Source: an uncultured Clostridia bacterium
GTDB lineage: Bacteria > Bacillota > Clostridia > TANB77 > CAG-508
Length of the DNA stretch: 64,000 nucleotides
Reading direction: 5' to 3'
Assembly (NCBI GenBank): GCA_963558405.1
Contig: CAUWGC010000005.1
Span: 833-64,832, forward strand
Shown: positions 1 through 64,000 of the stretch, in pieces
Layout: the number at the start of each line of letters is the position of its first letter
How positions within the stretch are numbered: position 1 is the first letter of the stretch
Notes under the pieces: model-generated
The model's input: only the letters and a program-made list of their open reading frames with translations
What the model was told of the DNA's origin: nothing
The model's database searches: none
Program-made: the position numbers and the translations under genes

Positions 1-3000
1 AATGCTTTGTCATCAATATCTTCCATTGTTCTTGCAGGAGTCTTTGATGTCATTATTTGAGAAATGAATTTTTGCTTTTGCTCTACTAATTGGTACATAT
101 AACTATCAAAGGTCTTTTCTGTAACATAAGAATATACAAATACTTTTTTATTTTCATTTCCCTGTCTAATCATTCTACCATTTCGTTGAGTTAAATCAGA
201 AGGTTTCCATGCACAATCTAAATGATGAGTTGCAATTAACTTATCTTGAACATTAGTACCTGCACCCATTTTTTGAGTTGAACCCATTAACACTCTAACT
301 TGTCCTTTTCTTACTTTGCTAAATAGTTCTTTCTTTTTAACCTCATTGTCTGCCTCGTGAATAAAAGCTATTTCATCAGGTGGAATACCTTTTTGAATTA
401 GCTTTTTCTTTAACTCATTATATACATCTGTAAATTCTTCTTTTTCATAGCCTTTTAAGTCTTTTGGTGTTGATAAATCGCAAAATACAAGTTGAGTTGA
501 TTTCTTATCACTATTTTCATCCCATATTCTATAAACATTTTCTGCACATGAATTTACTTTACTACTTTCTGAATCTGGTAATAAAGGATTCATAAGTCGT
601 TGGTCTAGTGCAAGTTTTCTACCCTCATTTGTAATTTTAAGCATATTATCTTCTGTTGCATCAACTGTTCCTGACCTTATTTTCTCTGCTCTTTCTCCTA
701 AAGCCTTAACCATTTCTTGCTGTATTTCACTTGGTTTTACAACTACATTTATATTTTCAAATTCTGGTGTTGGCAAATTTAATGTTTCAGCAGTTTGAAT
801 ATCTGCTACTTCTTTAAACATAGACATTAGCTCTGGTAAATTGTGAAATTTTGCAAATCTTGTTTTTGCTCTATATCCTGTACCCTCTGGTGCAAGTTCT
901 ATTGCAGTAACTGTTTCTCCAAATGTACTTGCCCAATTATCAAAATGTTCTAAACTATTTTCTTTTAGTCCAGAATATTGTAAATATCTTTGCATTGTAT
1001 AAAGTTCTGCCATCGAGTTACTTACTGGTGTTCCAGTAGCAAATACAGAACCTTTGCCTCCTGTAATTTCATCTAAATATCTACATTTCATAAAAAGGTC
1101 GGAGGATTTTTGTGCTTCAGTTTGTGCTATTCCACCTACATTACGCATTTTCGTATATAAAAACAAATTCTTATAATTATGAGCTTCATCAACAAATAAT
1201 TTATCTACACCTAATTTTTCAAATGTTACAACATCATCTTTTCTTTCTTCCTTATGTAATTTCTCTAATCTAGTTTCTAATGATTTTCTTGTTTTCTCCA
1301 TTTGTTTAATAGTATAGTTTTCTCCTCTGTTTGATTTTTCAGAGGCAATTCCTTTTGTAATATCACTTATTTGTTCTTCTAATAATGCAATTTGTCTTTC
1401 TATTGACATTGGTATTCTTTCAAATTGTGAATGTCCAATAATTACTGCATCAAATTCTCCTGTTGCTATCCTACTACAAAATTTCTTTCTATTTTTGGTT
1501 TCAAAGTCTTTTTTAGTAGCAACTAAAATATTGGCACTTGGATAAAGTTGCAAAAACTCACTTGCAAACTGCTCTATAATATGATTTGGAACTACAAATA
1601 AAGACTTATTACATAAGCCTAAACGCTTACTTTCCATTGCAGCTGCAACCATCTCAAAAGTCTTTCCTGCACCTACTTCATGTGCTAATAATGTGTTATT
1701 ACCATATAAAACATGTGCTACTGCATTAAGTTGATGTGTCCTTAATTTTATCTCTGGATTCATTCCTACAAAACCTATATGAGAGCCATCATATTCTCTT
1801 GGCCTTATGCAATTAAATTTATCATTATAAAGTCTTACTAAATGATTTCTTCTTTCTGGATCTTCCCATACCCAATTTAAGAATGCTTCTTTTATTGCGT
1901 CTTGTTTACTACAAGCTATTGCAGTTTCTTTTCTGTTTAATACTCTTTGTTTTCTGCCCTCATCATCTATAAATGTATCAAATATTTTTACATCTTTTAG
2001 ATTAAGTGTCTGTTCTATTATTTTATATGCATTTATTCTTGATGTACCATAAGTTGTATATGCTTTTACATTGTTTCTATCATTACTTTTTCCATCAATA
2101 TACCATTCAGCAGTTATATTAGAATATTTAACATGAATATCCCATCTGTTATAACTTGGTGTATCTAATAATTCAAAAATAAACTTTCTAATGATTTCTG
2201 GAGGTATCCATGTTGAGCCTAACTTAATTCCAATTTCACTTGCAGTAAGGTCTTTTGGAATAACCTCTTTTAATTTTTCAACATTTATATTAAAACTAGA
2301 ATCTTCTTTTGCAAATTCTTCTGCAACTTTTAGTTTTTCTCTAACATTACCAGATAAATATTCATCAGCAGTTACCCAATTATTTGTATTTTCATAATCA
2401 GGTACTTTAAATATAACACCCTTTAAACTTTTTATTATTTCTTTTTTGTCTATCTTGCATAATTGTTGCATATAATCTAAATCAACTTTTGCCTTATCTT
2501 GTATAGATAAAATCAAAGCCTCATCTGGAGTATCTACTTGTAATACTTTCTTTTTAGCTTTTATAGTTCTTTTGCTAAATATATCAGCTTTTCCTACAAA
2601 TTTACCCTCTCCATCCATCTTTTCAAGTGAGCATAATAAGAAATAACTACTATCATTAGAAAATGCTGTTTCATTTGCTCTTGAATTTATTAAGCCATAT
2701 TCTTTTGTAAATCTATCATATAATTCATTTAATTTTGCTTGTGCAATATGAATTTCCTCATCTGAATAATCTTCCATTTGAAAATCAATTAATTCTCTTA
2801 CCTGTTCTCTTAACAAAATTAAACCTTTTATTCTATTTTGTGCCGTTAAAGGTAACTCATCTTGTAATATCATTTTTGAATTTTCTCTAAAATACAATTT
2901 ATCATCTACTATTGCATAAGAATAATTCTTAACAGTTGGAATTGCAGGTATTGATGTGTCTTCTTGTTCAATTTCATTTTCAATACTATTATTCTGTAAT

Positions 3001-6000
3001 TCTCCATGTATATTAGTTATCGCATAATTTAATTGTTCTTCTAAATTTGTGTCTTCTTCTGCTTTACAAGTTGAATCATAGCCATAAGCAGTAGATACCA
3101 TTTCCATTTTTCCTAATATCATATCTGGATTATCTACAAAATATTTATTCATTGTAATATTGTTTTCATCTCTATCAAGATATACCCAATCTGGCATTAT
3201 ATCGGTCAAATTTTCTCTTTTTTGTAAGAAGATAATATCTGATGTTACTTTTGTTCCTGCATTCTTTGTAAAAGTATTATCTGGTAATCTAATAGCACCT
3301 AAAAGGTCTGCTCTTTGTGCTAAATACTTTCTAACCTCTGGACTTGCTTTATCCATTGTTCCTTTTGAAGTAATAAATGCAATTACTCCTCCTGGTCTAA
3401 CTTTATCTAAAGTTTTAGCAAAGAAATAATCGTGTATTAGAAAATTATTTTTATCATATCTTTTATCATTAACTTTGAAATCTCCAAATGGCACATTTCC
3501 TATTGCTATATCAAAAAACGAGTCTGGTAAATCTGCTTTTTCATAACCTTGAACTTTAATATTTGCTTTTTGATATAATTGTTTTGCTATCTTACCACTT
3601 ATAGAATCTAGTTCTACTCCATATAGTTTTGAACTTTGCATTTCTTGTGGCAACATTCCTAAAAAATTTCCTGTACCACAACTTGGTTCAAGAATATTTG
3701 CTTGTTCAACACCCATGCTTTTTAGAGTGTCATATATTGCATTTATAACTACTGGTGGTGTATAAAAAGCAGTTAAAGTAGAAGCTCTTGCAGACTTATA
3801 TTCTTCATCTGTAAGAATTTCTTTTAATTCGTTATATTCTTCGCTCCAATTATCTTTACTTTCATCAAACACATCTGGAAGTCCACCCCAACCGACATAT
3901 TTCGACAAAATATTCTGTTCTTCAGAATTTGCTAATCTATTTTCATCTTCTAACTTATGTAAAAGTTTTATTGCATCAATATTTCTTCTTACTTTTTCTT
4001 TTAGTGTACCTTCTCCTAATAATTTATCATCAATGTGATAATTAATCTTTTCTTGTTTAGGTTTTGGTTCTACTATTTCCTGTTTATTAGTAGTAATTTC
4101 TTTTTCAAAGTTTTTTTCATTACTATGATAAAGTGAAACTGCTCGTAAATAACTTTCGTTTCTCATAATTGGATAATGTGCAGTTTCTAACATTGTTTGG
4201 TCTAATAAAACAATTTCATCTAATTCTTTGTTAATAGCCTCAACTCTATATTTTCTATCACTTTCTAAATAAATAATTTGTCCTATTTTAAATTGTGTTT
4301 TTGGATCTTCGCTTAATTCTTTTACTGCACTAATGGCATTAGCAATTATTTGTGTTTCAACTCTATCAGCAATATCTTTTAGTTCTGCTTCTTGCTCTAA
4401 ATTATCAATAAATTCTTGACTAACTTCTTCTAGGCTTGTATCTGCTAATTCTGTAATATCAGTAAACTCTGCTAAATCTTTTCTTATATCATCTAAAGTC
4501 TTTTTGTCTTCATTTTCTGAATATTCTAAAAGTCCACCATCAATTTCTGTTCCCCTGTTGTCATATATTGCATAATAATATCCCTCATCGTTTGTATGAA
4601 AATGAAAATAATTTCCATTATTCAACTTATAATTTTTTTCAATATTTATACTAGATATATCTATAAAATCATTTGTGTTTTCTTTTAATCCTCTATCTAG
4701 CATCCATTTTTCTTTTTCATAGTCATTTTCTAACCATTCCTGGTATTTTATTTTTTCTTCATCATTAAAGTATCTATCTAATCTAATAATTTCTTTAAGT
4801 CTTTGTTCAACTTTACTCCAATTTATTAGTAGTTCTGCTCTATCATCTTTATAACCCTTATATAGCTTTATTCCTTTGCTATCGTGTTCTTGTCCAAAAT
4901 CAGCACCATAATATGCAGAACTTGAGCCTCCTATACCATATTCATGTTTTAGAAATATTATATTTTCCTTTGATGATAAGCTCCTTTTAAATTGTTCATA
5001 AATTCTATATTTACTATGTGAAAAATTGCTGCCCTCAATAAGTGTTTTATCTATCATTTCTTGAGTAAAAGAAAAAGCAGGAGTATTTTCTACTTCTGCT
5101 TGTGCTTGAATATTATTTATTTGTGTATCTACACTTGGCAACTCTTTAATTGGTGGTACATAAGTATCTTCAAAAAGATTTAATTGTAAATTAGCTCTGA
5201 CATTATCATTTCTTCTGCTTGGTTCTTTATTGAGTTCATTGCTTGTACCCAACTCATTTGATTCTCTCTTTTCATTTCCTCTGTTATTTGGTTCTTCTCT
5301 GCTAGACTTGTTATTATCTGTTTCATTCTCTTTTGAGCTGTTTGTTCTATTTCTCCTAAATGTTCTTCCATCTTTCCATCTAACATTAATTCCTCGTATA
5401 ACCCTCTTTTGTGTTCTTTTAGGAATTTCTCCCTCATTCTTGAGAATCCCCCCTGTGCCATTTTCTTCGTTTTTGGTAATGCTACTTGTGGTATTTGGTA
5501 ATCTCCCATTTGATTGTATGTTAATTCTATCATAATCATTTCTCCCTTCATTATTTTTTTCTTCATTATTATGATAATTTATTTTTTCATTATTAACAAA
5601 TGTACGATTTGTTAATTTGTAATTTTTTTCATAATTTATAACACTAGAATAGATTTCTCTTAATTCTTGTTCTGCAATATCACTTATTGCTGCACCTAAT
5701 CTTGAAACAACTCTTTTATTATTAAAACTACTAATCATTTCAAAATCTGATACATTAAAATGTTCTGTTGGTTCAATACCACATCTTTTCATTGCCATAT
5801 ATGATATTGATTTTGCAAGTAATACAATAAAGTTTCCCTCTAAATCTATATCTTGCATTCCCTCTAATAAGCTACCATCTAAAACATCTTTTAAATCAAC
5901 TAAATAATCTTGATAATTATCTTCTACTAAATTTATAGATGCAGAATATATTGCTTCTGCTAAATTAGATTTAACTTCTAAATTTCCAAAACTATTTTCT

Positions 6001-6371
6001 AATGTTTCTATAATTCCATTTTCATAAGAAGGTTTTATTTCCCACAACTTAAACTCTTTGTTTATTCCACTATGTGTATCTGAAATGTCAAAAACATGTC
6101 TTAATACATTTCTACCATTTTCTATTGATAATAATGCAATACCTTTTGCACCCTTATTAACCCATCTTCGTAATTTTTTATTCCAAGTTTCTATATCTGC
6201 ACAAGCAGTAGCATTTGGTTTTTGAGCATATATTAACACTTGCTCATTAAAAGAATATTTGTAATTGCTACTCGCTGTATTTAAAAACTTAATCCAACTT
6301 TCTCCATTTTGAGTAATTTCTTTCAATGTTTCACTTGCCATTTCATTTATTAGTTGATATTTATTCGCCAT
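1..6371 (-). CDS. Giant polyvalent conjugative-element protein, partial (C-terminus beyond window start): ArdC-like N-terminal domain, N6-adenine DNA methyltransferase domain, SNF2/DEAH helicase domain
   Basis: Minus-strand frame with no stop from the ATG at 6371 (GGAGGA 7 nt upstream) to the window edge. The frame is absent from the ORF track only because it has no stop in the window. Motifs read in translation: EPSCGTGNF (methyltransferase motif I), IGNVPFGDF (NPPY-like motif IV), HEVGAGKTF (Walker A), FVDEAHNYKN (DEAH box), QRNGRMIRQGN (helicase motif VI). N-terminal 250 aa resemble an ArdC-N ssDNA-binding domain. Confidence 0.8.
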   Translation of the reverse strand, partial: MANKYQLINEMASETLKEITQNGESWIKFLNTASSNYKYSFNEQVLIYAQKPNATACADIETWNKKLRRWVNKGAKGIALLSIENGRNVLRHVFDISDTHSGINKEFKLWEIKPSYENGIIETLENSFGNLEVKSNLAEAIYSASINLVEDNYQDYLVDLKDVLDGSLLEGMQDIDLEGNFIVLLAKSISYMAMKRCGIEPTEHFNVSDFEMISSFNNKRVVSRLGAAISDIAEQELREIYSSVINYEKNYKLTNRTFVNNEKINYHNNEEKNNEGRNDYDRINIQSNGRLPNTTSSITKNEENGTGGILKNEGEIPKRTQKRVIRGINVRWKDGRTFRRNRTNSSKENETDNNKSSREEPNNRGNEKRESNELGTSNELNKEPSRRNDNVRANLQLNLFEDTYVPPIKELPSVDTQINNIQAQAEVENTPAFSFTQEMIDKTLIEGSNFSHSKYRIYEQFKRSLSSKENIIFLKHEYGIGGSSSAYYGADFGQEHDSKGIKLYKGYKDDRAELLINWSKVEQRLKEIIRLDRYFNDEEKIKYQEWLENDYEKEKWMLDRGLKENTNDFIDISSINIEKNYKLNNGNYFHFHTNDEGYYYAIYDNRGTEIDGGLLEYSENEDKKTLDDIRKDLAEFTDITELADTSLEEVSQEFIDNLEQEAELKDIADRVETQIIANAISAVKELSEDPKTQFKIGQIIYLESDRKYRVEAINKELDEIVLLDQTMLETAHYPIMRNESYLRAVSLYHSNEKNFEKEITTNKQEIVEPKPKQEKINYHIDDKLLGEGTLKEKVRRNIDAIKLLHKLEDENRLANSEEQNILSKYVGWGGLPDVFDESKDNWSEEYNELKEILTDEEYKSARASTLTAFYTPPVVINAIYDTLKSMGVEQANILEPSCGTGNFLGMLPQEMQSSKLYGVELDSISGKIAKQLYQKANIKVQGYEKADLPDSFFDIAIGNVPFGDFKVNDKRYDKNNFLIHDYFFAKTLDKVRPGGVIAFITSKGTMDKASPEVRKYLAQRADLLGAIRLPDNTFTKNAGTKVTSDIIFLQKRENLTDIMPDWVYLDRDENNITMNKYFVDNPDMILGKMEMVSTAYGYDSTCKAEEDTNLEEQLNYAITNIHGELQNNSIENEIEQEDTSIPAIPTVKNYSYAIVDDKLYFRENSKMILQDELPLTAQNRIKGLILLREQVRELIDFQMEDYSDEEIHIAQAKLNELYDRFTKEYGLINSRANETAFSNDSSYFLLCSLEKMDGEGKFVGKADIFSKRTIKAKKKVLQVDTPDEALILSIQDKAKVDLDYMQQLCKIDKKEIIKSLKGVIFKVPDYENTNNWVTADEYLSGNVREKLKVAEEFAKEDSSFNINVEKLKEVIPKDLTASEIGIKLGSTWIPPEIIRKFIFELLDTPSYNRWDIHVKYSNITAEWYIDGKSNDRNNVKAYTTYGTSRINAYKIIEQTLNLKDVKIFDTFIDDEGRKQRVLNRKETAIACSKQDAIKEAFLNWVWEDPERRNHLVRLYNDKFNCIRPREYDGSHIGFVGMNPEIKLRTHQLNAVAHVLYGNNTLLAHEVGAGKTFEMVAAAMESKRLGLCNKSLFVVPNHIIEQFASEFLQLYPSANILVATKKDFETKNRKKFCSRIATGEFDAVIIGHSQFERIPMSIERQIALLEEQISDITKGIASEKSNRGENYTIKQMEKTRKSLETRLEKLHKEERKDDVVTFEKLGVDKLFVDEAHNYKNLFLYTKMRNVGGIAQTEAQKSSDLFMKCRYLDEITGGKGSVFATGTPVSNSMAELYTMQRYLQYSGLKENSLEHFDNWASTFGETVTAIELAPEGTGYRAKTRFAKFHNLPELMSMFKEVADIQTAETLNLPTPEFENINVVVKPSEIQQEMVKALGERAEKIRSGTVDATEDNMLKITNEGRKLALDQRLMNPLLPDSESSKVNSCAENVYRIWDENSDKKSTQLVFCDLSTPKDLKGYEKEEFTDVYNELKKKLIQKGIPPDEIAFIHEADNEVKKKELFSKVRKGQVRVLMGSTQKMGAGTNVQDKLIATHHLDCAWKPSDLTQRNGRMIRQGNENKKVFVYSYVTEKTFDSYMYQLVEQKQKFISQIMTSKTPARTMEDIDDKA
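5180..5566 (-). CDS. TnpV-like protein (Tn4451 TnpV family). Complete ORF in the +1 frame relative to the surrounding giant ORF; likely start at an internal ATG (5539 or 5533) preceded by AAGGGAG
   Basis: 128-codon ORF IELTYNQMGDYQIPQVALP...GLYEELMLDGKMEEHLGEIEQTA...NQMSWVQAMNSIKNQAEEMIMSELIYN. It matches the remembered TnpV pattern LTY..GDY.IP...R..YL...R..LY..LLL.G.L..HL.EID..A......E.....QM.WV..MN.IR..AEE.V..ELI. It has its own SD and a TAA stop exactly at the end of the homology. The frame-0 reading of the same nucleotides is low-complexity (N/E/K/R-rich). Confidence 0.6.
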   Translation of the reverse strand: MKKKIMKGEMIMIELTYNQMGDYQIPQVALPKTKKMAQGGFSRMREKFLKEHKRGLYEELMLDGKMEEHLGEIEQTAQKRMKQIITSLAEKNQITEEMKRENQMSWVQAMNSIKNQAEEMIMSELIYN

Positions 6372-6588
6372 CGGTTTCCTCCTTTCTCGTTTCTTGATAA
6401 TTGAAATACCCTATTGTATTATGGTCTTTAATAAACTCTCGCAGTGCAATAATATTTAAAACATCAGGGTCTTTCGTTATTTCTTTTAAATCTTCTATTT
6501 TTAAATTAGAAATATCTTTTTCTGTTGATTTCCCAATACTTATTAACTTGTTATATGTTTCCATTCTTAAGTTTCTTTTTCTAGGCAT
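6361..6588 (-). CDS. Hypothetical 75-aa protein; its stop overlaps the start of the giant ORF by 11 nt
   Basis: ORF preceded by GGAGGTG; charged and helical composition; no recognisable family. Confidence 0.4.
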   Translation of the reverse strand: MPRKRNLRMETYNKLISIGKSTEKDISNLKIEDLKEITKDPDVLNIIALREFIKDHNTIGYFNYQETRKEETDGE

Positions 6589-6644
6589 TTCACACCTCCT
6601 ATTTTTAACAAATTAAAAAGAGCTAGATTTCTCTAACCCTTAAT

Positions 6645-7319
6645 TTACCTTATTCTCTTTAACATATATTTTGTATTTTTTATAAATTCAAATCCATTTT
6701 CTTCATAAAAAGAAATTAATTTTTTCATAATTAAATCTTTCTTCTTATTTTTTTCTGAAATGTTTTGAAGTCCCTTACTTTTATTTACTACTCGTGGCTG
6801 TGGTAAAACTATTATTTTATTTATAACTGTATTTGCATAGTAATATAATATATCTTCAAGATTATCTATAATGTAACTGCCTATACCACAATTCCTGAAT
6901 TGTTTGTTTATATAAAAGTCCTCTATATAAACTATTGTATCATCTTCATCAGCAATTTCTTGTTTGATGTTTCCATCTTTACCAACTATAGCTGAAGCCA
7001 TAGCCTCAAAATCCCAACCTCTGCAATCTGCTACATCACTCAATGTTATTCCAAATCTTGTAAAATCCATAGGTGTAAAAAATCTTCCTTTTATAGAACC
7101 TATTTGCATTTTTTCTTCTTCATCAGGATTAGTAACATATATATTCATAAAGAAATCCTTTATATATTGACTATCAAAATCCATTCCATCTATATGTGTT
7201 ACAATATCTTCTCTTACATATTCTAATTCTGGTCTAACAATATACGCTCTAAAAGATAAAGAGTCCCAACCTAATTTTTCTAATTTATCTAATTTAATCA
7301 TTTTTATCATTCCTTTCAA
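6645..7319 (-). CDS. Putative GNAT-family acetyltransferase (C-terminal GNAT-like motifs)
   Basis: FRNCGIGSYII resembles GNAT motif A (Q/R-x-x-G-x-G/A); FYEENGFEF resembles GNAT motif B near the C-terminus. The N-terminal 100 aa are unassigned. Confidence 0.4.
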   Translation of the reverse strand: MKGMIKMIKLDKLEKLGWDSLSFRAYIVRPELEYVREDIVTHIDGMDFDSQYIKDFFMNIYVTNPDEEEKMQIGSIKGRFFTPMDFTRFGITLSDVADCRGWDFEAMASAIVGKDGNIKQEIADEDDTIVYIEDFYINKQFRNCGIGSYIIDNLEDILYYYANTVINKIIVLPQPRVVNKSKGLQNISEKNKKKDLIMKKLISFYEENGFEFIKNTKYMLKRIR

Positions 7320-7327
7320 ATATTCAA

Positions 7328-7355
7328 AAGAGAGCTAATAATCTAGCTCTCCATC
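7328..7355 (-). terminator. Hairpin GAGAGCTA-loop-TAGCTCTC followed by a T-run on the minus strand, downstream of the adhesin gene
   Basis: Perfect 8-bp inverted repeat followed by TTTTGAATATTT on the minus strand. Confidence 0.45.
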
Positions 7356-7360
7356 ATTTA

Positions 7361-10300
7361 CTATTTATCTTTATTTTGTTTACGCTTAATTATAATATAA
7401 GCTATTCCTAGTAAAGATAGAATAATTGAACCTGCAAATAATTTTATTTTGCTTTCCACTCCTGTTTTAGGAACTTCTATCTTTTTATTTTCAAAAGTAA
7501 ATTCTATTGTATTTTCATTTTCTTCTACTTGTGTATCCTCTACAAATATACCTTTGTCATTGATTTCTACTTTAACAATCTTGCTTGATAATTCATAATC
7601 TTTTGGTGCTTTTATTTCTTTAATGTAATATGTTCCATATCTTAATTCTTCGAATAAAGCTGTTCCATCTTCTGAATTAGATTTAACCTCTTTAATAAGT
7701 TTAGTACATTCTGGATCTTCGTATATTGCAAATATGAATTTGTCTTTAATAACTTCTTTTGTTTCAGTATCAATCTTAATTACCTTTACATTTTTTAGTA
7801 TTGGCATATCTTTCATTTCTATTTTTTGAGTTTCTTTATCATTTGTTACTGTGAATTTTATTTCTTCAGTAATTTCATAACCATAAGGAGCAGTAGTTTC
7901 TTTTAAGATATATGTTTTACCTTCTTCTAAACCTTTTACTTTATGAGGTTCTTTAGTAGATGTCCATTTATCTATTGTGTTACCATCTTCATCTATAACT
8001 TCTAGTTCTGCACCCTCTAATTCGTTTCCATTAGTTATATCTGTTTTTGTTATTTCTACTAATTTATCAATCATAACTACTTTTTGTGTTTCTTTATCTG
8101 GTGTTACAATAAACTCTACATCAGTTGCTTTTACATAAGAATCTGCAACTATTTCTTCATGTAATGTATAAGTTTCTCCCTCAACTAAATTTTTGATTTT
8201 GTGTGGTTCTTTACCAGATACCCACTCATCAACTACTTTGTTGTATTTATCTAATACTTGAATTGTTGCACCTTCAATTTCTTTTCCTGCAATATCAACT
8301 TTGCTCATTTCTACTATTTTGTCTATCATTTCAACTTTTTGAATATCTTTTTTATTTGTAACTTCAAATTCAACATCTGTTGCTACAACATATCCATCAG
8401 GAGCATATTCTTCATGTAAAATATATTTTTTACCTTCTTCTATTCTATTTATGTTATGACTTTCTTTTGTAGATGTCCAACTATCGATTACATTTCCGTC
8501 TTTATCAGTAACAACAATTTCTGCACCCTCAATTTCTTTTCCACCTATATCTGCTTTTGTCATTGTTACTATTTTATCTATCATTTTAACTTGTTGTACT
8601 TTTGTTGTACTTTCAACTTTAAATTCTATTGTAGAAGCTCTTACATATCCATCAGGTGCAATTTCTTCTTTTAATTTATAAGTTTTTCCAACTACCAAGC
8701 CCTCTATTTTATGAGTCTTTTTAGTAGATGTCCATGTATCAACAACTTTATTATTTTCATCAATAACAGATAATTTTGCACCTTCAAGTTCATCATCTCC
8801 TGTTACAGATTTTTTAGAAAATTCAAACATTGTTGTATCATTAGATATATCTTTAATATCTTCATATACCTTTGTTGTTAAGTCTTTTTGTTCACATTTT
8901 ACTTCATATTTAGTCCAATTTAAAACTAATCCGTCTAAAGTTTTTGTTTCCTCTAATTCATAAGTTCCCATAGGTAAATTATCAACTTTTAAATTACCTT
9001 TTTTATCCAAATTATATTTCTTTATTTCTTGACCTTTAGTATATATTTTGCTTCCATCTGCATAATCAATAATATCTTCTTTTGCAGTAAGTTTGAATTC
9101 AATACCTGATAAATCAGAGGTATCAACCAATGATGTGTCAGCATCTTCTCTTAATGCTATTGTTTTATTTATAATTAAAGTGCCTGTAGGTTGTTCATTT
9201 TTCATTAAAACTTCTTTAATAAAATCTTCATCTTGATCTTTATCATAATCTCTTATTCCTTTTATTTCAAAAGTAACTGGTTTTTCTAATTGTAAGAAAC
9301 CTTTTGGAGTTTTTATTTCATAAATTGCATAACTTCCAACTGGTAATTGTAAAGGAGTAACAACTGAACCTTTATCATCTTTGTTATTAGTAAAGCTTTT
9401 ATCTGGTACTATCATATTATCTGCATTTGTTGTAAATGAAGTATATGTTGTACTACCAATTTTTTGTGAAATTGATTCTCCTTTTTTCCATATTATTTTT
9501 CCTGTTGCTCTATCGTAAATATCTTTTTCAGCTTTTATTTCAAAGGTTGTACTTGTCAATGTAACAACTTTTCCAGTTTTTAAATCTTTTTTGATTAACT
9601 TTATATATGCTTCTAATTGTTCATTATTAACAACAATATGTTTTGTTTTTTGTGGTATTTCTTTTATTTCACTTTCGTCTTGAGTAATAGAAAAATAGAA
9701 ATCACTTGCACTTTCATAATCTTTTGGTGTAACTGTTTCCTTAACGATATATTTACCATAAGGTAAGTTCTTTTGTGTGTATGCATTACCATCTTTATCA
9801 GTTACTAATACATCATAAGTAGGAGCTATTTTTTGAGCTTCTGCAACTCTTTTAGTATCGACATTAACTTTATTTCCGTTTTCATCAACACCATTCCATA
9901 CTTCCGCATAAGTGTATCCTTGTGAATATGCTTTTTCTACTGCTGAATTTAATTTAATTGTAAATTCTGCACCTTCAAGACCAGGTGTTTCTCCTGAATT
10001 TGCTTTTATTCCTGATTTAAAGATGTGTACTCCCATTTTCTTTACATCTTCATTACTTGTAGTCTTATTTGCTATAACTTTTGTATGTTGGTCTTTATAC
10101 TCCAAATTTACAGGATATTCCGTTTTATCAAGTAAGTACCCAACAGAAGCTTTATCTTCTTTTACTATATATTTTCCAAGAGGTAAATCTTCAACAGGTG
10201 TTGTGTTGCCAAACTTATCCATTGTTCTTGTTGCTACTAAATCTCCTTTTGAATAATACTTTTTACTTTTAGCTACATTGTATATATCTTCATTAGCAAA

Positions 10301-11896
10301 TACTTTATAAACTGCATTTTCTAGTGTAGCATCTCCTTGTGCCATGCTTCCTGTTTCACTATCTTTTTTAATTATTTCAATAGAACCTTTTGGCTCTGTA
10401 TCAACTACTCCTTCAATTTTTAATTCTATAACTGGTGTAGTAGAATTAACATATTGAATATTAGCATTAAATATTGTTTCATTTAATAAATATCCTTTAG
10501 GTGCTTGTGTTTCATAAACTATATATTTACCTACTGGAATATCACTTAATGTTGCGACACCATCTGAATTAGATGTTATTTTAGCAACTACTTGTCCTTT
10601 AGAATAGAACTTTTTAGTTTTCGCAACATTATATATATCTTCATTTGCCTTTACTTCAAATTCTGCTCCTGCTATTTTATCATTATTTGTACTTACTTTA
10701 TAAATCTTTATTTGTCCAGTAGGTTCGTTATTTTTAAATGTTACACTAGCTGTTTGACCACCTGCTACATTAACTCTTTGAATACTTGTATCTAATAAAT
10801 AACCACTAGCAACTGATTCTTCTTTTACAAAATATGTACCAGGTTTTAGTTTTTCAATTAAAATTTTACCTTCATTATTTGTATTTGCTTTCTTTACTAA
10901 ATCAGTACATTCATTATTTCTATATAGACCAAAAACACAATCTGAAACTGCATTTCCCATATTATTTGTTTTTCTAATTTCTATTTTTCCACTTTCAACA
11001 TGAACTGAAACACTAAATGCTGATGGATCAACATAGTTAGAAAATATTAAGTTTTGAACACTACCTGAAGTAAATGTAAAATACATATAATTTGACATTG
11101 TAGAACTATTATATGCACTTCCATTTGGCATTAATTGATATAGCCCATATTCTCTTGAATTAAATGTTACATTTTCTACATTACAATTATCAGATATTGT
11201 TATTACTAAATCATTACTTCCTTGTGTATGGCTAAATGTTACTCCATCTTTTGATTGTGAAAATGATTGATATGCTGATAATTTTCCATTATTATCTGTT
11301 ATCACTTTTCTATCTCCAATAGCAACACTTTGTGTTGAACCATTAAAAGATGTATTTCCATGATACTGATTATAATATCCTTCAGCTTCTGCTACCCAAT
11401 TAGCATAGTGTCCTGATGACATGAAATTTCCATTCCATGAATCTCTTGGGAATGCATCAAATGAACTATTTATATTGTTATGTATATACTCCCATACATA
11501 TTGTTGAGTACAACATGCTGCTCTATATGCTTCATCTGATGATGGTAACCCTAAACCATATTTCATAGTATAACCAAAATATATCATTTCAGCTATTTTC
11601 TCGTATTGTGGTAAGTTTTGTTTATATTGAACATAAAAATCTCCGTTGAAAGTATATTCACTTCCGTTAGGAGATTTTACACCCTTTTGACAACAAAAAG
11701 CTATATAAGTTTGACCATCATAAGTAGCATAATGTAATTCGTGTCCTACTTTTGCTAAACTTCCTGATATTACACCAAATTGTGCATTTGAATTCATATC
11801 AGTAATAAATGCTGCAAAAGTATTAATTGGCAAAGATGTTAATAGCAATAATGCTAAACATATAATTGCCATAAATTTCTTTGTTTTACTTTTCAT
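7361..11896 (-). CDS. Cell-wall-anchored surface adhesin: signal peptide, thioester-domain-like N-terminal region, multiple Cna-B/SpaA-type repeats, C-terminal VPKTG sortase sorting signal
   Basis: Signal peptide MKSKTKKFMAIICLALLLLTSLPINTFAA. Cys (IAFCCQKG) and TQQYVWEY (TQxA-V-W-like) motifs typical of thioester domains. Repeated blocks GAEFEVKANEDIYNVAK..., EGAEIVVTDKDGNVIDSWTSTKE.... C-terminus EVPKTG + hydrophobic helix + KRKQNKDK. Confidence 0.8.
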   Translation of the reverse strand: MKSKTKKFMAIICLALLLLTSLPINTFAAFITDMNSNAQFGVISGSLAKVGHELHYATYDGQTYIAFCCQKGVKSPNGSEYTFNGDFYVQYKQNLPQYEKIAEMIYFGYTMKYGLGLPSSDEAYRAACCTQQYVWEYIHNNINSSFDAFPRDSWNGNFMSSGHYANWVAEAEGYYNQYHGNTSFNGSTQSVAIGDRKVITDNNGKLSAYQSFSQSKDGVTFSHTQGSNDLVITISDNCNVENVTFNSREYGLYQLMPNGSAYNSSTMSNYMYFTFTSGSVQNLIFSNYVDPSAFSVSVHVESGKIEIRKTNNMGNAVSDCVFGLYRNNECTDLVKKANTNNEGKILIEKLKPGTYFVKEESVASGYLLDTSIQRVNVAGGQTASVTFKNNEPTGQIKIYKVSTNNDKIAGAEFEVKANEDIYNVAKTKKFYSKGQVVAKITSNSDGVATLSDIPVGKYIVYETQAPKGYLLNETIFNANIQYVNSTTPVIELKIEGVVDTEPKGSIEIIKKDSETGSMAQGDATLENAVYKVFANEDIYNVAKSKKYYSKGDLVATRTMDKFGNTTPVEDLPLGKYIVKEDKASVGYLLDKTEYPVNLEYKDQHTKVIANKTTSNEDVKKMGVHIFKSGIKANSGETPGLEGAEFTIKLNSAVEKAYSQGYTYAEVWNGVDENGNKVNVDTKRVAEAQKIAPTYDVLVTDKDGNAYTQKNLPYGKYIVKETVTPKDYESASDFYFSITQDESEIKEIPQKTKHIVVNNEQLEAYIKLIKKDLKTGKVVTLTSTTFEIKAEKDIYDRATGKIIWKKGESISQKIGSTTYTSFTTNADNMIVPDKSFTNNKDDKGSVVTPLQLPVGSYAIYEIKTPKGFLQLEKPVTFEIKGIRDYDKDQDEDFIKEVLMKNEQPTGTLIINKTIALREDADTSLVDTSDLSGIEFKLTAKEDIIDYADGSKIYTKGQEIKKYNLDKKGNLKVDNLPMGTYELEETKTLDGLVLNWTKYEVKCEQKDLTTKVYEDIKDISNDTTMFEFSKKSVTGDDELEGAKLSVIDENNKVVDTWTSTKKTHKIEGLVVGKTYKLKEEIAPDGYVRASTIEFKVESTTKVQQVKMIDKIVTMTKADIGGKEIEGAEIVVTDKDGNVIDSWTSTKESHNINRIEEGKKYILHEEYAPDGYVVATDVEFEVTNKKDIQKVEMIDKIVEMSKVDIAGKEIEGATIQVLDKYNKVVDEWVSGKEPHKIKNLVEGETYTLHEEIVADSYVKATDVEFIVTPDKETQKVVMIDKLVEITKTDITNGNELEGAELEVIDEDGNTIDKWTSTKEPHKVKGLEEGKTYILKETTAPYGYEITEEIKFTVTNDKETQKIEMKDMPILKNVKVIKIDTETKEVIKDKFIFAIYEDPECTKLIKEVKSNSEDGTALFEELRYGTYYIKEIKAPKDYELSSKIVKVEINDKGIFVEDTQVEENENTIEFTFENKKIEVPKTGVESKIKLFAGSIILSLLGIAYIIIKRKQNKDK
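7620..8720 (-). repeat. Four tandem ~90-aa Cna-B-type coding repeats inside the adhesin gene
   Basis: Repeated peptide pattern E(L)EGA.(L/I).V.D..(G)N..D.WTSTKE.HKI..L.EG..Y.L.EE.APDGYV.AT..EF.V seen four times in the translation. Confidence 0.55.
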
Positions 11897-11974
11897 ATTT
11901 TTATCATCCTTTCATAAAAAATAAGCCTTAACTAAAAAATTAAAGCTTATAAATATAATTTATTTAATTTAATT

Positions 11975-12679
11975 TTATTTTATTGCCCAGAAATAGTATT
12001 TTCCACACAAACATTGACTTATTTTGTATTGAACAGAAGGCCATCCTTTTGTATAATTTTCAAAAGCAATTTGAGCTTCATTCCAACTCGAATAATATCC
12101 ATGTTCATTTGCCCCATCTCCTGCAATATGGTGAGTTCCACCCTCTGCACACCAATAATCTAAATCACTTGGTGTAGGCTCTTTTGTAACTTTATCTTTA
12201 CTTTTTTTCTCTTCTTGTACTCTTGTTCCATTCGTATCTTCATCGTTATTTTCTCTATTATCATTTGCATTATTTTCCAATACCGTATTAGACATTTGTT
12301 CTTTTTTTATAACATCATTTTCAATAGTTTTAGATTCTTCATTTTTATTAGTATTTTTTGCTATATTCTCTTGTCTAATAGTTGGATTTTTCTTTGGTTC
12401 TTCTTGAATACTTGTATTATTAACTTTTACAATATCCGCTTCTAAATGTGTTTTTTCTTCAATCTCTTGTTCTTCTACATTGTTTTCAACAGCAATCACT
12501 TCTGTATCTTCTTTTCCTTTGTCATCAGTATTATTTATTTCAGTTACAATCTCTTTCTCATTTTCCATTTTACTTAAACTTAAGGTCTTTGATTTTATAA
12601 TCATCATATTCGCAAATAATATCATTATTAAGGCTATAATTATTAAAACTAATATCTTTTTACTTTTCATTACTACCAT
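11975..12679 (-). CDS. Secreted or membrane-anchored hypothetical protein with low-complexity acidic linker and Cys-rich C-terminal domain
   Basis: N-terminal hydrophobic anchor KKILVLIIIALIMILFANMMII, long E/N/K-rich region, C-terminal DYWCAEGGTHHIAGDG...CLCGKYYFW. Confidence 0.5.
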   Translation of the reverse strand: MVVMKSKKILVLIIIALIMILFANMMIIKSKTLSLSKMENEKEIVTEINNTDDKGKEDTEVIAVENNVEEQEIEEKTHLEADIVKVNNTSIQEEPKKNPTIRQENIAKNTNKNEESKTIENDVIKKEQMSNTVLENNANDNRENNDEDTNGTRVQEEKKSKDKVTKEPTPSDLDYWCAEGGTHHIAGDGANEHGYYSSWNEAQIAFENYTKGWPSVQYKISQCLCGKYYFWAIK

Positions 12680-12828
12680 CTCCTTATAGCTTAATTATAT
12701 GCTTTTTAGAGATAAAAACAAATGTGTAAATTATTATAATATTATTAAATATATTTTATATAATAATTCTCTTTTAGTTTGTAATATAGTATATATTTAA
12801 AAGGGATTGTAAGGGAAAACTTTGTAAT

Positions 12829-12878
12829 GTGTTCACACAAACAAGTATAACTAAATATATCTAATTTTGTTCACACAC
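12829..12878. repeat. Two direct copies of (G/T)TGTTCACACA immediately 3-prime of parB; candidate partition or operator site
   Basis: gtgttcacacaaaca at 12829-12843 and ttgttcacacac at 12867-12878. Confidence 0.3.
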
Positions 12879-13828
12879 TATCTTGAATTTCTTTCTTGTT
12901 TTATTCGTTCTCGCCTAATATAATCTTGCACACATTGAATAATAAAATCTTCAACATTTCCAGATTCTTTAACTCTACTTGGAATATATTTTTCTATTTT
13001 TTCATTGTGTATCTTTATATATTCTTTTTGATTTGGCTTTTCCTGTTGTAGTATTTCTTCTATTTTTTCTTCTGTTAGGTTTCCTTCTTGTTCTAATTTC
13101 TTTAATCTTATTGCTTGACTTAAAGAAGGTGTTACCTCATCAAATTCAAATATATTTTCTACAACATATTGATTTTCTTCACTTAAATATGATAATTCTA
13201 CTGCTGGTCTAAAAGCTATTCTTTTGTTATCAACTTGTTCTAATAACTCTGGTATTAAATAAGTAAGTCGAATATATCTCTGTATAGTTCTTGCACTTTC
13301 TCCAACTTCTTCTCCCATTCTTTCTGCACTTTTTAACTTGTCGCCCAATGGTCGCGAAGTTATATCTTCTTCTAAATCAACTCTTTTCCCCTGATGTTTC
13401 ATAGCTTCAAGTTTCATTTTATATGCAAATGCTTTTTCACTAGGCAATATTTCTTCTCTTTGAATATTACTATCTACCATAAGAATTGTTGCCTCATCAT
13501 CAGTTAATTCTTTAACAATACATTTTATTTTATCTATTCCTGCAAGTTCACACGCTCTTTTTCTTCTATGTCCAGAAATCATTTGATAATTTCCTTCTCC
13601 TCGTTTTCTTACTATAACAGGTAATAAAACTCCATGTTCTTTTACACTTTTAACCATTTCTTCCATTTTATCATCATCTATAACTCTAAAAGGGTGGTCT
13701 GGAAATTCTCCTATTTTATATAGTTCTATTTCCTTTACCTCATCAACAACTGGATTATCTCTTTGTTCTTGACTTGTGAATAAATCATCTAACTTTGGAA
13801 GTACCATCTTTTTGTCTTGTTCTTTCAT
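12878..13828 (-). CDS. parB: ParB/Spo0J-family partition protein (conjugative-element type)
   Basis: ParB box ISGHRRKRACELAG with LPVIVRKRG upstream; start overlaps parA. Confidence 0.8.
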   Translation of the reverse strand: MKEQDKKMVLPKLDDLFTSQEQRDNPVVDEVKEIELYKIGEFPDHPFRVIDDDKMEEMVKSVKEHGVLLPVIVRKRGEGNYQMISGHRRKRACELAGIDKIKCIVKELTDDEATILMVDSNIQREEILPSEKAFAYKMKLEAMKHQGKRVDLEEDITSRPLGDKLKSAERMGEEVGESARTIQRYIRLTYLIPELLEQVDNKRIAFRPAVELSYLSEENQYVVENIFEFDEVTPSLSQAIRLKKLEQEGNLTEEKIEEILQQEKPNQKEYIKIHNEKIEKYIPSRVKESGNVEDFIIQCVQDYIRRERIKQERNSR

Positions 13829-14610
13829 TCTCTAATACCTCCTTTGCTAAATTATTGTATGCGTTTGCAACAGGACTATTTTTATCAAACTCAAATATAC
13901 TCTTTCCTGTTGATGTTGATTTTGCTGTATTTATTGCTTTTGGTATTTCAGCACCATATATTTTCACATATTGTCCATAATTGTCGATTAAAGTATCTCT
14001 TACATCTTTTGATAAATTTGTTCTTTTATCTACTAATGTAAGTAATACTCCACCTATTTTCAAATTAGGATTTATTTGTTTCTGCACTCTCGTAACTGTC
14101 TTTAATAAATGTCCCATTCCTTTTGCAGCCAGATATTCTCCCTGTACTGGAATTATTATCTTATCACTACAAGCCAGAGCATTTATTGTTATCATTCCAA
14201 GAGATGGCATACAATCTATCAATACATAATCATAGTTATCTTTAATATCTCTTATAGAATTTTTAAGTGTGAACTCTCTGCTCATTGCATTAACTAATGA
14301 AAACTCTATTGCTGATAAATCTAAATTAGCAGGAATTAAATCTATTCCTTCTTTATGATGAAGAATAGCATTTTCTGCATTTATTTCATTATCACATATA
14401 GTATCAGACATTAATGTTCCAATAGTATTCTGCAATTCATCTTGATTATAATAACCCATACAAGTAGTTAAATCTCCGTTGTGGATCTGCATCAATTAGT
14501 AATACTCTTTTTCCTTGTTTACTAAGTGCAACTCCTAAACTAAATGTAGTTGTTGTTTTTCCAACTCCACCTTTTTGATTTGCTATTGCAATTATCTGAC
14601 ACTTTCCCAT
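13785..14610 (-). pseudogene. parA: ParA/Soj-family ATPase interrupted by a +1 frameshift after the Walker A and DADPQ region
   Basis: The N-terminal ORF (ORF track 14446..14628) reads [44 protein letters not shown], then runs out of frame to a stop. The remainder, [20 protein letters not shown]..., is in the +1 frame (13785..14495). Deleting one nucleotide in the run ccacaacgg near 14480-14490 restores [13 protein letters not shown]. Likely start ATG at 14610 preceded by AAGGAG. Confidence 0.7.
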
Positions 14611-14630
14611 TCTTGCTCCTTTCCTCAAAA

Positions 14631-14660
14631 AAAGAGCTAACTCTTAAAAGCTAACTCTTG
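14631..14660. promoter_or_regulatory. Direct repeat AGCTAACTCTT x2 immediately upstream of parA; candidate ParA/ParB operator
   Basis: aaagAGCTAACTCTTaaaAGCTAACTCTTg just upstream of the parA RBS. Confidence 0.3.
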
Positions 14661-14670
14661 TCTTTAATAT

Positions 14671-15294
14671 TTATTCCTCTGTTATTTCTTTATCATCTTG
14701 TAAATGAGTAGAAACATATATAAACTCCTCATCATCTGCTAATTTACCAAATAAATTGTTAAGTCCTGCAATAAAAGGTTTTATATCTTCTTGAACATTA
14801 TAACTATATGAATAATTCAAATAGTATTCATTTAAATTATCATATAAAGGTACAATATTTACTAATCCTGGTCTTATCTTTTTTCTTAATATTACCCAAT
14901 TAGGTATATCGTCTTTTATAATATTAACAATTTTATCTTCAGAAATTAACATTCTCATAATTCCATTCATTATATCTGAAAAGTCTTTTTCTTCATCACA
15001 AAATATTTTATTCATCATAGCACTCATTGACCTTACAAAATCTGATAAGTAATCATCTTTTATACAAGCAAAGCAATCAGTTTCTATTTCATCTAAATAC
15101 CCTATTGCTGTTAAACACTCATAATAATTTGATGCCATAATATAATAAAATTGTTCAAATTCTTTCTTTAAGTTTCTTGAGTTCATCTTCTTTATATAAA
15201 TACCTGTCTCCTTTCTTATAATCTCTTTAATCTTTTCTGTTTCTTTTTTAATTTTTTCATTATTTTTTGGTTTGTTTTTTTCATTTTTTTTCAT
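14671..15294 (-). CDS. Hypothetical protein (207 aa), first gene after the queH terminator
   Basis: ORF with lysine-rich N-terminus; no recognisable motif. Confidence 0.5.
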   Translation of the reverse strand: MKKNEKNKPKNNEKIKKETEKIKEIIRKETGIYIKKMNSRNLKKEFEQFYYIMASNYYECLTAIGYLDEIETDCFACIKDDYLSDFVRSMSAMMNKIFCDEEKDFSDIMNGIMRMLISEDKIVNIIKDDIPNWVILRKKIRPGLVNIVPLYDNLNEYYLNYSYSYNVQEDIKPFIAGLNNLFGKLADDEEFIYVSTHLQDDKEITEE

Positions 15295-15319
15295 TTTCTT
15301 TTTACTCCTTCCTTTTTGA

Positions 15320-15356
15320 AGGCAAAATAAAAAATCTAATATTTCTATTAGATTTC
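15320..15356 (-). terminator. Rho-independent terminator downstream of queH
   Basis: Perfect palindrome AAATCTAATA-tttc-TATTAGATTT followed on the minus strand by TTTTATTTTG. Confidence 0.5.
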
Positions 15357-15394
15357 TTATATATGTTAGATATTATTTCAATAACTATAATATT

Positions 15395-16429
15395 TTATTT
15401 TTTCTTTAAATCTTTTGAATAATATATTAAATCAGTACAAGTTAATTCTCCATCTTTTATTTCTTCTTTATAATTATCTATAAAGAAATTTTTAATTGTT
15501 TTCTCATATTTATCAAATCCCTGCTTAACATAGAAAGGAATATTATTCTCTGTTGTTCCTACCAACATTCTGTCATATTTTTGTTTATAATTACCACATA
15601 ATGATTTTAAAAGTGTTTTTGCATAACCTTTATTTCTGTAATTTTCTTTTGTAACTATGTTCTTTAACTCTAATGTTTTTCTATCAATGTGCAAAATAAC
15701 TGCAATAGAAATTAGCTCATCTTCTTTTTTTAATGCATATACATCAGAATCGTTCAAATACTTATGTATCATGTCTTTTGAAGGATCTGCCTCTAAAAGT
15801 AAGTCTATATAATCTTCTTTATTTTCTATTTTTTTAACCTGCATTCTAGGTTCTTTTGGTATCTCGTAACCATTGGTATTAGTGGTTTGTATAGGATTGC
15901 GGTTATAATATCTCATCTCCTCAGAAAAAATACATCCACAATACTTTTGCCTATATAACCCTAACTCTTTTGCTTTTTCTTGTCCTTGTCTAAAGCCTAC
16001 TCTAAAATCTCTTTCTAAAAATTCTAATCCATACTTTAAAGCTATTTCTTTTCCTACTTTTATTATTCCTTCATGATTTTGGTATGGACTTACTAATAAA
16101 GTTGTTGTAATTGTGTCATATCCATGTTCTTTTGCATATTTAGCTGTTTGTTCTAATCTTATTTTATAACAATAGTTAATACATCTATTTTGTAAATCAT
16201 TTATTACATTTTTGCAAAAATTTTGCAAACCATATTCTTCTTCAAAAATTACATTTACTCCTACTGATGGTGCATATTCTTTTAATGTATCTCTTCTCAT
16301 TTTGTATTCAGTATAAGGATGTATGTTTGGATTGTACCAATATAATGTTGGTTCTATATTTTCTTTTCTTAATGCTTCTATGCAGTAAATACTACATGGA
16401 GCACAACATGTATGCATTAATAATTTCAT
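15395..16429 (-). CDS. queH: Epoxyqueuosine reductase QueH (DUF208) fused to a C-terminal GNAT acetyltransferase domain
   Basis: N-terminal HTCCAPCS cysteine motif and YWYNPNIHP typical of QueH. C-terminal ~150 aa carry RNKGYAKTLL (GNAT motif A) and YVKQGFDKY. Confidence 0.7.
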   Translation of the reverse strand: MKLLMHTCCAPCSIYCIEALRKENIEPTLYWYNPNIHPYTEYKMRRDTLKEYAPSVGVNVIFEEEYGLQNFCKNVINDLQNRCINYCYKIRLEQTAKYAKEHGYDTITTTLLVSPYQNHEGIIKVGKEIALKYGLEFLERDFRVGFRQGQEKAKELGLYRQKYCGCIFSEEMRYYNRNPIQTTNTNGYEIPKEPRMQVKKIENKEDYIDLLLEADPSKDMIHKYLNDSDVYALKKEDELISIAVILHIDRKTLELKNIVTKENYRNKGYAKTLLKSLCGNYKQKYDRMLVGTTENNIPFYVKQGFDKYEKTIKNFFIDNYKEEIKDGELTCTDLIYYSKDLKKK

Positions 16430-16470
16430 TCAACTTTTCCTCCTATTTCAACTATTATTATATATTAGTT

Positions 16471-18291
16471 TTATATTTTTTCTAATATACCTATTGATTC
16501 ATTTTCGAATATGACATTACTATCTTTTAAAATTTCTTTTTTATTAGCAATATAATAAATTGATTTTTTAAAGTATATAATATAATCAGCTTGACTAATT
16601 GTATTATCTATATTTATAAGTTTTTGTTTAAAAAAATGTATTCCTCTGTATCCTTTTGTATTCTTATCATTGTTTACATACTCAATAATCTGATATGTCC
16701 AATCTAGTTGCTCGGGATTTCCAACTATTTCTATCTTTTTAGAAAAGTCTAAATTTTTCTTTGCATATTCTAATCCTTCTATATCATTTTTATTTAAGTC
16801 TTCATTATTAAATATAATAGTTTTATTTATATTAAAAATTTCCATTACACTTGTTATTTTTTCATTTTCATTTGTTTTTTTATTTTCTAATTTTACGTCT
16901 TTAAAAACAAGAGCAATAATAAGAAGAAGTATGTATATTCCAACATAAGCTATAGGTATATACTTATTTTTTTGTCCCAAATGCATAAATCCTTTAAAAG
17001 ATGTATATATCACAATTCCCCAAAATGCATAATAAATTTTAGCAAGATAATATGTAGAAACTATTCCTATTTCTGATGCAATAAATAATGTTATTATATA
17101 TAACGTACAAAAAATAACTAATAAACTATTAAATACATTTTCTTTTCTATATTTTATTAATTCATATAAAGTAAACGGAATCCATAATATTATATTAGAA
17201 TATAAATTTCTATATATATATCCTTCTTTTGGAAATCCTTTCAAAACATCAGTACTATTTTCCACCTGTTTTACAATATTTTGTACATTAAGAGAATATA
17301 ATTTGGGCATAAAGTGATAAATATATCCCATTATAAATGGAATTATAAGCGTTATAATAATTGTAAATATAATACTTTTATTAATTAATTTTTTATATCC
17401 CAAGTAAATTATATATATAAATATAGCAACATACGTAAAAGGTACAAACAAATAATAAGAACAAAACAATTCAAAATTTAATAAAAATAAGGATAATACC
17501 CAAAAGAAATATGATATTTCTTCTCTTTTAAATAACTCCATTGTTAATATAATTGCACTTATTATAACTAATGACATACTTAAATACTCAAATCCAAAAA
17601 GTAAACTGTTAAGCGGATATCCTAATACGTAAATAATACTAACTATATATGCTAAGATTCTTTTCCAAGTATCTTTTGAAAAATGAGATAGACATGCATA
17701 CATTACATATGCACTGATAAATAAAATAAATATTTCAAACCATATAAATACAGTATAATATCTTGTTTGCGGTACAAATTGTGAAACTGCTTTTATTAAC
17801 AATCCTGAGTTTACATAGGAACCAAATTTAAAGGTTGTATAGTTAAATAATTTATCTGTGTCTTGATTAGCTATGTGATTACTTTTTGCAAATGTTTTTG
17901 CTGCACCAAAATGAATAGCCGAATCTTCACATTCATATTTAATTTCAAAAGGATAATTAAAATTAAATATACAAACAACAAAAACAATTATTGCTAATAT
18001 TGTAATATAAATAAAGTCTGAATATACAACTTTATAAGATTGTATATTTTTGCTTTTAATTGCATATACTGCCAAAATTGTAGCAATAATAATATTTATT
18101 ATTGCTAATAACCACAAAGAAATTGGTATTTTAAAAAGTGTTAATAAATAACATATTAGTGCATTATAACACAAAAGTAAAATAACGCTTAATGCTAACA
18201 TTATTGATATATTGATTTTTTTATCTGTTTTTTTTACTACTAAAAATGATATTAATAATAATAAAATTGTGCTTAAATATAATATCCCCAT
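16471..18291 (-). CDS. Polytopic integral membrane protein (about 13 TM helices + C-terminal soluble domain); possible GT-C-type glycosyltransferase
   Basis: Hydropathy read from the translation; adjacent to a PMT/ArnT-like GT-C gene. Confidence 0.5.
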   Translation of the reverse strand: MGILYLSTILLLLISFLVVKKTDKKINISIMLALSVILLLCYNALICYLLTLFKIPISLWLLAIINIIIATILAVYAIKSKNIQSYKVVYSDFIYITILAIIVFVVCIFNFNYPFEIKYECEDSAIHFGAAKTFAKSNHIANQDTDKLFNYTTFKFGSYVNSGLLIKAVSQFVPQTRYYTVFIWFEIFILFISAYVMYACLSHFSKDTWKRILAYIVSIIYVLGYPLNSLLFGFEYLSMSLVIISAIILTMELFKREEISYFFWVLSLFLLNFELFCSYYLFVPFTYVAIFIYIIYLGYKKLINKSIIFTIIITLIIPFIMGYIYHFMPKLYSLNVQNIVKQVENSTDVLKGFPKEGYIYRNLYSNIILWIPFTLYELIKYRKENVFNSLLVIFCTLYIITLFIASEIGIVSTYYLAKIYYAFWGIVIYTSFKGFMHLGQKNKYIPIAYVGIYILLLIIALVFKDVKLENKKTNENEKITSVMEIFNINKTIIFNNEDLNKNDIEGLEYAKKNLDFSKKIEIVGNPEQLDWTYQIIEYVNNDKNTKGYRGIHFFKQKLINIDNTISQADYIIYFKKSIYYIANKKEILKDSNVIFENESIGILEKI

Positions 18292-18329
18292 TTTTTCTCC
18301 TTAAAATATTACTTTTTTAATTTTTACTT

Positions 18330-20009
18330 TTATGGATAATAATAAATAATATAATCGCCTACTTTTTCATTTAAAAAATTTCTTTCTTCAAATTCTTGTA
18401 TTAAATTTTCTGAAGGATATTTTAATACATAAACAGTATCATAATTATATTCTTGTATGTTATAAAAATAATATTTATCATAACTTGACAATTTATTACC
18501 TGAATTTCTTCTAATGCTATTTTTAAATTCTTCTGGTTTCATTTTATTTGATATTAATGTATATATATATGGTTCTTTTTTGTAATAACTTGAATTATGT
18601 GTTCTTAATTCCATATGTACTTTTTTATCTTTATATTTATCTTGTTTATTTATATAATCCGTAATTTCTTCTATACTATCATCAAAATAGGTATTATAAG
18701 TAGAATCTATATTGTTTTTAAATTCATAAAAGTAATATATTTCAAAAATAATAAAATGTATTATATATAATGCTACTAATAGCCACAATAATTTTGGAAA
18801 TTCTTTAGAAAAATATACAATACCTATCATTGTAAAATATATCATTGGTATAAAAATAGCATTTGCTTTATTTACTTTAGGTTCTATAATTATAAGCATA
18901 CATATAACTGAAGCTATAAATTGGAATAACATTATACAATCAAATTTAAATTTTTTCTCTTTTATATTTTTACATACATTTATAATTGATTCCAATAATC
19001 CAATTATAGTAAAAGGAATAGAAATATAGTATAGTGTTCCAAATCCATCTGGAACATTATAAATCATGTTATCTCCAAAAAATAATATTATTGGTAAATA
19101 TAGATTTTCTTTAATATTTTTAATACTTATTTCTCCAATTCTATACATTGGTAATTCTGGAATACTAAAAAATGGAATATTAATTTTAGGAACTATGTGG
19201 TTATTTAGTAAAATCATATATATTAATGGTAACGCAAATATAAAAATTGGTATTCCAAGAAAAATAATATTTTTCCATGTTATCTTTTTTAAATATAACA
19301 AATATACTAATGTCATTGCTAGAAAAATAGGAATTATTATATAAGATAAAGCATATGTATATAAAGTAATTCCAATAACTATTCCCGCTCCAACATATCC
19401 TAAAGGACTTTTTGCTTTACTAAAAGCAAAAAGTGAGAATACTAAAAATGATGATAGTAGATTACAATCTAATCCCCATCTTGCTTGCATTATATGCCAT
19501 GGATTTATTGCCATTAAAAATAGAAAAATTATTGCCATTTTAGTATTTTTAAATTTCTTTACACGAAAATACATTGTAATCATTGCTAAAATAGATATTG
19601 TAGCGATGGGTAATCTAATTGCCCAAGTATTTATTCCAAAAATCCCCACAAAAATGCTTGTAATATATGTGCATAAAGCACTTTGTCCTTGTCCAAAATT
19701 TGTAAAGTATAACGGATGTTCCTCTCCATAACGATCTGTTCCATATTTTGCAATGCAATATGAATCATATGCCATTCCTGCTTCGTCTATGTGAAGTCCC
19801 TTTGGAATATTACCAATTTCCACTACTCTAACTAAAATTCCTATTGTTAATATTATAATGAATAATCTTTTTTTATTTTTTTCTATCCATTCATCTAGTT
19901 TTGTATTAATATCATTTTTTTTAGTTACTTTTTTTATAAATTGAATACAAATCATTAATATAATTATAATAATTGAACATACCGATACTGTTTCTATCAA
20001 ATTAATCAC
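18330..20009 (-). CDS. GT-C family membrane glycosyltransferase (PMT/ArnT-like, GT39/GT83)
   Basis: First-loop motif GLHIDEAGMAYDSY (DE motif), followed by 10+ TM helices. Confidence 0.6.
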   Translation of the reverse strand: MINLIETVSVCSIIIIILMICIQFIKKVTKKNDINTKLDEWIEKNKKRLFIIILTIGILVRVVEIGNIPKGLHIDEAGMAYDSYCIAKYGTDRYGEEHPLYFTNFGQGQSALCTYITSIFVGIFGINTWAIRLPIATISILAMITMYFRVKKFKNTKMAIIFLFLMAINPWHIMQARWGLDCNLLSSFLVFSLFAFSKAKSPLGYVGAGIVIGITLYTYALSYIIIPIFLAMTLVYLLYLKKITWKNIIFLGIPIFIFALPLIYMILLNNHIVPKINIPFFSIPELPMYRIGEISIKNIKENLYLPIILFFGDNMIYNVPDGFGTLYYISIPFTIIGLLESIINVCKNIKEKKFKFDCIMLFQFIASVICMLIIIEPKVNKANAIFIPMIYFTMIGIVYFSKEFPKLLWLLVALYIIHFIIFEIYYFYEFKNNIDSTYNTYFDDSIEEITDYINKQDKYKDKKVHMELRTHNSSYYKKEPYIYTLISNKMKPEEFKNSIRRNSGNKLSSYDKYYFYNIQEYNYDTVYVLKYPSENLIQEFEERNFLNEKVGDYIIYYYP

Positions 20010-20012
20010 CCT

Positions 20013-21047
20013 TTAATCTTTATCATATTTATATCCCAAATGACTATATGCATCTGGAAGTGCAATTCTTCCTCTTGGAGTACGAGAAATAAATCCTATT
20101 TGCATTAGGTATGGTTCATATACATCTTCTATTGTCTCTAGTTCTTCTCCTGTACTTGCAGATAAAGCTTCTATTCCTACTGGTCCACCACCATATTTTT
20201 CTATCATAGTACTTATTAATCTTCTATCTATCTCGTCTAATCCTAATTCATCTATCTCTAATTTATTTAATGCTATTTTTGCAATTTCTAAAGTAACATT
20301 TCCATCTGCTAATACTAATGCATAATCTCTAACCCTTTTTAAAATTCTATTAGCAATTCTAGGTGTTCCTCTAGATCTTCTAGCTATTTCTCTTGCCGCT
20401 TCTGGTTCAATACAAATTCCTAAAATATTACTAGAACGGTCTACTATTTTTTGCAAATCTTCTGGTGAATATAATTCTAGACGTTCAACTATTCCGAATC
20501 TATCTCTAAGAGGAGTTGTTAAAGATCCAGCCTTAGTAGTAGCACCAATTAAAGTAAATTTAGGCAAATCTAAACGAATAGACCTAGCACTTGGTCCTTT
20601 TCCTATAATAATATCTAAAGTGTAATCTTCTAAGGCAGGGTATAAGATTTCCTCTACTGATTTACTAAGCCTATGAATTTCATCAATAAATAACACATCA
20701 AAAGGAGATAAGTTTGTAAGTAATGCAGCTAAATCTCCTGGTTTTTCTATAGCTGGTCCTGAAGTAATTTTTATGTTAGAATTCATTTCATTTGAAATAA
20801 TATTAGAAAGTGTTGTTTTTCCTAATCCAGGTGGTCCATATAATAAAACATGGTCTAAAGGTTCTCCTCTTTTTTTTGCAGCTTCTATATATACTTTCAT
20901 ATTTTCTTTTACTTTTGTTTGTCCAATATATTCTGATAAAGTTTTTGGTCTTAAAGTAGTTTCTAATCGTTCTTCTTGAATATCTTCAAGTTCTGGATTA
21001 ATAATTTTATTTTCGTCCATTTTAATCTCCTTTATTATCATATACAT
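20013..21047 (-). CDS. ruvB: Holliday junction branch-migration ATPase RuvB
   Basis: [17 protein letters not shown] Walker A, RuvB-typical arginine-finger region; about 340 aa. Confidence 0.95.
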
Positions 21048-21083
21048 AAAACTGTCTGTTCTGCATTAGAACAGACTGAAGTT

Positions 21084-21782
21084 TTATTTTGTTATTACTT
21101 CTATATTATATCCTATAAAAAGACCACTTTCTAATACTCCTGTAATGTTTTTTATTTCTTTTTCTAAGTTTTCGTAAATATTAGCAAACTTAGTATCTAG
21201 AATAAAATTTCCGTTTTCAGTAATAACAGGTCCATCTTTTTCTTTTGCTAAACGTAAATTAATATCTGTTGCTCCTAGTTTTATTAGTTTTTCTTTTACC
21301 ATATATAAAGAATCTGGAAATATTTCAATAGGAATTGGAAATTTTTCTCCTAAATTTTCTACAAATTTTGTCGAATCAGCCAAAATATATGTTTTACAAG
21401 ATGCTTTAATATTTAGCTTTTCCTTAAACATAGCAGCTCCTCTTCCTTTTATTAACCAACCTTCTTTGTTTATTTCATCTGTTCCATCAAAACACCAATC
21501 TGGTCTTTTTTCAAATAATGAAATAGTTTTTATTCCTAAGCTACTACATAACATTTTTATTTCATAAGATGTAGGTATTCCTTGTATTTGTAATCCTTCT
21601 TCTTTAATTCTTTTTTCTAATTCTAAAACTGTTAAAAAAGATGTAGACCCTGAACCAAAACCAATAACATCACCATTTTTTGCAATATTTGCTATTTTTT
21701 TAGCAATTTGTATTTTTTCTTCTTTTAAACTTATCTCCTTACCAAACTCACTTTGTTGTATTACTTCTTTATTCCACTCCAT
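21084..21782 (-). CDS. rpiA: Ribose-5-phosphate isomerase A
   Basis: GFGSGSTSF and DGTDE motifs; 232 aa. Confidence 0.8.
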   Translation of the reverse strand: MEWNKEVIQQSEFGKEISLKEEKIQIAKKIANIAKNGDVIGFGSGSTSFLTVLELEKRIKEEGLQIQGIPTSYEIKMLCSSLGIKTISLFEKRPDWCFDGTDEINKEGWLIKGRGAAMFKEKLNIKASCKTYILADSTKFVENLGEKFPIPIEIFPDSLYMVKEKLIKLGATDINLRLAKEKDGPVITENGNFILDTKFANIYENLEKEIKNITGVLESGLFIGYNIEVITK

Positions 21783-21860
21783 ATTTTCCTCCAGTTATTT
21801 TATATTTTATATTATTCTATATTTTCTTTATTTTATTGTCAAGCTTTGTTTTTTATATAG

Positions 21861-22952
21861 TTAGTCTGCAATAAATTCTAGCACTCTAGCTACTAAATGT
21901 TCTGGCTTTGATGGTTTTACCAGTTTTAGAGTTGTTATTTCATTAAGCATAATATCATAATTTTTTTGTAAAATGTAATCTTCTCTTCCCAGTATTTTTC
22001 TTGTTTGATTATTTACTTCTACTAATATATTAAAACTAACATTATCTTTTCCAGTTTTAAACCAAATTAAAGTATTTCCATTTTCTCCTTTTTCTTTTTT
22101 TACAATGCTACCATCTATCTGTTCTTGCTCTAATAATTCTTTTTTTATTTTATTTATATCATCCTTTTTTACCACATTTATTTCATAAGCTTTAAGCCAT
22201 CCATCCATAAAATCTCCTGTGGTTTCTATTTGGTCTCCCACTTGTAAATCAGATAATTTCATTAAGCTATTGTTTTCTTCATTTTTTATTACCAATTCAT
22301 TACTTAAATGTATTTTAGCATTTTCTACTGGATTTATTCCATATGCATTTTCTATGTATTCTAATCCTCCCTCTATTGTAATTGTATCATTACTTTTATC
22401 TGTAATATATCCTTTTAAATATTTTTTCTCTAATGGTAAGTCCATAACAACATCTTGTAGTGTAGTCCCTTTATGCGTTATATAAAAATGTAAATAATAT
22501 ATTTGAGGATTTTTATAACTATCCATTGTATAATATAACATCATATTTTTATATTCTACTTTACTAACCATATATTTAGAAACAGTTGCAACAATAATTG
22601 TTTTATCATTTAATTTATTATACAAATTTTCTACAGCATAGTCTGGAATATTAAAGTCATAAATAAATTGTTTAATATTATCATCATTTTCTAGTAAAAT
22701 TTGATATACCTCTGAATCTTTATTTTTTTGCATCTTATCTTGATATTTTATGGGTATATTAGTTACAGTAGAAAAAATTTGAAATTCTTCATGAGTAGTC
22801 ATAGATGCATTTTTTTCTTTTTGAATAATTTTATTCATTTGTTCTATTGTTTTATCTTCTTTATTGTCACTTGTTGTTTTAAATACAGTTGCCAATACAA
22901 TAATAGCAACTAGTACAATACAAATGCTAAAAATAATATACCATTTTTTCAT
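21861..22952 (-). CDS. Membrane-anchored hypothetical protein
   Basis: Single N-terminal TM helix (YIIFSICIVLVAIIVLATVF); no motif recognised. Confidence 0.5.
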   Translation of the reverse strand: MKKWYIIFSICIVLVAIIVLATVFKTTSDNKEDKTIEQMNKIIQKEKNASMTTHEEFQIFSTVTNIPIKYQDKMQKNKDSEVYQILLENDDNIKQFIYDFNIPDYAVENLYNKLNDKTIIVATVSKYMVSKVEYKNMMLYYTMDSYKNPQIYYLHFYITHKGTTLQDVVMDLPLEKKYLKGYITDKSNDTITIEGGLEYIENAYGINPVENAKIHLSNELVIKNEENNSLMKLSDLQVGDQIETTGDFMDGWLKAYEINVVKKDDINKIKKELLEQEQIDGSIVKKEKGENGNTLIWFKTGKDNVSFNILVEVNNQTRKILGREDYILQKNYDIMLNEITTLKLVKPSKPEHLVARVLEFIAD

Positions 22953-22991
22953 AGTTTATCACCTAACCTTGATATTTTAATTTGAAATCAC

Positions 22992-24440
22992 TTAATTAGC
23001 TACATGATGTGTTACCATTGAAGTAGACATAGTTATTTTTTCAAAAGAATATCCATTTGTTCTTCCGTAATCTATAATGTCTGAAATTGCATTTAAAGTA
23101 TAAGTATTTCCTGCCTTATCGTGCATGAGAACTACATTGGCTCTATTCTTTCTTAATCCATTTATTACATTTTTATATACGCCATCTTTACTTGTAGTTT
23201 CACCTGCATCTCCAGAACTTACATTCCAATCAAAATACCTATAACCTTTTCCTACAACTAATCTTGTTAATCTTGTCATAATTCCTTTATTAAATGAACT
23301 AACTGTGTTTGAACTTCCTCCTGGGAATCTAGATATATATGTATCAACTCCTGTTGAGTTTTTTATTTTTTGTCTTAATTGTTCTAAATTATTTATATAG
23401 GCATTCTCTGAAGCATATATCTTTTTATAATCATGAGAATATCCATGTATTGCAATTGTATGACCTTCTGCAGCCATTCTTTTTATTAAATACTCCTTAT
23501 TTGAATCATAATTTACTATAAAAAAAGTTGCTTTTACATTTTTTGCTTTTAATATATCTAATAATTTTGGAGTAATATCATTACTTGGTCCATCATCAAA
23601 AGTTAGATAAATTGTACCTGCTGTACCTGCATTTGTATTTCCTGTATCTGTTGCTGTATTTGAAAGTACTGTTACAGTTAAGTCCTTTTGTGCAATATTT
23701 CCACTTTTATCTTTTACTTGATAAGAAATAGTATAATCTCCTGGCTTAGAAGTGTCTACATTTCCTCTTATTTCTATCATAGAAGTTAAGTCTCCATCTA
23801 CCTCATCTGTTGCAGTTGCTCCTTGCTCTTTATATGTTTGACCTTGTTTAATAAAAATTATATCCGAATTTGTATTTAATTGAATAACCGGTGGAATGTC
23901 ATCAACTTTTTCAACTATTCTTTCTACAATTGTTTGATTTCCAGACGTATCTATACTGATATAAATGTACTTATCCGTAGTATCATTAACAGAACTTTTT
24001 TGTACAGATACTTTATTAGTAATATCTCCGTCATAATTATCTACTGCTGTATATCCTAATTCTTCATAATTTTCTTTGTATGAAATTTTAACAAAATCTC
24101 CTCCATTTAGAGTGATTTTAGGTCCGTTAGTATCTACTACTTCATATGTTTTAGTGTATTCTCTTTTTATATACTTATATTTTAATTGATAAACTACTTC
24201 ATAAGTACCTAATTTAGAAGAATCAACTCCTTTTATAACCTTAATATACTCAGAAATATCTTTTCCATGATAAGTTACCTTAGGTATTTCATATTCCACA
24301 TTAGAATTTGCTTCTACTTTTATTATATCTTTTGAAAACTCTACAACTGGTTTTTGAAAAATATACATTCCTAATATTAAAATTATCGCTAAAAATATAA
24401 TAATAATTGCTATAATTAATACAACTTCTCTTTTTTTCAT
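22992..24440 (-). CDS. Membrane-anchored polysaccharide deacetylase (NodB domain) with Ig-like repeats
   Basis: TFDDGPS motif, HGYSHD, N-terminal TM anchor, two repeated Ig-like blocks. Confidence 0.75.
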   Translation of the reverse strand: MKKREVVLIIAIIIIFLAIILILGMYIFQKPVVEFSKDIIKVEANSNVEYEIPKVTYHGKDISEYIKVIKGVDSSKLGTYEVVYQLKYKYIKREYTKTYEVVDTNGPKITLNGGDFVKISYKENYEELGYTAVDNYDGDITNKVSVQKSSVNDTTDKYIYISIDTSGNQTIVERIVEKVDDIPPVIQLNTNSDIIFIKQGQTYKEQGATATDEVDGDLTSMIEIRGNVDTSKPGDYTISYQVKDKSGNIAQKDLTVTVLSNTATDTGNTNAGTAGTIYLTFDDGPSNDITPKLLDILKAKNVKATFFIVNYDSNKEYLIKRMAAEGHTIAIHGYSHDYKKIYASENAYINNLEQLRQKIKNSTGVDTYISRFPGGSSNTVSSFNKGIMTRLTRLVVGKGYRYFDWNVSSGDAGETTSKDGVYKNVINGLRKNRANVVLMHDKAGNTYTLNAISDIIDYGRTNGYSFEKITMSTSMVTHHVAN

Positions 24441-24565
24441 ATTTTGACACCTTTTTATTTTATATTTAATTTAATTTTATTTTATCACTATTTTTTATTA
24501 TAGTCATCTCTTAATTTAATTTTTATTTAAAATTTTATATTATGTATAAATTTAGCAAAAAATAA

Positions 24566-24601
24566 GAAATAATAATATTTTGAATACTATTATTTCTTGT
24601 T
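24566..24601 (-). terminator. Hairpin AAGAAATAATA-loop-TATTATTTCTT with T-run, downstream of spoIIP
   Basis: Perfect 11-bp inverted repeat seen directly. Confidence 0.4.
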
Positions 24602-24613
24602 GTTTAATATTTT

Positions 24614-25802
24614 TTATTTTAAAACTTCATCTAACACCTTTGCTAAATATTTCATGCTAATCATAGTTTCTTCTAGTGTGTTTCCGGTTGCACCGACTTC
24701 TATAATACTTGCTGCTTTTCCTAAGTTTTGATTATATCTAGAATTTCTTACCATTATTGGTTTAAATAGTCCTGGATATAATTCATTTGCCTTTTTAACT
24801 ACTTTTACAGCAAAGCTTAAATTTTGTATCCAATTAGGATGATATAATCCACCTCCATTTGTTCCTATTACAAACATTAATTGTGCCGCATATTCATCGC
24901 CTATTTTTACTTTTGGTGCATATGTATTATCTCCTACAGCATCTCTATGTAAATCTATTATAATATCTACATCAGGATTTGATTTTAGCTCATTTTCTAC
25001 TGATGTGTAAGAACGGTCATAAGAACCATTGTAAGCAGGATAATCATGATAATTTTGATTGTGTATTACTTGCCTTCCTTGTTCTTCTAAGTATTTTTTT
25101 AATTCCATTCCATTTCTAGCTACTGAATGATTTAAATCTATTGTTCTAAAAGTACCGTGATGATTGATATTCATAGCCGGGACTTGGCGTGTAACTTTCA
25201 CAAGTATGTGTATGAAATAACAATATTTTATTTTTATTAACTTGTATATTCATATCTAGCATGTCTTCTGTTATAGTATTATCTGATTCATTTTTTATAT
25301 TAACACCATAACAAGTCATTGTATATTTATTATTTGCTGTATTATTTTCTGTAACAACTTCTGTTGGTAGTCCTGTTTTAGCTTCTTCAATTTTTTCTTG
25401 CTCTTGTTTTTCTTCTTGCTTTTCAGGTATATCTTCCACTTTTGTTTCAACTTCTTCCGTTTCATCTTTTTTTATATTTTCCGTCATAGCGAGTCCTACT
25501 GTCATAATTTTTAATAATGGAGATTCTTTTTCTTCCATTATAGCCTCATCTTGCATTATTTCCTTATTTTTGTCTTGTATAATTTTTATGCCTGGGACAA
25601 CACGTTCAAAGCAAAAAAAATATGGTTCTTTTACGTTATTTTTGGTTTCTTCCTTTACTTTTTCAATATTAGATGTAATTTCTTCTTTTTCATTATTATT
25701 ATTTAAAAATCTAGTAAGCCCAAATATAGAAAATACTATTATCATTACACTTACTAGATATTTTACTAAATCTTTAATATTAACAACCGTAATATTTAAC
25801 AT
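24614..25802 (-). pseudogene. spoIIP: Stage II sporulation protein P, split by a frameshift near 25146-25201
   Basis: Upstream ORF (25146..25802) has the TM anchor and LLFHTHTCESYTPSPGYEY, then runs out of frame to a stop. Downstream ORF (24614..25201) carries HGTFRTIDLN...IIIDLHRDA, the SpoIIP C-terminal region, in another frame. Confidence 0.7.
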
Positions 25803-25914
25803 ATTTTCTCCTTTGTCAATTTAAGCTATATAACTATATATATTCAAAAAAATCAAAAATATGTTAAAATACCTATTATCTTTGTAAAATAAAATAAATC
25901 TACATTATGTAGAT

Positions 25915-27237
25915 TTATTTTATTTCTTTAATTGCCTCTTCCAATGTAACTTGTTCTTGTTCTCCTGTTTTCATATTTTTAATCATTACTTTTTCTTTTT
26001 CTATTTCTTCTTCTCCAATTACTATTGTGTATGGCACTTTTATTTTATCTGCATATTTAAATTTAGCTTTTAATTTTTTATCATTTAAATATACTTCTGT
26101 TTTTATTGCTTCTTTACGTAATTTTGTTGCAATTTCAAAACATTTTTCTATTTCATTATTTGATGCAGGTAAAACTAATACTTTTGCAATAGATTCTTCC
26201 TCTTTTTTAAGAATATCTAATTCATTTAATTTATAGAATAATCTTGTAAGACCAATAGAAATTCCAACTCCTGGTAGTTTTTGGTTTGTATAAAACTCTG
26301 CTAAATTTTCATATCTTCCCCCAGAACAAATACTACCAATTTGTCTGTATTCTTTTAAAAATGTTTCATATACTGTACCTGTATAATAATCTAATCCTCT
26401 TGCTATTGTTAAATCAATTTTAAAATTATTTTCTGGTATTCCAAATATACGAATATATTTTACAACTTCTTTTAATTCATTAAGACCTTCTTTAAAAGTA
26501 TTAGATTCAATTTTCATGTTTTCTAATTTATTACATATTTCATCTGTACTACCTTTTATTTCCATAAATTCTAAAATAGTATTAATTGAACTATTATCAA
26601 TTTTTAGGTCTTCAAATTCTTCAATAATCGCTTCTTTTCCTATTTTTTCAATTTTATCTATAATTCTCATAATATCAGTGGAAATATTATTAAGTGATAA
26701 ACTTTCAAATAATCCATTTAATAGTTTTCTATTATTAATACAAATAACAAAATCACCTAGTCCTAATTTTTTAAATACTTCATATATTATGCTAGGTATT
26801 TCTGCATCATGAGCTAAACTTAATTCTCCATCACCTATAATATCAATATCACATTGATAAAATTCACGAAATCTACCTGCTTGAGCTCTTTCTCCACGAT
26901 ATACTTTTCCTATTTGATAACGTCTAAAAGGAAAACTTAATTCGTTTTGATGCATTGCTACGTATTTAGCAAGTGGTACAGTTAAATCAAAACGCAAAGA
27001 TAAATCTGTATCTCCCTTTGTAAAACGGTATATTTGCTTTTCTGTTTCTCCTCCTGCTTTTGCAAGTAGAACTTCTGAAAGTTCCATTACTGGTGTATCT
27101 AATGGTAAAAATCCAAATTTTTCATATGTAGATCTAATTGTATCTATCATTTGATTAAATAAAATTTGTTTATCTGGTAATAATTCCATAAATCCAGATA
27201 AAGTTCTTGGTTTTGTAATTTGTCTTTTTTCTTCCAT
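25915..27237 (-). CDS. hisS: Histidine--tRNA ligase
   Basis: Class II aaRS motifs (FRRYQIGKVYRGERAQAGRFREFYQCDIDIIG) and C-terminal anticodon-binding domain; 440 aa. Confidence 0.9.
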   Translation of the reverse strand: MEEKRQITKPRTLSGFMELLPDKQILFNQMIDTIRSTYEKFGFLPLDTPVMELSEVLLAKAGGETEKQIYRFTKGDTDLSLRFDLTVPLAKYVAMHQNELSFPFRRYQIGKVYRGERAQAGRFREFYQCDIDIIGDGELSLAHDAEIPSIIYEVFKKLGLGDFVICINNRKLLNGLFESLSLNNISTDIMRIIDKIEKIGKEAIIEEFEDLKIDNSSINTILEFMEIKGSTDEICNKLENMKIESNTFKEGLNELKEVVKYIRIFGIPENNFKIDLTIARGLDYYTGTVYETFLKEYRQIGSICSGGRYENLAEFYTNQKLPGVGISIGLTRLFYKLNELDILKKEEESIAKVLVLPASNNEIEKCFEIATKLRKEAIKTEVYLNDKKLKAKFKYADKIKVPYTIVIGEEEIEKEKVMIKNMKTGEQEQVTLEEAIKEIK

Positions 27238-27250
27238 ATTATATTCTCCT

Positions 27251-27898
27251 TTATATTTTTCTTGGTCCTAATTCTAAGTAAATAGGTTCTTCTTCTCTTA
27301 CCATAGTTGATTTTCCATGTCCTGGATAAATTATGACATCATCTGGAAGTATCATTAATTTGTATGCAATAGAATGAATGATGTCTTCAAAACTTCCTGT
27401 AGGTAAATCTGTTCTTCCCCAAGTTCCATTAAAAATGGTATCACCCGAAAACAGTAATTTTTCTTCTTTACAATAAAGGCATGTGCTTCCTTTTGTATGA
27501 CCTGGAGTATGAATAACTTTAAACTCTATATTTCCTATATGGATTAAATCTTCATCATCTACTCTAGAGTCAGCTTCTAGCTCTATATTTTCCATTCCTA
27601 TATAATCTGTTAAAGTAATATTTTTGTCACTTAATCCTTCTGCATCAATACGATGAATTAAAACTTTTCCACCCATTTTATTTTTTAAATCTTTTACTCC
27701 ACCTATATGGTCTCCGTGACAATGTGTTAAATAAATATATTTAAGTCTTGCATCTAAAATTTCTAACATCTCTATTATTTTATCAGCTTCACCTGCTGGA
27801 TCAATTACTATTGTTTCTTTTGTATTTTCTTCTTGAATAATATAACAATTAGTTGATTCTCCTAAATTTGTATTTATCTTTAGAACTTTTAATATCAT
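27251..27898 (-). CDS. MBL-fold metallohydrolase
   Basis: HCHGDH metal-binding motif; the conserved position between rel and hisS in clostridia. Confidence 0.8.
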   Translation of the reverse strand: MILKVLKINTNLGESTNCYIIQEENTKETIVIDPAGEADKIIEMLEILDARLKYIYLTHCHGDHIGGVKDLKNKMGGKVLIHRIDAEGLSDKNITLTDYIGMENIELEADSRVDDEDLIHIGNIEFKVIHTPGHTKGSTCLYCKEEKLLFSGDTIFNGTWGRTDLPTGSFEDIIHSIAYKLMILPDDVIIYPGHGKSTMVREEEPIYLELGPRKI

Positions 27899-27911
27899 TT
27901 TAAACCTCTTC

Positions 27912-30104
27912 TTATTTCTTTCTTGTTACTTCGTAAACACTATCTACTTTTCTAAGTGCTTTTAGTAAATTATTTAATTTATCTACATTTTCTACTTCAA
28001 CAGTTAACTCTGTTGTAGCAATTCTTTCTTTATTTGCTTTTGAAGTTACTGCCATTAATTTTATTTTAGTATTGTTTACTGTTTGAATTATATCAGATAG
28101 CAATCCACCTCTATCATTAGCTAATACAACGATATCTACACTATATGCTACTTCTTTTTGTGTATACCAGTATACATCAATAATTCTATCTTCTTCTTTT
28201 AGTAATTCTTTTATATTAACACAATCTGTACGATGAACAGATACTCCTCTTCCTTTTGTAATATATCCTATAATCTCATCTCCTGGAACAGGGTTACAAC
28301 ATTTTGATAGTTTTACTAAACAATTGTCAATACCTTTAACAACAACACCTGCATTAGATGGTTTATTAATGTGTACTTTTTCTTTAGATAATTCCTCTAT
28401 TTTTTGTTCAATATCTGTTTCTTTGTTTTCTTTTCTATATTCTTCTAACATTCTAGTAATAACTTTTACAGGTGAAATACCACCAAATCCCACGCTTGCA
28501 TACATATCATCAATAGTTGCAAATTTATATCTATCTAAAGCTACTTGCAAATATTCTTGCTTAAATAATTCCTCATATGAAATACCTAGTTTTTTAATTT
28601 CTTTTTCAATAATTTCTTTTCCTTTTTCGATGTTTTCTTCACGTTGCTCTTTTTTAAACCATTGATTTATTCTTGTTTTAGCTGTACTACTTTTTACAAA
28701 TTTAAGCCAGTCTCTACTAGGTCCTTTAGAATTGTCAGATGTTAATATTTCTACAATATTACCATTTCTTAAAGGTGTAATAATAGGCATCATTTTACTA
28801 TTAATTTTGCACCCTACCATATGATTACCAATATCTGCATGAATCCTATATGCAAAATCTATTGGAGTTGCTCCTCTTGGAAGCACTATAATAGTTCCTT
28901 TTGGAGTAAACACATATACTTCATCTTCAAATAATTCAGTTTTTAATGTATTTAAAAACTCTTGAGGATTTTGCATATCTTTTTGCCACTCTAATGTTTC
29001 TCTAAGCCATGCCAATTTATCTTCTTCTACTTTTACATTTGACTTTTTATCCTTGCAGGCCTCTTTGTAAGCCCAGTGTGCAGCAATACCATATTCTGCA
29101 ATACGATGCATATCCCATGTACGAATTTGTACTTCAAAAGGTGTTCCTTTTGGTCCTAGCAATGTAGTATGTATAGATTGATACATATTTGGTTTTGGTA
29201 CTGCAATATAGTCCTTAAATCTTCCTGGCATTGGATTATATAATTCATGAACAATTCCTAAAGCAGCATAACAGTCTTTTACCGAATTTACAAGTATACG
29301 AAGAGCAAACAAATCATAAATTTGGTCTAATGTTTTATTATCCCTTTTCATTTTTCTGTATATACTATATAAATGCTTTGCTCTTCCTGTTACTTCAGCT
29401 TCTATACCTTGTTTTTTTAATTCATCACGTATTTCATCCATTATCATTTCTATAAAGCTTAATCGTTCTTCTCTCTTTTTATCAATTCCTTCTACTATTT
29501 CGTAATATTCTTCTGGATATAAATATCTAAATGATAAATCTTCTAATTCCCACTTTAGTGTATACATACCTAAGCGGTTTGCAAGAGGAGCATATAAATC
29601 TAATGTTTCTTTTGCATTTGCTATTTGTCTATCACGTGAAAGAAATTTTAAAGTTCTCATGTTGTGAAGTCTGTCAGCTAATTTAATAAGTATAACACGT
29701 ATGTCTTTACCCATTGCTAAAAACATTTTTCTATAATCTTCTACTTGTTGTTCCTCACGTGAAGTATATTGTAATTTACCAAGTTTAGTAACTCCATCTA
29801 CTAATTCGGCAATTTCTTCTCCAAATTCTTTTTTTAAATCTTCCATTGTTACACTTGTATCTTCTACTACATCATGTAGAAGTGCTGCACAAATTGTACT
29901 ATCATCTAATTCTATATCTGCTAAAATATATGCAACTTGAAGCGGATGGATTATGTATGGCTCACCTGATTTTCTACATTGATCACCATGATGACCTTTG
30001 GCAAATTGATAAGCATGCATAATAAGATCTGAATTAGAATTTTTATTAAATTTTTTCATACGATTAATAACATCTTCAATTACAACTTCTTTAACTTCTG
30101 ACAT
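27912..30104 (-). CDS. relA: Bifunctional (p)ppGpp synthetase/hydrolase Rel (RelA/SpoT family)
   Basis: HD domain (HPLQVAYIL...HDVVED), synthetase domain, TGS and ACT-like C-terminus; 730 aa. Confidence 0.9.
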   Translation of the reverse strand: MSEVKEVVIEDVINRMKKFNKNSNSDLIMHAYQFAKGHHGDQCRKSGEPYIIHPLQVAYILADIELDDSTICAALLHDVVEDTSVTMEDLKKEFGEEIAELVDGVTKLGKLQYTSREEQQVEDYRKMFLAMGKDIRVILIKLADRLHNMRTLKFLSRDRQIANAKETLDLYAPLANRLGMYTLKWELEDLSFRYLYPEEYYEIVEGIDKKREERLSFIEMIMDEIRDELKKQGIEAEVTGRAKHLYSIYRKMKRDNKTLDQIYDLFALRILVNSVKDCYAALGIVHELYNPMPGRFKDYIAVPKPNMYQSIHTTLLGPKGTPFEVQIRTWDMHRIAEYGIAAHWAYKEACKDKKSNVKVEEDKLAWLRETLEWQKDMQNPQEFLNTLKTELFEDEVYVFTPKGTIIVLPRGATPIDFAYRIHADIGNHMVGCKINSKMMPIITPLRNGNIVEILTSDNSKGPSRDWLKFVKSSTAKTRINQWFKKEQREENIEKGKEIIEKEIKKLGISYEELFKQEYLQVALDRYKFATIDDMYASVGFGGISPVKVITRMLEEYRKENKETDIEQKIEELSKEKVHINKPSNAGVVVKGIDNCLVKLSKCCNPVPGDEIIGYITKGRGVSVHRTDCVNIKELLKEEDRIIDVYWYTQKEVAYSVDIVVLANDRGGLLSDIIQTVNNTKIKLMAVTSKANKERIATTELTVEVENVDKLNNLLKALRKVDSVYEVTRKK

Positions 30105-30126
30105 ACTTTCACACTCCTTTACGTTT

Positions 30127-31821
30127 TTAGTATGTTTTTCTTATATCTTTAATATTTATTTGAATACTATCCATTCCATTAAATGAATTTATTTCTAAAG
30201 TTCCTGCAATATCTATTTTGTCGCCAATTAAATATTCTTCTGCTAAATATCCTAAATTAAATCCAATTGCATTTACAATTAAATGTTCATCTTTAAGTGT
30301 TAATTTTAAATGTTTTCCTTCAGATAAAGAGCGAATGGAATTAATTTTTAAATTTTTAAATATAAAAACTGGCATTTTATTTGCTTCGCCAAAAGGTTCA
30401 AGTAAACTTAATTCTTTTACTATATCTATAGATATATCTTTTAAATCAATTTGTTCATCAATATATATAATAGGTACTAGTTCCTCTAGTTTACTATTTC
30501 TTACTACTTCTTCAAATTCTTTTTTGAAATTCAAAAAATTTTCTTTTTTTAAAGTAACTCCAACAGCCATTTCATGTCCGCCATATTTTTCTAGGAAATT
30601 ACTACATTTTCCTAATGCCTCATGTAAATCAAAACCAGGTATACTTCTGCCTGAACCCTTGCCTATGTCATCTTCAAAACATATCAAAATACTTGGTTTA
30701 AAATATAAATCTGTGATTTTAGAAGATACTATTCCAATTACTCCATGATGCCACTTTTCGTCTCCTAATATAATACAAGGTTGATTTTTTTCATTTTCTA
30801 CCTTTGAAACAGCCTCTTCAAAAATTTGCTTTTCAATAGTTTGTCTTTCCTTATTATAGTTATTTAATTTTTCTGTTATTTCTTTTGCCTCTTGTTTATC
30901 ATTTGTTAAAAAAAGTTTTAATGCTTCTTGTTCATATCCCATTCTTCCACAAGCATTTATTCTTGGAGCAATTCCAAAAGAAATCATTGTAGAATCTATT
31001 TTGTTATATCCAGAAGCGGTTATTAATTCTTTTAATCCTATATTTTTTGTAACTTCTACTAATTTAAGACCTAACTTTGTAATAACTCTATTTTCATCAA
31101 CTAATGGTACGATATCTGAAATTGTTCCTACACATACAATATCCAAATATTTTAAATATTCTTTTTCATCTATTCCTAATTTTATTCCTATTGCTTGTAT
31201 TGTTTTAAATACAACACCTACACCAGCTAGTCCTCTAAAAGGATACTTGCTTGTTTGTATTTTAGGGTCTACAACTGCAATTGCATTAGGTAATATTTCT
31301 AAAGGTTCATGATGGTCTGTAATTACTGTTTCTATTCCTAAGCTATTTGCATATTCTACTTCTTCTGTACCAGAAATACCACAATCAACTGTTATCATTA
31401 AATTAAAACCTTGTTTTGCTATAGACAAAATGGCCTCTTTATTTAATCCATATCCTTCATCTAATCTATTTGGTATATATGAAGAAACAATAGCTCCTCT
31501 CTCTTCTAAAAATTTTTTAAGAACAGTAATACTTGTAATTCCATCTACATCATAATCGCCATAAATAATTATTTTTTCTTTTTTATCAATAGCTTTTAAA
31601 ATACGTTCAACAGCCTTATCCATATCTGGCATTAAAAAAGGGTCATGAAAATCACTTCTTGTAGGATTTAAAAATACTCGTATATTATCTTCTGTTTCTA
31701 GACCTCTATTTATTAAGATTTTAGAAAGTAATTTGCTAATTTTAAAATTATTAGATATTTTTTCTTGTAATTCTTTTTTATCTATTTTATTTTTACTACT
31801 TATTTCCCACTTTTTTATCAT
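30127..31821 (-). CDS. recJ: Single-stranded-DNA-specific exonuclease RecJ
   Basis: DHH motifs (IIYGDYDVDGITS, ITDHHE) and DHHA1 region; 564 aa. Confidence 0.9.
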   Translation of the reverse strand: MIKKWEISSKNKIDKKELQEKISNNFKISKLLSKILINRGLETEDNIRVFLNPTRSDFHDPFLMPDMDKAVERILKAIDKKEKIIIYGDYDVDGITSITVLKKFLEERGAIVSSYIPNRLDEGYGLNKEAILSIAKQGFNLMITVDCGISGTEEVEYANSLGIETVITDHHEPLEILPNAIAVVDPKIQTSKYPFRGLAGVGVVFKTIQAIGIKLGIDEKEYLKYLDIVCVGTISDIVPLVDENRVITKLGLKLVEVTKNIGLKELITASGYNKIDSTMISFGIAPRINACGRMGYEQEALKLFLTNDKQEAKEITEKLNNYNKERQTIEKQIFEEAVSKVENEKNQPCIILGDEKWHHGVIGIVSSKITDLYFKPSILICFEDDIGKGSGRSIPGFDLHEALGKCSNFLEKYGGHEMAVGVTLKKENFLNFKKEFEEVVRNSKLEELVPIIYIDEQIDLKDISIDIVKELSLLEPFGEANKMPVFIFKNLKINSIRSLSEGKHLKLTLKDEHLIVNAIGFNLGYLAEEYLIGDKIDIAGTLEINSFNGMDSIQINIKDIRKTY

Positions 31822-31935
31822 GCTTTTCTCCTAATATTCAATTTACCTATTATTATATAACAAATCGTCAAAATTTGAAATAGAAAATATGAAAGTTTTA
31901 TCAAATATTGTATTTTATGTAAATTTATATAAAAA

Positions 31936-31965
31936 AATCAACTCAGACTGAGTTGACTTATTAGA
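31936..31965 (-). terminator. Rho-independent terminator downstream of the 232-aa membrane protein gene
   Basis: TCAACTCAG-ac-TGAGTTGA perfect hairpin followed by TTTTTTTAT on the minus strand. Confidence 0.5.
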
Positions 31966-31975
31966 TTGTCTCATT

Positions 31976-32674
31976 TTATATTAATGTTCTTATAAAACAA
32001 ATTCCTGCTAAAATAATTACCTTAATCATACAATTATTAAATAGTTTATAAATTGTATATGGAATTCCTATTTTGTTTATTTGTTCATATGCTTCTTCTA
32101 ATTTATTTATATTTTCTTCTGAAGTTATTTTATTTTCTTTTAGATATTCTTTTGCAAGGTATTTTGCTTTTGTCATTGCGTCCATTTCTAAGTAACTTCT
32201 TACAAAATAATAGATAAATGATAGCAATGTAAAACATAAAATAGCAAATATTCCATTTTTTATTATTCCTGTTGCAAGAAGAATTGCTAAAACTAAAAAA
32301 CTTAGCAAATATACATTTGAATAAATAAAGTTAAACATTAGTATTTTTTTATCTTGTACAGAATGTAAACACTCATGCGCTATAGTTTGTATTCTTGCAA
32401 AAGTATTTTTTGAATTAGCAATTATGATTTTGTTTGTAATTGCAATATACAAACTAGATTGAGCCTGTTTATCCTCTTCTACTTTTACTCCTTGATTATT
32501 TAACTTTTTTAGTATTGTATTTGCAATTTCTTTATTTTCTGGAAATTGTTCTGTTAGTTTATTTAATTCATCCTTTTCTGCTAATGCCTTTATATCTTTT
32601 ACTTTTGTATATGATAGTATTCCTAATATACACATAATAGCAATGCAAAATAAAATAATAGCTAAATACTCCAT
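31976..32674 (-). CDS. Membrane protein with HExxH motif (putative zinc metallopeptidase)
   Basis: IAHECLHSVQD, flanked by TM helices. Confidence 0.45.
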   Translation of the reverse strand: MEYLAIILFCIAIMCILGILSYTKVKDIKALAEKDELNKLTEQFPENKEIANTILKKLNNQGVKVEEDKQAQSSLYIAITNKIIIANSKNTFARIQTIAHECLHSVQDKKILMFNFIYSNVYLLSFLVLAILLATGIIKNGIFAILCFTLLSFIYYFVRSYLEMDAMTKAKYLAKEYLKENKITSEENINKLEEAYEQINKIGIPYTIYKLFNNCMIKVIILAGICFIRTLI

Positions 32675-32686
32675 TTTCTCTCCTTT

Positions 32687-33022
32687 TTATTGTAAAACAT
32701 CTTTTACTGCTTCTCCAATTATCTTATTAACATCAGCAAGTAATACATTAAATCTTACTTCTAAATCAAAGTATTCTTTCATTTCTGGATTTTCTAGTAA
32801 CATTTTATATAACTCTTGCAATTTTTGTATTTTTTCTGAATCTTGTTCTCCTTTTTGAATTGCAAGTACTTGTGCTTCATAACGAATTTTTTCAAATTCT
32901 TCTATTTTTTGTTTTTTTTCTGGATCTTTATTTATGTTTTCTTTTACTTTTTTAAATTCTAAATATTCTGGTGCTTTCTTTAATTCTTCTGCCAATTTAT
33001 TTGCAGTATCATATACATTCAT
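32687..33022 (-). CDS. UPF0342 (YheA/YlbF-like) family protein
   Basis: 111 aa, MNVYDTANKLAEELKKAPEYLEFKKVKE...VLLADVNKII matches the YheA/YlbF pattern. Confidence 0.65.
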   Translation of the reverse strand: MNVYDTANKLAEELKKAPEYLEFKKVKENINKDPEKKQKIEEFEKIRYEAQVLAIQKGEQDSEKIQKLQELYKMLLENPEMKEYFDLEVRFNVLLADVNKIIGEAVKDVLQ

Positions 33023-33091
33023 TGTTTTTTCTCCTTTATATTAATTTTATTTTAAAAGAGGATTACTCCTTTCAAAGTAATCCCCTTTTAC

Positions 33092-34384
33092 TTATGCATA
33101 AGCATGACGTTTTTTGAAAGATAGTAGTTTTGTAATTTCGTTCTCATTGTTCTTTGCTTCTTTTGTTTTCTTAGCTTTTTCTTGTTCAATTTGTCTTGCT
33201 TGTCTTTCTGCCATTGTTTGACAGATTGCTTTTTGATAAATAAAATGTGTATCTTGAGCTATTTTATTCCAATTAAATTCTTCTCTTACTTTTGCTTTTG
33301 CTTTTTTTGAAACATTATCACATAATTTTTGGTCATAAAGAAGTGCTAATATTGAATCTGCAATAGAATTTGGATTTCCTGCATAGCATTTCATTCCATT
33401 TACTCCATGAGTAATAATTTCGTTTAATCCACCAGCATCTGATACTACTGTTGGTGTGCCAGAAAGCATTCCTTCTAATGCAACAATTCCAAATGGTTCA
33501 TATGTACTTGGAAATACCGCAACATCACTTGCTTTATACATTTTAGGTACTTGTTTTGAATTTAAATAACCTGTAAAATATACTTTATTTCCTAATCCCA
33601 TAGAATCAGCTTGTGCTCTTAATTCGTCTAACATTCCACCTTTACCTGCAATAACAAGTTTAGCATCATGATATCCATTTAATATTTTTGGCATTGCAGA
33701 AATTAAATGTTGAACACCTTTTTCGTAAACTAGTCTTCCCATAAATAATATTATCTTTTCATTATCCATAGCATATTGTCTACGAAAATCATAATCTCTT
33801 TCTATACCGTTAAAAGTAGTTAAATTTACTCCATTAGGTACTACACTTATTTTTTCAAAAGGAAGACCAAAAAGACGTTGAATATCACCCTTCATAAAAT
33901 TGCTATTTACAATTACTTCTGTTGCTTCATAAGTAAGCATCCATTCTGTATCGTTTATATATCTTTGAGTTTCATCATGTATGCCAGAATTTCTACCAGC
34001 TTCTGTTGCATGAATTGTAGCCACTATAGGAATATCAAATGCATTTTTTAAAGTTTTTGCTGCATATGCTACTAACCAATCATGTGCATGAATTACATCA
34101 AAATTTCCTTCCCTATTCATTATCTCTGTAGCTTTTGCTACTAAATTAAAGTTAAGTTGCATAATCCAATCTATAAAGTTATTTGGATTAATCATATAAT
34201 TATTTACACGATAAACCTTAACTCCTTTGTCGTTTTCGTACTCTGGTAAATCCCCTTCTTTATATGTTACAACTGTTACATCATGGCCATCTTTTATTAA
34301 TCTTTTAGATAAGTCATGCACAACTCTTGCAATTCCTCCTACAATTCTTGGTGGATATTCCCATGTTAGCATTAAAATTTTCAT
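33092..34384 (-). CDS. GT4-family glycosyltransferase
   Basis: N-terminal MKILMLTWEYPPRIVGGIARVV and C-terminal EPFGIVALEGM (E-x7-E-like) motif. Confidence 0.75.
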   Translation of the reverse strand: MKILMLTWEYPPRIVGGIARVVHDLSKRLIKDGHDVTVVTYKEGDLPEYENDKGVKVYRVNNYMINPNNFIDWIMQLNFNLVAKATEIMNREGNFDVIHAHDWLVAYAAKTLKNAFDIPIVATIHATEAGRNSGIHDETQRYINDTEWMLTYEATEVIVNSNFMKGDIQRLFGLPFEKISVVPNGVNLTTFNGIERDYDFRRQYAMDNEKIILFMGRLVYEKGVQHLISAMPKILNGYHDAKLVIAGKGGMLDELRAQADSMGLGNKVYFTGYLNSKQVPKMYKASDVAVFPSTYEPFGIVALEGMLSGTPTVVSDAGGLNEIITHGVNGMKCYAGNPNSIADSILALLYDQKLCDNVSKKAKAKVREEFNWNKIAQDTHFIYQKAICQTMAERQARQIEQEKAKKTKEAKNNENEITKLLSFKKRHAYA

Positions 34385-34889
34385 CGACTATTTACCCCTT
34401 TCTGGCATTTTCCTTTGTTTTTCTACATATTTTTTCTAGGTATATTGTATCGAATAATGTTAAAAAAGTAAATACGTTTTCGAAAAATATTATATTACTT
34501 TTATGTTACAAATTTCGATACTAATCATTACGGTTTTTACAACTACAAATATAGTTTTATTAACAATTAAATTTCATGCATTTTATTATTATATATTAAT
34601 AATCTTTTTGATAATTTCCATATCTTCAATTTTATTAACTCCAAAGCACTTTTTGCCTAAATCTTTTATAGATGCTCCCAAGTGGTACATTTCTTTATTA
34701 TCTATTACTATAAATCTATCATGAAATTTATTTGTTTTAGCGACTTTTAATATATTTTTTAAGGTGAAAATTTTGCACTTTAAAGAGATATATTCCTAAT
34801 TAGTTAGTTGAAAACAATAGTACTCTTGAAATCTTTCTATATTAGCAAAACAGCCTATAAACCATCACGGCTTATAAGCTGTTAGAATT

Positions 34890-34965
34890 TGGAGCTTTCG
34901 GCCGGAATCGAACCGGCGACCCCAGCCTTACCATGGCTGTGCTCTACCTACTGAGCTACGGAAGC
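34890..34965 (-). tRNA. tRNA-Thr (anticodon GGU)
   Basis: Minus-strand sequence GCTTCCGTAGCTCAGTAGGTAGAGCACAGCCATGGTAAGGCTGGGGTCGCCGGTTCGATTCCGGCCGAAAGCTCCA folds as a cloverleaf with GGT in the anticodon loop; CCA encoded. One C-A mismatch in the acceptor stem. Confidence 0.85.
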
Positions 34966-34999
34966 ATATAGATTACTTTAATTTTTAATTAAAGTAATT

Positions 35000-35644
35000 T
35001 TAAAGGTCTTCTTGTCCTATATTTTTTATTGCTTTTTTCCTTATTCTTTGTATTGCATTATCAATTGATTTTACAGGAGTATCTAAATCTTCTGCTATTT
35101 TTACATAGCTATCTCCTTGCATATATTTTTTTAATACTTGTTTTTCAAATCCACTAAGAGCTTTATCTATTGCTATTTCAACATTATTATAATACTCTTT
35201 TTTAGTAATCATGTCAAGAGGATCTTCTATAGTATTTGAATTAAAAGTATCTAACATTTGTGTATCATCGTCATCATCATATGCAGTAGCATTTAATGAT
35301 AAGTATGAATTTAATGGAATGTGCTTTTGTCTATTTGATGTTTTTATTGCAGTAATTAATTGTCTTTCTACACAAAGGTTTGCAAAAGTTTTAAAAGAGT
35401 TTTGTTTTTGAGCGTCAAAAGATTTAATGGCCTTAAATAAGCCAATCATTCCTTCTTGTATGATATCTTCTTTTTCTGCTCCTACAATAAAATATTTTCC
35501 TACTTTCATATGAACAAGTTCTTGGTATCTATTAAGTAAAAAATTTAAAGCTTGTTCATTTCCTCCCTTTATAAGAGAAATTAATTCTTCATCACTCATT
35601 ATGTTAAAGTTATTAGAAGAAAAGTAAACATTACTGTTATTCAT
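35000..35644 (-). CDS. sigH: RNA polymerase sporulation sigma factor SigH
   Basis: 214 aa sigma-70 family; region 2 (DIIQEGMIGLFKAIKSFD) and region 4 (SYVKIAEDLDTPVKSIDNAIQRIRKK) resemble Spo0H. Confidence 0.8.
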   Translation of the reverse strand: MNNSNVYFSSNNFNIMSDEELISLIKGGNEQALNFLLNRYQELVHMKVGKYFIVGAEKEDIIQEGMIGLFKAIKSFDAQKQNSFKTFANLCVERQLITAIKTSNRQKHIPLNSYLSLNATAYDDDDDTQMLDTFNSNTIEDPLDMITKKEYYNNVEIAIDKALSGFEKQVLKKYMQGDSYVKIAEDLDTPVKSIDNAIQRIRKKAIKNIGQEDL

Positions 35645-35729
35645 ATTAGATAGGTAACCTCCTGATGATTTTACTACGCCTATTATAATCCTATAAATCT
35701 AGTACTGTCAAGTGTTTTTAGCTATTTTA

Positions 35730-36041
35730 CTAATTTCTTTCATCAATTCCGGCAATAGCCCACTTTTCTATGCTAACTTCTATATTATTTGGATATAAAT
35801 TTACTAAAACCCTGCCATTTTCTTCTATTTTAGTAATCACTCCTGAAAGACCTGAATATGTGATTATTTTATCACCATTTTTTAAGTTATCTTGCATTTT
35901 ACTTAATTCTTTTTCTTGTTTTCTTTTTGGAATATAAGCAAAAGCAAATATTATAAGTATTAAAATAAATGTAACAATATAATTAATATATTCCATTTTT
36001 TCTCCATTCTTAAATATTAGTGAATCTATAAATAGATTCAC
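35730..36041 (-). CDS. yajC: Preprotein translocase subunit YajC
   Basis: 103 aa, single TM then KRKQEKELSKMQDNLKNGDKIITYSGLSGVI; near tgt/queA as expected. Confidence 0.8.
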   Translation of the reverse strand: MNLFIDSLIFKNGEKMEYINYIVTFILILIIFAFAYIPKRKQEKELSKMQDNLKNGDKIITYSGLSGVITKIEENGRVLVNLYPNNIEVSIEKWAIAGIDERN

Positions 36042-36059
36042 TAATATTTAATTTATATT

Positions 36060-37679
36060 TTATACTTGCTGATTAACTACGGTTTCATTTTGTAGTACAT
36101 TACTATTTGATGTTGTAGTGTTTTCTTTTTGATTATCTGTATTTTCTTGTGTAGTATTGTTAACTGCTACGTTATTTGTTACTTCGTTACCTACTACATT
36201 ATTTGCTACCTCGTTACTTACTGCGTTAGTTGTATTCTCTGTATTACCAGTTGTATTTGTTCCGTCTAGTGTATTCGTTTGTGTATTATTTATTGTATTT
36301 GTATTAGAATTTTCTTGTGCATTTTCGTTTTCTGAAAAATCCTTTGCTCCGTTTTCTTTTAAATAATTTGTAACATTCATAAGTTGTCCTTGATAACGCA
36401 TGTAGTATTCTGTTTTATTACCAGATGTTGTAGAATAAATTTCTTCTAATGCAGCTGGAATAATTATTTCTCCAAGTGAATTAACTAAGCCATATCTTTT
36501 TTGTTTTTCAATATCTTTTTCAAAAACAATTCCTTCATAATCTGGTATAACAAGCAGGTTATTTATACTCTTATCCTTTGTTGTACTAATAATATATCCA
36601 AGTCCATCTTGTTCTACTGGTAATAACACTTGTCCTTTTTTATCAAATAATCCATATTGTTTATCTTTTCGTACTGGAATACAGTTATCAAATAATAGTG
36701 AAGCATTTTTTATATCATCTTCTGGGAATAAACTTAAATCCACACCAATTTGGTCATATTCTAGCTGTATTACTGTTCTACCAGTTGCATCTATTACTCC
36801 ATATTTATTACCTATTCTAGCTGTATATAGTTTTAAATCTTGATCTAATGTTTTTAATTCATCATATGTTGGCGTGATTCTTGTAACACCTTCCATAGAC
36901 ATAATACCAACTTTTCCATCAGTTGTTGTTACAAAAAACTCTTTATTAGCTTCTGAATATTTAATACTATTAAAACGTACATTTATAATGGTAGAATTTG
37001 ATGTTATACTAATTACTCCCATTTTTCTATTTTCATTTTCTACTATTAACAAATTTTGTAACATTGCTTTTTGCTCATTTAATGTAGTTGCAACTGTGTA
37101 TCCTTGTGTTGTTAATGTTTGATTATAATAATTTACTAAGTATGGAATTGTATAAATAGTTACCTTATTGTTTTCTCTATTGTAATTAAATGAAATATTA
37201 AAGCCTATTCTTGCACCTTCCATATTTGTATACATTTTTCCGTTTTGTGAAATAACTGTTTTAGGAAGTTTTAAATATTCGTAATCTCCACCAGAATTAG
37301 TTAGATTTTTTTTATAAATATTACTAGAGTTTAAAGTAAATGCTGTTACTTCACTGGTAGATTCTACATAACATTCATTCTGACTTTGATTCATTTCTTT
37401 ATAACTACCTTGATTGTATTGATATCCTACATAACTTGCTAAATCATTAATAGAAACATATACATCATCATCTTGTACGATTATTGTATTTTGTGGTAAG
37501 CTAACTGAAACTCCATCAATTGAAACTTTAAGTTTTAATGATTGAAAATACGAAATAGCTATTAATAGCCCTACACATAAAATTACTAATAATACTATTA
37601 CAATAAGTATTGCCATAGCTATTCTTTTATTTTTTTGCTGTTCTCTTTTATTGTTTACTCCATTTTCAATTAAATTCAT
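36060..37679 (-). CDS. Membrane-anchored WG-repeat (KWG-like) protein with N/T-rich C-terminal tail
   Basis: N-terminal TM anchor; repeated blocks KYGVIDATGRTVI, QYGLFDKKGQVLLP, RYGLVNSLGEIIIP. Confidence 0.55.
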   Translation of the reverse strand: MNLIENGVNNKREQQKNKRIAMAILIVIVLLVILCVGLLIAISYFQSLKLKVSIDGVSVSLPQNTIIVQDDDVYVSINDLASYVGYQYNQGSYKEMNQSQNECYVESTSEVTAFTLNSSNIYKKNLTNSGGDYEYLKLPKTVISQNGKMYTNMEGARIGFNISFNYNRENNKVTIYTIPYLVNYYNQTLTTQGYTVATTLNEQKAMLQNLLIVENENRKMGVISITSNSTIINVRFNSIKYSEANKEFFVTTTDGKVGIMSMEGVTRITPTYDELKTLDQDLKLYTARIGNKYGVIDATGRTVIQLEYDQIGVDLSLFPEDDIKNASLLFDNCIPVRKDKQYGLFDKKGQVLLPVEQDGLGYIISTTKDKSINNLLVIPDYEGIVFEKDIEKQKRYGLVNSLGEIIIPAALEEIYSTTSGNKTEYYMRYQGQLMNVTNYLKENGAKDFSENENAQENSNTNTINNTQTNTLDGTNTTGNTENTTNAVSNEVANNVVGNEVTNNVAVNNTTQENTDNQKENTTTSNSNVLQNETVVNQQV

Positions 37680-37693
37680 AATTTTTTCCTCCC

Positions 37694-38833
<1,140 letters not shown>

Positions 38834-39871
38834 CTATTCAATAAACATTGCATCTCCAAAACTAAAAAAACGATATTTTTCATTTACTGCTTCTTTATAT
38901 GCTTTTAAAATATACTCTCTACCTGCTAATGCAGATACTAACATTAATAATGTAGACTCTGGTAAGTGGAAATTAGTAATTAATGCATCAATACATTTAA
39001 ATTTATATCCTGGATAAATATATATTCCAGTATCTCCTTCAATTTCTTTTACTAATCCATTTTCATCTGCCACTGATTCTAAAACTCTACAAGAAGTTGT
39101 ACCTACTGCAATAACTCGTCCACCTTCTTTTTTAGCTTTATTTATTTTTTCTGCATCTTCTTTTTTTATATAATAGTGTTCTGTATGCATTTCATGTTCT
39201 TCAACATTTTCTTCTTTTACTGGTCTAAATGTGCCTATTCCTACGTGTAAAGTAACATTTGCAATTTCAATTCCTTTTTCTTTAATCTTTTCTAATAATT
39301 CCTCTGTAAAGTGCAATCCTGCAGTTGGAGCTGCAGCAGAGCCATCATATTTTGCATATACAGTTTGATATCTATCTTTTTCTTTTAATCTTTCTTTAAT
39401 ATATGGTGGAAGTGGCATTAATCCAATTTTATCTAATATCTCATTAAAAATACCTGTATAATAAAATTCTACTTTTCTATTACCTCCTGGCATTTCTTCT
39501 AAAATTTTAGCTTTTAAAATTCCATCTCCAAATGAAACTTTAGTTCCAATTCTTAATCTTCTTCCTGGTCTTACCATTACTTCCCAAATATTATTTTCTA
39601 TTTGATTTAATAATAAAAATTCTACATTAGCACCTGTTTCTTCTTTTACACCGTATAATCTTGCTGGTATTACTTTTGTATTATTTCTTACTAAACAGTC
39701 TCCTGGTTTTAAATAATCTATAATATCTTTAAAAATTTTATGTTCTATTGTTTGTTCTTTTCTGTTTAAAATCATTAATCTTGATTCATCTCTTTTTTCT
39801 ATAGGAAACTGTGCTATTAATTCTTGTGGTAATTCATAATTAAAATCTGATACTTTCATTTTTTTCTTCAT
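38834..39871 (-). CDS. queA: S-adenosylmethionine:tRNA ribosyltransferase-isomerase
   Basis: 345 aa; [18 protein letters not shown]-terminus characteristic of QueA. Confidence 0.95.
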
Positions 39872-39890
39872 TCCTTTTATTAATTATATT

Positions 39891-41216
39891 TTAAAATAAT
39901 CTCATAATACTTCCAGATAATTCTTCAATTGGATTTGCTGGTTCTTCTAAATCTTTTAAAGAATACGAAAATTCCATATCACTTTGCTGAACTGGCTTTG
40001 TTTTATATACTTCCTTAGGAAGTCCAATATTACCTTTTATTGTACTTGTCATATATGCTCTATACCAATCTTTTAATCCATTTAAAGAAGTCTCTTTATA
40101 TCCATATTTTTCATTATCATGAAGTTCTGGAATATTATATCCATTTTCCATAGCATTTCTTTCTAAAGTATGTAAAAACTCATGAATAAATACTTCCTCT
40201 GGAAATTCATTTTTATTATACTCAAAATGGTATAAATACTCTTTATCTTCCATTGGAATATGTACATTTGAAAAACCAATTTGTAGATAATCCATTCCAC
40301 CAAGACCAATCCATTTTGTCATATCTGAACTTATTCCATTATTAGCATCTCCTAAATTCATGCATATAAAAATGTGATCATACTCTTTTTCTTTTAAATA
40401 CTTTTGTATATGAGTATAAACATCTTTTGGTCCTACATAATATCCATTTTGTTCATCATAAGAAAGTGAAGTAATAGGTTCTGATATACGAAACATATCA
40501 AACTCAGCCGTCATAAGTCCATTTGAAAGATTTTCGCAAGTATCTATAAATCTTTCCATATCATTTTTCATAGTATAATAATCATAATCTTGCATAATTG
40601 TTTTTACTTCTTTTGTAGTACCATTACTTTCTATTTTTGCATTAATTTCATCAAAAAAGAAACAAGCAAAATTCCAATCTGTTGATTCATTTTCACTTCC
40701 AGCTTCTAATGTAAAATCTGAAAACCACGCAGTACCTTTTACATTATCATCATATCCACCTAATCTAAAACCTATATCTACTTCTTCTCTATTTTTTGAA
40801 TTAAACAAAAATTCTAACTTAATCCAATCTGATGTTCCAGTTATTGCATTTGATCTTTCTACTGTATCACCAATAACTATTTGAGCACCTGCTAAAGATG
40901 GTTCATTTTCAGTTACTACATCTTTAGTCTTTACCATGCAAGTTACTTTATATGGAGTATTAGGAGTAACTTTTACTTTTTTAGAAAACATTGCATCATT
41001 AAACTCTTTATTTGTAATACGATAACTAGACATATCAGAATATTTTACCTTGTTATCTCTTTTAAACTCAGCATATCCCAATGTATGCTCACTTCTTATA
41101 TATTCATTAAAATTATTTTCTTTATATAAACCATATGCCTTATATACGCCTATTAATAAAATAAAAACTATAAAATAATAAACTACTCTACCAACAAATG
41201 ATCTACTTTTTCTCAT
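39891..41216 (-). CDS. Membrane-anchored hypothetical protein with HEFLH motif (possible zinc metalloenzyme) and putative carbohydrate-binding-like region
   Basis: N-terminal TM anchor; IHEFLHTLE near C-terminus. Confidence 0.45.
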   Translation of the reverse strand: MRKSRSFVGRVVYYFIVFILLIGVYKAYGLYKENNFNEYIRSEHTLGYAEFKRDNKVKYSDMSSYRITNKEFNDAMFSKKVKVTPNTPYKVTCMVKTKDVVTENEPSLAGAQIVIGDTVERSNAITGTSDWIKLEFLFNSKNREEVDIGFRLGGYDDNVKGTAWFSDFTLEAGSENESTDWNFACFFFDEINAKIESNGTTKEVKTIMQDYDYYTMKNDMERFIDTCENLSNGLMTAEFDMFRISEPITSLSYDEQNGYYVGPKDVYTHIQKYLKEKEYDHIFICMNLGDANNGISSDMTKWIGLGGMDYLQIGFSNVHIPMEDKEYLYHFEYNKNEFPEEVFIHEFLHTLERNAMENGYNIPELHDNEKYGYKETSLNGLKDWYRAYMTSTIKGNIGLPKEVYKTKPVQQSDMEFSYSLKDLEEPANPIEELSGSIMRLF

Positions 41217-41325
41217 CCAAATTCTCTCCTTCTATTTTATTATACTAAAATACTAAAGTAAAAAGCAATCATTATTTAAGATTTTGTAAAAAAAGTTAAT
41301 TTTACATTTCACTTAACTTTTGGCA

Positions 41326-41365
41326 ATAAAAAAGGTAGTTAACTATTTCTAATCAACTACCTTAA
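41326..41365 (-). terminator. Rho-independent terminator downstream of ileS
   Basis: AGGTAGTT-loop-AACTACCT hairpin followed by TTTTTTATTG on the minus strand. Confidence 0.5.
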
Positions 41366-41393
41366 TTATCAATAAGATACGTCCCTTTTGACA

Positions 41394-44162
41394 CTATTTT
41401 AAATTTTCACTACATCTTTTGCAAATTGTTGGGTTTTCTTTGTCTTGTCCTACTGTTGTTGAGTACATCCAGCATCTTTCACATTTTTCTCCTTCTGCCA
41501 TTTCTACTTTAACTCCTACTTTTTCTCCTTCGCTTCTGTTGTCTTGTTCTATTTGTAAGTCAGAGATTATAAATACCGTCATTAATAGTTCTTGATTTGC
41601 TTTTAAGAATTCGTATTCTGCTGGTTTTGCATATAATGTTACTTTTGAATTTAATGAGTGTCCAATAATTTTTTCTGCTCTTGCTTCTTCTAATTTTTTT
41701 GCAACTAATTCTTTATATGCTATTATTTTTTCCCATTTTTCTGCTAATTCTTTATTTTCCCATTTTTCGTTTACAACAGGATAAAAGTCTAACATTACAC
41801 TTTCCGTGTTTTCATTTTTGCGGTGTGGCATATATTTCCATATTTCTTCTGCTGTAAAGCATGTCATTGGAGCTAATATACGAACCAATGCACTTAGTAT
41901 TTTATACATAGTATATTGAGCAGCTCTTCTTTCTTTTGATTCTACTTTATAAGTATATAGCCTATCTTTTATAATATCTAAATAGAAATTACTCATATCT
42001 GTTACACAGAATTGATTAATTGCATGATATGCTCCATGGAAATCGTATTTATCATAGCTTTGTGTACATTCTCTAATTAATTTATTTAATCTTAGTAATG
42101 CCCATTTATCAATTTCTAATAAATCATCATATGCAACTTCAGTTTCTGGATCATAATCTGATGTATTTCCTAAAATATATCTTGCTGTATTTCTTATTTT
42201 ACGATAACTTTCACTTATTTGTTTTAAAATGTCTTTTGATAAGCTAACATCTGTTTTGTAATCAGATGCAAGTACCCATAGTCTTAAAATATCAGCACCA
42301 TATTCTTTTATTACATCTTGTGGACTAATTCCATTTCCTAATGATTTAGACATTTTTCTACCTTCACCATCTACAGTCCATCCATGTGTTAATACTTCTT
42401 TATATGGAGCATGACCATTTACTGCTACTGATGTTAACATAGAAGCTTGGAACCATCCTCTGTATTGGTCTGCACCCTCTAAATATAAATCTGCTGGATA
42501 TGGTAAACCACGTTCTACTAATACACCTTGATGTGATGTACCAGAATCGAACCATACATCCATAATATCAGTTTCTTTTTTAAATTTTGTATGTCCACAA
42601 TGAGCACATTTTGCACCTTCTGGCATTAATTCTTCTGGTGCTAGGTCAAACCAAGCATTTGAACCTTTTTGTCTAAATATTTCTTGGATTTTTTTAATAG
42701 ATTCATCTGTAATATATTCTTTTCCACATTCTTCACAATAGAACATTGGAATAGGAACACCCCATGTACGTTGTCTAGAAATACACCAGTCTGCTCTATC
42801 TTCTACCATGCTTGCTATTCTATCTTCTCCCCAAGCTGGAACCCAGTTTACATTTTTTATTTCTTCTAATGTTTTATCTCTAAATTTATCAACAGAAGCA
42901 AACCATTGGTCTGTAGCTCTAAATATAATTGGATTTTTACATCTCCAACAATGTGGGTAAGAGTGATTAATTTTTTCTTTGTGTAATAAATAGTTATTTT
43001 CTTCTAACCAAGATATAATTGCTTCATTTGATTTATCATAATACAATCCTGCAAATGGACCTGCTTCTTCTGTTTGATATCCTTTTCCATTTACACAAAC
43101 AACTATATCTAATCCATTTTTTATTCCGCATAAATAGTCTTCCTTACCATATCCAGGAGCAGTATGAACAGCACCAGTACCTGTATCTAGTTCTACTACT
43201 ATTGTATTATCGCTTCCTAATACTACTCTAGAAGTTCTATCTAAAAATGGATGCTTACAAATAACGCCTTCTAATTCTGTACCTTCTAAAGTTTGTACTG
43301 TTTTATATTCTGCAATTTTAGCATTTTTCATAACTTCTTCTACTAAAGCAGTAGCCATTATTAGTTTTTCTTTTCCAGTATCAACTATACTATATTCGTA
43401 TTCTCCACCTACTGTAATACCAACATTACCTGGTAAAGTCCATGGAGTAGTAGTCCATATTACCATATAAGTATCTTTTGTATCAAATTTACCTTTGCTA
43501 TCTTCTACTTTAAATTTTACATAAATAGAAGTTGTATCACAATCTTTATATTCTATTTCTGCTTCAGCTAATGCTGTTTCGCAGTCTGTACACCAATATA
43601 CTGGTTTTAATCCTTTATAAATATATCCTTTTTGATACATCTTTCCAAATACACCAATTTGTCTTGCTTCATATTCTGGTCTTAAAGTAATATATGGATT
43701 TTCCCAATCACCTAGTACTCCTAATCTTTTAAAACCTTCTGTTTGTTTTTCAACAAATCCTAAAGCAAAATCTTTACATGTATCACGGAATTTAGAAACA
43801 CTTATTTCATCACGGTTTAACCCTAATACTTGTATTGCTCTTTTTTCTGTTGGAAGACCATGTGTATCATATCCAGGAACATATGGTGTATAAAAACCTT
43901 TTAAATTCTTATATCTAACTATTGTATCTTTTAATATTTTATTTAAAGCATGACCAATATGAATTTCTCCATTTGCATAAGGAGGTCCATCATGTAATAC
44001 AAAAGGTGTTTTACCTTCATTTTTCTTTAACATTTTTTCATATAAATCATTTTCAAATACATCTTTTTGTATATTAGGTTCATTTTGTGGTAAATTTGCT
44101 CTCATTGAAAAATCTGTCTTTGGTAAATTTAATGTTTTGCCATAATCTTTTTTTTCTTCCAT
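41394..44162 (-). CDS. ileS: Isoleucine--tRNA ligase (type 1, C-terminal zinc finger)
   Basis: HIGH (PYANGEIHIGH), KMSKS (KMSKSLGN), C-terminal CERCW...CKRC; 922 aa. Confidence 0.95.
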   Translation of the reverse strand: MEEKKDYGKTLNLPKTDFSMRANLPQNEPNIQKDVFENDLYEKMLKKNEGKTPFVLHDGPPYANGEIHIGHALNKILKDTIVRYKNLKGFYTPYVPGYDTHGLPTEKRAIQVLGLNRDEISVSKFRDTCKDFALGFVEKQTEGFKRLGVLGDWENPYITLRPEYEARQIGVFGKMYQKGYIYKGLKPVYWCTDCETALAEAEIEYKDCDTTSIYVKFKVEDSKGKFDTKDTYMVIWTTTPWTLPGNVGITVGGEYEYSIVDTGKEKLIMATALVEEVMKNAKIAEYKTVQTLEGTELEGVICKHPFLDRTSRVVLGSDNTIVVELDTGTGAVHTAPGYGKEDYLCGIKNGLDIVVCVNGKGYQTEEAGPFAGLYYDKSNEAIISWLEENNYLLHKEKINHSYPHCWRCKNPIIFRATDQWFASVDKFRDKTLEEIKNVNWVPAWGEDRIASMVEDRADWCISRQRTWGVPIPMFYCEECGKEYITDESIKKIQEIFRQKGSNAWFDLAPEELMPEGAKCAHCGHTKFKKETDIMDVWFDSGTSHQGVLVERGLPYPADLYLEGADQYRGWFQASMLTSVAVNGHAPYKEVLTHGWTVDGEGRKMSKSLGNGISPQDVIKEYGADILRLWVLASDYKTDVSLSKDILKQISESYRKIRNTARYILGNTSDYDPETEVAYDDLLEIDKWALLRLNKLIRECTQSYDKYDFHGAYHAINQFCVTDMSNFYLDIIKDRLYTYKVESKERRAAQYTMYKILSALVRILAPMTCFTAEEIWKYMPHRKNENTESVMLDFYPVVNEKWENKELAEKWEKIIAYKELVAKKLEEARAEKIIGHSLNSKVTLYAKPAEYEFLKANQELLMTVFIISDLQIEQDNRSEGEKVGVKVEMAEGEKCERCWMYSTTVGQDKENPTICKRCSENLK

Positions 44163-44164
44163 TT

Positions 44165-44470
44165 ACATCCCTCTTTCTTATATTATAAAAAATAAGTCCA
44201 TTTCATCTTTTAGGACGAAATGGACTTTTATTTTCCGTGGTACCACCTAATTTAGAATAATTTTTAAATTATTCTCACTCTATTCCTTTTAACGCAAGGA
44301 TACGATTCTTCTTACTATATATTTCTGAAGAATAACAATTAGGTGATAACAAATAATTTATTATTCTACTAAACTTTCACCATTTGTTTAGCTCTCTAAA
44401 GATTTTATATTATCTGTCCTGTCCTAATTCTCATTTTTAATGTAAATATAATATCACTTTTTATTTGCTT
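44165..44470 (-). promoter_or_regulatory. T-box riboswitch leader of ileS (Ile specifier)
   Basis: Minus strand carries the T-box sequence AAATTAGGTGGTACCACGG (plus-strand 44233-44251 ccgtggtaccacctaattt). This is followed by terminator hairpin GTCCATTTC...GAAATGGAC + T-run ending about 20 nt before the ileS RBS. Stem I region carries AGAGAG and an ATC triplet in a candidate specifier loop. Confidence 0.8.
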
Positions 44471-44491
44471 TGACAAGTATTTAAAAACTTT

Positions 44492-45814
44492 TTATGCAGT
44501 TTCTATATTATCACTTTCTAATTTAGTTGTTTCTCTTTTTGTCTTTTTTTGTTTTTGGTCTTTGTTATTATTAACAACAATATCTGGTTTTTCGCCTTTT
44601 TCTACTGTTTCTTTAGTTACAATACATTTTTCTATTTTAGGATTAGAAGGAACTTCGTACATAATATCCCTCATAATTTCTTCTATAATAGAACGTAATC
44701 CTCTAGCACCAGTTTTTCTTTCTATTGCTTTATCAACTATTAACTCTAAAGCTTCTGGTTCAAATTCTAATTCTACATCATCATATTTCATTAATTTTTT
44801 ATATTGTTTTACTAATGCATTTTTTGGTTTTGTTACAATATCAATTAATGCTTTTCTATCTAATTCTTCTAAAGTAGCAATAATAGGTAATCTTCCTACA
44901 AACTCTGGAATTAAACCAAACTTTAATAAATCTTGAGGTAATAATTTTTCAAAGATTTCATATTTTTTTGTATCATTATTACTTTGAATATTAGCACCAA
45001 AACCAATTGATTTTTTACCAACACGGTCTTTTATTATGTTTTCTAATCCTTCAAAAGCACCTCCACAAATAAATAGAATGTTTTGTGTATTTATTTGTAA
45101 TAATTCTTGATGTGGATGTTTTCTTCCACCTTGTGGTGGTACAGATGCAACAGTTCCTTCAACTATTTTAAGTAATGCTTGTTGTACGCCTTCACCACTA
45201 ACATCTCTGGTAATAGAAGGATTTTCTGATTTTCTAGAAATTTTATCAATTTCGTCAATGTATATAATTCCTCTTTCTGCTTTTTCTATATTATAATCTG
45301 CTGCTTGAATTAATTTTAACAAAATATTTTCAACGTCTTCTCCAACATATCCTGCTTCTGTAAGAGTAGTAGCATCTGCTATTGCAAATGGTACATTTAA
45401 AATTTTAGCAAGTGTTTGAGCAAGTAATGTTTTTCCACATCCCGTTGGTCCCAATAGAAGTACATTACTTTTTTGTATTTCTACTCCATCATCATCTTTT
45501 TCACTATTATTAATACGTTTATAATGGTTATACACAGCTACTGCTAATGTTTTTTTTGCTTCTTCTTGACCTATAACATATTCGTCTAATATAGACTTTA
45601 TTTGCTGAGGATTTGGAATTTCATCCATATTATTTAAAGTATAACCTGTTTCTTCCTCATAATTGTCATCTTCTAAAATATTAGTACATACTTTAACACA
45701 TTCATTGCATATATATACACCTGGTCCTGCTACAATTCTGTCTACTTCCTCTTGCATTTTTCCGCAAAATGAACATTTTATACTTCTATTTCCTGTATTT
45801 TTAGCCATTTTCAA
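44492..45814 (-). CDS. clpX: ATP-dependent Clp protease ATP-binding subunit ClpX
   Basis: N-terminal C4 zinc finger (CSFCGK...CNEC), Walker A GPTGCGKT. Confidence 0.95.
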
Positions 45815-45850
45815 TCTCCTTATTTTTTTATAATCATTTCTATCTTTAGT

Positions 45851-46456
45851 TTATTGTCTTTTATCAATTATTCCATCAATTAATCCATAAGCTAATGCTT
45901 CTTCTGCTGTCATATAATGATCTCTTTCTGTATCTCTATTAATAGTTTCTAAACTTTGACCAGTTTTTTCACTAAGTAATTTATTTAATTTTTCTCTTGT
46001 CTTTACCATATGGTCTGCATGAATTTTAATTTCTGTTGTTTGACCAGAAAGTCCGCCACCACCAATTAATGGTTGATGAATTAAAATTTCTGAATTTGGT
46101 GTTGCAAATCTTCTTCCTTTTTCTCCTGAAGCTAATAGTACAGAACCCATACTTGCTGCCATACCAATACAAATAGTAGAAACTGGACATTTAATATAGT
46201 TCATAGTATCTACAATTGCCATTCCATCTGTAATAGATCCTCCTGGGCTGTTAATATATAAACTAATTTCTTTATCTGGATCTTCTGACTCTAGAAATAA
46301 TAATTGTGCAATTATTAAGCTAGATGTTGTTGGATTTACATCCTCACCTAAAAATATAATTCTGTCCTTTAATAATCTTGAGAAAATATCATAAGATCTT
46401 TCTCCTTTTGATGTTTGTTCAATAACATATGGTACTAAACTTGCAAATTCTTTCAT
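45851..46456 (-). CDS. clpP: ATP-dependent Clp protease proteolytic subunit ClpP
   Basis: GMAASMGS active-site serine motif; 201 aa. Confidence 0.95.
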
Positions 46457-46564
46457 TTTTATCCTCCTTAGATTTTATGTATTTATATTCATAATAGTAC
46501 AAAAAGCCAGAGGCATATTTTTTATTTTTTAAAAATAGTTACCCCTAACTTTTTACCTTACTTT

Positions 46565-47857
46565 TTATTTTATTTTTGCATTATCTACAATATAACGAAT
46601 GGCTTTTTCTTCTTTTATACTTTTTTCTAAGTATTTTTTAAGATTTTCATTTAATTTTAGTTCATCTTCTTTACGTCCGTAATTTTCTGCCATTTCTTTT
46701 ATCTTGCTTGCTACTTCATCTTCTGCTACTTCTATTTTTGCATCATTTGCAACAGCTTCTAAAACAAGTCTTGATTTTACGCTTTCTTTTGCTTGTTCTT
46801 CATATTCCTTTCTAAAATCAGCTTCTGTTTTATTAAGCATTTGCAAATATTGTTCTAATTTAAGTCCTTGGTAAGAAAGTCTAGCTTCTACTTCTTTTAC
46901 CATATTATCAATTTCAGATTCAATCATTCCAGATGGAATATCTATTTCTGTAGCTTCACAAACTGCTTTTATAGCAGCTTCTTCAGTTTCATATTTAGCT
47001 CTTCTTGTATTTTCCTCTTCTAATTTTTCTTTTATACTATTTTTTAATTCTTCTAAAGTATCAAATTCGCTTACATCTTTTGCAAACTCATCATCAACTT
47101 CTGGAAGTTCTTTTACTTTTATTTCATGTAATTTAACTTTAAAAATAGCTTCTTTTCCAGCTAAATCTTTAGAGAAATAATCTTCTGGGAATGTAACTTT
47201 AATATCTTTTTCTTCTTCTATTTTCATTCCAATAATTTGATCTTCAAATCCTGGAATAAAAGTTTTGCTTCCAATTGTTAATTCATGTCCTTCAGCTTTT
47301 CCACCATCAAAAGCAACACCATCAATAGAACCTTCAAAATCTATAACAACTATATCTTTGTCTTTTACTTCTCTATCTTCTACTGTTACAATTCTTGCAT
47401 TTCTTTCTCTCATATGTTCTATTTCGTGATTAATATCTTCATCAGAAACAGTATACTCAATTTTCTTTAAAGCTATACCTTTATATTTTCCAACTTTAAC
47501 TTCTGGTTTAGTTTGAACAACAGCAGTAAAAATAAGGTCTTGTCCTTTTCCTATTTGTTTAACATCAATATCAGGTCTGCTAACAGCTTCTATATTATTT
47601 TCTGCTAATTCTTTTTCAAAAATTTCTGGAACAACTTCGTTAAAAGCATCTTCATAGAAAATTTCTTTTCCATAATATTTTTCTACAATAGCTAAAGGAG
47701 CTTTTCCTTTTCTAAATCCTGGTATGTTAAAATATTTAGCACTTTTAACATATACTTTTTTAATTGCCTCATCAAATTTAGCTGCCTCTACAGTAAATTC
47801 TAATTTTAATTCATTATTTTTGTCGGTTTTCTCAACTTTGATACTCATTTTATTCAT
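46565..47857 (-). CDS. tig: Trigger factor
   Basis: 430 aa; GFRKGKAP ribosome-binding motif; tig-clpP-clpX order. Confidence 0.95.
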   Translation of the reverse strand: MNKMSIKVEKTDKNNELKLEFTVEAAKFDEAIKKVYVKSAKYFNIPGFRKGKAPLAIVEKYYGKEIFYEDAFNEVVPEIFEKELAENNIEAVSRPDIDVKQIGKGQDLIFTAVVQTKPEVKVGKYKGIALKKIEYTVSDEDINHEIEHMRERNARIVTVEDREVKDKDIVVIDFEGSIDGVAFDGGKAEGHELTIGSKTFIPGFEDQIIGMKIEEEKDIKVTFPEDYFSKDLAGKEAIFKVKLHEIKVKELPEVDDEFAKDVSEFDTLEELKNSIKEKLEEENTRRAKYETEEAAIKAVCEATEIDIPSGMIESEIDNMVKEVEARLSYQGLKLEQYLQMLNKTEADFRKEYEEQAKESVKSRLVLEAVANDAKIEVAEDEVASKIKEMAENYGRKEDELKLNENLKKYLEKSIKEEKAIRYIVDNAKIK

Positions 47858-47964
47858 CCTTTCCGATTTTTTATGTTACTTATTTCTTAGCTTTTATATT
47901 ATATCATGGATTTTTAAGATTTCAAGGGGTTGATTAATATTTCATTCAATTTTCATTTATTTTT

Positions 47965-49428
47965 TCATTCCACCGGTGCATAATCATCCGTCAAATACTG
48001 TCCTAAAGTATCACTTATCTTTCTTTCATTACTTAATAATTCCTTATACTCTGCACTTTCTTCTAATTCAAAATTCCCCTTTTTGCTTCCAACCAATATA
48101 AAATTTTGCTTTCTATTTATATCTATGTTAGGTGCTACTTGATACACAAGTACTGTTGGAAATACTTTTTTATATGTTTCGTATTCCATTTTTAAGAATT
48201 CAGAATCTTTTCCTTCTAAAGAACCTAAAATATTTGTGATAACCACTCCATTGTCTGTTAATGCTTGACTAATTTTATTGGTAGCTTCCAATGTTGTTAA
48301 CTCAAATGGAACACTTAATCCTTTAAATGCATCTACAAATATTGCATCATATTTTTTTGAACAAGAATTCAAGTATGTTCTTCCATCTTGATGATAAATA
48401 CCTAGCCTTGGATTTTCTTGTAATTCAAAATATTCTTTTGCAAGTTCTGTCATTTTTTTATCTATTTCTACAACATCTATTGTATTATTAGGATATTTTT
48501 CTAAATAATGCCTGGGATATGTATAAGCCGCTCCTCCTATTAATAGAGTATTTTTAGCTTCATTATTAAAATATTTAAACAAATCATAATACTCTAAATA
48601 TTTAGCTCCCATCTTTTTTGTTTCTTCATCTATATATGATTCTAAACCCGTATCTACCTGTAGCATTTTATATGTTTTTCCATTAATTTCTTGTTTTTTT
48701 ATCCATATTCTACTGTATTCTGAATCTGTATCTAATATTATATCTGGATTTTCTTGTTTAAATATATATCTTCCAAGGTACAATAAAGTAAGTATACAAA
48801 TTATACAAACTAATACATAACAATAATATTTTTTAGTTTTATTTTCATATATAAAAATTGCTAAAAGTAATAAAATAATAGTAAGTCCTAATATGATATT
48901 TTTAACACCTAAGTTTGGAATTAAAACAAATCCTGATAAAAATGTTCCTACTATACTTCCTAAGGTAGAAAATGCTGATAATTTTCCAGATGTTTTTCCT
49001 ATATTTTCTGTTCCTACTTCTTTTAATCTTATTGCATATGGAGAAATTGTTGCTAATAAAAAACTTGGAATTGCAAATACAAGTAAACTGCTTAATATTG
49101 CTACAATTCCTAGGTTAGGTATTAGTAAAGCTAATTGTTTTATAACGCTTGTTTCCAATATTGGAATAAAACTTGTTAATATTGCAGATAGCAATATTAT
49201 ATTAGAAAGTAAATTCCTTTTTGGTGTTTTATCTGCTAATTTTCCTCCATACCAATATCCCAAACTCATACTAATTAATATTACCCCAATAATACTTGTC
49301 CAAATAACGTTTGAGCTTCCTACATATGGTGAAAGTACTCTTGCTGCAATTAATTCTAATACCATAATTGCAGCACCACATATAAATACAATAATTTCTA
49401 ATATGTACTTTTCTATTTTTTGTTTCAT
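47965..49428 (-). CDS. Spermidine-synthase-like protein fused to an N-terminal polytopic membrane domain
   Basis: About 7 TM helices then aminopropyltransferase fold (IGGAAYTYPRHYL...VVEID...YDAIFVDAF). Confidence 0.75.
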   Translation of the reverse strand: MKQKIEKYILEIIVFICGAAIMVLELIAARVLSPYVGSSNVIWTSIIGVILISMSLGYWYGGKLADKTPKRNLLSNIILLSAILTSFIPILETSVIKQLALLIPNLGIVAILSSLLVFAIPSFLLATISPYAIRLKEVGTENIGKTSGKLSAFSTLGSIVGTFLSGFVLIPNLGVKNIILGLTIILLLLAIFIYENKTKKYYCYVLVCIICILTLLYLGRYIFKQENPDIILDTDSEYSRIWIKKQEINGKTYKMLQVDTGLESYIDEETKKMGAKYLEYYDLFKYFNNEAKNTLLIGGAAYTYPRHYLEKYPNNTIDVVEIDKKMTELAKEYFELQENPRLGIYHQDGRTYLNSCSKKYDAIFVDAFKGLSVPFELTTLEATNKISQALTDNGVVITNILGSLEGKDSEFLKMEYETYKKVFPTVLVYQVAPNIDINRKQNFILVGSKKGNFELEESAEYKELLSNERKISDTLGQYLTDDYAPVE

Positions 49429-49452
49429 TATGCTTTCCTCTTTCTTTTTACA

Positions 49453-49962
49453 TTAGCTATTTTGATATGTAGAAGCTTTTGGTGGTGTTTTTCCTTTTAA
49501 TACTTTATGATAATATTCATATGTTAATGAAGGTTTACTACTTAACACATTAGCGTCTTTAGCTTCTAACACAAATAATACATGTGTTCCACAATCAATT
49601 TCTTGTATAATATCACATTCTATATATGAAACTGTACTTTCTGTAATTATTGGTATTCCATTTTCTCCTGTAATGTACATTGTATCTTCTAATTTATTGT
49701 AATCTTTTCCTGTTCTAAATCCAAATTTACCAATAAGTAAAAAGTCTGTATCTTGTGCTAGTACAGAAATATTAACTTTTTTAGCCTTTTTCATAATTTC
49801 TGTTGTATAGTTTTCCTTATTTACAGCAACAGTCAATTTTGGGTTTTCTTCAGCTGTTATTTGACAAACTGTATTTACTACACAACCTGAAAATTCGTTT
49901 TCATATTTTGAAGTAATTATATATACTCCATAAGATAGTGAATATAAAGATTTTTTATCCAT
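49453..49962 (-). CDS. Flavin reductase-like FMN-binding protein
   Basis: 169 aa with flavin-reductase fold pattern (GVYIITSKYENEFSGCVVNTV ... GTHVLFVLE). Confidence 0.7.
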   Translation of the reverse strand: MDKKSLYSLSYGVYIITSKYENEFSGCVVNTVCQITAEENPKLTVAVNKENYTTEIMKKAKKVNISVLAQDTDFLLIGKFGFRTGKDYNKLEDTMYITGENGIPIITESTVSYIECDIIQEIDCGTHVLFVLEAKDANVLSSKPSLTYEYYHKVLKGKTPPKASTYQNS

Positions 49963-50026
49963 TATATTTTTCCTCCTTTTTTTATTTTTCTCATTTTATC
50001 ATATATTTTTAATAAATATCAATAAT

Positions 50027-51589
50027 TTATATTTTTTCTATAACTATATTTCTTCCTTTTTTATTTTTCTCTATCTCATCAGCTCTATATGAGCATATTT
50101 TGTATTGGTTTAAATTATCAAATCTTATTATTACAGCTTTAGTATAATGATTTTCTTCTGATGGTGGATTTTCTTTAATTATAATACTTGCTTTAGTTTG
50201 ATTTAGTGTTTCAAATGTTGTCATAAATCCTATACCACTTCCACCTGTATCTTTGTGTGTAGTAATAGGCTTAGTACCTAATTTTACTAGTGTTCCAATT
50301 TCGAACTCTATTCCTGTGTCGTAAATACATAATTCATACTTTTTGTTTTTTACTCCCAATATTACAAAGATTTCTCTATTATTATTTTTAGAACTATTTA
50401 CTGCAATTATAGCATCTCTAATATGATCACCTATCATTGTTTCTAGTTTATTTTTAGGTATTATATTGTTTACTAAATAATATATGTTTCCAGAAATTTT
50501 TAAATTAAATTCAATATTATTGTCATAACACTCCTTTTGCATATATTTAAACATATTATCTATTTCTTGTATTCCGGTAACTTCTAACTCGGGTAATGTT
50601 TTTATATCCTTAATTTTTTGAGAATATTCATTTGTTAAATCTTGTATTTTATTTAATAAACTTAATTCTTCTGCAGTTTCAGTTTTCATATTTTCTTTTA
50701 CAAACATTTCTAATGCTTTTTGCCTATTATAGAACTCATGAGTAATTTTGCTAATATTGTACTTTTCCGCTTCTAAGTCTTGGATTTGGAGATTTTGCTG
50801 TTTTATTGTTTCTTCATATTCAAATAAAGCATCATTTAATAATTTTTGTTTATAATACATTGTTAGTGTCTTATAAATTATTATACACATTGTAAAAGCT
50901 AATATAAAAAATGTAATTAACAAATTCTTTCTTATTTCTTCTATACTTTCGAAAATAGTTCCAAGTAAGCATGTAATTAATATTATCGCTATACTGATAT
51001 TAATTAAGACAATATCTGCAAAATCACTATTAAACTTTTGTTTTATAAAATCTAATCCGTTTTTTATTTTTCTTATTCTTACTAACAAATATAAAAATAT
51101 AAATTGTAAAAGTAATATAAAGAATGTATTAATGTATAAATTTTCAACTTTAAATACTATATAAGGAAAATATAATGTTAATGTACTTATAACTAAACAT
51201 ATAGAACAAATAGCATATGAAATTATCACTATAACTAATGTATTTCCTATTTTCTCTTTAAACAACCAACTTAATATGTTTACATATACTAATCCCGCAA
51301 TTACAACGGATAATAATGAACTAACATTAAATTCAATATACATACAAATAAATGTAACTATTATGTTTAACACATAAATTAAAATTTTTCTCTTTATATT
51401 ATCATACTTTATGTTTGATAATTTTTTAAAAGAATAATATACATATAAATTCATTATAAATGTTTTTAAATAATATATACTTATGTATTTTTGATTATCC
51501 ATATTTCTCCTCGCTAATAGTATTATTATATATAAAAAAAATGCAATAATCAATATAATATGTTTTTTTAACAATATTCTTTTGATCAT
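50027..51589 (-). CDS. Polytopic sensor histidine kinase, AgrC/HPK10-like
   Basis: 6-7 N-terminal TM helices, H-box-like ISKITHEFYNRQ, G-box GGSGIGFMT at the C-terminus. Confidence 0.65.
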   Translation of the reverse strand: MIKRILLKKHIILIIAFFLYIIILLARRNMDNQKYISIYYLKTFIMNLYVYYSFKKLSNIKYDNIKRKILIYVLNIIVTFICMYIEFNVSSLLSVVIAGLVYVNILSWLFKEKIGNTLVIVIISYAICSICLVISTLTLYFPYIVFKVENLYINTFFILLLQFIFLYLLVRIRKIKNGLDFIKQKFNSDFADIVLINISIAIILITCLLGTIFESIEEIRKNLLITFFILAFTMCIIIYKTLTMYYKQKLLNDALFEYEETIKQQNLQIQDLEAEKYNISKITHEFYNRQKALEMFVKENMKTETAEELSLLNKIQDLTNEYSQKIKDIKTLPELEVTGIQEIDNMFKYMQKECYDNNIEFNLKISGNIYYLVNNIIPKNKLETMIGDHIRDAIIAVNSSKNNNREIFVILGVKNKKYELCIYDTGIEFEIGTLVKLGTKPITTHKDTGGSGIGFMTTFETLNQTKASIIIKENPPSEENHYTKAVIIRFDNLNQYKICSYRADEIEKNKKGRNIVIEKI

Positions 51590-51615
51590 TGCATTATCTT
51601 AATTTTATTTTAATA

Positions 51616-51657
51616 TTATCTTAACCAAAAAGCTAACCATTCCCAGAAACTCATCAT
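51616..51657 (-). CDS. Candidate 13-aa mini-ORF MMSFWEWLAFWLR with strong SD, between the regulator and kinase genes
   Basis: GGGAGGTGA 8 nt upstream of ATGATG; TAA stop; located after the regulator-gene terminator and 26 nt upstream of the kinase start. Confidence 0.3.
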   Translation of the reverse strand: MMSFWEWLAFWLR

Positions 51658-51692
51658 GAGAATCACCTCCCGGATATTTTTTACAATAAAAA

Positions 51693-51725
51693 AATATCAC
51701 TTATACGTGCTTGTATAAGTGATAT
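51693..51725 (-). terminator. Rho-independent terminator downstream of the response-regulator gene
   Basis: ATATCACTTATAC-gtgcttg-GTATAAGTGATAT perfect 13-bp hairpin followed by TTTTTTTATTG on the minus strand. Confidence 0.5.
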
Positions 51726-51775
51726 TGGGAAGTGCAATTTTGTTACATTTTTTTATTTTTTATTCTATAAAATGA

Positions 51776-52600
51776 CTATATCTCCTTTTTTATTTTATCT
51801 GCATAGTAATATATTAATTCTGTTGGGGTTGGTACGCCTGTTTCGTAGTTTATTCTTGCTGTATAGTATTTGGTTAAATCTTCTATTGCTGATATTCTCC
51901 ATGCATGAAGTATTGCATTTTGCATTGCTCTACTTATTGTACTATTTGATTTTTTATATTTACCTACTAAATATTGTATTATTGATATTTTATTGTATTT
52001 TTCTTCATTTTTTATAATAAAGAAAATAGAGTCAAATAAGTATTTTCTTCCTTGCAAGTGTGAACTTATTCCTATTAATTCTAATTCTTTATTTATCTTT
52101 TCTGCTATTATGTCATCTTTATTATCTATATCAGTTTCAATTTCTGTAACTGTATTACTTGTTTCATATTCTCTTAATAGAACAATGGTATCTATTATTT
52201 TGTTTTGTGAGTAGTTTGTTTGTTTTTTATAAAAGATAAAATCTATTTTATTTCTATGACAAAAATTATATACAGAGTCTGAATACACATTTGTTGTTAC
52301 AACAATGTTAGGAATTTTATTTAATTTTAGCTTTTTGAATTTCTCTATAAAGTCAAATCCACTACCTTCTCCATCTGTTAATTCTAAATCTAAAATAATA
52401 GCATCTGGTTTATATTTATTAACACATTCTATAGCTTTTATTGAAGAGTTTGTAATTGCTACTAAATTAAAATCGTTTCTTTTTTGACTAAGATTTTTAT
52501 AAATATTACATTCGTTTACATCATCTTCTATTAGTAAAATATTTATTGGATTGCTATTCATATTTTTACCACCTTTTGTATTTTTGTCATATTTTATCAT
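51776..52600 (-). CDS. Response regulator with receiver domain and Spo0A-type C-terminal DNA-binding domain (Spo0A paralogue). Probable true start at 52561 (MNSNPINILLIEDD, RBS AAAGGTGG)
   Basis: REC motifs ILLIEDD ... DAIILDLELTDGEG. C-terminus ISSHLQGRKYLFDSI...SRAMQNAILHAWRIS...TPTELIYYYADKIK aligns with the remembered Spo0A C-terminal signature (GYLYLREAI...SRVERAIRHAIEVAWSRG...KPTNSEFIAMVADKLR). Confidence 0.75.
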   Translation of the reverse strand: MIKYDKNTKGGKNMNSNPINILLIEDDVNECNIYKNLSQKRNDFNLVAITNSSIKAIECVNKYKPDAIILDLELTDGEGSGFDFIEKFKKLKLNKIPNIVVTTNVYSDSVYNFCHRNKIDFIFYKKQTNYSQNKIIDTIVLLREYETSNTVTEIETDIDNKDDIIAEKINKELELIGISSHLQGRKYLFDSIFFIIKNEEKYNKISIIQYLVGKYKKSNSTISRAMQNAILHAWRISAIEDLTKYYTARINYETGVPTPTELIYYYADKIKKEI

Positions 52601-52708
52601 ATTTTGTAATTGTTTTCCATGTTTTATGCAGTAATATTATTCACTTCTGGAGTTATTTGATTATTTAAAATATATTTATATTTGTTTGTAGAAATAGGAG
52701 TTTTGTTA

Positions 52709-53023
52709 ATGAAAAAAGCAATTGGAAAAAGAATTAAAGAAATTAGAGAAAATATGGGAATGACTAAAGAAAGTTTTGCAAAGGAACTTGGAATATCTGG
52801 TCAATATTTAGGAATTGTAGAACATGGAAAAAGTTATTTATCCATTGAAAAGCTAAAAGTTCTTTGTGACTTTACAAATTTATCTGCAGATTATATTTTG
52901 TTTGGAAGAGATAATAATCTTATTAGTGATATGCAAAAAATATTATCTGAATTTTCTCCTGAGCAAATAGAAATTGGTTGTGATACCCTTAAAAAATTAG
53001 CACTTTTTATAAAAAATCAATAA
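52709..53023 (+). CDS. XRE-family helix-turn-helix transcriptional regulator
   Basis: MKKAIGKRIKEIRENMGMTKESFAKELGISGQYLGIVEHGK; ATG at 52709 with AGGAG 8 nt upstream. The ORF-track start at 52682 is a TTG. Confidence 0.8.
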   Translation: MKKAIGKRIKEIRENMGMTKESFAKELGISGQYLGIVEHGKSYLSIEKLKVLCDFTNLSADYILFGRDNNLISDMQKILSEFSPEQIEIGCDTLKKLALFIKNQ

Positions 53024-53059
53024 TTTCGAAAGTAATAGTTTGTTTTGAAAATATTATAT

Positions 53060-53088
53060 TGACACTCACTACTCCTTTTGGTAAAATA
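53060..53088 (+). promoter_or_regulatory. Sigma-A-like promoter TTGACA-N17-TAAAAT with TG extension
   Basis: attgacactcactactccttttggtaaaat seen directly. Lies inside the ORF-track call 53059..53424, whose listed start is a TTG. Confidence 0.4.
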
Positions 53089-53115
53089 TGGTATAAAATA
53101 CAATATTTTGCAAAA

Positions 53116-53424
53116 ATGAGTAATTTTATGTTGAAAAAAATACAGAATTTTTTGTTTTGTTTTAAAAAATCCAATAGTATAACAAATATAAACCCTACAA
53201 GTAGTACTAATATTTTAGAATTGCAAACTCAAATAGATACATGGAAAAAAAATGCTAATGAAATACAGTCATCTTTTGATTTTGATATTCCCAATTATAT
53301 ATTAGATGAACTTATTAAAAAAAGAAAACACTTAAATTGTAGTCATGATAATCTTTATTATTTATTAAATTGTGCTGTTATGAATGGTAAATTATCTAGA
53401 ACTAATGCAAATAAAATAAAATAA
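53116..53424 (+). CDS. Hypothetical small protein (start uncertain)
   Basis: Open frame followed by a strong terminator; first ATG after the candidate promoter at 53116; no good SD. Confidence 0.35.
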   Translation: MSNFMLKKIQNFLFCFKKSNSITNINPTSSTNILELQTQIDTWKKNANEIQSSFDFDIPNYILDELIKKRKHLNCSHDNLYYLLNCAVMNGKLSRTNANKIK

Positions 53425-53446
53425 AAAAAGCATGTTAATTATTAAT

Positions 53447-53486
53447 AAAAGTTTTGTATAAATTACAAAACTTTTATTATTTTTAC
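53447..53486 (+). terminator. Rho-independent terminator
   Basis: AAAAGTTTTGTA-taaat-TACAAAACTTTT perfect 12-bp hairpin followed by ATTATTTTT. Confidence 0.6.
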
Positions 53487-53488
53487 GC

Positions 53489-53515
53489 TTGAATATTATG
53501 AAATTTTGGTATAAT
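53489..53515 (+). promoter_or_regulatory. Candidate promoter for mgtA (TTGAAT -35, TGgTATAAT extended -10; 15-nt spacer)
   Basis: cgcTTGAATattatgaaattttggTATAATc. Confidence 0.35.
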
Positions 53516-53554
53516 CTTATAAAGAAATTTATTTTACGAATGGAGATGTTTTTT

Positions 53555-56161
53555 ATGCAATCAGAAAAAGAAGAAGTAAATGTTAAAGCTTTGTATGGTA
53601 ATGAATGTATTTTACCCAAAGAAGATTTCTTGAAAAAATATAATGTAACTGAATCAGGTTTAACAACTAATCAAGCCCAAAATAACATTTACAAGTATGG
53701 TTTAAACGAAGTTAGTCAAGCCAAACCTAAAAAATGGTATCATTATTTTTTAAATAGTCTTTTTAGCCCTTTTAATAGTATTTTACTTGGTATTGTTGCT
53801 ATTTTGTTTTATACAGATGTTTATCTTTCGGCTACACCAAGTTATGCAAATATCATAGTAATAGCAATTTTAGTTACAGCAAGTACTTTGCTAGAATTTT
53901 TTGAAGAATACCGCTCTAACAAAGCTGCTGAAAAATTAAAAGAACTTGTAGCTACAACTACTACTGTTTTAAGAGATGGTAAGAAAATTCAAATTCCTAT
54001 AAAACAAGTAACTATAGGCGATATTGTATTTCTTTCTGCTGGTAGTATGATTCCTGCTGACCTACGTATTATAGAAGCTAAAGATTTGTATGTTGGTCAA
54101 TCATCTTTAACTGGTGAATCAGATGCTGTACAAAAAGTTGTAAACTCTGAACTTAGTGAAAATCAATTAGATTCACTTTCTGATTTGGATACTATTTGTT
54201 TTATGGGAACAAATGTTATTAGTGGTACTGCCAAAGGAGTTGTTATTAAAATTGCAGACAATACTTACTTTGGTAAAGTTGCTCATACTTTAAGTAATGG
54301 TAAACCTAAATCTGCTTTTCAACAAAATATAGAAAGTATTAGTAAATTATTAATTCGCTTTATGCTTATATTAACTCCTATTGTTTTTATTATTAATGTA
54401 TGGAAACATAGTTCTGTAACCGCATTTACATTTGCAGTTGCAATTGCAATATGTATTACTCCCCTTTTATTACCTGTTATTTTATCTTCTAGTCTTTCAA
54501 AAGGTGCTGTAAAAATGTCTAAAAAGAAAACTATTGTTAAAAAATTAGATTCTATTCAAAATTTTGGCGCTATGAATATTTTATGTACAGATAAAACCGG
54601 AACTTTAACTGAAGATAAAATTGTTTTAGAAAAATATATGGATATTTACGGTAACGAAAATCTACGTGTTTTAAAACATGCTTTTTTAAATGCATATTTC
54701 CAAACCGGATTAAAAGGTAATATTGATGAGGCAGTTGTTTCAAGAGCATTAGAAAATAATATGGAAGAATATATTAGTAAATATAAGTTAATTGATGAAG
54801 TACCTTTTGACTTTTCGCGTAGACGTTTATCTGTTATTGTATCTGACGGCAATAAAAAACAGTTAATTACAAAAGGAGCAGTAGAAGAAATTTTAAGCAT
54901 ATGTACAATGGCAGATGATAATGGAAATGTTATTCCTCTTACAAGTACTTTAAAAGAAAACATAAAAAAAATATCTAAAAATTTAAACAAAGATGGATTA
55001 AGAGTTATTGCAGTTTGTCAAAAAAATGAAATATTAAATATTGAACATTTTTCTGTTGATGATGAAAAAAACATGGTTCTTTTAGGTTTTATTGGCTTCT
55101 TAGATCCACCAAAAGAAAGTGCAAAATCATCTATTGAAAAATTAAATAATTCAGGTATTCGTGTTGTTGTATTAACTGGTGATAATGCTGATATAACAAA
55201 ATGGATTTGTAATAAAGTTGGTATTAAATCCAAACGTATTGTGAGTGGTAACCAAATAGAAAAGCTTTCTGACTTAGCTCTTACAAGATTATTAAAAAAT
55301 ACCAACATTTTTGTAAAACTATCACCTATACAAAAAGCAAGAATTGTAAGAGTTTTAAAAGAATCAGGAAATGTAGTTGGATATATGGGAGATGGAATAA
55401 ATGATGCACCACCTCTTACAAACTCTGACGTAGGAATTTCTGTTGACACTGCCGTAGATATAGCCAAGGAATCTGCTGATATTATTTTATTAGAAAAAGA
55501 TTTACATGTTTTATTGGATGGTGTTACAGAAGGTAGAAAAACTTTTGGTAATTTAATGAAATATATAAAAATGGCAACAAGCTTTAATTTTGGAGAAGTT
55601 GTTTCTGTTATAATTGCTAGTGCATTTTTACCATTTTTACCAGAAACACCTATTCAGCTATTAGTAGAAGGTTTATTATACGATTTTGGGCAATTAACTT
55701 TACCTTTTGATAATGTAGATAAAGAATATTTACAAAAGCCTAGACAATTTAACCTAAAAAGTCTTAAACACTTTATGTTATTTATGGGACCTTTAAGTTC
55801 GTTTTTTGACTTAATTGTTTTTGCATCATTATGGTTTATATTTAATTTACGAGAAGCAGCTCTTTTCCAAACAATATGGTTCTCTTATAGCATAGTATCT
55901 AATCTTTTAGGTATGCATATTATAAGAACAGCTCATATTCCATTTATTCAAAGTAATGCTCATAAAGTAGTTTATTTTTCATCTATATTACTTAGTATTG
56001 TAGGTGTTATAGTTCCATTTACATGGCTTGGAAAAGTAATTGGATTAGTACCAATACCTTTTGAATATTTATCTATAATAATTATTGTTCCAATTTTATA
56101 CTGTATTGTAGCTATATTCGCTAAGAAAATTTATATTAAAAAATATGGTGAATGGATTTAG
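53555..56161 (+). CDS. mgtA: Magnesium-translocating P-type ATPase MgtA
   Basis: DKTGTLT phosphorylation site, MGDGINDAPPL hinge motif, 10 TM helices. The ORF-track start at 53489 lies inside the candidate promoter; ATG at 53555 (MQSEKEE) has GGAG upstream. Confidence 0.85.
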   Translation: MQSEKEEVNVKALYGNECILPKEDFLKKYNVTESGLTTNQAQNNIYKYGLNEVSQAKPKKWYHYFLNSLFSPFNSILLGIVAILFYTDVYLSATPSYANIIVIAILVTASTLLEFFEEYRSNKAAEKLKELVATTTTVLRDGKKIQIPIKQVTIGDIVFLSAGSMIPADLRIIEAKDLYVGQSSLTGESDAVQKVVNSELSENQLDSLSDLDTICFMGTNVISGTAKGVVIKIADNTYFGKVAHTLSNGKPKSAFQQNIESISKLLIRFMLILTPIVFIINVWKHSSVTAFTFAVAIAICITPLLLPVILSSSLSKGAVKMSKKKTIVKKLDSIQNFGAMNILCTDKTGTLTEDKIVLEKYMDIYGNENLRVLKHAFLNAYFQTGLKGNIDEAVVSRALENNMEEYISKYKLIDEVPFDFSRRRLSVIVSDGNKKQLITKGAVEEILSICTMADDNGNVIPLTSTLKENIKKISKNLNKDGLRVIAVCQKNEILNIEHFSVDDEKNMVLLGFIGFLDPPKESAKSSIEKLNNSGIRVVVLTGDNADITKWICNKVGIKSKRIVSGNQIEKLSDLALTRLLKNTNIFVKLSPIQKARIVRVLKESGNVVGYMGDGINDAPPLTNSDVGISVDTAVDIAKESADIILLEKDLHVLLDGVTEGRKTFGNLMKYIKMATSFNFGEVVSVIIASAFLPFLPETPIQLLVEGLLYDFGQLTLPFDNVDKEYLQKPRQFNLKSLKHFMLFMGPLSSFFDLIVFASLWFIFNLREAALFQTIWFSYSIVSNLLGMHIIRTAHIPFIQSNAHKVVYFSSILLSIVGVIVPFTWLGKVIGLVPIPFEYLSIIIIVPILYCIVAIFAKKIYIKKYGEWI

Positions 56162-56288
56162 TTTTTTGTTATGTAAACATTATTGCTTTCTTTACTTGTA
56201 TATTTTTATTTAAAATGTTATAATGATGCTACTTCTTATTTTAGAAGATTTCACTCACACTACTAAATTTATTAAAGGAGGAATATTC

Positions 56289-56705
56289 ATGAGTGGAAAT
56301 TATCGTTGTTCAATATGTGGAAAAAAGCATGTCAAACTATGGCGGCCATTTGATGGAACAAAACTTATCTGTGCTAGATGTGCAGAAAGAAAACAGGTAC
56401 ATGACATACAGTATGTATATGTAATGAAAACATCAAGTGATGAAAGAAGTACAATTCCTAAAAAAGTCAAAGTATCAATTCCTAAATGGAAAATTGATGA
56501 AAATGGAAATATTCCTTTTTACTTTGATTCATCTTTTGGTGACATTGTCCATAACAAAACAAATAGTTTCTATGTAAAGTTGAATAATCGTCAAGCAACA
56601 TTGTTGGTACCAGCAATTTTAGTTGCTGAAGGAGTTTTCTTAGGTGGATTTATTTCTCCTAAAAATGAATTATATAGGAAGTGGCAAAATTTACCTACAA
56701 GGTAA
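56289..56705 (+). CDS. Hypothetical protein with N-terminal CxxC...CxxC zinc-ribbon
   Basis: ATG at 56289 preceded by AAAGGAGGAA; CSICGK...CARCAERK. Confidence 0.6.
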   Translation: MSGNYRCSICGKKHVKLWRPFDGTKLICARCAERKQVHDIQYVYVMKTSSDERSTIPKKVKVSIPKWKIDENGNIPFYFDSSFGDIVHNKTNSFYVKLNNRQATLLVPAILVAEGVFLGGFISPKNELYRKWQNLPTR

Positions 56706-56714
56706 AAACTAAAA

Positions 56715-56747
56715 ACAAGATGTTCTAAGTAGAACATCTTGTTTTTT
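56715..56747. terminator. Bidirectional Rho-independent terminator between convergent genes
   Basis: ACAAGATGTTCTA-agt-AGAACATCTTGT perfect 12-bp hairpin with A-run upstream and T-run downstream. Confidence 0.65.
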
Positions 56748-56757
56748 AGTAAATTAG

Positions 56758-57735
56758 TTACTTTACAATTTCATATAATTTTGAAATTTTTTCTTTTGCA
56801 CGGTATAGAATTGAATTAAAATCTTTTTTTATAATCTCTCCCTCTTTTCCTTGTATGGAAATACTATACTTATCAATTTCACTATTGTAAACAATTTTCA
56901 AGTCGTTAAAAATCATATATTCCCAACTTCCATTTTTGTTTACACTAAAAGTTTCTTTTCCTTCTGAAATTGTGTATTTTACAATTTTTCCATTTTCAAT
57001 TATAACTTCATAACAAGGTTGTAAAAATTCTATATATTGTGACAATTCCTTATTGTTTAGTTTTATAACTTTATGATAAGAAACTTTAACACTTATATAT
57101 GTCTTTTCTTTTAAATCTAGTATCTTTGATATTTCCTCAAATACAAGATTAGTGTCGGAAAAATCACATACTCCCAATAGATATTGTTTTAAATCTATTA
57201 GGTTTTGTAATCTTGTTTCTACGAGATAAGGGTCATCAACATATACCATAAATTCACTTTCGTCATTATTCAATTTTAAAGATAGACAAAAGCTATTTAT
57301 AGAATATTTACATTCTAATTTACAATTATTCCTTGTTATTGTTTGTTTTTCTAAAAACACATTAGGTCTTTCCGTGTTACATGTTTTTTCTACTATATAT
57401 TTTTTCTCTTCCTCACCTTCTTTTATTATAAAGTTGGGAAAATAATAAATATTATAGAAATTTAAGAAAACTTGTATTCTTCTATTTTTAGAAATCACAA
57501 CAAAAGAATTTTGCTGTTTATTTAACTCCTGAATTTGAACTGGTAAATCTATTTCCAGTTCTTTGATAATATCTTCGATATTTTCTAAGCTCCATCTAGA
57601 TTTTTTTATCCAGTCTGAAATAAACTCTTTTAATTCTTCTGTTTCATATGAGATTTGACTTTCTTTTATACTGTTATTTACAGTATATTTATCATCTTCT
57701 TTTTCCTTCCGTGAAAACAATCTTTTCAAAATCAT
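56758..57735 (-). CDS. Hypothetical cytoplasmic protein (325 aa)
   Basis: Long ORF; no motif recognised. Confidence 0.55.
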   Translation of the reverse strand: MILKRLFSRKEKEDDKYTVNNSIKESQISYETEELKEFISDWIKKSRWSLENIEDIIKELEIDLPVQIQELNKQQNSFVVISKNRRIQVFLNFYNIYYFPNFIIKEGEEEKKYIVEKTCNTERPNVFLEKQTITRNNCKLECKYSINSFCLSLKLNNDESEFMVYVDDPYLVETRLQNLIDLKQYLLGVCDFSDTNLVFEEISKILDLKEKTYISVKVSYHKVIKLNNKELSQYIEFLQPCYEVIIENGKIVKYTISEGKETFSVNKNGSWEYMIFNDLKIVYNSEIDKYSISIQGKEGEIIKKDFNSILYRAKEKISKLYEIVK

Positions 57736-57873
57736 AAATTACCCCTCCTGTATTTAACATTAAGAAGTTTATAAACTATATATCCTATTATTTAGGATAG
57801 TTTTTTTATTATAGCATTTATTTATTTAATAAGCAATAAAACTGAAGAAATTATTTTCTTCAGTTTTAATATG

Positions 57874-58776
57874 TTATTTTTCTTTATTTTGTATTCTATT
57901 TTTTATTAATTCTAATCCTAAAATTAGCAAACCACCAATAACAAAAAATACTATACTAAATGTTGAAAAACTAATTGCTGCTTGTGGTACTGGTAAAGTT
58001 GTTGGTCCCATTATAATAGCATAAATTGATCCTAACATTAATCCTAATATACAATAAATTGTTTGGCTTCTATATTTTTCTAGTGCTATTTTTATTAATC
58101 TTATAATAAGAATTACACCTGCTATCACACCAAATCCAAATACAAATAAAACTGGCATGTAACTTAAATTAAAATGTAAAAATTCTTTTATTGCAGTTAT
58201 TATTGGGATATATAATCCAAATATTAAAAGTAATGTTGAACCAGATATTCCTGGTAATATCATTGCTGATATTGCAATCATTGCAGCAATAAAAATATAT
58301 ACACATAATCCAAAGTTCAAACTACTTATATCTACATTAGTACTTGAACCAGATACTGGATTTAACAATGATATAGAAACAACAACTATTATTCCTATTA
58401 TAGCAAATACTATATTTTTATATTTTCCCTTTAAACTATCTTTTTCTTCTTTTATTATAAGTGGTATTGCAAATAAAATAAATCCTATAAATAGTGAGCT
58501 TATTTGATATATATGCTTTTCAAAAACACTGGCTAATACCAATGATGCTAATGCCATTCCAATTGCCCAGCCTATTCCTAGCTTAAAAAGATATTTAAAA
58601 GCATCAATTCTTTCTTCTTTACTTCCTTTTATTAGGTTATTTAATGAATTTATAAATTTATCATAAAATCCTAAAATAAAGGCAACAGTTCCTCCGGAAA
58701 CCCCTGGTACACTGTCTGCTAATGCCATACAAAATCCATTAAATGCATTTGTTAATATTTCTTTTAATTTTTTCAT
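57874..58776 (-). CDS. DUF368-family membrane protein (PopT-like candidate undecaprenyl-phosphate translocase)
   Basis: Two copies of the PG(V/I)S(G/R)SG signature: DSVPGVSGGTVAFILG and ILPGISGSTLLLIFG. Confidence 0.7.
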   Translation of the reverse strand: MKKLKEILTNAFNGFCMALADSVPGVSGGTVAFILGFYDKFINSLNNLIKGSKEERIDAFKYLFKLGIGWAIGMALASLVLASVFEKHIYQISSLFIGFILFAIPLIIKEEKDSLKGKYKNIVFAIIGIIVVVSISLLNPVSGSSTNVDISSLNFGLCVYIFIAAMIAISAMILPGISGSTLLLIFGLYIPIITAIKEFLHFNLSYMPVLFVFGFGVIAGVILIIRLIKIALEKYRSQTIYCILGLMLGSIYAIIMGPTTLPVPQAAISFSTFSIVFFVIGGLLILGLELIKNRIQNKEK

Positions 58777-58812
58777 TTTAATCCTCCTAAAATTAATACT
58801 TTTTTACCATTT

Positions 58813-60276
58813 CTATTGTACATGATTTAAATCATATTCAAATATTTTTTGACCATCTGTAGTTGTTAGTTTTAAATAATATATTTTACCTTTAAAATTA
58901 TTAGCATCTTGCCAATAACTTTTTCCAATATAATTTTGTGTTCTATCTATACCTCTTATTGGCGTAATTGTCTTAAACATTTCACCTGAGCCATCTCCAC
59001 TTTTTTTATTTCCATTAATCATTATTTCAGAATAATATTTTGCCCAAAAGTTTGTATCCATGTTAATAGAAATATTAACTTTTTGGTTTACTGGAGTAGT
59101 ATTATCAGAATAGTTTGTATGATATACTAGTAATTCTTTTCCACCTTGCGCCTCAAATTTAATTTTATTATCAACCATTTGAATGATTATATGACTTTGA
59201 CCAACACCTGATGAACTTAATCCATTACCTAATGTTAATAATCCCATATTTGCATCTTTTTCTTCTATATTAACTATAGCTTCAATTTTCATTCCATTTT
59301 TCCAGCTAAAATTTCCACTTATAGTTGGGAGCTGTACAAAATCATCAATTCCATCAAGTTGAATTGCACAGTTATTTTCTTCATCTCTAATAATTTTAGC
59401 TCCACTAATCAATTTACCATGATAATTGTTTCCTGAATAATCAATAATATTATCGTTTAGGACCTCTATTTTTAACACCTTTTTGACTTTAATAGGCTTT
59501 TCTAAATTTATTTCTAATTCTACTGTCTCTGAACTCAAGCTTTTTCCATTTTTAACTTTTAATTGTAAATCCGCTTCTTTTATTTGCTTTTCTTTTCCTT
59601 TAATTGTCCCCTTATAATTTTCTTGAGTTAGATTAATATTTTCAATAACTACATCTAACGATGATTTTTCTTTATCTTTCAATTCAATTTCATATACTAT
59701 ATCTTCATATGTAATATCTTCATTTTGATAATTTTTTAATGTTAATTTAATACTGCTTTCCATACTTAAGTCTAATTTTATATTATCTTTATCTATATGT
59801 GATGTAAAATATAGATTTATTGGAATATCTCCTATTCCTTTTAATTCAGAAATAAATATTTCTTTAAATTCTTTATCTATATAAGTTAGCTTTTCACCTT
59901 TTAAGGAATAATAGTCACCCGCATCCGTTGTTCCATACCCTTTTTCTAATCCTCTTAAATTAAATTTTTCTAAATTTAATTTATAATCATATTCTATATA
60001 TCCTTCATTAAATAGTTGAGTAGTTGCATTAATTTTATTTTCTGAAGTTTCGTTATAATGTTTTACATAATTTGAATCTATTTTACCTATTACAGCTTCT
60101 TTAACTGTTGCATATTCGTTTTTTATTATTGCATCTTTTGTACGATAAAATAAAGACTCATCTCCTACTACTAAATTCATTATTGCCGATGATAAAATTA
60201 ATAAAATAACTATAGTTATTACAAGAGCAACCAATGTAATTCCTTTCATCTGTTCTTCTCTTTTTGTGATTTTCAT
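58813..60276 (-). CDS. Pilin-like N-terminus plus LamG (concanavalin-A-like) domain protein
   Basis: N-terminus MKGITLVALVITIVILLILSSAI resembles a type IV prepilin leader and hydrophobic helix, but position 5 is Ala rather than Glu. C-terminal NNYHGKLISGAKIIRDEENNCAIQLDGIDDFVQLP is LamG-like. Confidence 0.55.
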   Translation of the reverse strand: MKITKREEQMKGITLVALVITIVILLILSSAIMNLVVGDESLFYRTKDAIIKNEYATVKEAVIGKIDSNYVKHYNETSENKINATTQLFNEGYIEYDYKLNLEKFNLRGLEKGYGTTDAGDYYSLKGEKLTYIDKEFKEIFISELKGIGDIPINLYFTSHIDKDNIKLDLSMESSIKLTLKNYQNEDITYEDIVYEIELKDKEKSSLDVVIENINLTQENYKGTIKGKEKQIKEADLQLKVKNGKSLSSETVELEINLEKPIKVKKVLKIEVLNDNIIDYSGNNYHGKLISGAKIIRDEENNCAIQLDGIDDFVQLPTISGNFSWKNGMKIEAIVNIEEKDANMGLLTLGNGLSSSGVGQSHIIIQMVDNKIKFEAQGGKELLVYHTNYSDNTTPVNQKVNISINMDTNFWAKYYSEIMINGNKKSGDGSGEMFKTITPIRGIDRTQNYIGKSYWQDANNFKGKIYYLKLTTTDGQKIFEYDLNHVQ

Positions 60277-60452
60277 TTGTTTTCCCTTTCTCTTACATAT
60301 TTTTGTTAATTCCTACATATAATATAATTTTTGCGTTTAATAGTCAAGATAAATTTTATATTTTATTAAAATTTATCTAACCTCTTTATATCCTTTCATA
60401 ACAATAAAATTATATATTAAAAAGAACTACAATATAGTAGTTCTTTTGTTAA

Positions 60453-61124
60453 TTATTGGAATTTTGTTATATCATTTATTTTTCCTGCAAAATATGGATT
60501 GTTTTTTCCCTTTTCTATTAAAAATATTGCAAAAGTATCATCTAACGCAAATTCTCTAATTTCATCATCTCTTATTGCTGCTGTATTTTCTACTGACATT
60601 CCAGCTTCACTTTTTATTTTTCCTCCAGTTTTATCTAGTTCAAATTCTATAGTTTGAACGGCTTTTTCTATTTCATATTCATCTCCATTTGAAAAGAAAA
60701 AAGTTTTATTTTGCAATTCTGTAAATTCATTTTTTTCTTTTAGTTTTATATTTGGAATTTTTAATAATTCTCCTTCTTTAAAATATTTTTCTTTCTTATA
60801 ACTTGTAGCTTTGCTTAAAATATTTTGATATATCTGGTTAAAAGTATTACCTTCTGGTTTTTTACATAGTATAACTTCATCTTCTTGTTTTGTTTTTAAT
60901 TTTATGCCAAAGTCATCTTTTGAATTATAATATAAAACCTGAACTTGTTTTCTTATTTCTTCATTTTCACTATCCTTCTTTATTCCAAAGTAAGTTACAT
61001 TATCATAATTAGCAAATTTTCCTTTTTCTAATTCTTCAAATGTTTTTTCAAACTCAAATTCTTTTTTCAACATAGCATATAAAAAGTAATCTTTAGGATT
61101 ATTATTCCATTCAAAACTATCCAA
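60453..61124 (-). CDS. Protein with serpin-like C-terminal region. Frame is open upstream to 61330 with no ATG; the ORF-track start is a TTG
   Basis: C-terminus KAVQTIEFELDKTGG...FALDDTFAIFLIEKGKNNPYFAGKINDIT parallels the serpin hinge and C-terminal signature (KAVLTIDEKGTEAA...[24 protein letters not shown]). Upstream in-frame peptide contains DIIFSP. Confidence 0.45.
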   Translation of the reverse strand: MDSFEWNNNPKDYFLYAMLKKEFEFEKTFEELEKGKFANYDNVTYFGIKKDSENEEIRKQVQVLYYNSKDDFGIKLKTKQEDEVILCKKPEGNTFNQIYQNILSKATSYKKEKYFKEGELLKIPNIKLKEKNEFTELQNKTFFFSNGDEYEIEKAVQTIEFELDKTGGKIKSEAGMSVENTAAIRDDEIREFALDDTFAIFLIEKGKNNPYFAGKINDITKFQ

Positions 61125-61311
61125 TATATCACTTTTTTCATTAAATTTTTGTTTTATAGCTCTTTCAATTTCTTCTTTTAATTCAAGTGATGGTGTCCCA
61201 TATTTTTTGTAATAATATTTATCAGATAAGTCATTTACTGTAAAAGTTTCTTTATTTAAATTTTCTACTACCTTAAGTTGTGGTGAAAATATGATATCTT
61301 GTTTTGCTAAA

Positions 61312-61593
61312 TCATTTTTTAAATGAACCCGCTATACATTTATTAAACATATACATTTCTACTTTCACTATTTGATTTTGTGCTACATCTTTATTAACTA
61401 TAACGTTATATCCTAAACCTTGGTATTCAATTGTTTTATTAGTTGAATCATCTTCCTTAACGGTTATTGCAAATATTGGCTCTTTTAAATTAGCACATCT
61501 ATTATAGTCTATAAAAAATATAACTAAATATAGAGCAAATATTACAACTACTATCCCTATTAATATTTTTAATTTTTTATTCATAAATACCAC
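61312..61593 (-). CDS. Small membrane-anchored protein (93 aa); possibly the 5-prime part of the following gene, separated by a frameshift
   Basis: N-terminal TM helix KILIGIVVVIFALYLVIFFI; its stop overlaps the start of the open serpin-like frame. Confidence 0.4.
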   Translation of the reverse strand: MVFMNKKLKILIGIVVVIFALYLVIFFIDYNRCANLKEPIFAITVKEDDSTNKTIEYQGLGYNVIVNKDVAQNQIVKVEMYMFNKCIAGSFKK

Positions 61594-61607
61594 CTTTATC
61601 CTTTCTA

Positions 61608-62519
61608 TTATTTAGACGTTTTTTTCTTTCTTTTTAGTTGGTATTTTGTTAAATAAATGGAAAATATTATTGTAATTATTAAAAATACTGCTGAAAAGCT
61701 TAGTATCGCTATACTATAATAATTGATATTAACTACTTGTTCTGTAACTATTGTTTCTTTATCTATACTTTCTTCATGTATTTCATTTATTATATTTTCA
61801 ACTTTTTCTTGTGTAGTATTTTGTCGCTCTTCATTTTCATTGTTATTTTCAAATTCGCCATCACCTTTTATTGTATTATCATCTGCATAATCTACTGTAC
61901 TATTCGTTAGTTCTGTGTCCATATTAGCAGCATTTTTAGGTACTAATAATGTTTTTACTCCAATAAAAAATGTAATTATAAACATTCCTAAGTTAGTTAA
62001 TAATATTTTTAATGTATGTACAGCTTTATAATATCTCCATTTTATGGTAGCTATTGGTTCATTTAATATATTAGCTATATCTTTAAATGATAAGTTTCCT
62101 ATTATTTTTAAAGAAACAATTTCTTTTTCTTTATCGTTTAATTTTTCTATTAATTTATTGTAACTATAATTGTTTACTATGTTATCTATTTCGTTGTTAG
62201 TATCTTCTATATCATATATTAAATCAATATCTATCATATTAGTTTTCTTTCTAAGTAATGTAATTGATTCATTTTTTGTTACAGTATATAACCAACTTGC
62301 TTCATTTTTATTTGGAAGTTTGCTTTTATCCATTTTGTATATTTTTGAAAATACTATTTGTACCACATCTTCAGAATCTTCTTTATTTTTTAATATTGTA
62401 AAAGCAATTTTGAAAATTAGCTTATTATAGTTCTCATATAATTTTTTAAAACTATTTTCTTTATTATTTTTTAAACTATTGATTGTCTCTTTTAAATCTT
62501 CTTTATCAATATTTACCAT
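61608..62519 (-). CDS. ECF-type sigma-70 family factor with C-terminal two-TM extension (membrane-tethered sigma or sigma/anti-sigma fusion)
   Basis: Region 2 (VQIVFSKIY...ASWLYTVTKNESITLLRKK) and region 4 (LSFKDIANILNEPIATIKWRYYKAVHTLK) are followed in the same frame by TM helix GMFIITFFIGVKTLLV, a 65-aa acidic segment and a second TM helix YYSIAILSFSAVFLIITIIFSIYL. Confidence 0.65.
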   Translation of the reverse strand: MVNIDKEDLKETINSLKNNKENSFKKLYENYNKLIFKIAFTILKNKEDSEDVVQIVFSKIYKMDKSKLPNKNEASWLYTVTKNESITLLRKKTNMIDIDLIYDIEDTNNEIDNIVNNYSYNKLIEKLNDKEKEIVSLKIIGNLSFKDIANILNEPIATIKWRYYKAVHTLKILLTNLGMFIITFFIGVKTLLVPKNAANMDTELTNSTVDYADDNTIKGDGEFENNNENEERQNTTQEKVENIINEIHEESIDKETIVTEQVVNINYYSIAILSFSAVFLIITIIFSIYLTKYQLKRKKKTSK

Positions 62520-62606
62520 TTTGCATCTCCTCTGTCATATATATACCATACAACATAAAAAAAAGAAAGACTAGATTTTTAATATCTAATCTTTTTGAAT
62601 ATTTTT

Positions 62607-62689
62607 TGGTACCGATGGTGGGACTCGAACCCACATGGTTTCCCGCCAGATTTTGAGTCTGGTGCGTCTGCCAGTTCCGCCACATCGGC
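62607..62689 (-). tRNA. tRNA-Leu (anticodon CAA) with long variable arm
   Basis: Minus-strand GCCGATGTGGCGGAACTGGCAGACGCACCAGACTCAAAATCTGGCGGGAAACCATGTGGGTTCGAGTCCCACCATCGGTACCA; anticodon loop CTCAAAA; CCA encoded. The ORF-track call 62506..62691 is this tRNA. Confidence 0.85.
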
Positions 62690-62832
62690 ATTTTTACTTT
62701 AGCTATATTATCACACTTTTCTACTCTTGTCTAGTGTTTACTTGCAAAAATCTTGATTTTGTGGTTTAATATATATACTTCACTTTTGAAGAAACCTTAC
62801 CACTTTGATTTAACATCTAAGGAGGAATGAGT

Positions 62833-63246
62833 ATGGGATTCGATGAATTAGGAACCTGTCCATTCAATAATATTAATCATTTAACTTACAAGTTTGGTGG
62901 TCAAATTTCACCAACATTTGAACTTGTAAAGGAAAAGTTAAGAAATTTGCTTCCTAATATGGTGTACGAAGAGGGAAAGTTTGATTCCATTACAGACTGC
63001 TTGGCAGTCAAAGTCTTTACTCAGACAACTAATTTAAATGTAGCTCTTGCTGATACAGTTTATCGTTTATATCAGAACATGTATCACCATACAGAACTAT
63101 GGGGAAGAAAAAACAAGATTATACTCAGTGACCGCGAGATACCACTTAAGTTTTCTGGAAAGTTTTATTCTTTCCGGCAAGAAGGTTATATTGTGGAAGT
63201 AGGAGTTGTAGGTACACATATTGCAATTCACTTTCACTTAGATTAG
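62833..63246 (+). CDS. Hypothetical protein (137 aa)
   Basis: ATG at 62833 with GGAGG 7 nt upstream; followed by a terminator. Confidence 0.55.
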   Translation: MGFDELGTCPFNNINHLTYKFGGQISPTFELVKEKLRNLLPNMVYEEGKFDSITDCLAVKVFTQTTNLNVALADTVYRLYQNMYHHTELWGRKNKIILSDREIPLKFSGKFYSFRQEGYIVEVGVVGTHIAIHFHLD

Positions 63247-63252
63247 TTTTAA

Positions 63253-63288
63253 AACAGCCTCTATGGTAAGGGGAGGCTGTTTTTTTAT
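63253..63288 (+). terminator. Rho-independent terminator
   Basis: AACAGCCTC-loop-GAGGCTGTT followed by TTTTTTT. Confidence 0.65.
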
Positions 63289-63297
63289 TGCTTATTA

Positions 63298-64000
63298 TTA
63301 TTTTATTTCATTTAAAAAGCTTTTTCCCCATTTAAGTATTGGTAAATTAAAATATTCTAATATGGTAGCAGAAATATCAGAATAAGTTTTTCTTATTCCA
63401 AGTTCTACTCCACTATTAAGATTTTTACCATACACTAAAATTGGAATATATTCTCTTGAGTGATCGGTACTTGGTGTACTTGGATCATTTCCATGATCTG
63501 CTGTAATAATTAGTATATCATCTTGTTTTAAATTTCCCATTATTTCTGGTACTTTAGAATCAAAATACTCTAATGCTTTTTGATATCCAACTATATCATT
63601 TCTATGTCCATATAGCATATCAAAATCTACTAAGTTAGTAAAAATTAGACCTTCTGTATCTTTTTTTATTTCTTCTATAGTTTTATCAATTCCATCTGCA
63701 TTTCCTTCTGTATGAATAGCTCTTGTTATTCCTCTACCACCAAAAAGGTCTTCTATTTTTCCAATAGTAATTACATCATTTCCATTTTCTTTTAGTACAT
63801 CTAACATCGTTCTTCCAAATGTACTTGCTTCTATATCTTTTCTGTTATATGTTCTTACAAAATTGTCTTTGTTACTTCCAACAAATGGTCTTGCTATAAT
63901 TGTTCCTATATTATATTCTGGTTTATCAGCTAGTTTTCTTGCTATATCACACCATTTATAAAGTTTTTCTACCGGAATTATTTCTTCATGTGCTGCAATT
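63298..64000 (-). CDS. deoB: Phosphopentomutase, partial (N-terminus beyond window end)
   Basis: C-terminal region with ITADHGNDPSTPSTDHSREYIPILVYG; frame open to the window edge upstream of the listed Met. Confidence 0.85.
   Translation of the reverse strand, partial: IAAHEEIIPVEKLYKWCDIARKLADKPEYNIGTIIARPFVGSNKDNFVRTYNRKDIEASTFGRTMLDVLKENGNDVITIGKIEDLFGGRGITRAIHTEGNADGIDKTIEEIKKDTEGLIFTNLVDFDMLYGHRNDIVGYQKALEYFDSKVPEIMGNLKQDDILIITADHGNDPSTPSTDHSREYIPILVYGKNLNSGVELGIRKTYSDISATILEYFNLPILKWGKSFLNEIK

Follow-up and report, generated by a model that had tools for sequence, protein, structure and literature searches.

Long overlapping genes encoded on the same strand are rare in bacteria and are often disputed, because most of the candidates lack evolutionary depth. 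In the case of the Rz/Rz1 genes the embedded, overlapped, and separated versions coexist, the embedded partner is usually missed by gene callers, and one proposed origin is the loss of a stop codon that lets the upstream gene extend across its downstream neighbor (PMC6139136). The small regulatory gene comS lies in a distinct frame inside the very large multidomain gene srfAB of Bacillus subtilis, which couples the expression of comS to that of the host operon (PMC12915044). The tnpV genes of Tn4451, Tn4453, and related mobilizable transposons are free-standing beside the serine recombinase gene tnpX, and a role of TnpV as an excision aid was postulated because it resembles lambda Xis (PMC3158075). 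In those polyvalent proteins of conjugative elements that carry an ArdC-N header, this domain lies at the extreme N terminus, ahead of LPD, methylase, and SWI2/SNF2 modules (Iyer, Burroughs, Anand, de Souza, Aravind 2017; PMC5512222). TnpV, overlapping frames, and linkers have zero occurrences in the latter paper, and no literature was found that links TnpV with ArdC, with polyvalent proteins, or with overlapping, nested, or overprinted genes. We found no prior report of the arrangement described here, a tnpV gene nested in a polyvalent-protein gene, the architecture of which may by analogy be likened to lambda Rz/Rz1.

The DNA analyzed here (the window) is a 64,000-nt stretch of contig CAUWGC010000005.1 from an uncultured Clostridia bacterium, and its features are collected in Table 1. 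The initial annotation, made from the letters alone, had described a minus-strand frame running from ATG 6371 to the window edge over more than 2100 codons, and translation of the window confirmed 2123 codons without a stop. The orthologous giant ORFs have about 2330–2384 codons (2384 in locus L022 and 2333 in L026). The ArdC-N, methyltransferase, and SNF2 domains named at the same time were recovered with unequal support. The helicase part scored above all cut-offs in Pfam (SNF2-rel_dom 45 bits, ResIII 30.7 bits, Helicase_C 25.1 bits), while the other two matches remained sub-threshold. The best match of the N-terminal header was Pfam ArdcN, with 15.5 bits versus a cut-off of 22.6 (E=0.021). 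A tblastn search with residues 1–268 gave matches in 697 plasmid records under ArdC-like, ArdC family, and LtrC annotations, the best of them (E about 1e-10) to Listeria, and these matches lend support to the ArdC-N label, which remains tentative. The PDB search with this module gave no match, and neither TnpV nor the N-terminal 524 aa had a useful match in NCBIfam. Homologues of the methyltransferase-like region are annotated as class I SAM-dependent methyltransferases. The presence of multiple unrelated effector domains (LPD, SWI2/SNF2) on one polypeptide meets the criterion for a polyvalent protein, with the methylase match left below its cut-off, and the predicted module order, with a tentative ArdC-N header, is that of the polyvalent proteins of Iyer et al. 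(2017). The gene is also part of a conjugative or mobilizable element, as judged by its neighbors: genes for ParA/ParB and a SpaA-type surface protein adjoin it within the window, in syntenic relatives its region runs on into DUF3991-Toprim, MobC, and relaxase genes, and its plasmid homologues adjoin MobP2 relaxases.

Table 1. Positions of the features of the giant gene and the nested tnpV gene in the window
Feature	Position	Strand	Basis or remark
Giant polyvalent-protein ORF, frame 0	1..6371	(-)	ATG 6371-6369 start; open to left window edge
Shine-Dalgarno AAGGAGG of giant ORF	6378..6384	(-)	6 nt 5′ of ATG 6371; sequence reading
N-terminal ArdC-N-like ssDNA-binding header module, frame-0 aa 1-268	5567..6371	(-)	
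Frame-0 linker, giant-protein aa 269-397	5181..5566	(-)	Hydrophilic, N/E/K/R/S/T/G-rich; open but unconserved as protein
Conserved frame-0 segment (NLFEDTYVPPIKELPSV..QAEVENTPAFSFTQEMIDKTL) right after tnpV stop	5040..5180	(-)	Nucleotide and protein conservation
LPD16 domain, aa 578-661	4389..4640	(-)	Pfam PF18830, 33.2 bits vs cut-off 27
Methyltransferase-like region, aa 893-960	3492..3695	(-)	Pfam Methyltransf_25, 21.5 bits, below cut-off 27
SNF2/ResIII helicase core and Helicase_C, aa 1541-2071	159..1751	(-)	Pfam
tnpV CDS, +1 frame, conserved ATG 5533 to TAA 5182-5180, 117 aa	5180..5533	(-)	Pfam TnpV and conserved start
Internal Shine-Dalgarno AAGGGAG for tnpV	5542..5548	(-)	8 nt before ATG 5533; inside frame-0 codons E-G-R
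A7 homopolymer just 5′ of tnpV Shine-Dalgarno	5554..5560	(-)	A6 in variants of related element
Candidate tnpV promoter: TTGTTA (5599-5594), 17 nt, TATCAT (5576-5571)	5571..5599	(-)	Sigma-70-like score

The linker of the giant protein had been proposed to overlap a full-length TnpV gene in the +1 frame, reading from 5566 to 5180 (6371 − 5566 = 805 = 3 × 268 + 1). The Pfam TnpV profile (PF14198) matched this ORF with 128.7 bits (cut-off 27; E=1.2e-37) over positions 1–111 of 111, and therefore a profile search that could have refuted the assignment failed to do so. The TAA stop is located two residues past the end of the match. While this stop and the Shine-Dalgarno (SD) sequence stood as first described, the start did not: the ATG at 5566 opens the longest ORF of 128 codons, but relatives have other codons at that position, and the start conserved among them is ATG 5533-5531 (MIELTY...). 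The resulting size is within the range of about 115–125 aa typical of the family, and the family motifs (Y-x3-GDY-x-P, W, N, and the ELIY C terminus) are present and form invariant columns in two alignments (A1 and A4). The AF2 model of TnpV had a pLDDT of 83.5. The SD and ATG were observed to be kept in all 35 nested loci examined, with the ATG 8–10 codons before the GDY motif, and an SD-like element at a spacing of about 8 nt was seen in both low-GC and high-GC nested lineages. In two loci (L020 and L094) the ATG is directly preceded by a tnpV-frame stop, and therefore TnpV would have to initiate on its own there. None of the best 150 of the 9,557 cluster representatives of the TnpV family was a giant protein that has TnpV as an internal domain; in most of these 150 the match reaches the C-terminal end, and about a dozen have a short C-terminal extension. 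A complete ORF with its own start signals, located on the same strand in an alternative frame wholly within a host ORF, is what defines an embedded gene pair, and the observed ORF structure meets this definition.

As in the lambda Rz/Rz1 pair, the embedded gene is a complete +1-frame gene contained entirely, and on the same strand, within a longer one. The host, however, is a conjugative-element protein of ~2,350 aa, whereas in lambda it is a phage lysis protein of 153 aa. Moreover, here the embedded protein is the folded and strongly conserved one while the host frame is an unconstrained linker, and the overlap of about 117 codons is conserved across Firmicutes classes, with no evidence of product interaction. 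The likeness to comS and srfAB is that of a small gene placed in another frame of a very large multidomain Firmicute gene. The comS gene has 46 codons and is limited to close relatives of B. subtilis, while TnpV has 117 codons, belongs to a large Pfam family, and exists as a stand-alone gene too. The TnpV of Tn4451 and Tn4453 is a member of the same family, with shared Y-x3-GDY-x-P, W, and ELIY motifs; in contrast to these elements, tnpV is nested here in a polyvalent gene and there is no adjacent recombinase within the window.

To determine how widespread the arrangement is, a tight TnpV alignment was used for a genome scan, which gave 80 TnpV loci in species-representative genomes. The nested gene was present without a host-frame stop in 37 of these 80 loci, which answers affirmatively the question whether related elements have tnpV at this site; their host ORFs have 1,700–3,237 codons, and tnpV always lies 233–290 codons from the ORF start. 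The other 43 loci have stand-alone tnpV genes with 1–26 host-frame stops, and the stand-alone tnpV genes of plasmids have 3–4 stops in the corresponding frame. In total, the nested arrangement is conserved in 37 species and 7 plasmids, and it is kept from 99% to <30% TnpV identity in Clostridia and Bacilli. Scored against the Pfam TnpV cut-off of 27 bits, the nested ORFs reached 127 bits in Monoglobus and 106 in Cohnella, and those within annotated giant genes on plasmids reached 85.9 in C. botulinum, 84.9 in C. perfringens, 58.4 in B. wiedmannii, 32.6 in E. faecalis, and 28.7 in L. innocua pLI100. No nested TnpV was found in canonical ArdC, which consists of ArdC-N and a metallopeptidase. A DNA-level plasmid search with the region returned only five weak C. 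botulinum matches, and in a phage collection TnpV matched nothing but Streptococcus prophages and fragments without annotation labeled "Bacteriophage sp." Polyvalent homologues without the linker were at one point suspected from lower query coverage, the cause of which is instead an extra domain of ~110 aa inserted after the linker.

The substitution rates in the overlap differed strongly between the two frames. The dN/dS ratio of frame 0 was 0.17 in the upstream flank, which encodes the ArdC-N-like header, and 0.34 in the downstream flank. Within the overlap the tnpV frame had a dN/dS of 0.12 (dS 0.56), and frame 0 had a dN/dS of 2.74 (dS 0.057, dN 0.156). The amino acid sequence of TnpV is under selection, and frame 0 is selected only for the absence of stops and of hydrophobic residues. 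It had been proposed that nesting would be refuted if homologous polyvalent proteins had a frame-0 segment here that can be aligned. Such a segment does exist, so that this test is formally met, but the nested reading is not refuted by it, because the similarity is a shadow of TnpV conservation, as the low dS of frame 0 and the low dN/dS of tnpV indicate. The hydrophilic, N/E/K/R-rich character noted earlier for the linker was confirmed, and it has no amino acid conservation of its own. Therefore, that the linker is translated is an inference, which rests on nothing but its avoidance of stops, its composition, and the coding sequence on either side.

The stop avoidance was examined given the TnpV protein and the codon usage of the element. 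Frame 0 of the overlap contains zero stops versus about 10.2 expected (exact P=8.6e-9), which excludes chance as the source of the stop-free host frame. Across lineages the exact probability of finding no host-frame stop was 1e-8 to 1e-12 in AT-rich ones and 2e-2 to 7e-5 in GC-rich ones. At the third positions of tnpV codons that precede AA, AG, or GA, T was found in 0 of 48 cases, and about 23.6 TnpV-synonymous changes creating a frame-0 stop were expected, while at most one was counted and none was real. The absence of T at those positions is the selected signature rather than background composition. The hydrophobic fraction of the linker was 0.147, whereas synonymous resamples without stops had 0.200 and the giant protein outside the linker had 0.336, and the frame-0 peptide had fewer hydrophobic residues than such resamples in 14 of 14 lineages. 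The frame-0 sequence QLNLF at the tnpV stop was considered as a beta-clamp-binding-like motif, for which no claim is made, because its LQ part is a shadow of the conserved I-Y codons of TnpV.

Both frames are maintained by selection across divergent relatives, as is required of an embedded pair. Together with the deep conservation, these selection signatures support one of the readings offered by the initial annotation, that tnpV is overprinted in the linker of a polyvalent-protein gene. We estimate the probability that the 354–387 nt at 5180–5566 are dual-coding on one strand and contain a genuine nested tnpV at roughly 85%; the translation of both products is inferred, as there are no ribosome profiling, proteomics, or transcript mapping data.

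The alternative that survives best, although we consider it improbable, is that recoding at the A-run 5560-5554, by transcriptional slippage or by a ribosomal +1 frameshift, makes a 396-aa ArdC-N–TnpV fusion the physiological form of TnpV, instead of or beside free TnpV. In circulating variants of a related element A7 is indeed shortened to A6 (A6 in loci L103–L107 versus A7 in L013–L017), which joins ArdC-N in frame to TnpV, giving precisely this 396-aa product, and splits the giant ORF. At least 24 contigs, drawn from several samples, carry such variants, fusion proteins are represented by P0094, P0116, and P0119, and an SD-like element lies just 3′ of the A-run. However, the A-run is not conserved, having A4–A6 in other lineages at varying positions, so that the criterion of a conserved slippery site for programmed frameshifting or slippage is not met. 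The fusion junction is also not the same in every variant (A7, A5, and G-run sites), which fits ordinary homopolymer indels or sequencing errors, and the feature that is conserved is the SD–ATG spacing of about 8 nt. Furthermore, the tnpV-frame stop abutting the ATG in L020 and L094 excludes an upstream frameshift into tnpV there. In another locus, L018, a TAG follows ArdC-N and three genes are called, with the frame still open across tnpV. The A6 variants and this TAG indicate that a continuous giant ORF is not indispensable in every lineage.

It could also be supposed that the giant protein alone is made, and that the TnpV ORF is the decaying remnant of a gene engulfed when two genes fused, in agreement with RefSeq, where on plasmids of C. 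botulinum, C. perfringens, Bacillus, Enterococcus, and Listeria only the giant CDS is annotated. This is very hard to reconcile with the low dN/dS of the tnpV frame and the inverted pattern in frame 0, or with the ORF, SD, and ATG being intact in every nested locus over the whole range of identities. Stops would build up fast in AT-rich DNA, and the third reading frame across the overlap has about 20–26 of them.

We give equally little credence to the opposite possibility, that TnpV alone is translated in the overlap while ArdC-N and the methylase-helicase are separate proteins. The open frame would then be a by-product of purine-richness, an explanation which had been raised at the outset. 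The three genes called in L018 and the lack of protein conservation in the linker are compatible with it, but the 0/48 signature and the probabilities given above for a stop-free frame are not, and the depletion of hydrophobic residues exceeds the effect of stop avoidance. The census is bimodal, with stops in stand-alone tnpV genes and the ArdC-N stop missing in 37 of 37 nested loci, and even in L018 the frame remains open across tnpV. Additionally, for the conserved frame-0 segment that follows the tnpV stop no start codon is kept among relatives, not even the Met of QEMID, and therefore its translation must come from upstream. An artefact of assembly or sequencing in the form of two compensating indels, for which the A7 and G6 runs in the region might be blamed, is already refuted by the comparative data, because the same frame structure is present in 37 species-representative genomes, in independent assemblies that include cultured isolates (Acutalibacter sp. 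1XD8-33, Oscillospiraceae bacterium 50-58, Clostridium sp. CAG:780), HiFi circular MAGs, and finished plasmids.

Upstream of the tnpV start a candidate promoter was identified, the −10 element of which ends 37 nt before ATG 5533. It had the top sigma-70-like score among all 55-nt windows of the ORF, and it was within the top 5% of scores in 12 of 16 lineages. In a generic promoter and terminator scan, promoter-like sites in the region were overall not enriched (13 versus 16.8 expected), and the candidate is absent from high-GC Oscillospiraceae lineages. An internal promoter probably serves tnpV, but this is an inference only, which is supported by nothing other than the position-specific comparison.

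The reading as a nested gene suggests the following model. Frame 0 would encode a disordered hydrophilic tether in a giant polyvalent protein, which an integrated conjugative element carries, with the domains predicted to follow in the order ArdC-N-like header, linker, LPD16, methyltransferase, and SNF2 helicase; since there is no stop after ATG 6371, a ribosome starting there must read through the tether. The +1 frame would encode a complete TnpV, translated independently from the SD at 5548-5542 and ATG 5533, with the promoter at 5599-5571 probably also serving it. The arrangement is an old and stable trait of such polyvalent genes in conjugative plasmids and ICEs of Firmicutes. As to its origin, which is inferred, tnpV was probably flanked by an ardC-like gene on one side and by a methylase-helicase gene on the other, so that formerly separate genes may still describe the evolutionary past; the flanking genes would have been joined by read-through of tnpV in its +2 frame, by which the linker became overprinted on tnpV. 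That TnpV, conversely, arose within the linker is not excluded, and a neighbor-joining tree of the 117-aa TnpV was too weak to fix the direction.

A broader hypothesis, about which our doubts outweigh our confidence, is that the overlap could be an ancient, obligatory module of the conjugative elements of Firmicutes, which in length and in depth of conservation would be one of the foremost same-strand nested gene pairs known in bacteria. In it, either the tether was overprinted on a tnpV gene that existed before, or TnpV arose in the tether and left it later as the stand-alone gene of Tn4451-like transposons. The overlap might couple or oppose the expression of the two products, by the internal promoter and SD and by the giant-ORF ribosomes crossing the TnpV start, any such functional coupling being inferred, and A7/A6 indels might switch between the full-length protein and an ArdC-N–TnpV fusion with a separate helicase.

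Among long bacterial overlaps, this locus offers a pair in which both frames are under independent and quantifiable selection in Clostridia and Bacilli, and its carriers, which are plasmids of Listeria, Enterococcus, the Bacillus thuringiensis group, C. perfringens, and C. botulinum, are workable in the laboratory. It also exposes a systematic annotation gap, as pipelines retain TnpV or the giant gene but never both, which affects hundreds of plasmids and ICEs. The connection to an ArdC-N/methylase/helicase establishment machinery provides a lead on the function of TnpV, which is very common and uncharacterized. Finally, a disordered linker that hosts a second gene would be a natural example that bears on the emergence of new genes, on gene fusions, and on how overlapping coding sequences might be designed.

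The minus-strand translation confirmed the initial annotation in that the host frame, from ATG 6371, runs for 2123 codons without a stop (window 1-6371). The proposed ArdC-N header was weaker than stated, as Pfam ArdcN was the top match yet remained below threshold (15.5 vs 22.6 bits), although annotated plasmid homologues did match: residues 1-268 were similar by tblastn to genes annotated as ArdC-like, ArdC family or LtrC in 697 plasmid records. The tnpV ORF lies in the +1 frame, because 6371-5566 = 805 = 3x268+1. Its product matched the Pfam TnpV profile over its full length (1-111 of 111, 128.7 bits vs cut-off 27, E=1.2e-37), and the expected Shine-Dalgarno sequence AAGGGAG (5548-5542) and TAA stop (5182-5180) were both present. 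The gene also has a conserved start codon of its own, but this is ATG 5533, giving a 117-aa protein, and not the non-conserved ATG 5566. The window TnpV carries a glycine (QGGFSRM, 5459-5464) at a position that is basic in all relatives (QG[RK][FY]); the underlying A-to-G change creates a G6 run and is either genuine or a miscalled base.

Features of the giant gene and its surroundings (aa, residues of the giant protein; other positions within the window)
Feature	Position	Strand	Basis or remark
LPD16	aa 578-661	-	Pfam
Methyltransf_25	aa 893-960	-	Pfam, weak match
SNF2/ResIII/Helicase_C core	aa 1541-2071	-	Pfam
tnpV ORF	5566..5180	-	128 codons, ORF list
Candidate internal promoter (TTGTTA, 17 nt, TATCAT)	5599-5571	-	best sigma-70-like site of the whole ORF in the window
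Conserved 75-aa ORF	6361-6588	-	ends 11 nt inside giant ORF start
SpaA-type surface protein, 1511 aa			flanks giant gene
ParB	12878-13828		flanks giant gene
ParA	13785-14495		flanks giant gene
QueH-GNAT fusion	15395-16429		chromosomal gene
RuvB	20013-21047		chromosomal gene

An integrated element carries the giant gene at its edge. Beyond ParA/ParB and a 207-aa element gene come chromosomal genes (window 14500-21047), with the apparent end of the mobile element near 15.3 kb. Syntenic relatives run on into Toprim, MobC and relaxase genes. The 75-aa ORF upstream of the giant ORF is present in all syntenic relatives and matched no Pfam family; the stop/start overlap suggests that the two are translationally coupled. 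This context fits the polyvalent proteins of conjugative elements with ArdC-N as N-terminal header described by Iyer et al. (PMC5512222), who mention neither TnpV nor overlapping frames.

Looking up the exact protein sequences of close TnpV homologues led to 16 contigs, all with the host frame open across tnpV. When one genome was scanned for each species, 80 TnpV loci (42-99% identity) were recovered, with a bimodal distribution: 37 had no host-frame stop and 43 had 1-26 stops. Where the contig allowed, the open frame of the 37 nested loci spanned 1,700-3,237 codons, and tnpV began 233-290 codons into it. Both cultured isolates (Acutalibacter sp. 1XD8-33, Oscillospiraceae bacterium 50-58, Clostridiaceae bacterium strain 9 and Clostridium sp. 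CAG:780) and HiFi circular assemblies belong to the nested set, which excludes an assembly artefact and rules out the compensating indels raised earlier as an explanation. The same nesting was found in Monoglobus pectinilyticus and Cohnella herbarum plasmids (frames of 2,193 and 2,086 codons, TnpV 37-38% identical). Five polyvalent genes, all annotated in RefSeq or GenBank as single intact CDSs, likewise contained a +1-frame ORF at giant-protein residues ~230-360, each above the Pfam TnpV cut-off: C. botulinum p05/025 (SNF2-related protein, 85.9 bits), C. perfringens JXJA17 p3 (helicase-related protein, 84.9 bits), Bacillus wiedmannii pFCC41-3 (helicase SNF2, 58.4 bits), E. faecalis pN23-3408-b (SNF2-related protein, 32.6 bits) and Listeria innocua pLI100 (class I SAM-dependent methyltransferase, 28.7 bits). 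As a negative control, canonical ArdC (ArdC-N plus HExxH peptidase) of S. aureus pUSA03, L. plantarum, L. lactis and Micromonospora lacked the nested ORF.

The linker was present in 11/11 distant frame-0 homologues from the protein database. Many homologous polyvalent proteins (P0126, P0146, P0149, P0162 and others) have directly after it an additional conserved domain of ~110 aa (..IL....LK....EI..F...D...R.E.IK..FN..YTE....GYK...N.L..WKG.YL.., columns ~410-540 of alignment A3), which the window protein lacks. Annotation differs between records: for the Monoglobus and Cohnella plasmids and several MAGs (L002, L020, L010-L017) a 'TnpV protein' is listed with an empty gap at the giant ORF, and the C. 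botulinum, C. perfringens, Bacillus, Enterococcus and Listeria plasmids (L102, L108-L111) list the giant CDS only.

An open host frame arising by chance or composition can be rejected. When the TnpV protein was held fixed and synonymous codons were drawn from the element's own usage, ~10 host-frame stops were expected, and the exact probability of none was 8.6e-9 for the window, 1e-8 to 1e-12 for other AT-rich lineages and 2e-2 to 7e-5 for GC-rich lineages. In the window tnpV, none of the 48 codons preceding a codon starting with AA, AG or GA ends in T (other codons, 11/80), and stand-alone plasmid tnpV genes (Pusillibacter, Vescimonas, S. gallolyticus pSGG1) have 3-4 stops in the host frame.

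Rates pooled over eight phylogenetically independent pairs gave, for frame 0 of the ArdC-N flank, dS 0.67, dN 0.113 and dN/dS 0.17, and for the 3' flank 0.67, 0.227 and 0.34. Across the overlap, the corresponding values were 0.56, 0.068 and 0.12 in the tnpV frame, and 0.057, 0.156 and 2.74 in frame 0. Site-class rates concur (TnpV-synonymous/frame-0-nonsynonymous, 0.096; TnpV-nonsynonymous, 0.011-0.023). Judged from these substitution patterns, the preserved amino-acid sequence is that of frame 0 on either side of tnpV and that of the tnpV frame in between, with the switches exactly at the tnpV boundaries. TnpV-silent changes creating a frame-0 stop were expected ~23.6 times and counted at most once, that one being a multi-hit artefact. 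The frame-0 peptide had fewer hydrophobic residues than stop-free synonymous resamples in 14/14 lineages (window linker fraction, 0.147; resamples, 0.200; remainder of the protein, 0.336). As inferred from sequence comparison, frame 0 is thus still constrained in two ways, by stop avoidance and by hydrophobic depletion. An alignable frame-0 segment, which could have refuted the nesting, does occur in homologues (GRL..T, NE, NLQ), but this similarity is the shadow of TnpV's invariant GDY.IP, MN and IY codons. Across the tnpV stop, frame 0 reads LQLNLF (5168-5186), resembling the QLxLF beta-clamp-binding consensus; the likeness may be accidental, since the conserved I-Y codons of TnpV dictate 'LQ'.

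In 35/35 nested loci examined, an ATG precedes the GDY motif by 8-10 codons, with a Shine-Dalgarno-like element ~8 nt upstream (GAAGGGAG, GAAAGGAG, GGAAGGAG, GAGAGGAG, AGAAAGGA) in low-GC and high-GC lineages. In two loci (L020, L094) this ATG directly follows a tnpV-frame stop, which excludes upstream frameshifting from frame 0 as a general mechanism. The candidate promoter site ranked in the top 5% in 12/16 lineages; because a generic promoter scan of the region gave no enrichment, the evidence that this putative promoter serves tnpV is only suggestive. From the tnpV stop onward, frame 0 is conserved in sequence but without a conserved start codon, and therefore must be read from upstream. 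No giant protein with an internal TnpV domain occurred among the best 150 of 9,557 TnpV cluster representatives; in most of these 150 the match reaches the C-terminal end, and about a dozen have a short C-terminal extension.

The continuous giant ORF can be lost. Single-base indels at different homopolymers have produced in-frame ArdC-N-TnpV fusions, represented in the database by about a dozen proteins of 383-415 aa. In a related element, A7, just before the tnpV Shine-Dalgarno sequence (window 5560-5554), is A6 in several samples and at least 24 contigs (L103-L107 vs L013-L017), which splits the giant ORF into a 396-aa fusion and a 1856-aa helicase gene called on its own; in other fusion proteins the junction lies at an A5 run or a G-run. 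Phase-variation-like switching could account for the A7/A6 variation, as could decay or sequencing error. In another locus, L018, a TAG (9958-9960) terminates the ArdC-N module 40 nt ahead of tnpV and three genes are called, yet the very next codon reopens the host frame, which stays open over the whole of tnpV. Despite such variants elsewhere, the continuous frame is kept in 37/37 nested species-representative genomes. Four metagenome contigs (L003 7800-8400; L006, L007, L009) share tnpV and the downstream giant ORF at ~99% identity, but all similarity ends 25-80 nt before the tnpV ATG and the ArdC-N module is missing; the upstream DNA of L003 carries phi29-like podovirus genes (connector, major capsid, tail). 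These contigs are either recombinants keeping the candidate internal promoter or chimeric assemblies.

Nested and stand-alone TnpVs were interleaved in a neighbor-joining tree, which was weak. Of two overlapping frames, the one encoding an ordered and conserved protein tends to be the older; by inference this favors overprinting of the linker on a pre-existing tnpV, though the reverse order remains possible. Such overprinting would have followed loss of the ardC stop, most easily in a GC-rich genome (P(no stop) ~1e-2). The TnpV family has 9,557 cluster representatives. The AF2 model of TnpV has pLDDT 83.5, and the protein has no structural relatives; TnpV was postulated to aid Tn4451 excision (PMC3158075), a function not established.

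Literature searches found no description of TnpV nesting. The architecture is that of lambda Rz/Rz1, where a complete +1-frame gene lies inside another, embedded and separated versions exist in nature and under-annotation is systematic (PMC6139136), and is similar to comS inside srfAB (PMC12915044). Unlike in these systems, the embedded product is a conserved, folded and widely distributed protein, and the host frame is the free-evolving tether of a giant protein. Nested tnpV can be counted as a new, unusually well-supported example of embedded out-of-frame genes, a class already known.

Follow-up and report, generated by a model that had tools for sequence, protein, structure and literature searches.

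A putative peptide-pheromone two-component cassette with a Spo0A-type response regulator in uncultured gut Clostridia

In the agr system of staphylococci, listeriae and clostridia (AgrB-AgrD-AgrC-AgrA), a hypervariable block covers the peptide together with the sensor half of the kinase at its N-terminus, which gives rise to specificity groups. In ComQXPA of Bacillus, the peptide gene co-varies with the N-terminal membrane domain of a polytopic kinase to give polymorphic pherotypes, and the signal, ComX, is Trp-dependent. The ComS/XIP-ComR and SHP-Rgg systems of streptococci employ hydrophobic, Trp-containing peptides of 17-24 aa without a classical signal sequence, and the genes for these peptides, which are encoded beside the receptor, are often missed by annotation. 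With respect to protein families, AgrC and ComD belong to the LytTR family with a HATPase_c_5 domain (PMC8895600). The Spo0A_C domain has been treated as unique to Spo0A (Davidson et al., 2018; PMC6136694), and uncharacterized spo0A paralogs are present in some Clostridiales (Galperin et al., 2022; bioRxiv 10.1101/2022.02.25.481979). Here we describe a locus in which a response regulator (RR) of the Spo0A_C type is encoded together with a polytopic histidine kinase (HK) and a putative signaling peptide. Literature searches returned no earlier description of this peptide/HK/RR system. Gene callers miss a peptide gene of this length, and the system as a whole has consequently been left unannotated so far.

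The window analyzed here is a 64-kb stretch (64,000 nucleotides) from an uncultured Clostridia bacterium (GCA_963558405.1, CAUWGC010000005.1:833-64832). Its minus strand carries the RR gene (51776-52561; REC plus Spo0A_C, 261 aa, a Spo0A paralog), a micro-ORF for the putative signaling peptide MMSFWEWLAFWLR (51616-51657 with the stop codon; a second ATG lies at 51654), and the gene of a 491-aa, 7-TM HK (50027-51502). On the plus strand, an XRE-family HTH gene (52709-53023; 104 aa) is divergent from the RR gene and is followed by a gene of ~102 aa, here termed orfX (53116-53424). The initial annotation had reported an RR and a membrane kinase, and both genes are found on the minus strand where it had placed them, with revised starts (see below). 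It had also set the RR directly upstream of the HK; the dedicated linkage of the two holds, but they are not directly adjacent, as a terminator, the 13-codon peptide gene, a second terminator and a promoter intervene. RR and HK belong to a cassette that is conserved across 67 species-level MAG loci, with the small ORF and the XRE gene on one strand and the RR, micro-ORF and HK on the other, and a dedicated polytopic kinase accompanies the RR in essentially every locus. The genomic context of this module varies between genomes, and tandem duplicates are seen too. An Rfam scan of 49-54 kb (E<=1) gave no match, and PADLOC returned generic HTH matches only and hence no link to a defense system. 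Two neighboring 487-aa proteins were set aside: one (47965-49428) carries a Spermine_synth domain (Pfam), and the other (58813-60276) is unrelated to the HK. We regard it as moderately probable that the locus is a self-contained peptide-pheromone two-component cassette with a Spo0A-type output, working through the steps proposed below.

Comparison with described systems places the cassette near several of them and within none. As in agr, a small peptide gene adjoins a polytopic (6-7 TM) receptor HK without a large extracellular domain, and an autoinduction logic is likely. Unlike agr, the cassette has no AgrB and no Cys or thiolactone, its peptide lacks a leader or tail, its HK lacks HATPase_c_5, its RR carries Spo0A_C and not LytTR, its genes are each transcribed as a separate, insulated unit, and an extra XRE gene is present. 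It differs from ComQXPA in having no ComQ prenyltransferase, in its precursor of 12-18 aa (~55 aa in ComQXPA), and in its Spo0A_C-type RR, the ComQXPA regulator being of the NarL type. With the double-glycine pheromone systems of the ComCDE, BlpRHC and Pln types it shares a linear, probably unmodified peptide, an adjacent polytopic kinase that would sense it, and allelic peptide/receptor variants, but it lacks the double-glycine leader, the C39-peptidase ABC exporter, and the LytTR regulator. A very short, Trp-containing ribosomal peptide encoded beside the receptor gene is likewise found in ComS/XIP and SHP; however, those peptides are re-imported to cytoplasmic RRNPP/XRE-TPR receptors, whereas the putative receptor of the cassette is a membrane kinase and its XRE protein has no TPR domain. 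Finally, the RR resembles Spo0A in its REC plus Spo0A_C architecture, which aligns along the full length, and the phased direct repeats in the module promoters recall tandem 0A boxes. In contrast to Spo0A, which is an orphan, it has a dedicated adjacent kinase; it also occurs in multiple copies, falls below the Spo0A equivalog cutoff, has an altered recognition helix, and shows no TGTCGAA box in the window's module.

According to profile searches, the RR has the two domains that the initial annotation had described: (i) a receiver domain (Pfam Response_reg, 35.6 bits); and (ii) a Spo0A-type C-terminal domain, for which the Spo0A_C profile is matched from end to end (1-104/104; 57.4 bits against a cutoff of 25, E 1.7e-15). 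The best solved-structure matches of the C-domain are the Spo0A C-domains 1FC3 and 1LQ1, and a fold search with the whole RR model was dominated by REC-domain matches and thus uninformative for the C-domain. The phospho-acceptor residues E12, D13, D14, D58, T89/T90, and K112 (261-aa numbering) are invariant in 30 homologs. This numbering uses the start at 52561, which replaces the earlier call at 52600, since the upstream ATG lies 5' of the -10 of the conserved promoter. On the Spo0A equivalog model (TIGR02875, NCBIfam), the RR scores 90.3 bits against a cutoff of 200 in a full-length alignment, in agreement with the earlier view that it has diverged from canonical Spo0A. Its family comprises at least 147 clusters at 50% identity (E<=1e-30), and ten representatives sampled across the range score 70-117 bits on the same model (cutoff 200). 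The recognition helix, STISRAMQNAILHAW, is conserved family-wide; its counterpart in Spo0A is SRVERAIRHAIEVAW, and the changes fall where Spo0A has E, R and H. These data support the RR being, to judge by sequence, a diverged Spo0A paralog rather than Spo0A. That the RR is instead the organism's only, fast-evolving Spo0A, with the HK as its sporulation kinase, would be in keeping with the full-length alignment to the Spo0A model and with KinB as the best, non-significant PDB match of the HK (E 0.068). To judge from the sampled family members and from about 10 kb around each hit, this explanation is very improbable, as it is contradicted by the distance to the equivalog cutoff (90 against 200 bits), by the size of the family and the uniform result of its sampling (10/10 under the cutoff), by a helix that is conserved yet unlike that of Spo0A, and by tandem duplicates and variable contexts. 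The neighbors of the module in the window (flavin reductase, a spermidine-synthase-like protein, an XRE gene, and a P-type ATPase) are not those of the spoIVB-spo0A context. No RR relatives were found in viral contigs, and PHROGs contain one full-length RR-type family, phrog_37855, which is annotated without a function.

The HK is annotated as a hypothetical protein. Its start was first set at 51589, an ATG that lies inside a terminator stem and upstream of the conserved HK promoter; the homolog consensus begins at 51502 and yields 491 aa. An AlphaFold model (mean pLDDT 76) shows roughly seven TM helices, an extended DHp helix, and a CA domain. The seven modeled TM helices make up the sensor domain (50864-51502, minus strand), which is the hypervariable part of the protein, and the cytoplasmic DHp and CA domains follow (50027-50863, minus strand; His codon at 50738-50740). 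The positive-inside rule, applied to the loop charges, predicts an outside N-terminus; the predicted external loops measure 4-11 residues, and there is no extracytoplasmic domain. In 35 homologs, H284 is invariant, as are D424 and G426 of the G1 box and G450, G452, and G454 of the G2 box; the N-box helix bears the motif G-D-H-[IL]-R-D-A-I, which offers no clearly aligned invariant Asn for Mg-ATP binding. Foldseek matches the model with probability 1.0 to the DHp-CA cores of the HisKA-type kinases HK853, CpxA, and YycG, and AgrC follows behind these at rank 41. None of the 35 members matches HATPase_c_5 or HisKA, 24 of them have weak, below-threshold matches to HATPase_c, and the HK profile found nothing significant among PDB sequences, where the best hit was the sporulation kinase KinB noted above. 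By its sequence, the HK is a member of a previously unclassified and unannotated family of 7-TM histidine kinases. The earlier label "HPK10/AgrC-like" is therefore apt for the polytopic architecture but not for the family, given the absence of HATPase_c_5 and HisKA, the rank of AgrC, and a partner that is not of the LytTR type.

Between the RR and HK genes, a micro-ORF of 12-18 codons is present in ~60 modules, where it is preceded by a strong Shine-Dalgarno (SD) sequence, GGAGGTGA or GGTGGTGA. In the window, the SD reads GGGAGGTG (51664-51671, minus strand), and the peptide is Trp-rich and has 12-13 residues. The micro-ORFs encode 59 distinct peptides, in which Trp is the most frequent residue, and their variation falls mostly on third codon positions, which is a coding-type substitution pattern. 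This is the only SD-preceded micro-ORF with at least two Trp in the 64 kb, and none of 200 shuffles contained one with at least three. The peptides are amphipathic and leaderless, with a net charge of mostly 0 to -2, and have no signal sequence, double-glycine motif or Cys; across the loci, neither the module nor its neighborhood encodes an exporter, a protease or a modification enzyme. This lack counts against the pheromone reading. Amphipathic, Trp-rich, leaderless peptides that co-vary with a sensor could also be antimicrobial or membrane-active in the main (bacteriocin-like or PSM-like), with the HK and RR as the sensing pair for autoinduction or immunity, in the manner of NisK and nisin. 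Their charge is not cationic, however, they are very short, and no immunity or ABC transporter gene is conserved with the module, and we consider this role improbable.

The pheromone interpretation draws on the manner in which the peptide and the sensor vary. For the 20 most closely related module pairs, whose HK cytoplasmic cores are >80% identical, the identity of the peptide correlates with that of the HK TM domain (rho 0.82), as opposed to that of the HK cytoplasmic domain (-0.22) or the RR (-0.21), and none of 5000 label permutations reaches 0.82. When the 1770 module pairs are all taken together and the other domains are controlled for, peptide and TM domain show a partial correlation of only 0.06; the all-pairs correlation fails to separate the TM domain from other domains, and only close pairs are informative. 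Near-identical genomes differ only in a block of roughly 0.8 kb, which begins at the peptide gene and extends through TM7. Loci L037 and L050, for instance, share 93-100% DNA identity over 5.5 kb outside the variable block and only 61-88% within it, from the micro-ORF through the end of TM7, and L007/L008 display the same pattern. In L007/L024, the peptide/sensor block is conversely better conserved than its flanks, which indicates the same allele in diverged backgrounds. Two modules of one MAG (L049 and L066) have a flank in common that is 100% identical, but TM domains of 27% identity and different peptides. Thirteen close pairs carry different peptides; in these, each TM-sensor segment differs at 35-79% of positions, against 7-8% in the HK cytoplasmic core. 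The most variable segments are the predicted extracellular loops (63.5% differing, against 44% in cytoplasmic loops); this outward gradient is modest, and variation extends throughout the TM block. These patterns point to a peptide and sensor that vary together as a swappable allele block, as in agr and ComX pherotypes. The initial annotation had suggested a peptide- or signal-triggered circuit, and the suggestion of a peptide is strongly reinforced by the conserved peptide gene, which that annotation had missed, and by its co-diversification with the sensor domain.

The same data bear on whether the peptide leaves the cell. It may remain unsecreted and modulate its own kinase in the cytoplasm or membrane of the producing cell, with the alleles serving to insulate paralogous modules from one another. 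The lack of export or processing features in the peptide and of a transporter nearby, the presence of tandem module copies within one genome, and variability over the whole TM block rather than its outer half alone would all suit such a role. On the other hand, allele differences in near-identical genomes and the same allele in diverged backgrounds fit discrimination between cells better, the first copy in tandem arrays has no peptide gene and retains an intact kinase, and 12-18 residues are too short to span a membrane. We judge an intracellular modulator unlikely, though it is to be taken seriously, and retain the pheromone cassette as the preferred reading.

The peptide gene is, as read from sequence conservation and predicted folds, insulated by two terminator hairpins and a covarying helix of anti-SD and SD. 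In this helix (P1), the segment CACTTCCC (51727-51734, minus strand) would pair with the SD of the micro-ORF; RNAfold predicts it in most of 30 folded loci, and the column pair 26/101 is U-A in 14 and A-U in 11, following the GGAGG or GGTGG type of the SD. Hairpin P2 (14 bp) and its T-run (51693-51726, minus strand) resemble an intrinsic terminator after the RR gene and form the only terminator-like site found by a scan of 49.9-53.6 kb. Of 63 modules, 92% have a hairpin of dG <= -8 upstream of the peptide start; it is mostly followed by a T-run and built on a different stem sequence, and a few loci have as their best hairpin a separate, upstream one. Covariation is evident in P2, where 86% of cells are paired, compared with 32-48% with slid partners, and none of 500 shuffles reaches 86%. 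The second terminator hairpin and T-run (51533-51594, minus strand; arms 51594-51582 and 51553-51541) follow the micro-ORF, have a median dG of -19.6 by RNAfold (55 modules), and pair at least five of the six bases of the HK -35 hexamer in 85% of the 55. Each of the two hairpins carries putative promoter elements of the next gene. A Trp-codon-rich micro-ORF upstream of the HK with hairpins on both sides could also be a regulatory leader (uORF) for attenuation or translational coupling of the HK, its product being functionless. This is very improbable: a strong terminator and a separate near-consensus promoter precede the HK in 55/60 modules, the peptide is constrained at the amino-acid level, and the micro-ORF co-diversifies with the HK sensor domain.

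All promoter and operator assignments are putative and derive from conservation across loci, since a sigma-70 consensus scan found the window no richer in sites than shuffled sequence. The putative RR promoter (52591-52619, minus strand), located by the consensus scan, has a -35 of TGGAAA, a 17-nt spacer, and an extended -10, TGaTAAAAT; most loci have an equivalent TGnTAnnnT 25-50 nt before the RR start. Overlapping its -10/+1 region are tandem, 10-bp-phased boxes, TGATAAAATATGACAA (52584-52599, minus strand), which are the only TGAYAA-N4-TGAYAA match in the 64-kb window and, as a candidate operator, may serve the RR or the HTH protein. Across loci, TGAYAA-type boxes are exactly 10 bp apart in 16 pairs and 20 bp apart in seven (0.1 expected in each case). 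Upstream of the peptide gene, the box TGTAACAAAA was read from the sequence (51738-51747, minus strand); other loci have two to four direct repeats with 10-bp spacing at this position, and TGTMR boxes form 27 pairs at that spacing (0.7 expected). An invariant TGATATTTT (TGnTATnnT; 51691-51699, minus strand) lies within the 3' arm and T-run of P2. Its T, G, TAT, and T columns are invariant in a 30-sequence alignment, with pairing partners that are often unpaired, and TGnTATnnT is found upstream of the peptide ATG in 61/63 modules, mostly 39-58 nt away; we infer that it is the extended -10 of the peptide promoter. The putative HK promoter, TTGATT-17-TATAAT (51525-51553, minus strand), matches 10/12 positions in the scan, and TTGA[TCA][TAG]-N16-18-TA[TAGC][AT][AT]T occurs in 55/60 modules, typically as TTGATT...TATAAT. 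A single operator consensus is not definable, as the cores differ by clade (TGAYAA, TGTMR, ACAAAA, TTGCAT), and the orientation of the repeats possibly differs as well. The proposal in the initial annotation that the RR could act on 0A-box promoters finds no backing here, given the family-specific recognition helix, promoter repeats with other cores, and the absence of TGNCGAA from 49.9-53.6 kb.

In the proposed pheromone cassette, the peptide would be made from its own tiny insulated transcription unit, in which the two terminators and the anti-SD:SD helix would keep read-through from the RR gene from yielding peptide. We infer its secretion, the phosphotransfer, and the DNA targets of the RR as follows. 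Having left the cell, the peptide would be recognized by the outward-facing portion of the 7-TM sensor in the neighboring HK, which may be expressed from its own near-consensus promoter; co-diversification shows that peptide and sensor are paired, and the two would bind directly. The HK could then autophosphorylate on the conserved His and pass the phosphate to the REC domain of the RR, as suggested by intact motifs and strict gene linkage. Through Spo0A_C, the RR would bind the 10-bp-phased repeats upstream of the extended -10 of the RR and peptide promoters, which would close an autoinduction loop, and further targets presumably exist elsewhere. Maintenance of the off state probably falls to the divergent XRE protein, and peptide-plus-sensor alleles would be exchanged between strains as a block to create specificity groups (pherotypes).

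More tentatively, and at somewhat less than even confidence, the cassette may represent a new class of Gram-positive cell-cell signaling, in which ribosomally made, leaderless, probably unmodified, Trp-rich peptides of 12-18 residues are sensed by an unclassified 7-TM HK family and act through an extensive family of paralogous Spo0A_C regulators, with peptide/sensor alleles passed on as pherotypes among uncultured gut Clostridia; it possibly gates Spo0A-like developmental or colonization programs. The literature takes the Spo0A_C domain as the hallmark of the sporulation master regulator (PMC6136694); here it forms the output of a large family distinct from Spo0A, to which a dedicated kinase and peptide would be coupled. 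Should the peptides be pheromones, their synthesis would be inexpensive and would provide a direct experimental handle on communication, on strain discrimination and possibly on the control of growth or sporulation in abundant, as yet uncultured gut Clostridia. For synthetic biology in anaerobes, the system would also supply a compact set of orthogonal peptide/receptor pairs. With its promoters embedded in terminators and its anti-SD insulation, it would further exemplify how a 13-codon gene is kept silent against read-through.

The XRE protein matches Pfam HTH_3 (Cro/C1-type; E 7.8e-11), and its best solved-structure matches are the HTH domains of PezA, ImmR-type and controller proteins. Nearly all loci have its gene divergent from the RR gene, with identities of 40-80%. 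Although the ORF as listed begins with a TTG (52682), translation is likely to start from the ATG at 52709, which is preceded by AGGAG. Searches of Pfam, PHROG, and PDB with orfX gave no match, and homologs of 38-53% identity occupy the same position in at least 14 loci. In the window, a consensus scan places a promoter-like TTGACA-17-TAAAAT with an upstream TG at 53059-53087, before orfX.

Two minus-strand reading frames occupy 50027-52600 of the window, which is AT-rich (22-31% G+C): an upstream gene for a Spo0A-like response regulator (RR) and a downstream gene for a histidine kinase (HK). As the initial annotation proposed, the RR combines (i) a receiver domain (Pfam Response_reg, 35.6 bits); and (ii) a Spo0A-type C-terminal domain (Pfam Spo0A_C, 57.4 bits against a cutoff of 25, E 1.7e-15), matched over the whole profile (positions 1-104 of 104). 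Among solved structures, those closest to it in sequence are 1FC3 and 1LQ1, both Spo0A C-terminal domains, and the acidic pocket, phospho-acceptor Asp, Thr and Lys of the receiver are invariant across 30 homologues. The gene is real, but the start first assigned to it, 52600, most likely has to be moved to 52561 (51776-52561), because the ATG of the longer ORF lies upstream of a conserved promoter; the protein then has 261 a.a., like its homologues.

The RR was also correctly described as diverged from canonical Spo0A. Aligned over its full length, it reaches 90.3 bits on the NCBIfam Spo0A equivalog model, whose cutoff is 200. When 1.84 billion cluster representatives were searched exhaustively with HMMER, at least 147 clusters reached E<=1e-30; the best 150 hits listed form a smooth series, mostly of 250-290 residues, and the Spo0A model gives 70-117 bits to each of ten sampled across it. 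The spoIVB-spo0A context, named beforehand as the setting of a genuine spo0A, is not that of the RR: around it lie an XRE gene and genes for a flavin reductase, a spermidine-synthase-like membrane protein and a P-type ATPase. Other genomes carry the module in unrelated contexts, some of them as a tandem duplicate. Judged from the sub-cutoff scores, the varied contexts and duplicates, and the number of clusters, the RR is a member of a large, old paralogous family and not Spo0A, and it is very improbable, on the same evidence, that it represents the only Spo0A of the organism. The putative recognition helix is highly conserved within the family (K-K-S-N-S-T-I-S-R-A-M-Q-N-A-I-L-H-A-W-R) and differs at several aligned positions from its Spo0A equivalent (T-T-A-S-R-V-E-R-A-I-R-H-A-I-E-V-A-W). 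Spo0A_C has been held to be unique to Spo0A (PMC6136694), while two or three spo0A paralogues in some Clostridiales genomes have been mentioned in passing (bioRxiv 10.1101/2022.02.25.481979). Publicly, the proteins of the module are named just "response regulator" or "hypothetical protein." The RR also matches, over its full length, a phage protein family of unknown function, phrog_37855 (PHROGs, E 1.3e-17), which indicates that phage-encoded proteins with REC and Spo0A_C domains exist; no RR relatives were found in a viral contig collection.

Pfam detects nothing significant in the HK (HATPase_c, E 0.006). Modeled with AlphaFold from 35 homologues (mean pLDDT 76), the protein has about seven predicted transmembrane (TM) helices, in keeping with the 6-7 TM kinase first proposed, and after them a long helix that bears the conserved His, another DHp helix and a CA domain of alpha/beta type. 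From the model helices and the positive-inside rule, a 7-TM, N-out topology is predicted. The cytoplasmic half matches HK853, CpxA, YycG and other DHp-CA kinases with a Foldseek probability of 1.0, and H284, the G1 box (D424, G426) and the G2 box (G450, G452, G454) are invariant. While the HK gene is also real, its start is most likely 51502 (50027-51502, 491 a.a.); that of the longer ORF was not kept, since its ATG lies upstream of a conserved promoter and inside a terminator stem. The AgrC/HPK10 label should be dropped, as the kinase lacks HATPase_c_5 and its partner is not a LytTR regulator.

The RR gene had been placed directly upstream of the kinase gene; the gap between the two holds a micro-ORF (51657-51616, minus strand; ATG ATG AGT TTC TGG GAA TGG TTA GCT TTT TGG TTA AGA TAA), which follows the Shine-Dalgarno (SD) sequence GGGAGGTGA. 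An equivalent of 12-18 codons is present in about 60 modules, with an SD that is always GGAGGTGA or GGTGGTGA. Typical products are MSFWEWLAYWLK, MSFWEWIRYIMGI, MSWEEIWKIIERIMGA, MWEWLMKTLSYWCG, and MSLYEAFLRWLNKWI, and 59 of 63 are distinct. Their commonest residue, initiator Met not counted, is Trp (174 occurrences in 63 peptides), Cys is nearly absent, and the net charge is mostly 0 to -2. Among the 25 peptides that start M-x-F-W-E-W-L/I, variation falls mainly on the third codon position (AGT/AGC, TTT/TTC, GAA/GAG), which points to selection on the protein and shows, on this comparative ground, that the micro-ORF is coding. It is the only SD-preceded micro-ORF with at least two Trp codons in the 64-kb window, and none with three or more arose in 200 shuffles of the window. 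A bacteriocin-like peptide is improbable, given the charge and length of the peptides and the lack of immunity genes.

The module was recovered from 67 loci in one-genome-per-species MAG collections from human, mouse, rabbit, and ruminant gut, under the titles Clostridia bacterium, Clostridium sp. CAG:780 or CAG:245, and, in a few cases, Lachnospiraceae or Oscillospiraceae. Linkage is strict: in nearly all loci an XRE helix-turn-helix gene (102-113 residues) is divergent from the RR gene, which is followed by the HK gene after a gap of usually 200-440 bp. In at least 14 loci the XRE gene is adjoined by a small ORF of about 100 a.a. and unknown function (53116-53424, plus strand), without a match in Pfam, PHROG, or PDB. 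In the window it stands behind TTGACA-17-TAAAAT with TG (53059-53087, plus strand), the region's best site of sigma-70 type. One typical module (CAVFFR010000008.1), with an RR and kinase core 96-97% identical to those of locus L037, is filed as "Bacteroidaceae bacterium"; its contig is probably mis-binned. In some genomes (loci L001, at 10001-15754, L010, and L011) the module is tandemly duplicated. The first copy of these arrays has an RR-HK gap of 9-25 bp and is devoid of the peptide gene, terminators, and HK promoter; its HK shares 80% identity with the HK of the second copy, which bears the peptide gene, and is possibly a "listener" receptor. Three distant relatives from Oscillospiraceae and Ruminococcus MAGs (L067, L068, and L072; RR 35-39% identical, RR-HK gap 2-59 bp) have neither the micro-ORF nor the divergent XRE gene, so that the pairing of a kinase with Spo0A_C extends more widely than its peptide-bearing version.

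The peptide varies together with the TM part of the kinase. Across 60 aligned modules, mean pairwise identity is 30% for the TM part of the HK, 53% for its cytoplasmic part, and 56% for the RR. For the 20 closest pairs (HK cytoplasmic part >80% identical), peptide identity correlates with that of the TM domain (Spearman rho 0.82, reached by 0 of 5000 label permutations), as opposed to the cytoplasmic domain (rho -0.22) and the RR (rho -0.21). Over all 1770 pairs the signal specific to peptide and TM domain is lost (partial r 0.06), which is attributed to saturation and limits this evidence. Individual comparisons reveal how the alleles change. Loci L037 and L050, whose peptides are MSWEEIWKIIERIMGA and MSWDEIWKILEHILGL, are 93-100% identical in DNA across 5.5 kb in sliding windows, outside one block that begins at the micro-ORF and ends with TM7, where identity falls to 61-88%; the pair L007 and L008 behaves likewise. 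Conversely, L007 and L024 have identical peptides and TM domains 98% identical, with flanks of just 86-96%. Within a single MAG (Lapin-022__bin89), two loci share a 100% identical downstream flank and RRs 96% identical, while the TM domains are 27% identical and the peptides differ; these are probably alleles of two strains that co-existed in one rabbit gut sample. The replacement of a discrete block, together with the presence of one allele across backgrounds, cannot be explained by mutation in place, and the co-diversification shows peptide and sensor domain behaving, at the sequence level, as a specificity unit. The same pattern marks the agr groups and the pherotypes of ComX or CSP. In 13 close pairs with divergent peptides, 63.5% of positions differ in the predicted external loops, 52% in the outer TM halves, 44% in both the inner TM halves and the cytoplasmic loops, and 7.6% in the cytoplasmic kinase core.

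The RR gene, micro-ORF, and HK gene each appear to form their own transcription unit. A 14-bp hairpin with a T-run, the sole terminator-like site of its region, follows the RR gene (51726-51693, minus strand), and just upstream of it an anti-SD segment, CACTTCCC (51734-51727, minus strand), is complementary to the SD of the peptide gene. In 92% of modules a hairpin of dG <= -8 lies upstream of the peptide gene; most of these hairpins have a T-run behind them and a stem of different sequence. Anti-SD:SD pairing was predicted by RNAfold in most of 30 loci folded. Across an alignment of 30 sequences, pairing in the two helices reaches 86%, vs. 32-48% with partners slid, and there are 50 doubly changed cells vs. 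18 in shuffles (0 of 500 reach the observed value). At one pair, for instance, 14 sequences have U-A and 11 have A-U, tracking the GGAGG or GGTGG type of SD. The motif TG-n-TAT-nn-T, in the 3' arm and T-run of the first hairpin, is invariant even where pairing partners vary, and lies upstream of the peptide ATG in 61 of 63 modules, mostly 39-58 nt away; it is a putative extended -10 promoter of the peptide gene. Transcripts initiated there would start past the anti-SD and hairpin and be translated, while read-through from the RR gene would be terminated or translationally silenced. A second strong hairpin with a T-run follows the micro-ORF (median dG -19.6 in 55 modules), and a near-consensus promoter, TTGATT-17-TATAAT, precedes the HK gene, the pattern recurring in 55 of 60 modules. 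Of the 55 modules analyzed for this hairpin, 85% have five or all six bases of the -35 hexamer of that promoter paired within it. Since a terminator and a promoter thus stand between micro-ORF and HK gene, a leader that controls the kinase by attenuation is scarcely credible. Both terminator hairpins (51525-51594 and 51691-51726, minus strand) hold promoter elements of the next gene, an overlap that recurs in dozens of species.

The RR gene has a predicted extended -10 promoter of its own, TGGAAA-17-TGaTAAAAT (52619-52591, minus strand). Direct repeats spaced at exactly 10 bp occur in this promoter and upstream of the peptide gene, with 16 pairs of TGAYAA-type boxes (0.1 expected) and 27 of TGTMR-type boxes (0.7 expected); cores in other clades are ACAAAA or TTGCAT. 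The tandem TGATAAAATATGACAA (52599-52584, minus strand) is the only one of its kind in 64 kb. Response regulators typically bind direct repeats in helical phase, and on this analogy the repeats are provisionally considered candidate RR binding sites, with the XRE protein as an alternative binder. No canonical 0A box (TGNCGAA) was found in 49.9-53.6 kb, and the recognition helix differs from that of Spo0A, so the suggestion that the RR acts on 0A-box promoters should be abandoned. Elsewhere, TGTCGAAATATGTCG (3893-3907, minus strand), within a giant ORF, has the canonical core TGTCGAA and a second TGTCG 10 bp off; it may be due to chance, as matches to the relaxed tandem pattern show no enrichment (3 in the window vs. 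1.9 expected).

The reading with the most support, which we consider somewhat probable, is that the cassette is a peptide-pheromone two-component circuit. The peptide would be the cognate ligand of the 7-TM kinase, which would phosphorylate the RR; the RR would then activate the peptide gene, its own gene and further targets, while the XRE protein and the RNA insulation would keep the system off. A peptide-triggered circuit had been suggested at the outset, and the suggestion gains weight now that a peptide gene that co-diversifies with the sensor has been identified, although triggering itself is deduced. Export is the main weakness of the pheromone reading, as no leader, signal sequence, GG motif, Cys, modification enzyme, or transporter was found in the module and peptides. 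The absence of leader, signal sequence, and transporter would suit a peptide that modulates the kinase inside the producing cell, its alleles diversifying to insulate paralogues. This is possible but rather doubtful, as strain-level allele replacement and the peptide-less "listener" copies favor, without proving, signaling between cells.

As a pheromone circuit, the cassette is functionally comparable to agr, ComQXPA, and ComCDE/Blp, but fails defining features of each: its kinases lack HATPase_c_5, its regulator is neither LytTR nor NarL, AgrB, ComQ, or a C39 exporter is absent, and the peptide has no leader peptide. Two-component quorum-sensing regulators in reviews are OmpR, LytTR, NarL, Lux, and NtrC, Spo0A_C not being among them (PMC8895600), and no description of an RR-peptide-HK cassette was found in the literature. 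We classify the cassette as a peptide-sensing two-component system made from new parts; it is more interesting than in its first description.

Several other features of the window were observed. A frameshift near 25150-25200 breaks a spoIIP homologue (Pfam SpoIIP, E 1.8e-51; 24614-25802, minus strand) into two ORFs that overlap, one frame reading …SPGYEYQSS* and the other …HHGTFRTIDLN…; this is either an assembly error or sporulation-gene decay, and bears on whether the lineage still sporulates. The giant ORF (>1766 codons, about 5300 to 1, minus strand) runs off the left end and is followed by a 1511-a.a. thioester-domain/SpaA-repeat surface protein (7361-11896, minus strand) and ParB/ParA genes (12878-14495, minus strand); all of these (1-14495) could be part of an integrated conjugative or mobile element. 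Lastly, a 303-a.a. sigma-70 family protein with regions 2 and 4 and a long C-terminal extension is encoded at 61608-62519 (minus strand), near a 223-a.a. ORF (60453-61124, minus strand) that weakly matches the C-terminal part of serpins.

Follow-up and report, generated by a model that had tools for sequence, protein, structure and literature searches.

The described systems closest to the locus examined here each pair a small peptide with a receptor. In agr (AgrB-AgrD-AgrC-AgrA) of the staphylococci and clostridia, the precursor AgrD (~40-50 aa) has an amphipathic leader, a Cys/Ser for the (thio)lactone ring and an acidic tail, AgrB is a membrane peptidase, AgrC is a HATPase_c_5 kinase, and the output domain of AgrA is LytTR. 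In ComQXPA of Bacillus subtilis, the Trp-containing pheromone ComX derives by cleavage from a ~55-aa precursor and carries a prenyl group on Trp, ComQ is the isoprenyl transferase, the kinase is a multi-TM protein, and the regulator is of the NarL/ComA type. The double-glycine systems ComC/ComD/ComE, BlpC/H/R and PlnA use linear unmodified peptides with a Gly-Gly leader and a C39-ABC exporter. In the agr specificity groups and the comCD/comQXP pherotypes, pheromone and sensor diversify together. The products of the streptococcal SHP/Rgg and ComS-XIP/ComR systems are tiny, unannotated, hydrophobic and often Trp-containing peptides encoded beside the receptor gene, which are re-imported to cytoplasmic RRNPP (HTH-TPR) receptors; XIP carries a WW motif, and the SHP/XIP exporter PptAB is unlinked. 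Finally, MgrB and SafA are very small, hydrophobic, single-pass products of 47-65 aa that act on the membrane part of a histidine kinase.

The locus described here lies in a stretch of 64,000 nucleotides from an uncultured Clostridia bacterium (contig CAUWGC010000005.1), referred to below as the window, in which a first-pass annotation had pointed to a 13-codon mini-ORF between a response regulator gene and a histidine kinase gene. On our analysis, this mini-ORF probably encodes a leaderless, amphipathic, Trp-rich peptide, (M)MSFWEWLAFWLR, that acts as the cognate ligand of the adjoining 7-TM kinase.

A Trp-rich mini-ORF with a strong Shine-Dalgarno sequence

The Shine-Dalgarno (SD) sequence and the 13-codon mini-ORF quoted in the first-pass annotation are present exactly, on the minus strand, with the following coordinates.

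51616..51657, minus strand: mini-ORF MMSFWEWLAFWLR and its stop codon, placed by sequence match and by the intact frame in relatives; its conserved half comprises codons 1-7 and its allele-specific half codons 8-13
51654, minus strand: alternative start of the mini-ORF, giving MSFWEWLAFWLR
51663..51671, minus strand: Shine-Dalgarno sequence GGGAGGTGA, 5 nt 5' of the first ATG

The frame reads ATG ATG (51657-51652), AGT TTC TGG GAA TGG TTA GCT TTT TGG TTA AGA and TAA (51618-51616). Three of its 13 codons specify Trp, and the peptide is approximately net neutral, with one Glu and one Arg. As most orthologues begin MSFWEW with a single Met, the mature product may have 12 or 13 residues. The earlier description of the mini-ORF as strongly ribosome-bound was a prediction from the SD sequence alone. 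A count over both strands of the window gave 14 genuine mini-ORFs that span 8-30 codons, start with ATG and follow a strong SD; this one, counted under both of its ATG starts, is the only one of them to encode Trp. ORFs of 12 codons are skipped by every gene caller, so the mini-ORF is missed completely in annotation.

Conservation of the reading frame in related loci

Relatives were collected as three close loci from metagenome assemblies and 51 species-level loci from a genome scan, and their hosts are all uncultured gut Clostridia, such as Clostridium sp. CAG:245 and CAG:780 and MAGs from mouse, rabbit, ruminant and Hadza sources. An intact, SD-bearing mini-ORF between regulator and kinase was present in 45 of the 47 loci with sufficient upstream DNA, and the kinases of the loci that carry it are 40-80% identical (lowest ~40%). 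The mini-ORFs have 12-18 codons, and an SD of the form GGAGGTGA or GGTGGTGA is kept at the same spacing in all loci. The orthologous peptides, for example MSFWEWLAYWLK, MSFWEWIRYWLG, MSFLDWIRYWFGGGK, MTFWEWIRYIMGI, MTWDEVWEWIRYALGL and MDFWEWLRYWLGL, give the consensus M-S-F-W-E-W-[LIV]-x-Y-x-x-G-L, and two further alleles, MSFWEWLRYIAGL and MTLWEWLRYLAGL, are non-cognate to the window kinase. In addition, a scan of human-gut metagenomes with a degenerate pattern of SD and MSFWEW returned seven further loci with the same layout, and an exact-flank scan of metagenomes for alleles of the window's own species returned no matches.

All 43 distinct nucleotide versions of the mini-ORF encode the second Trp of the W-E/D-W motif, and the conserved residues are encoded by synonymous codons: Ser by AGT (18) or AGC (8), Phe by TTT (18) or TTC (15), Glu by GAA (21) or GAG (12), Tyr by TAT (25) or TAC (9), Leu by four codons and Gly by all four of its codons. 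Nucleotide entropy at codon positions 1, 2 and 3 is 0.67, 0.37 and 1.02, respectively. The intact frame, the synonymous variation and this difference between codon positions together show that the frame is under selection at the protein level. Conservation of the frame in orthologous loci, which the first-pass annotation had proposed as a check, was observed, with frame, SD and motif kept and synonymous changes present, and by this evidence the mini-ORF is real. In one locus (L010), the mini-ORF and both of its flanking hairpins are deleted and the kinase is retained, fused behind the regulator; a kinase without a peptide is what would be expected of a “listener”.

Two terminators and a separate kinase promoter

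The mini-ORF is flanked by predicted transcription signals, all on the minus strand.

51732..51747, minus strand: direct repeats TGTAAC-N5-TGCAC at ~11-bp spacing, between the regulator stop codon and T1
51686..51726, minus strand: hairpin T1 (AATATCACTTATAC-AAGCAC-GTATAAGTGATATT) with U-run, intrinsic terminator after the regulator gene
51534..51595, minus strand: hairpin T2 (AATGCAATGATCAA...TTGATTATTGCATT) with U8, terminator of the mini-ORF unit
51525..51553, minus strand: sigma-A-type promoter of the kinase, TTGATT-17-TATAAT, with 10 of 12 matches and its -35 element inside the 3' arm of T2

A terminator of the regulator gene ahead of the mini-ORF had been noted before and is confirmed as T1, a hairpin with a perfect 14-bp stem followed by a T-run (51726-51693; -16.2 kcal/mol, z = -7.4). 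T2 has a predicted energy of -19.3 kcal/mol (z = -5.2), and a hairpin stands at the same place in nearly all loci. The stems of both are preserved across loci via compensatory changes. We also considered whether T1 and T2 might be palindromic DNA operators bound by a protein; mismatches of the G.U type outnumber those of the A.C type by 22 to 8 in T1 and by 18 to 3 in T2, and this bias argues for sense-strand RNA hairpins, and thus for RNA terminators. Of the 46 loci examined, 42 carry TTGATT and TATAAT, 16-17 nt apart, past the mini-ORF. As a terminator is followed by a conserved promoter, the kinase is likely to be transcribed separately, which would leave the mini-ORF as a tiny unit between two terminators.

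No sigma-70-type promoter was predicted between the regulator and the mini-ORF, and hand-fitted -35/-10 elements and sporulation-sigma motifs for the mini-ORF were unconvincing. Since T1 looks like a strong terminator as well, expression of the mini-ORF is regarded as putative. A conserved TG[AG]TAT in the 3' arm of T1, which persists in four loci that have no T1, could double as an extended -10 element. The direct repeats may be candidate boxes for the Spo0A_C-type regulator, and similar repeats, of the form TGTCA[CT] or TGTAA[CT], occupy the same position in other loci, including loci without T1. An Rfam scan of 51300-51900 with E-values up to 10 gave noise only.

The regulator and the conserved module

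Upstream of the mini-ORF are the response regulator gene and two divergent genes.

51776..52561, minus strand: response regulator with REC and Spo0A_C domains (Spo0A_C 1.7e-15, Response_reg 1.1e-8)
52709..53023, plus strand: XRE-type HTH protein of 104 aa, divergent, a module member in 36 of 44 loci
53059..53424, plus strand: small hypothetical protein (~100-120 aa) after the XRE gene, found in 14 loci, with empty domain searches

Judged by its RBS, the regulator probably starts at M14 of an ORF that reaches 52600. It is not Spo0A itself, as it scored 90 bits against TIGR02875, whose cutoff is 200, and by its domains it is best described as a paralogue with a Spo0A-type DNA-binding domain. It adjoins in 39 of 44 clustered loci; in four loci ftsH takes its place, with a VirD4-like gene nearby. 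For the XRE-type neighbour, Pfam found the HTH domain alone and no TPR. Clustering of the neighbours of the 44 loci gave a conserved module in which the hypothetical and XRE genes lie on one strand and the regulator, mini-ORF and kinase diverge from them, and no AgrB, ComQ, C39-ABC exporter, peptidase or radical-SAM enzyme was linked to it. A downstream flavin reductase and an MFS-spermidine-synthase gene are conserved only in the window's lineage.

A 7-TM kinase outside the curated families

The kinase gene was divided into two parts.

50855..51502, minus strand: N-terminal half of the kinase, 7-TM sensor (~residues 1-216), placed by homologue starts, hydropathy and AF2 helices
50027..50854, minus strand: cytoplasmic half of the kinase, DHp and catalytic ATP-binding domain, placed by weak HATPase_c matches and AF2/Foldseek

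Alignment of about 50 homologues places the start of the kinase at the ATG at 51502 (MDNQKY...), which is preceded by the RBS GAGGAG and lies 113 nt past the mini-ORF stop codon. A gap of 26 nt to the kinase start, as given in the first-pass annotation, holds only for the first in-frame ATG of the longest ORF, at 51589, which is 29 codons away from the point at which the homologues begin; the practical correction is that an annotated-style start at 51589 is wrong.

His255, in SKITHEFYNRQ, is invariant in the alignment. In an AlphaFold model built from 48 sequences (mean pLDDT 79.7), there are seven membrane helices, the last of which (TM7) continues straight into the DHp helix that carries His255, followed by the catalytic domain, and Foldseek matched the model to the DHp and CA domains of HK853, CpxA, BceS, CckA and others at E ~1e-6. 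Hydropathy and the positive-inside rule give a topology with the N-terminus outside and the C-terminus inside and with outside loops of 3-8 residues. On these results the protein is a real histidine kinase whose sensor is, on the model, essentially intramembrane. Over 1,500 members of its family, almost all unnamed, are found in public data, and the family lies outside the curated ones. Only weak HATPase_c matches were obtained, and none of 48 family members matched the AgrC-type HATPase_c_5 (PF14501), so the earlier label of “HPK10-type” is not supported. A comparison of the kinase profile with PDB sequences gave nothing significant, and no homologues of the kinase were found in phage and plasmid collections.

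A hypervariable cassette spanning the peptide tail and the sensor

In order to describe how peptide and sensor vary, three contigs from the window's own species (L001, L002 and L004) were compared with the window by sliding identity.

50813..51636, minus strand: hypervariable cassette, comprising the C-terminal half of the peptide, the spacer and the whole sensor domain

Nucleotide identity between the window and these conspecific loci is 98-100% in the regulator, the cytoplasmic half of the kinase and the flanks and downstream genes, and it falls to 40-80% in a block that begins at peptide codon 8 and extends through TM7 (~51636-50813). One breakpoint, on the left, is thus within the mini-ORF, directly past codon 7 (...WEW|), and the right one coincides with the end of TM7. 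Accordingly, the peptides end in ...LAFWLR in the window, ...LAYWLR in L001, ...LRYIAGL in L002 and L003, and ...LRYLAGL in L004 and L005. The same alleles occur in independent samples, which argues against an assembly artefact.

The pattern recurs in at least five lineages, namely that of the window and at least four others (L006/L007/L043/L052, L025/L028/L044, L037/L038/L041 and L019/L027). In such pairs, the cytoplasmic half is 0.92-0.99 identical, the regulator 0.93-1.0 and the sensor 0.26-0.58, and the peptides differ; in both pairs with a sensor identity of 0.90-0.98, the peptides are identical. For the four other lineages taken by themselves, the regulator values are 0.93-0.99 and the sensor values 0.28-0.58. 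The window sensor is nearest to those of another species (0.50 with L009 and L012), not to those of its conspecifics (0.27), and the L009/L012 peptide, MSFWEWLAYWLK, is also the one most similar to the window peptide.

Across 42 loci, distances between peptides were correlated with distances between sensors (Mantel r = 0.44, p = 2e-4), including when the cytoplasmic half was controlled for (partial r = 0.33, p = 2e-4), and the reverse partial correlation of peptide with cytoplasmic half given the sensor was not significant (r = 0.11, p = 0.09); these p-values are optimistic, as the loci are phylogenetically non-independent. Co-variation of tail and sensor is partly confounded by their linkage inside one recombining cassette. 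The sensor was therefore also split into its predicted outer- and inner-leaflet halves, on the topology given by the positive-inside rule and hydropathy. With the inner half and the cytoplasmic domain controlled for, the peptide still followed the outer half (r = 0.26, p = 3e-4); with the outer half controlled for, it did not follow the inner one (r = 0.05, p = 0.25). Linkage cannot explain this difference, since the two halves interleave along the gene. By analogy, cassette and co-variation together form the pattern of the agr specificity groups and the comCD/comQXP pherotypes. The suggestion of a short hydrophobic signalling peptide tied to the adjoining kinase, made in the first-pass annotation from gene position, is thus supported by a variable C-terminal half that co-varies with the membrane sensor.

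Alternative explanations

That the mini-ORF is a frame that arose by chance within a small RNA or a conserved spacer without coding function would agree with its being unannotated, very short and without a database family, but this reading is effectively refuted already by the comparison of loci, as the frame is intact in 45 of 47 despite its 43 nucleotide versions, shows codon periodicity with synonymous substitutions at conserved residues, and follows an invariant SD at the correct spacing. It had also been proposed that the mini-ORF is a regulatory leader peptide, in which case translation or stalling on a Trp-rich uORF would gate T2 and kinase transcription in cis, as in trpL or TnaC attenuation. 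The presence of three Trp codons among 13, between two terminator-like hairpins 5' of a gene, is in keeping with such a leader, and arrest peptides likewise have a conserved amino-acid sequence. We nevertheless consider it very improbable: the stop codon falls 21-24 nt before T2 (24 nt if counted up to the core arm, 21 nt if up to the extended stem), a search for an alternative antiterminator pairing with the mini-ORF found none, Rfam matches no known leader, and the kinase has a conserved near-consensus promoter of its own behind the terminator in 42 of 46 loci. Moreover, a cis-acting leader gives no reason for the co-variation with the downstream sensor domain.

Two further readings accept the peptide as a functional product. 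It could be a leaderless membrane-active toxin or bacteriocin directed at competitors, which the variable membrane domain of the kinase would sense or against which it would give allele-specific protection. Trp-rich peptides of ~13 residues can be membrane-active, indolicidin and tritrpticin being short examples, and linked hypervariability is also seen in toxin/immunity pairs; against this, the peptide is approximately net neutral where Trp-rich antimicrobials are cationic, its 12 residues are well under the sizes of known leaderless bacteriocins, an immunity gene and an ABC transporter are absent from the module, and the partner protein has all the parts of a histidine kinase and a cognate regulator beside it, all of which makes a toxin improbable. 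A cell-autonomous modulator carries more weight, although we still judge it unlikely. Here the unexported peptide would activate or inhibit the kinase in the membrane of its producer and form a feedback loop, as MgrB and SafA do on PhoQ, and the lack of an exporter or processing gene in the module, the hydrophobic and amphipathic character of the peptide and the almost wholly intramembrane sensor all suit it; co-variation with the sensor would be equally expected of a private partner. What speaks against it is that repeated diversification within species and trans-species alleles are a hallmark of secreted signals (agr, comCD, comQXP), and we know of no such allelic diversification among private kinase modulators. 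In addition, the peptide follows the outer half of the sensor and not the inner, at 12-16 residues it is too short to cross the bilayer, since a 12-residue helix measures ~18 Å, and L010 has the kinase without the peptide. On the strength of the allelic diversity within species and shared across species, together with the co-variation with the outer half, we favour an exported signal between cells, on balance, over a private MgrB-like modulator.

A proposed mechanism

In the preferred reading, in which the peptide is an exported ligand of the kinase, the strong SD would drive its translation from the small unit bounded by T1 and T2, and this unit would be transcribed either by polymerase that reads through T1 or from a promoter that overlaps T1 and depends on an activator. 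The peptide would then arrive on the side of the outer leaflet, either spontaneously or through a system encoded elsewhere, so that both its translation and its export are predictions of the scheme. There it would bind the membrane-embedded sensor, with the conserved head SFWEW making the contact common to all alleles and the tail, variable from residue 8 on, setting allele specificity (pherotype); the sign of the resulting effect is inferred along with the binding. The kinase, made constitutively from its own TTGATT-17-TATAAT promoter, would autophosphorylate on His255 and signal to the REC-Spo0A_C regulator, which would control a regulon and probably the expression of the peptide as well. 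Autoinduction and signalling between cells would be the outcome.

A wider claim, on which we are evenly balanced, is that these loci represent a new class of Gram-positive cell-cell signalling, widespread among uncultured gut Clostridia of humans and animals, in which leaderless, unprocessed, ribosomal Trp-rich pheromones of 12-16 residues without dedicated processing or export genes are read by a new family of 7-TM kinases signalling to Spo0A-domain regulators, and in which strain-level pherotypes arise by exchange of a cassette of tail and sensor. When the peptide was lengthened at its N-terminus, with ORFs extended upstream in other loci and with one padded version from the window, it matched no family in Pfam or NCBIfam, and in the accessible part of the literature, including the text and supplements of a large human-microbiome small-protein survey, neither the peptide nor the module is described.

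If the peptide is a pheromone, it would rank as the shortest that is gene-encoded and has a receptor kinase as its partner, and peptide quorum sensing would be workable without AgrB, ComQ or Gly-Gly-exporter machinery. A second Spo0A-domain pathway would also be indicated, one that is gated by a peptide and does not serve the control of sporulation. Uncultured low-GC gut Clostridia of human, mouse, rabbit and ruminant hosts, organisms that are barely studied, commonly carry the family, and cheap synthetic peptides of cognate and non-cognate alleles make strain-level communication and interference in the gut directly testable.

Comparison with known systems

At the level of components, the locus departs from each of the described systems. 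The first-pass annotation had held the mini-ORF too short for an AgrD-type precursor and hence a different kind of cue, and this stands: its 12-18 codons are about one third of the length of AgrD, with neither a leader nor a C-terminal tail, and Cys, which the agr thiolactone uses, is absent from all but two of the peptides. No counterpart of AgrB is found among the conserved neighbours of the 44 loci, none of 48 kinases matches the AgrC-type HATPase_c_5, the regulator ends in Spo0A_C where AgrA has LytTR, and, unlike in agr, the peptide gene is separately terminated and the kinase has its own promoter. ComQ is absent from the window module and from all related loci, the whole ORF has 12-16 codons, in contrast to the longer precursor of ComX, no gene for a modifying enzyme is linked, and the regulator is not of the NarL/ComA type. 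The peptides begin MSFWEW and not with a Gly-Gly leader, no ABC transporter is conserved nearby, and the kinase and regulator families differ from those of the double-glycine systems. SHP and XIP act on cytoplasmic receptors, whereas the receptor here would be a membrane histidine kinase, and the XRE neighbour is only 104 aa. MgrB and SafA are larger, are not co-polymorphic with their sensor and do not lie in a kinase-adjacent cassette.

The likenesses concern organisation and pattern of variation. With a DHp histidine, a GHKL catalytic domain and a receiver-domain regulator alongside, the kinase and regulator have the parts of a two-component system. The very small hydrophobic product is shared with MgrB and SafA, which target the membrane part of their kinase as the peptide would do here, and a tiny unannotated hydrophobic peptide with Trp beside a receptor gene recalls SHP/Rgg and ComS-XIP/ComR. 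Linear unmodified peptides sensed by polytopic kinases, with pherotypes, would be features in common with ComC/ComD/ComE, BlpC/H/R and PlnA. ComQXPA has in common with this locus a Trp-containing peptide, which here is a putative pheromone, the multi-TM kinase and a strong pherotype-like polymorphism that affects only the peptide genes and the sensor at the N-terminus of the kinase. In agr, as here, the kinase has a 7-TM N-out topology, the hypervariable block consists of the specificity part of the peptide and the kinase sensor, the flanks are conserved, and alleles are common to several species (specificity groups or pherotypes). In total, although it does not match them component by component, the system appears by analogy to resemble agr and com pherotype signalling.

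Terminator and promoter elements upstream of the kinase gene

The hairpin between the mini-ORF and the kinase gene (T2) and the kinase promoter form a single composite element, which occupies the same site in the related loci from uncultured gut Clostridia (L001-L056). In this and the neighboring intergenic sequence, the following features were located.

51525-51595 (-), composite terminator/promoter
51674-51697 (-), potential pairing of the U-run of T1, the hairpin after the regulator gene, with an A-run: ATATTTTTT-TATTGT-AAAAAATAT
51732-51750 (-), direct repeats of the TGTAAC/TGTCAC/TATCAT type, with ~11-bp spacing, upstream of T1

The core of the T2 3' arm is always the -35 hexamer TTGATT, with AATCAA as its partner in the 5' arm, such that the -35 hexamer lies in the hairpin, the U-run falls within the promoter spacer and TATAAT follows. 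This arrangement was conserved in 42 of the 46 loci examined, while the remaining stem sequence was variable. The longest kinase open reading frame begins at its first ATG, 51589 (-), but the homologues and the ribosome-binding site (RBS) place the true start at ATG 51502 (-). The 29 surplus codons of the longest frame (51502-51589, -) extend over hairpin T2 as well as the promoter of the kinase gene.

Between T1 and the Shine-Dalgarno sequence of the mini-ORF, the T1 U-run is able to pair with a conserved A-run directly 5' of the Shine-Dalgarno sequence, and the order of T-run, 5-7 nt gap and A-run is conserved in most loci. Some loci carry paired C/G substitutions in the two runs (TATCTTTTT...AAAAAGATA), a covariation that is not clean.

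Composition of the module across related loci

Two genes are encoded divergently from the regulator.

52709-53424 (+), XRE HTH gene (104 aa) and a gene without a recognized domain (~100-120 aa)

Both belong to the conserved module, the XRE HTH gene being found in 36 of 44 loci and the domain-less gene in 14 loci.

The layout is altered in several loci. One species (L010, ~3470-3501), possibly a "listener only" variant, has lost the mini-ORF along with T1, T2 and the promoter of the kinase, and its kinase RBS comes straight after the regulator stop codon. In four related loci (L033, L037, L038 and L041), ftsH precedes the mini-ORF and kinase, with neither an adjoining regulator nor the T1 hairpin. 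As a VirD4/TraG-like coupling protein (702 aa) is encoded downstream, there are hints that these modules are connected with a conjugative element. Separately, one MAG (L012) encodes a second, paralogous kinase from this family at the start of the locus, a few kb 5' of the main module.

Elsewhere in the window, positions 16000-20000 have a G+C content of 0.22, compared to ~0.27-0.30 in the rest, with weaker strand skew, and span two large ORFs, of 606 and 559 aa, on the minus strand. A very large ORF of 1511 aa lies early in the window, at 7361-11896 (-).

Resemblance of the direct repeats to Spo0A binding sites

Repeats of the type seen upstream of T1 are also present 5' of the mini-ORF in L015, L023, L033 and L037, and a comparable but inverted repeat is found just 5' of the regulator start (~52565-52590). 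The direct repeats upstream of T1 resemble the tandem "0A boxes" (TGTCGAA) of Spo0A.
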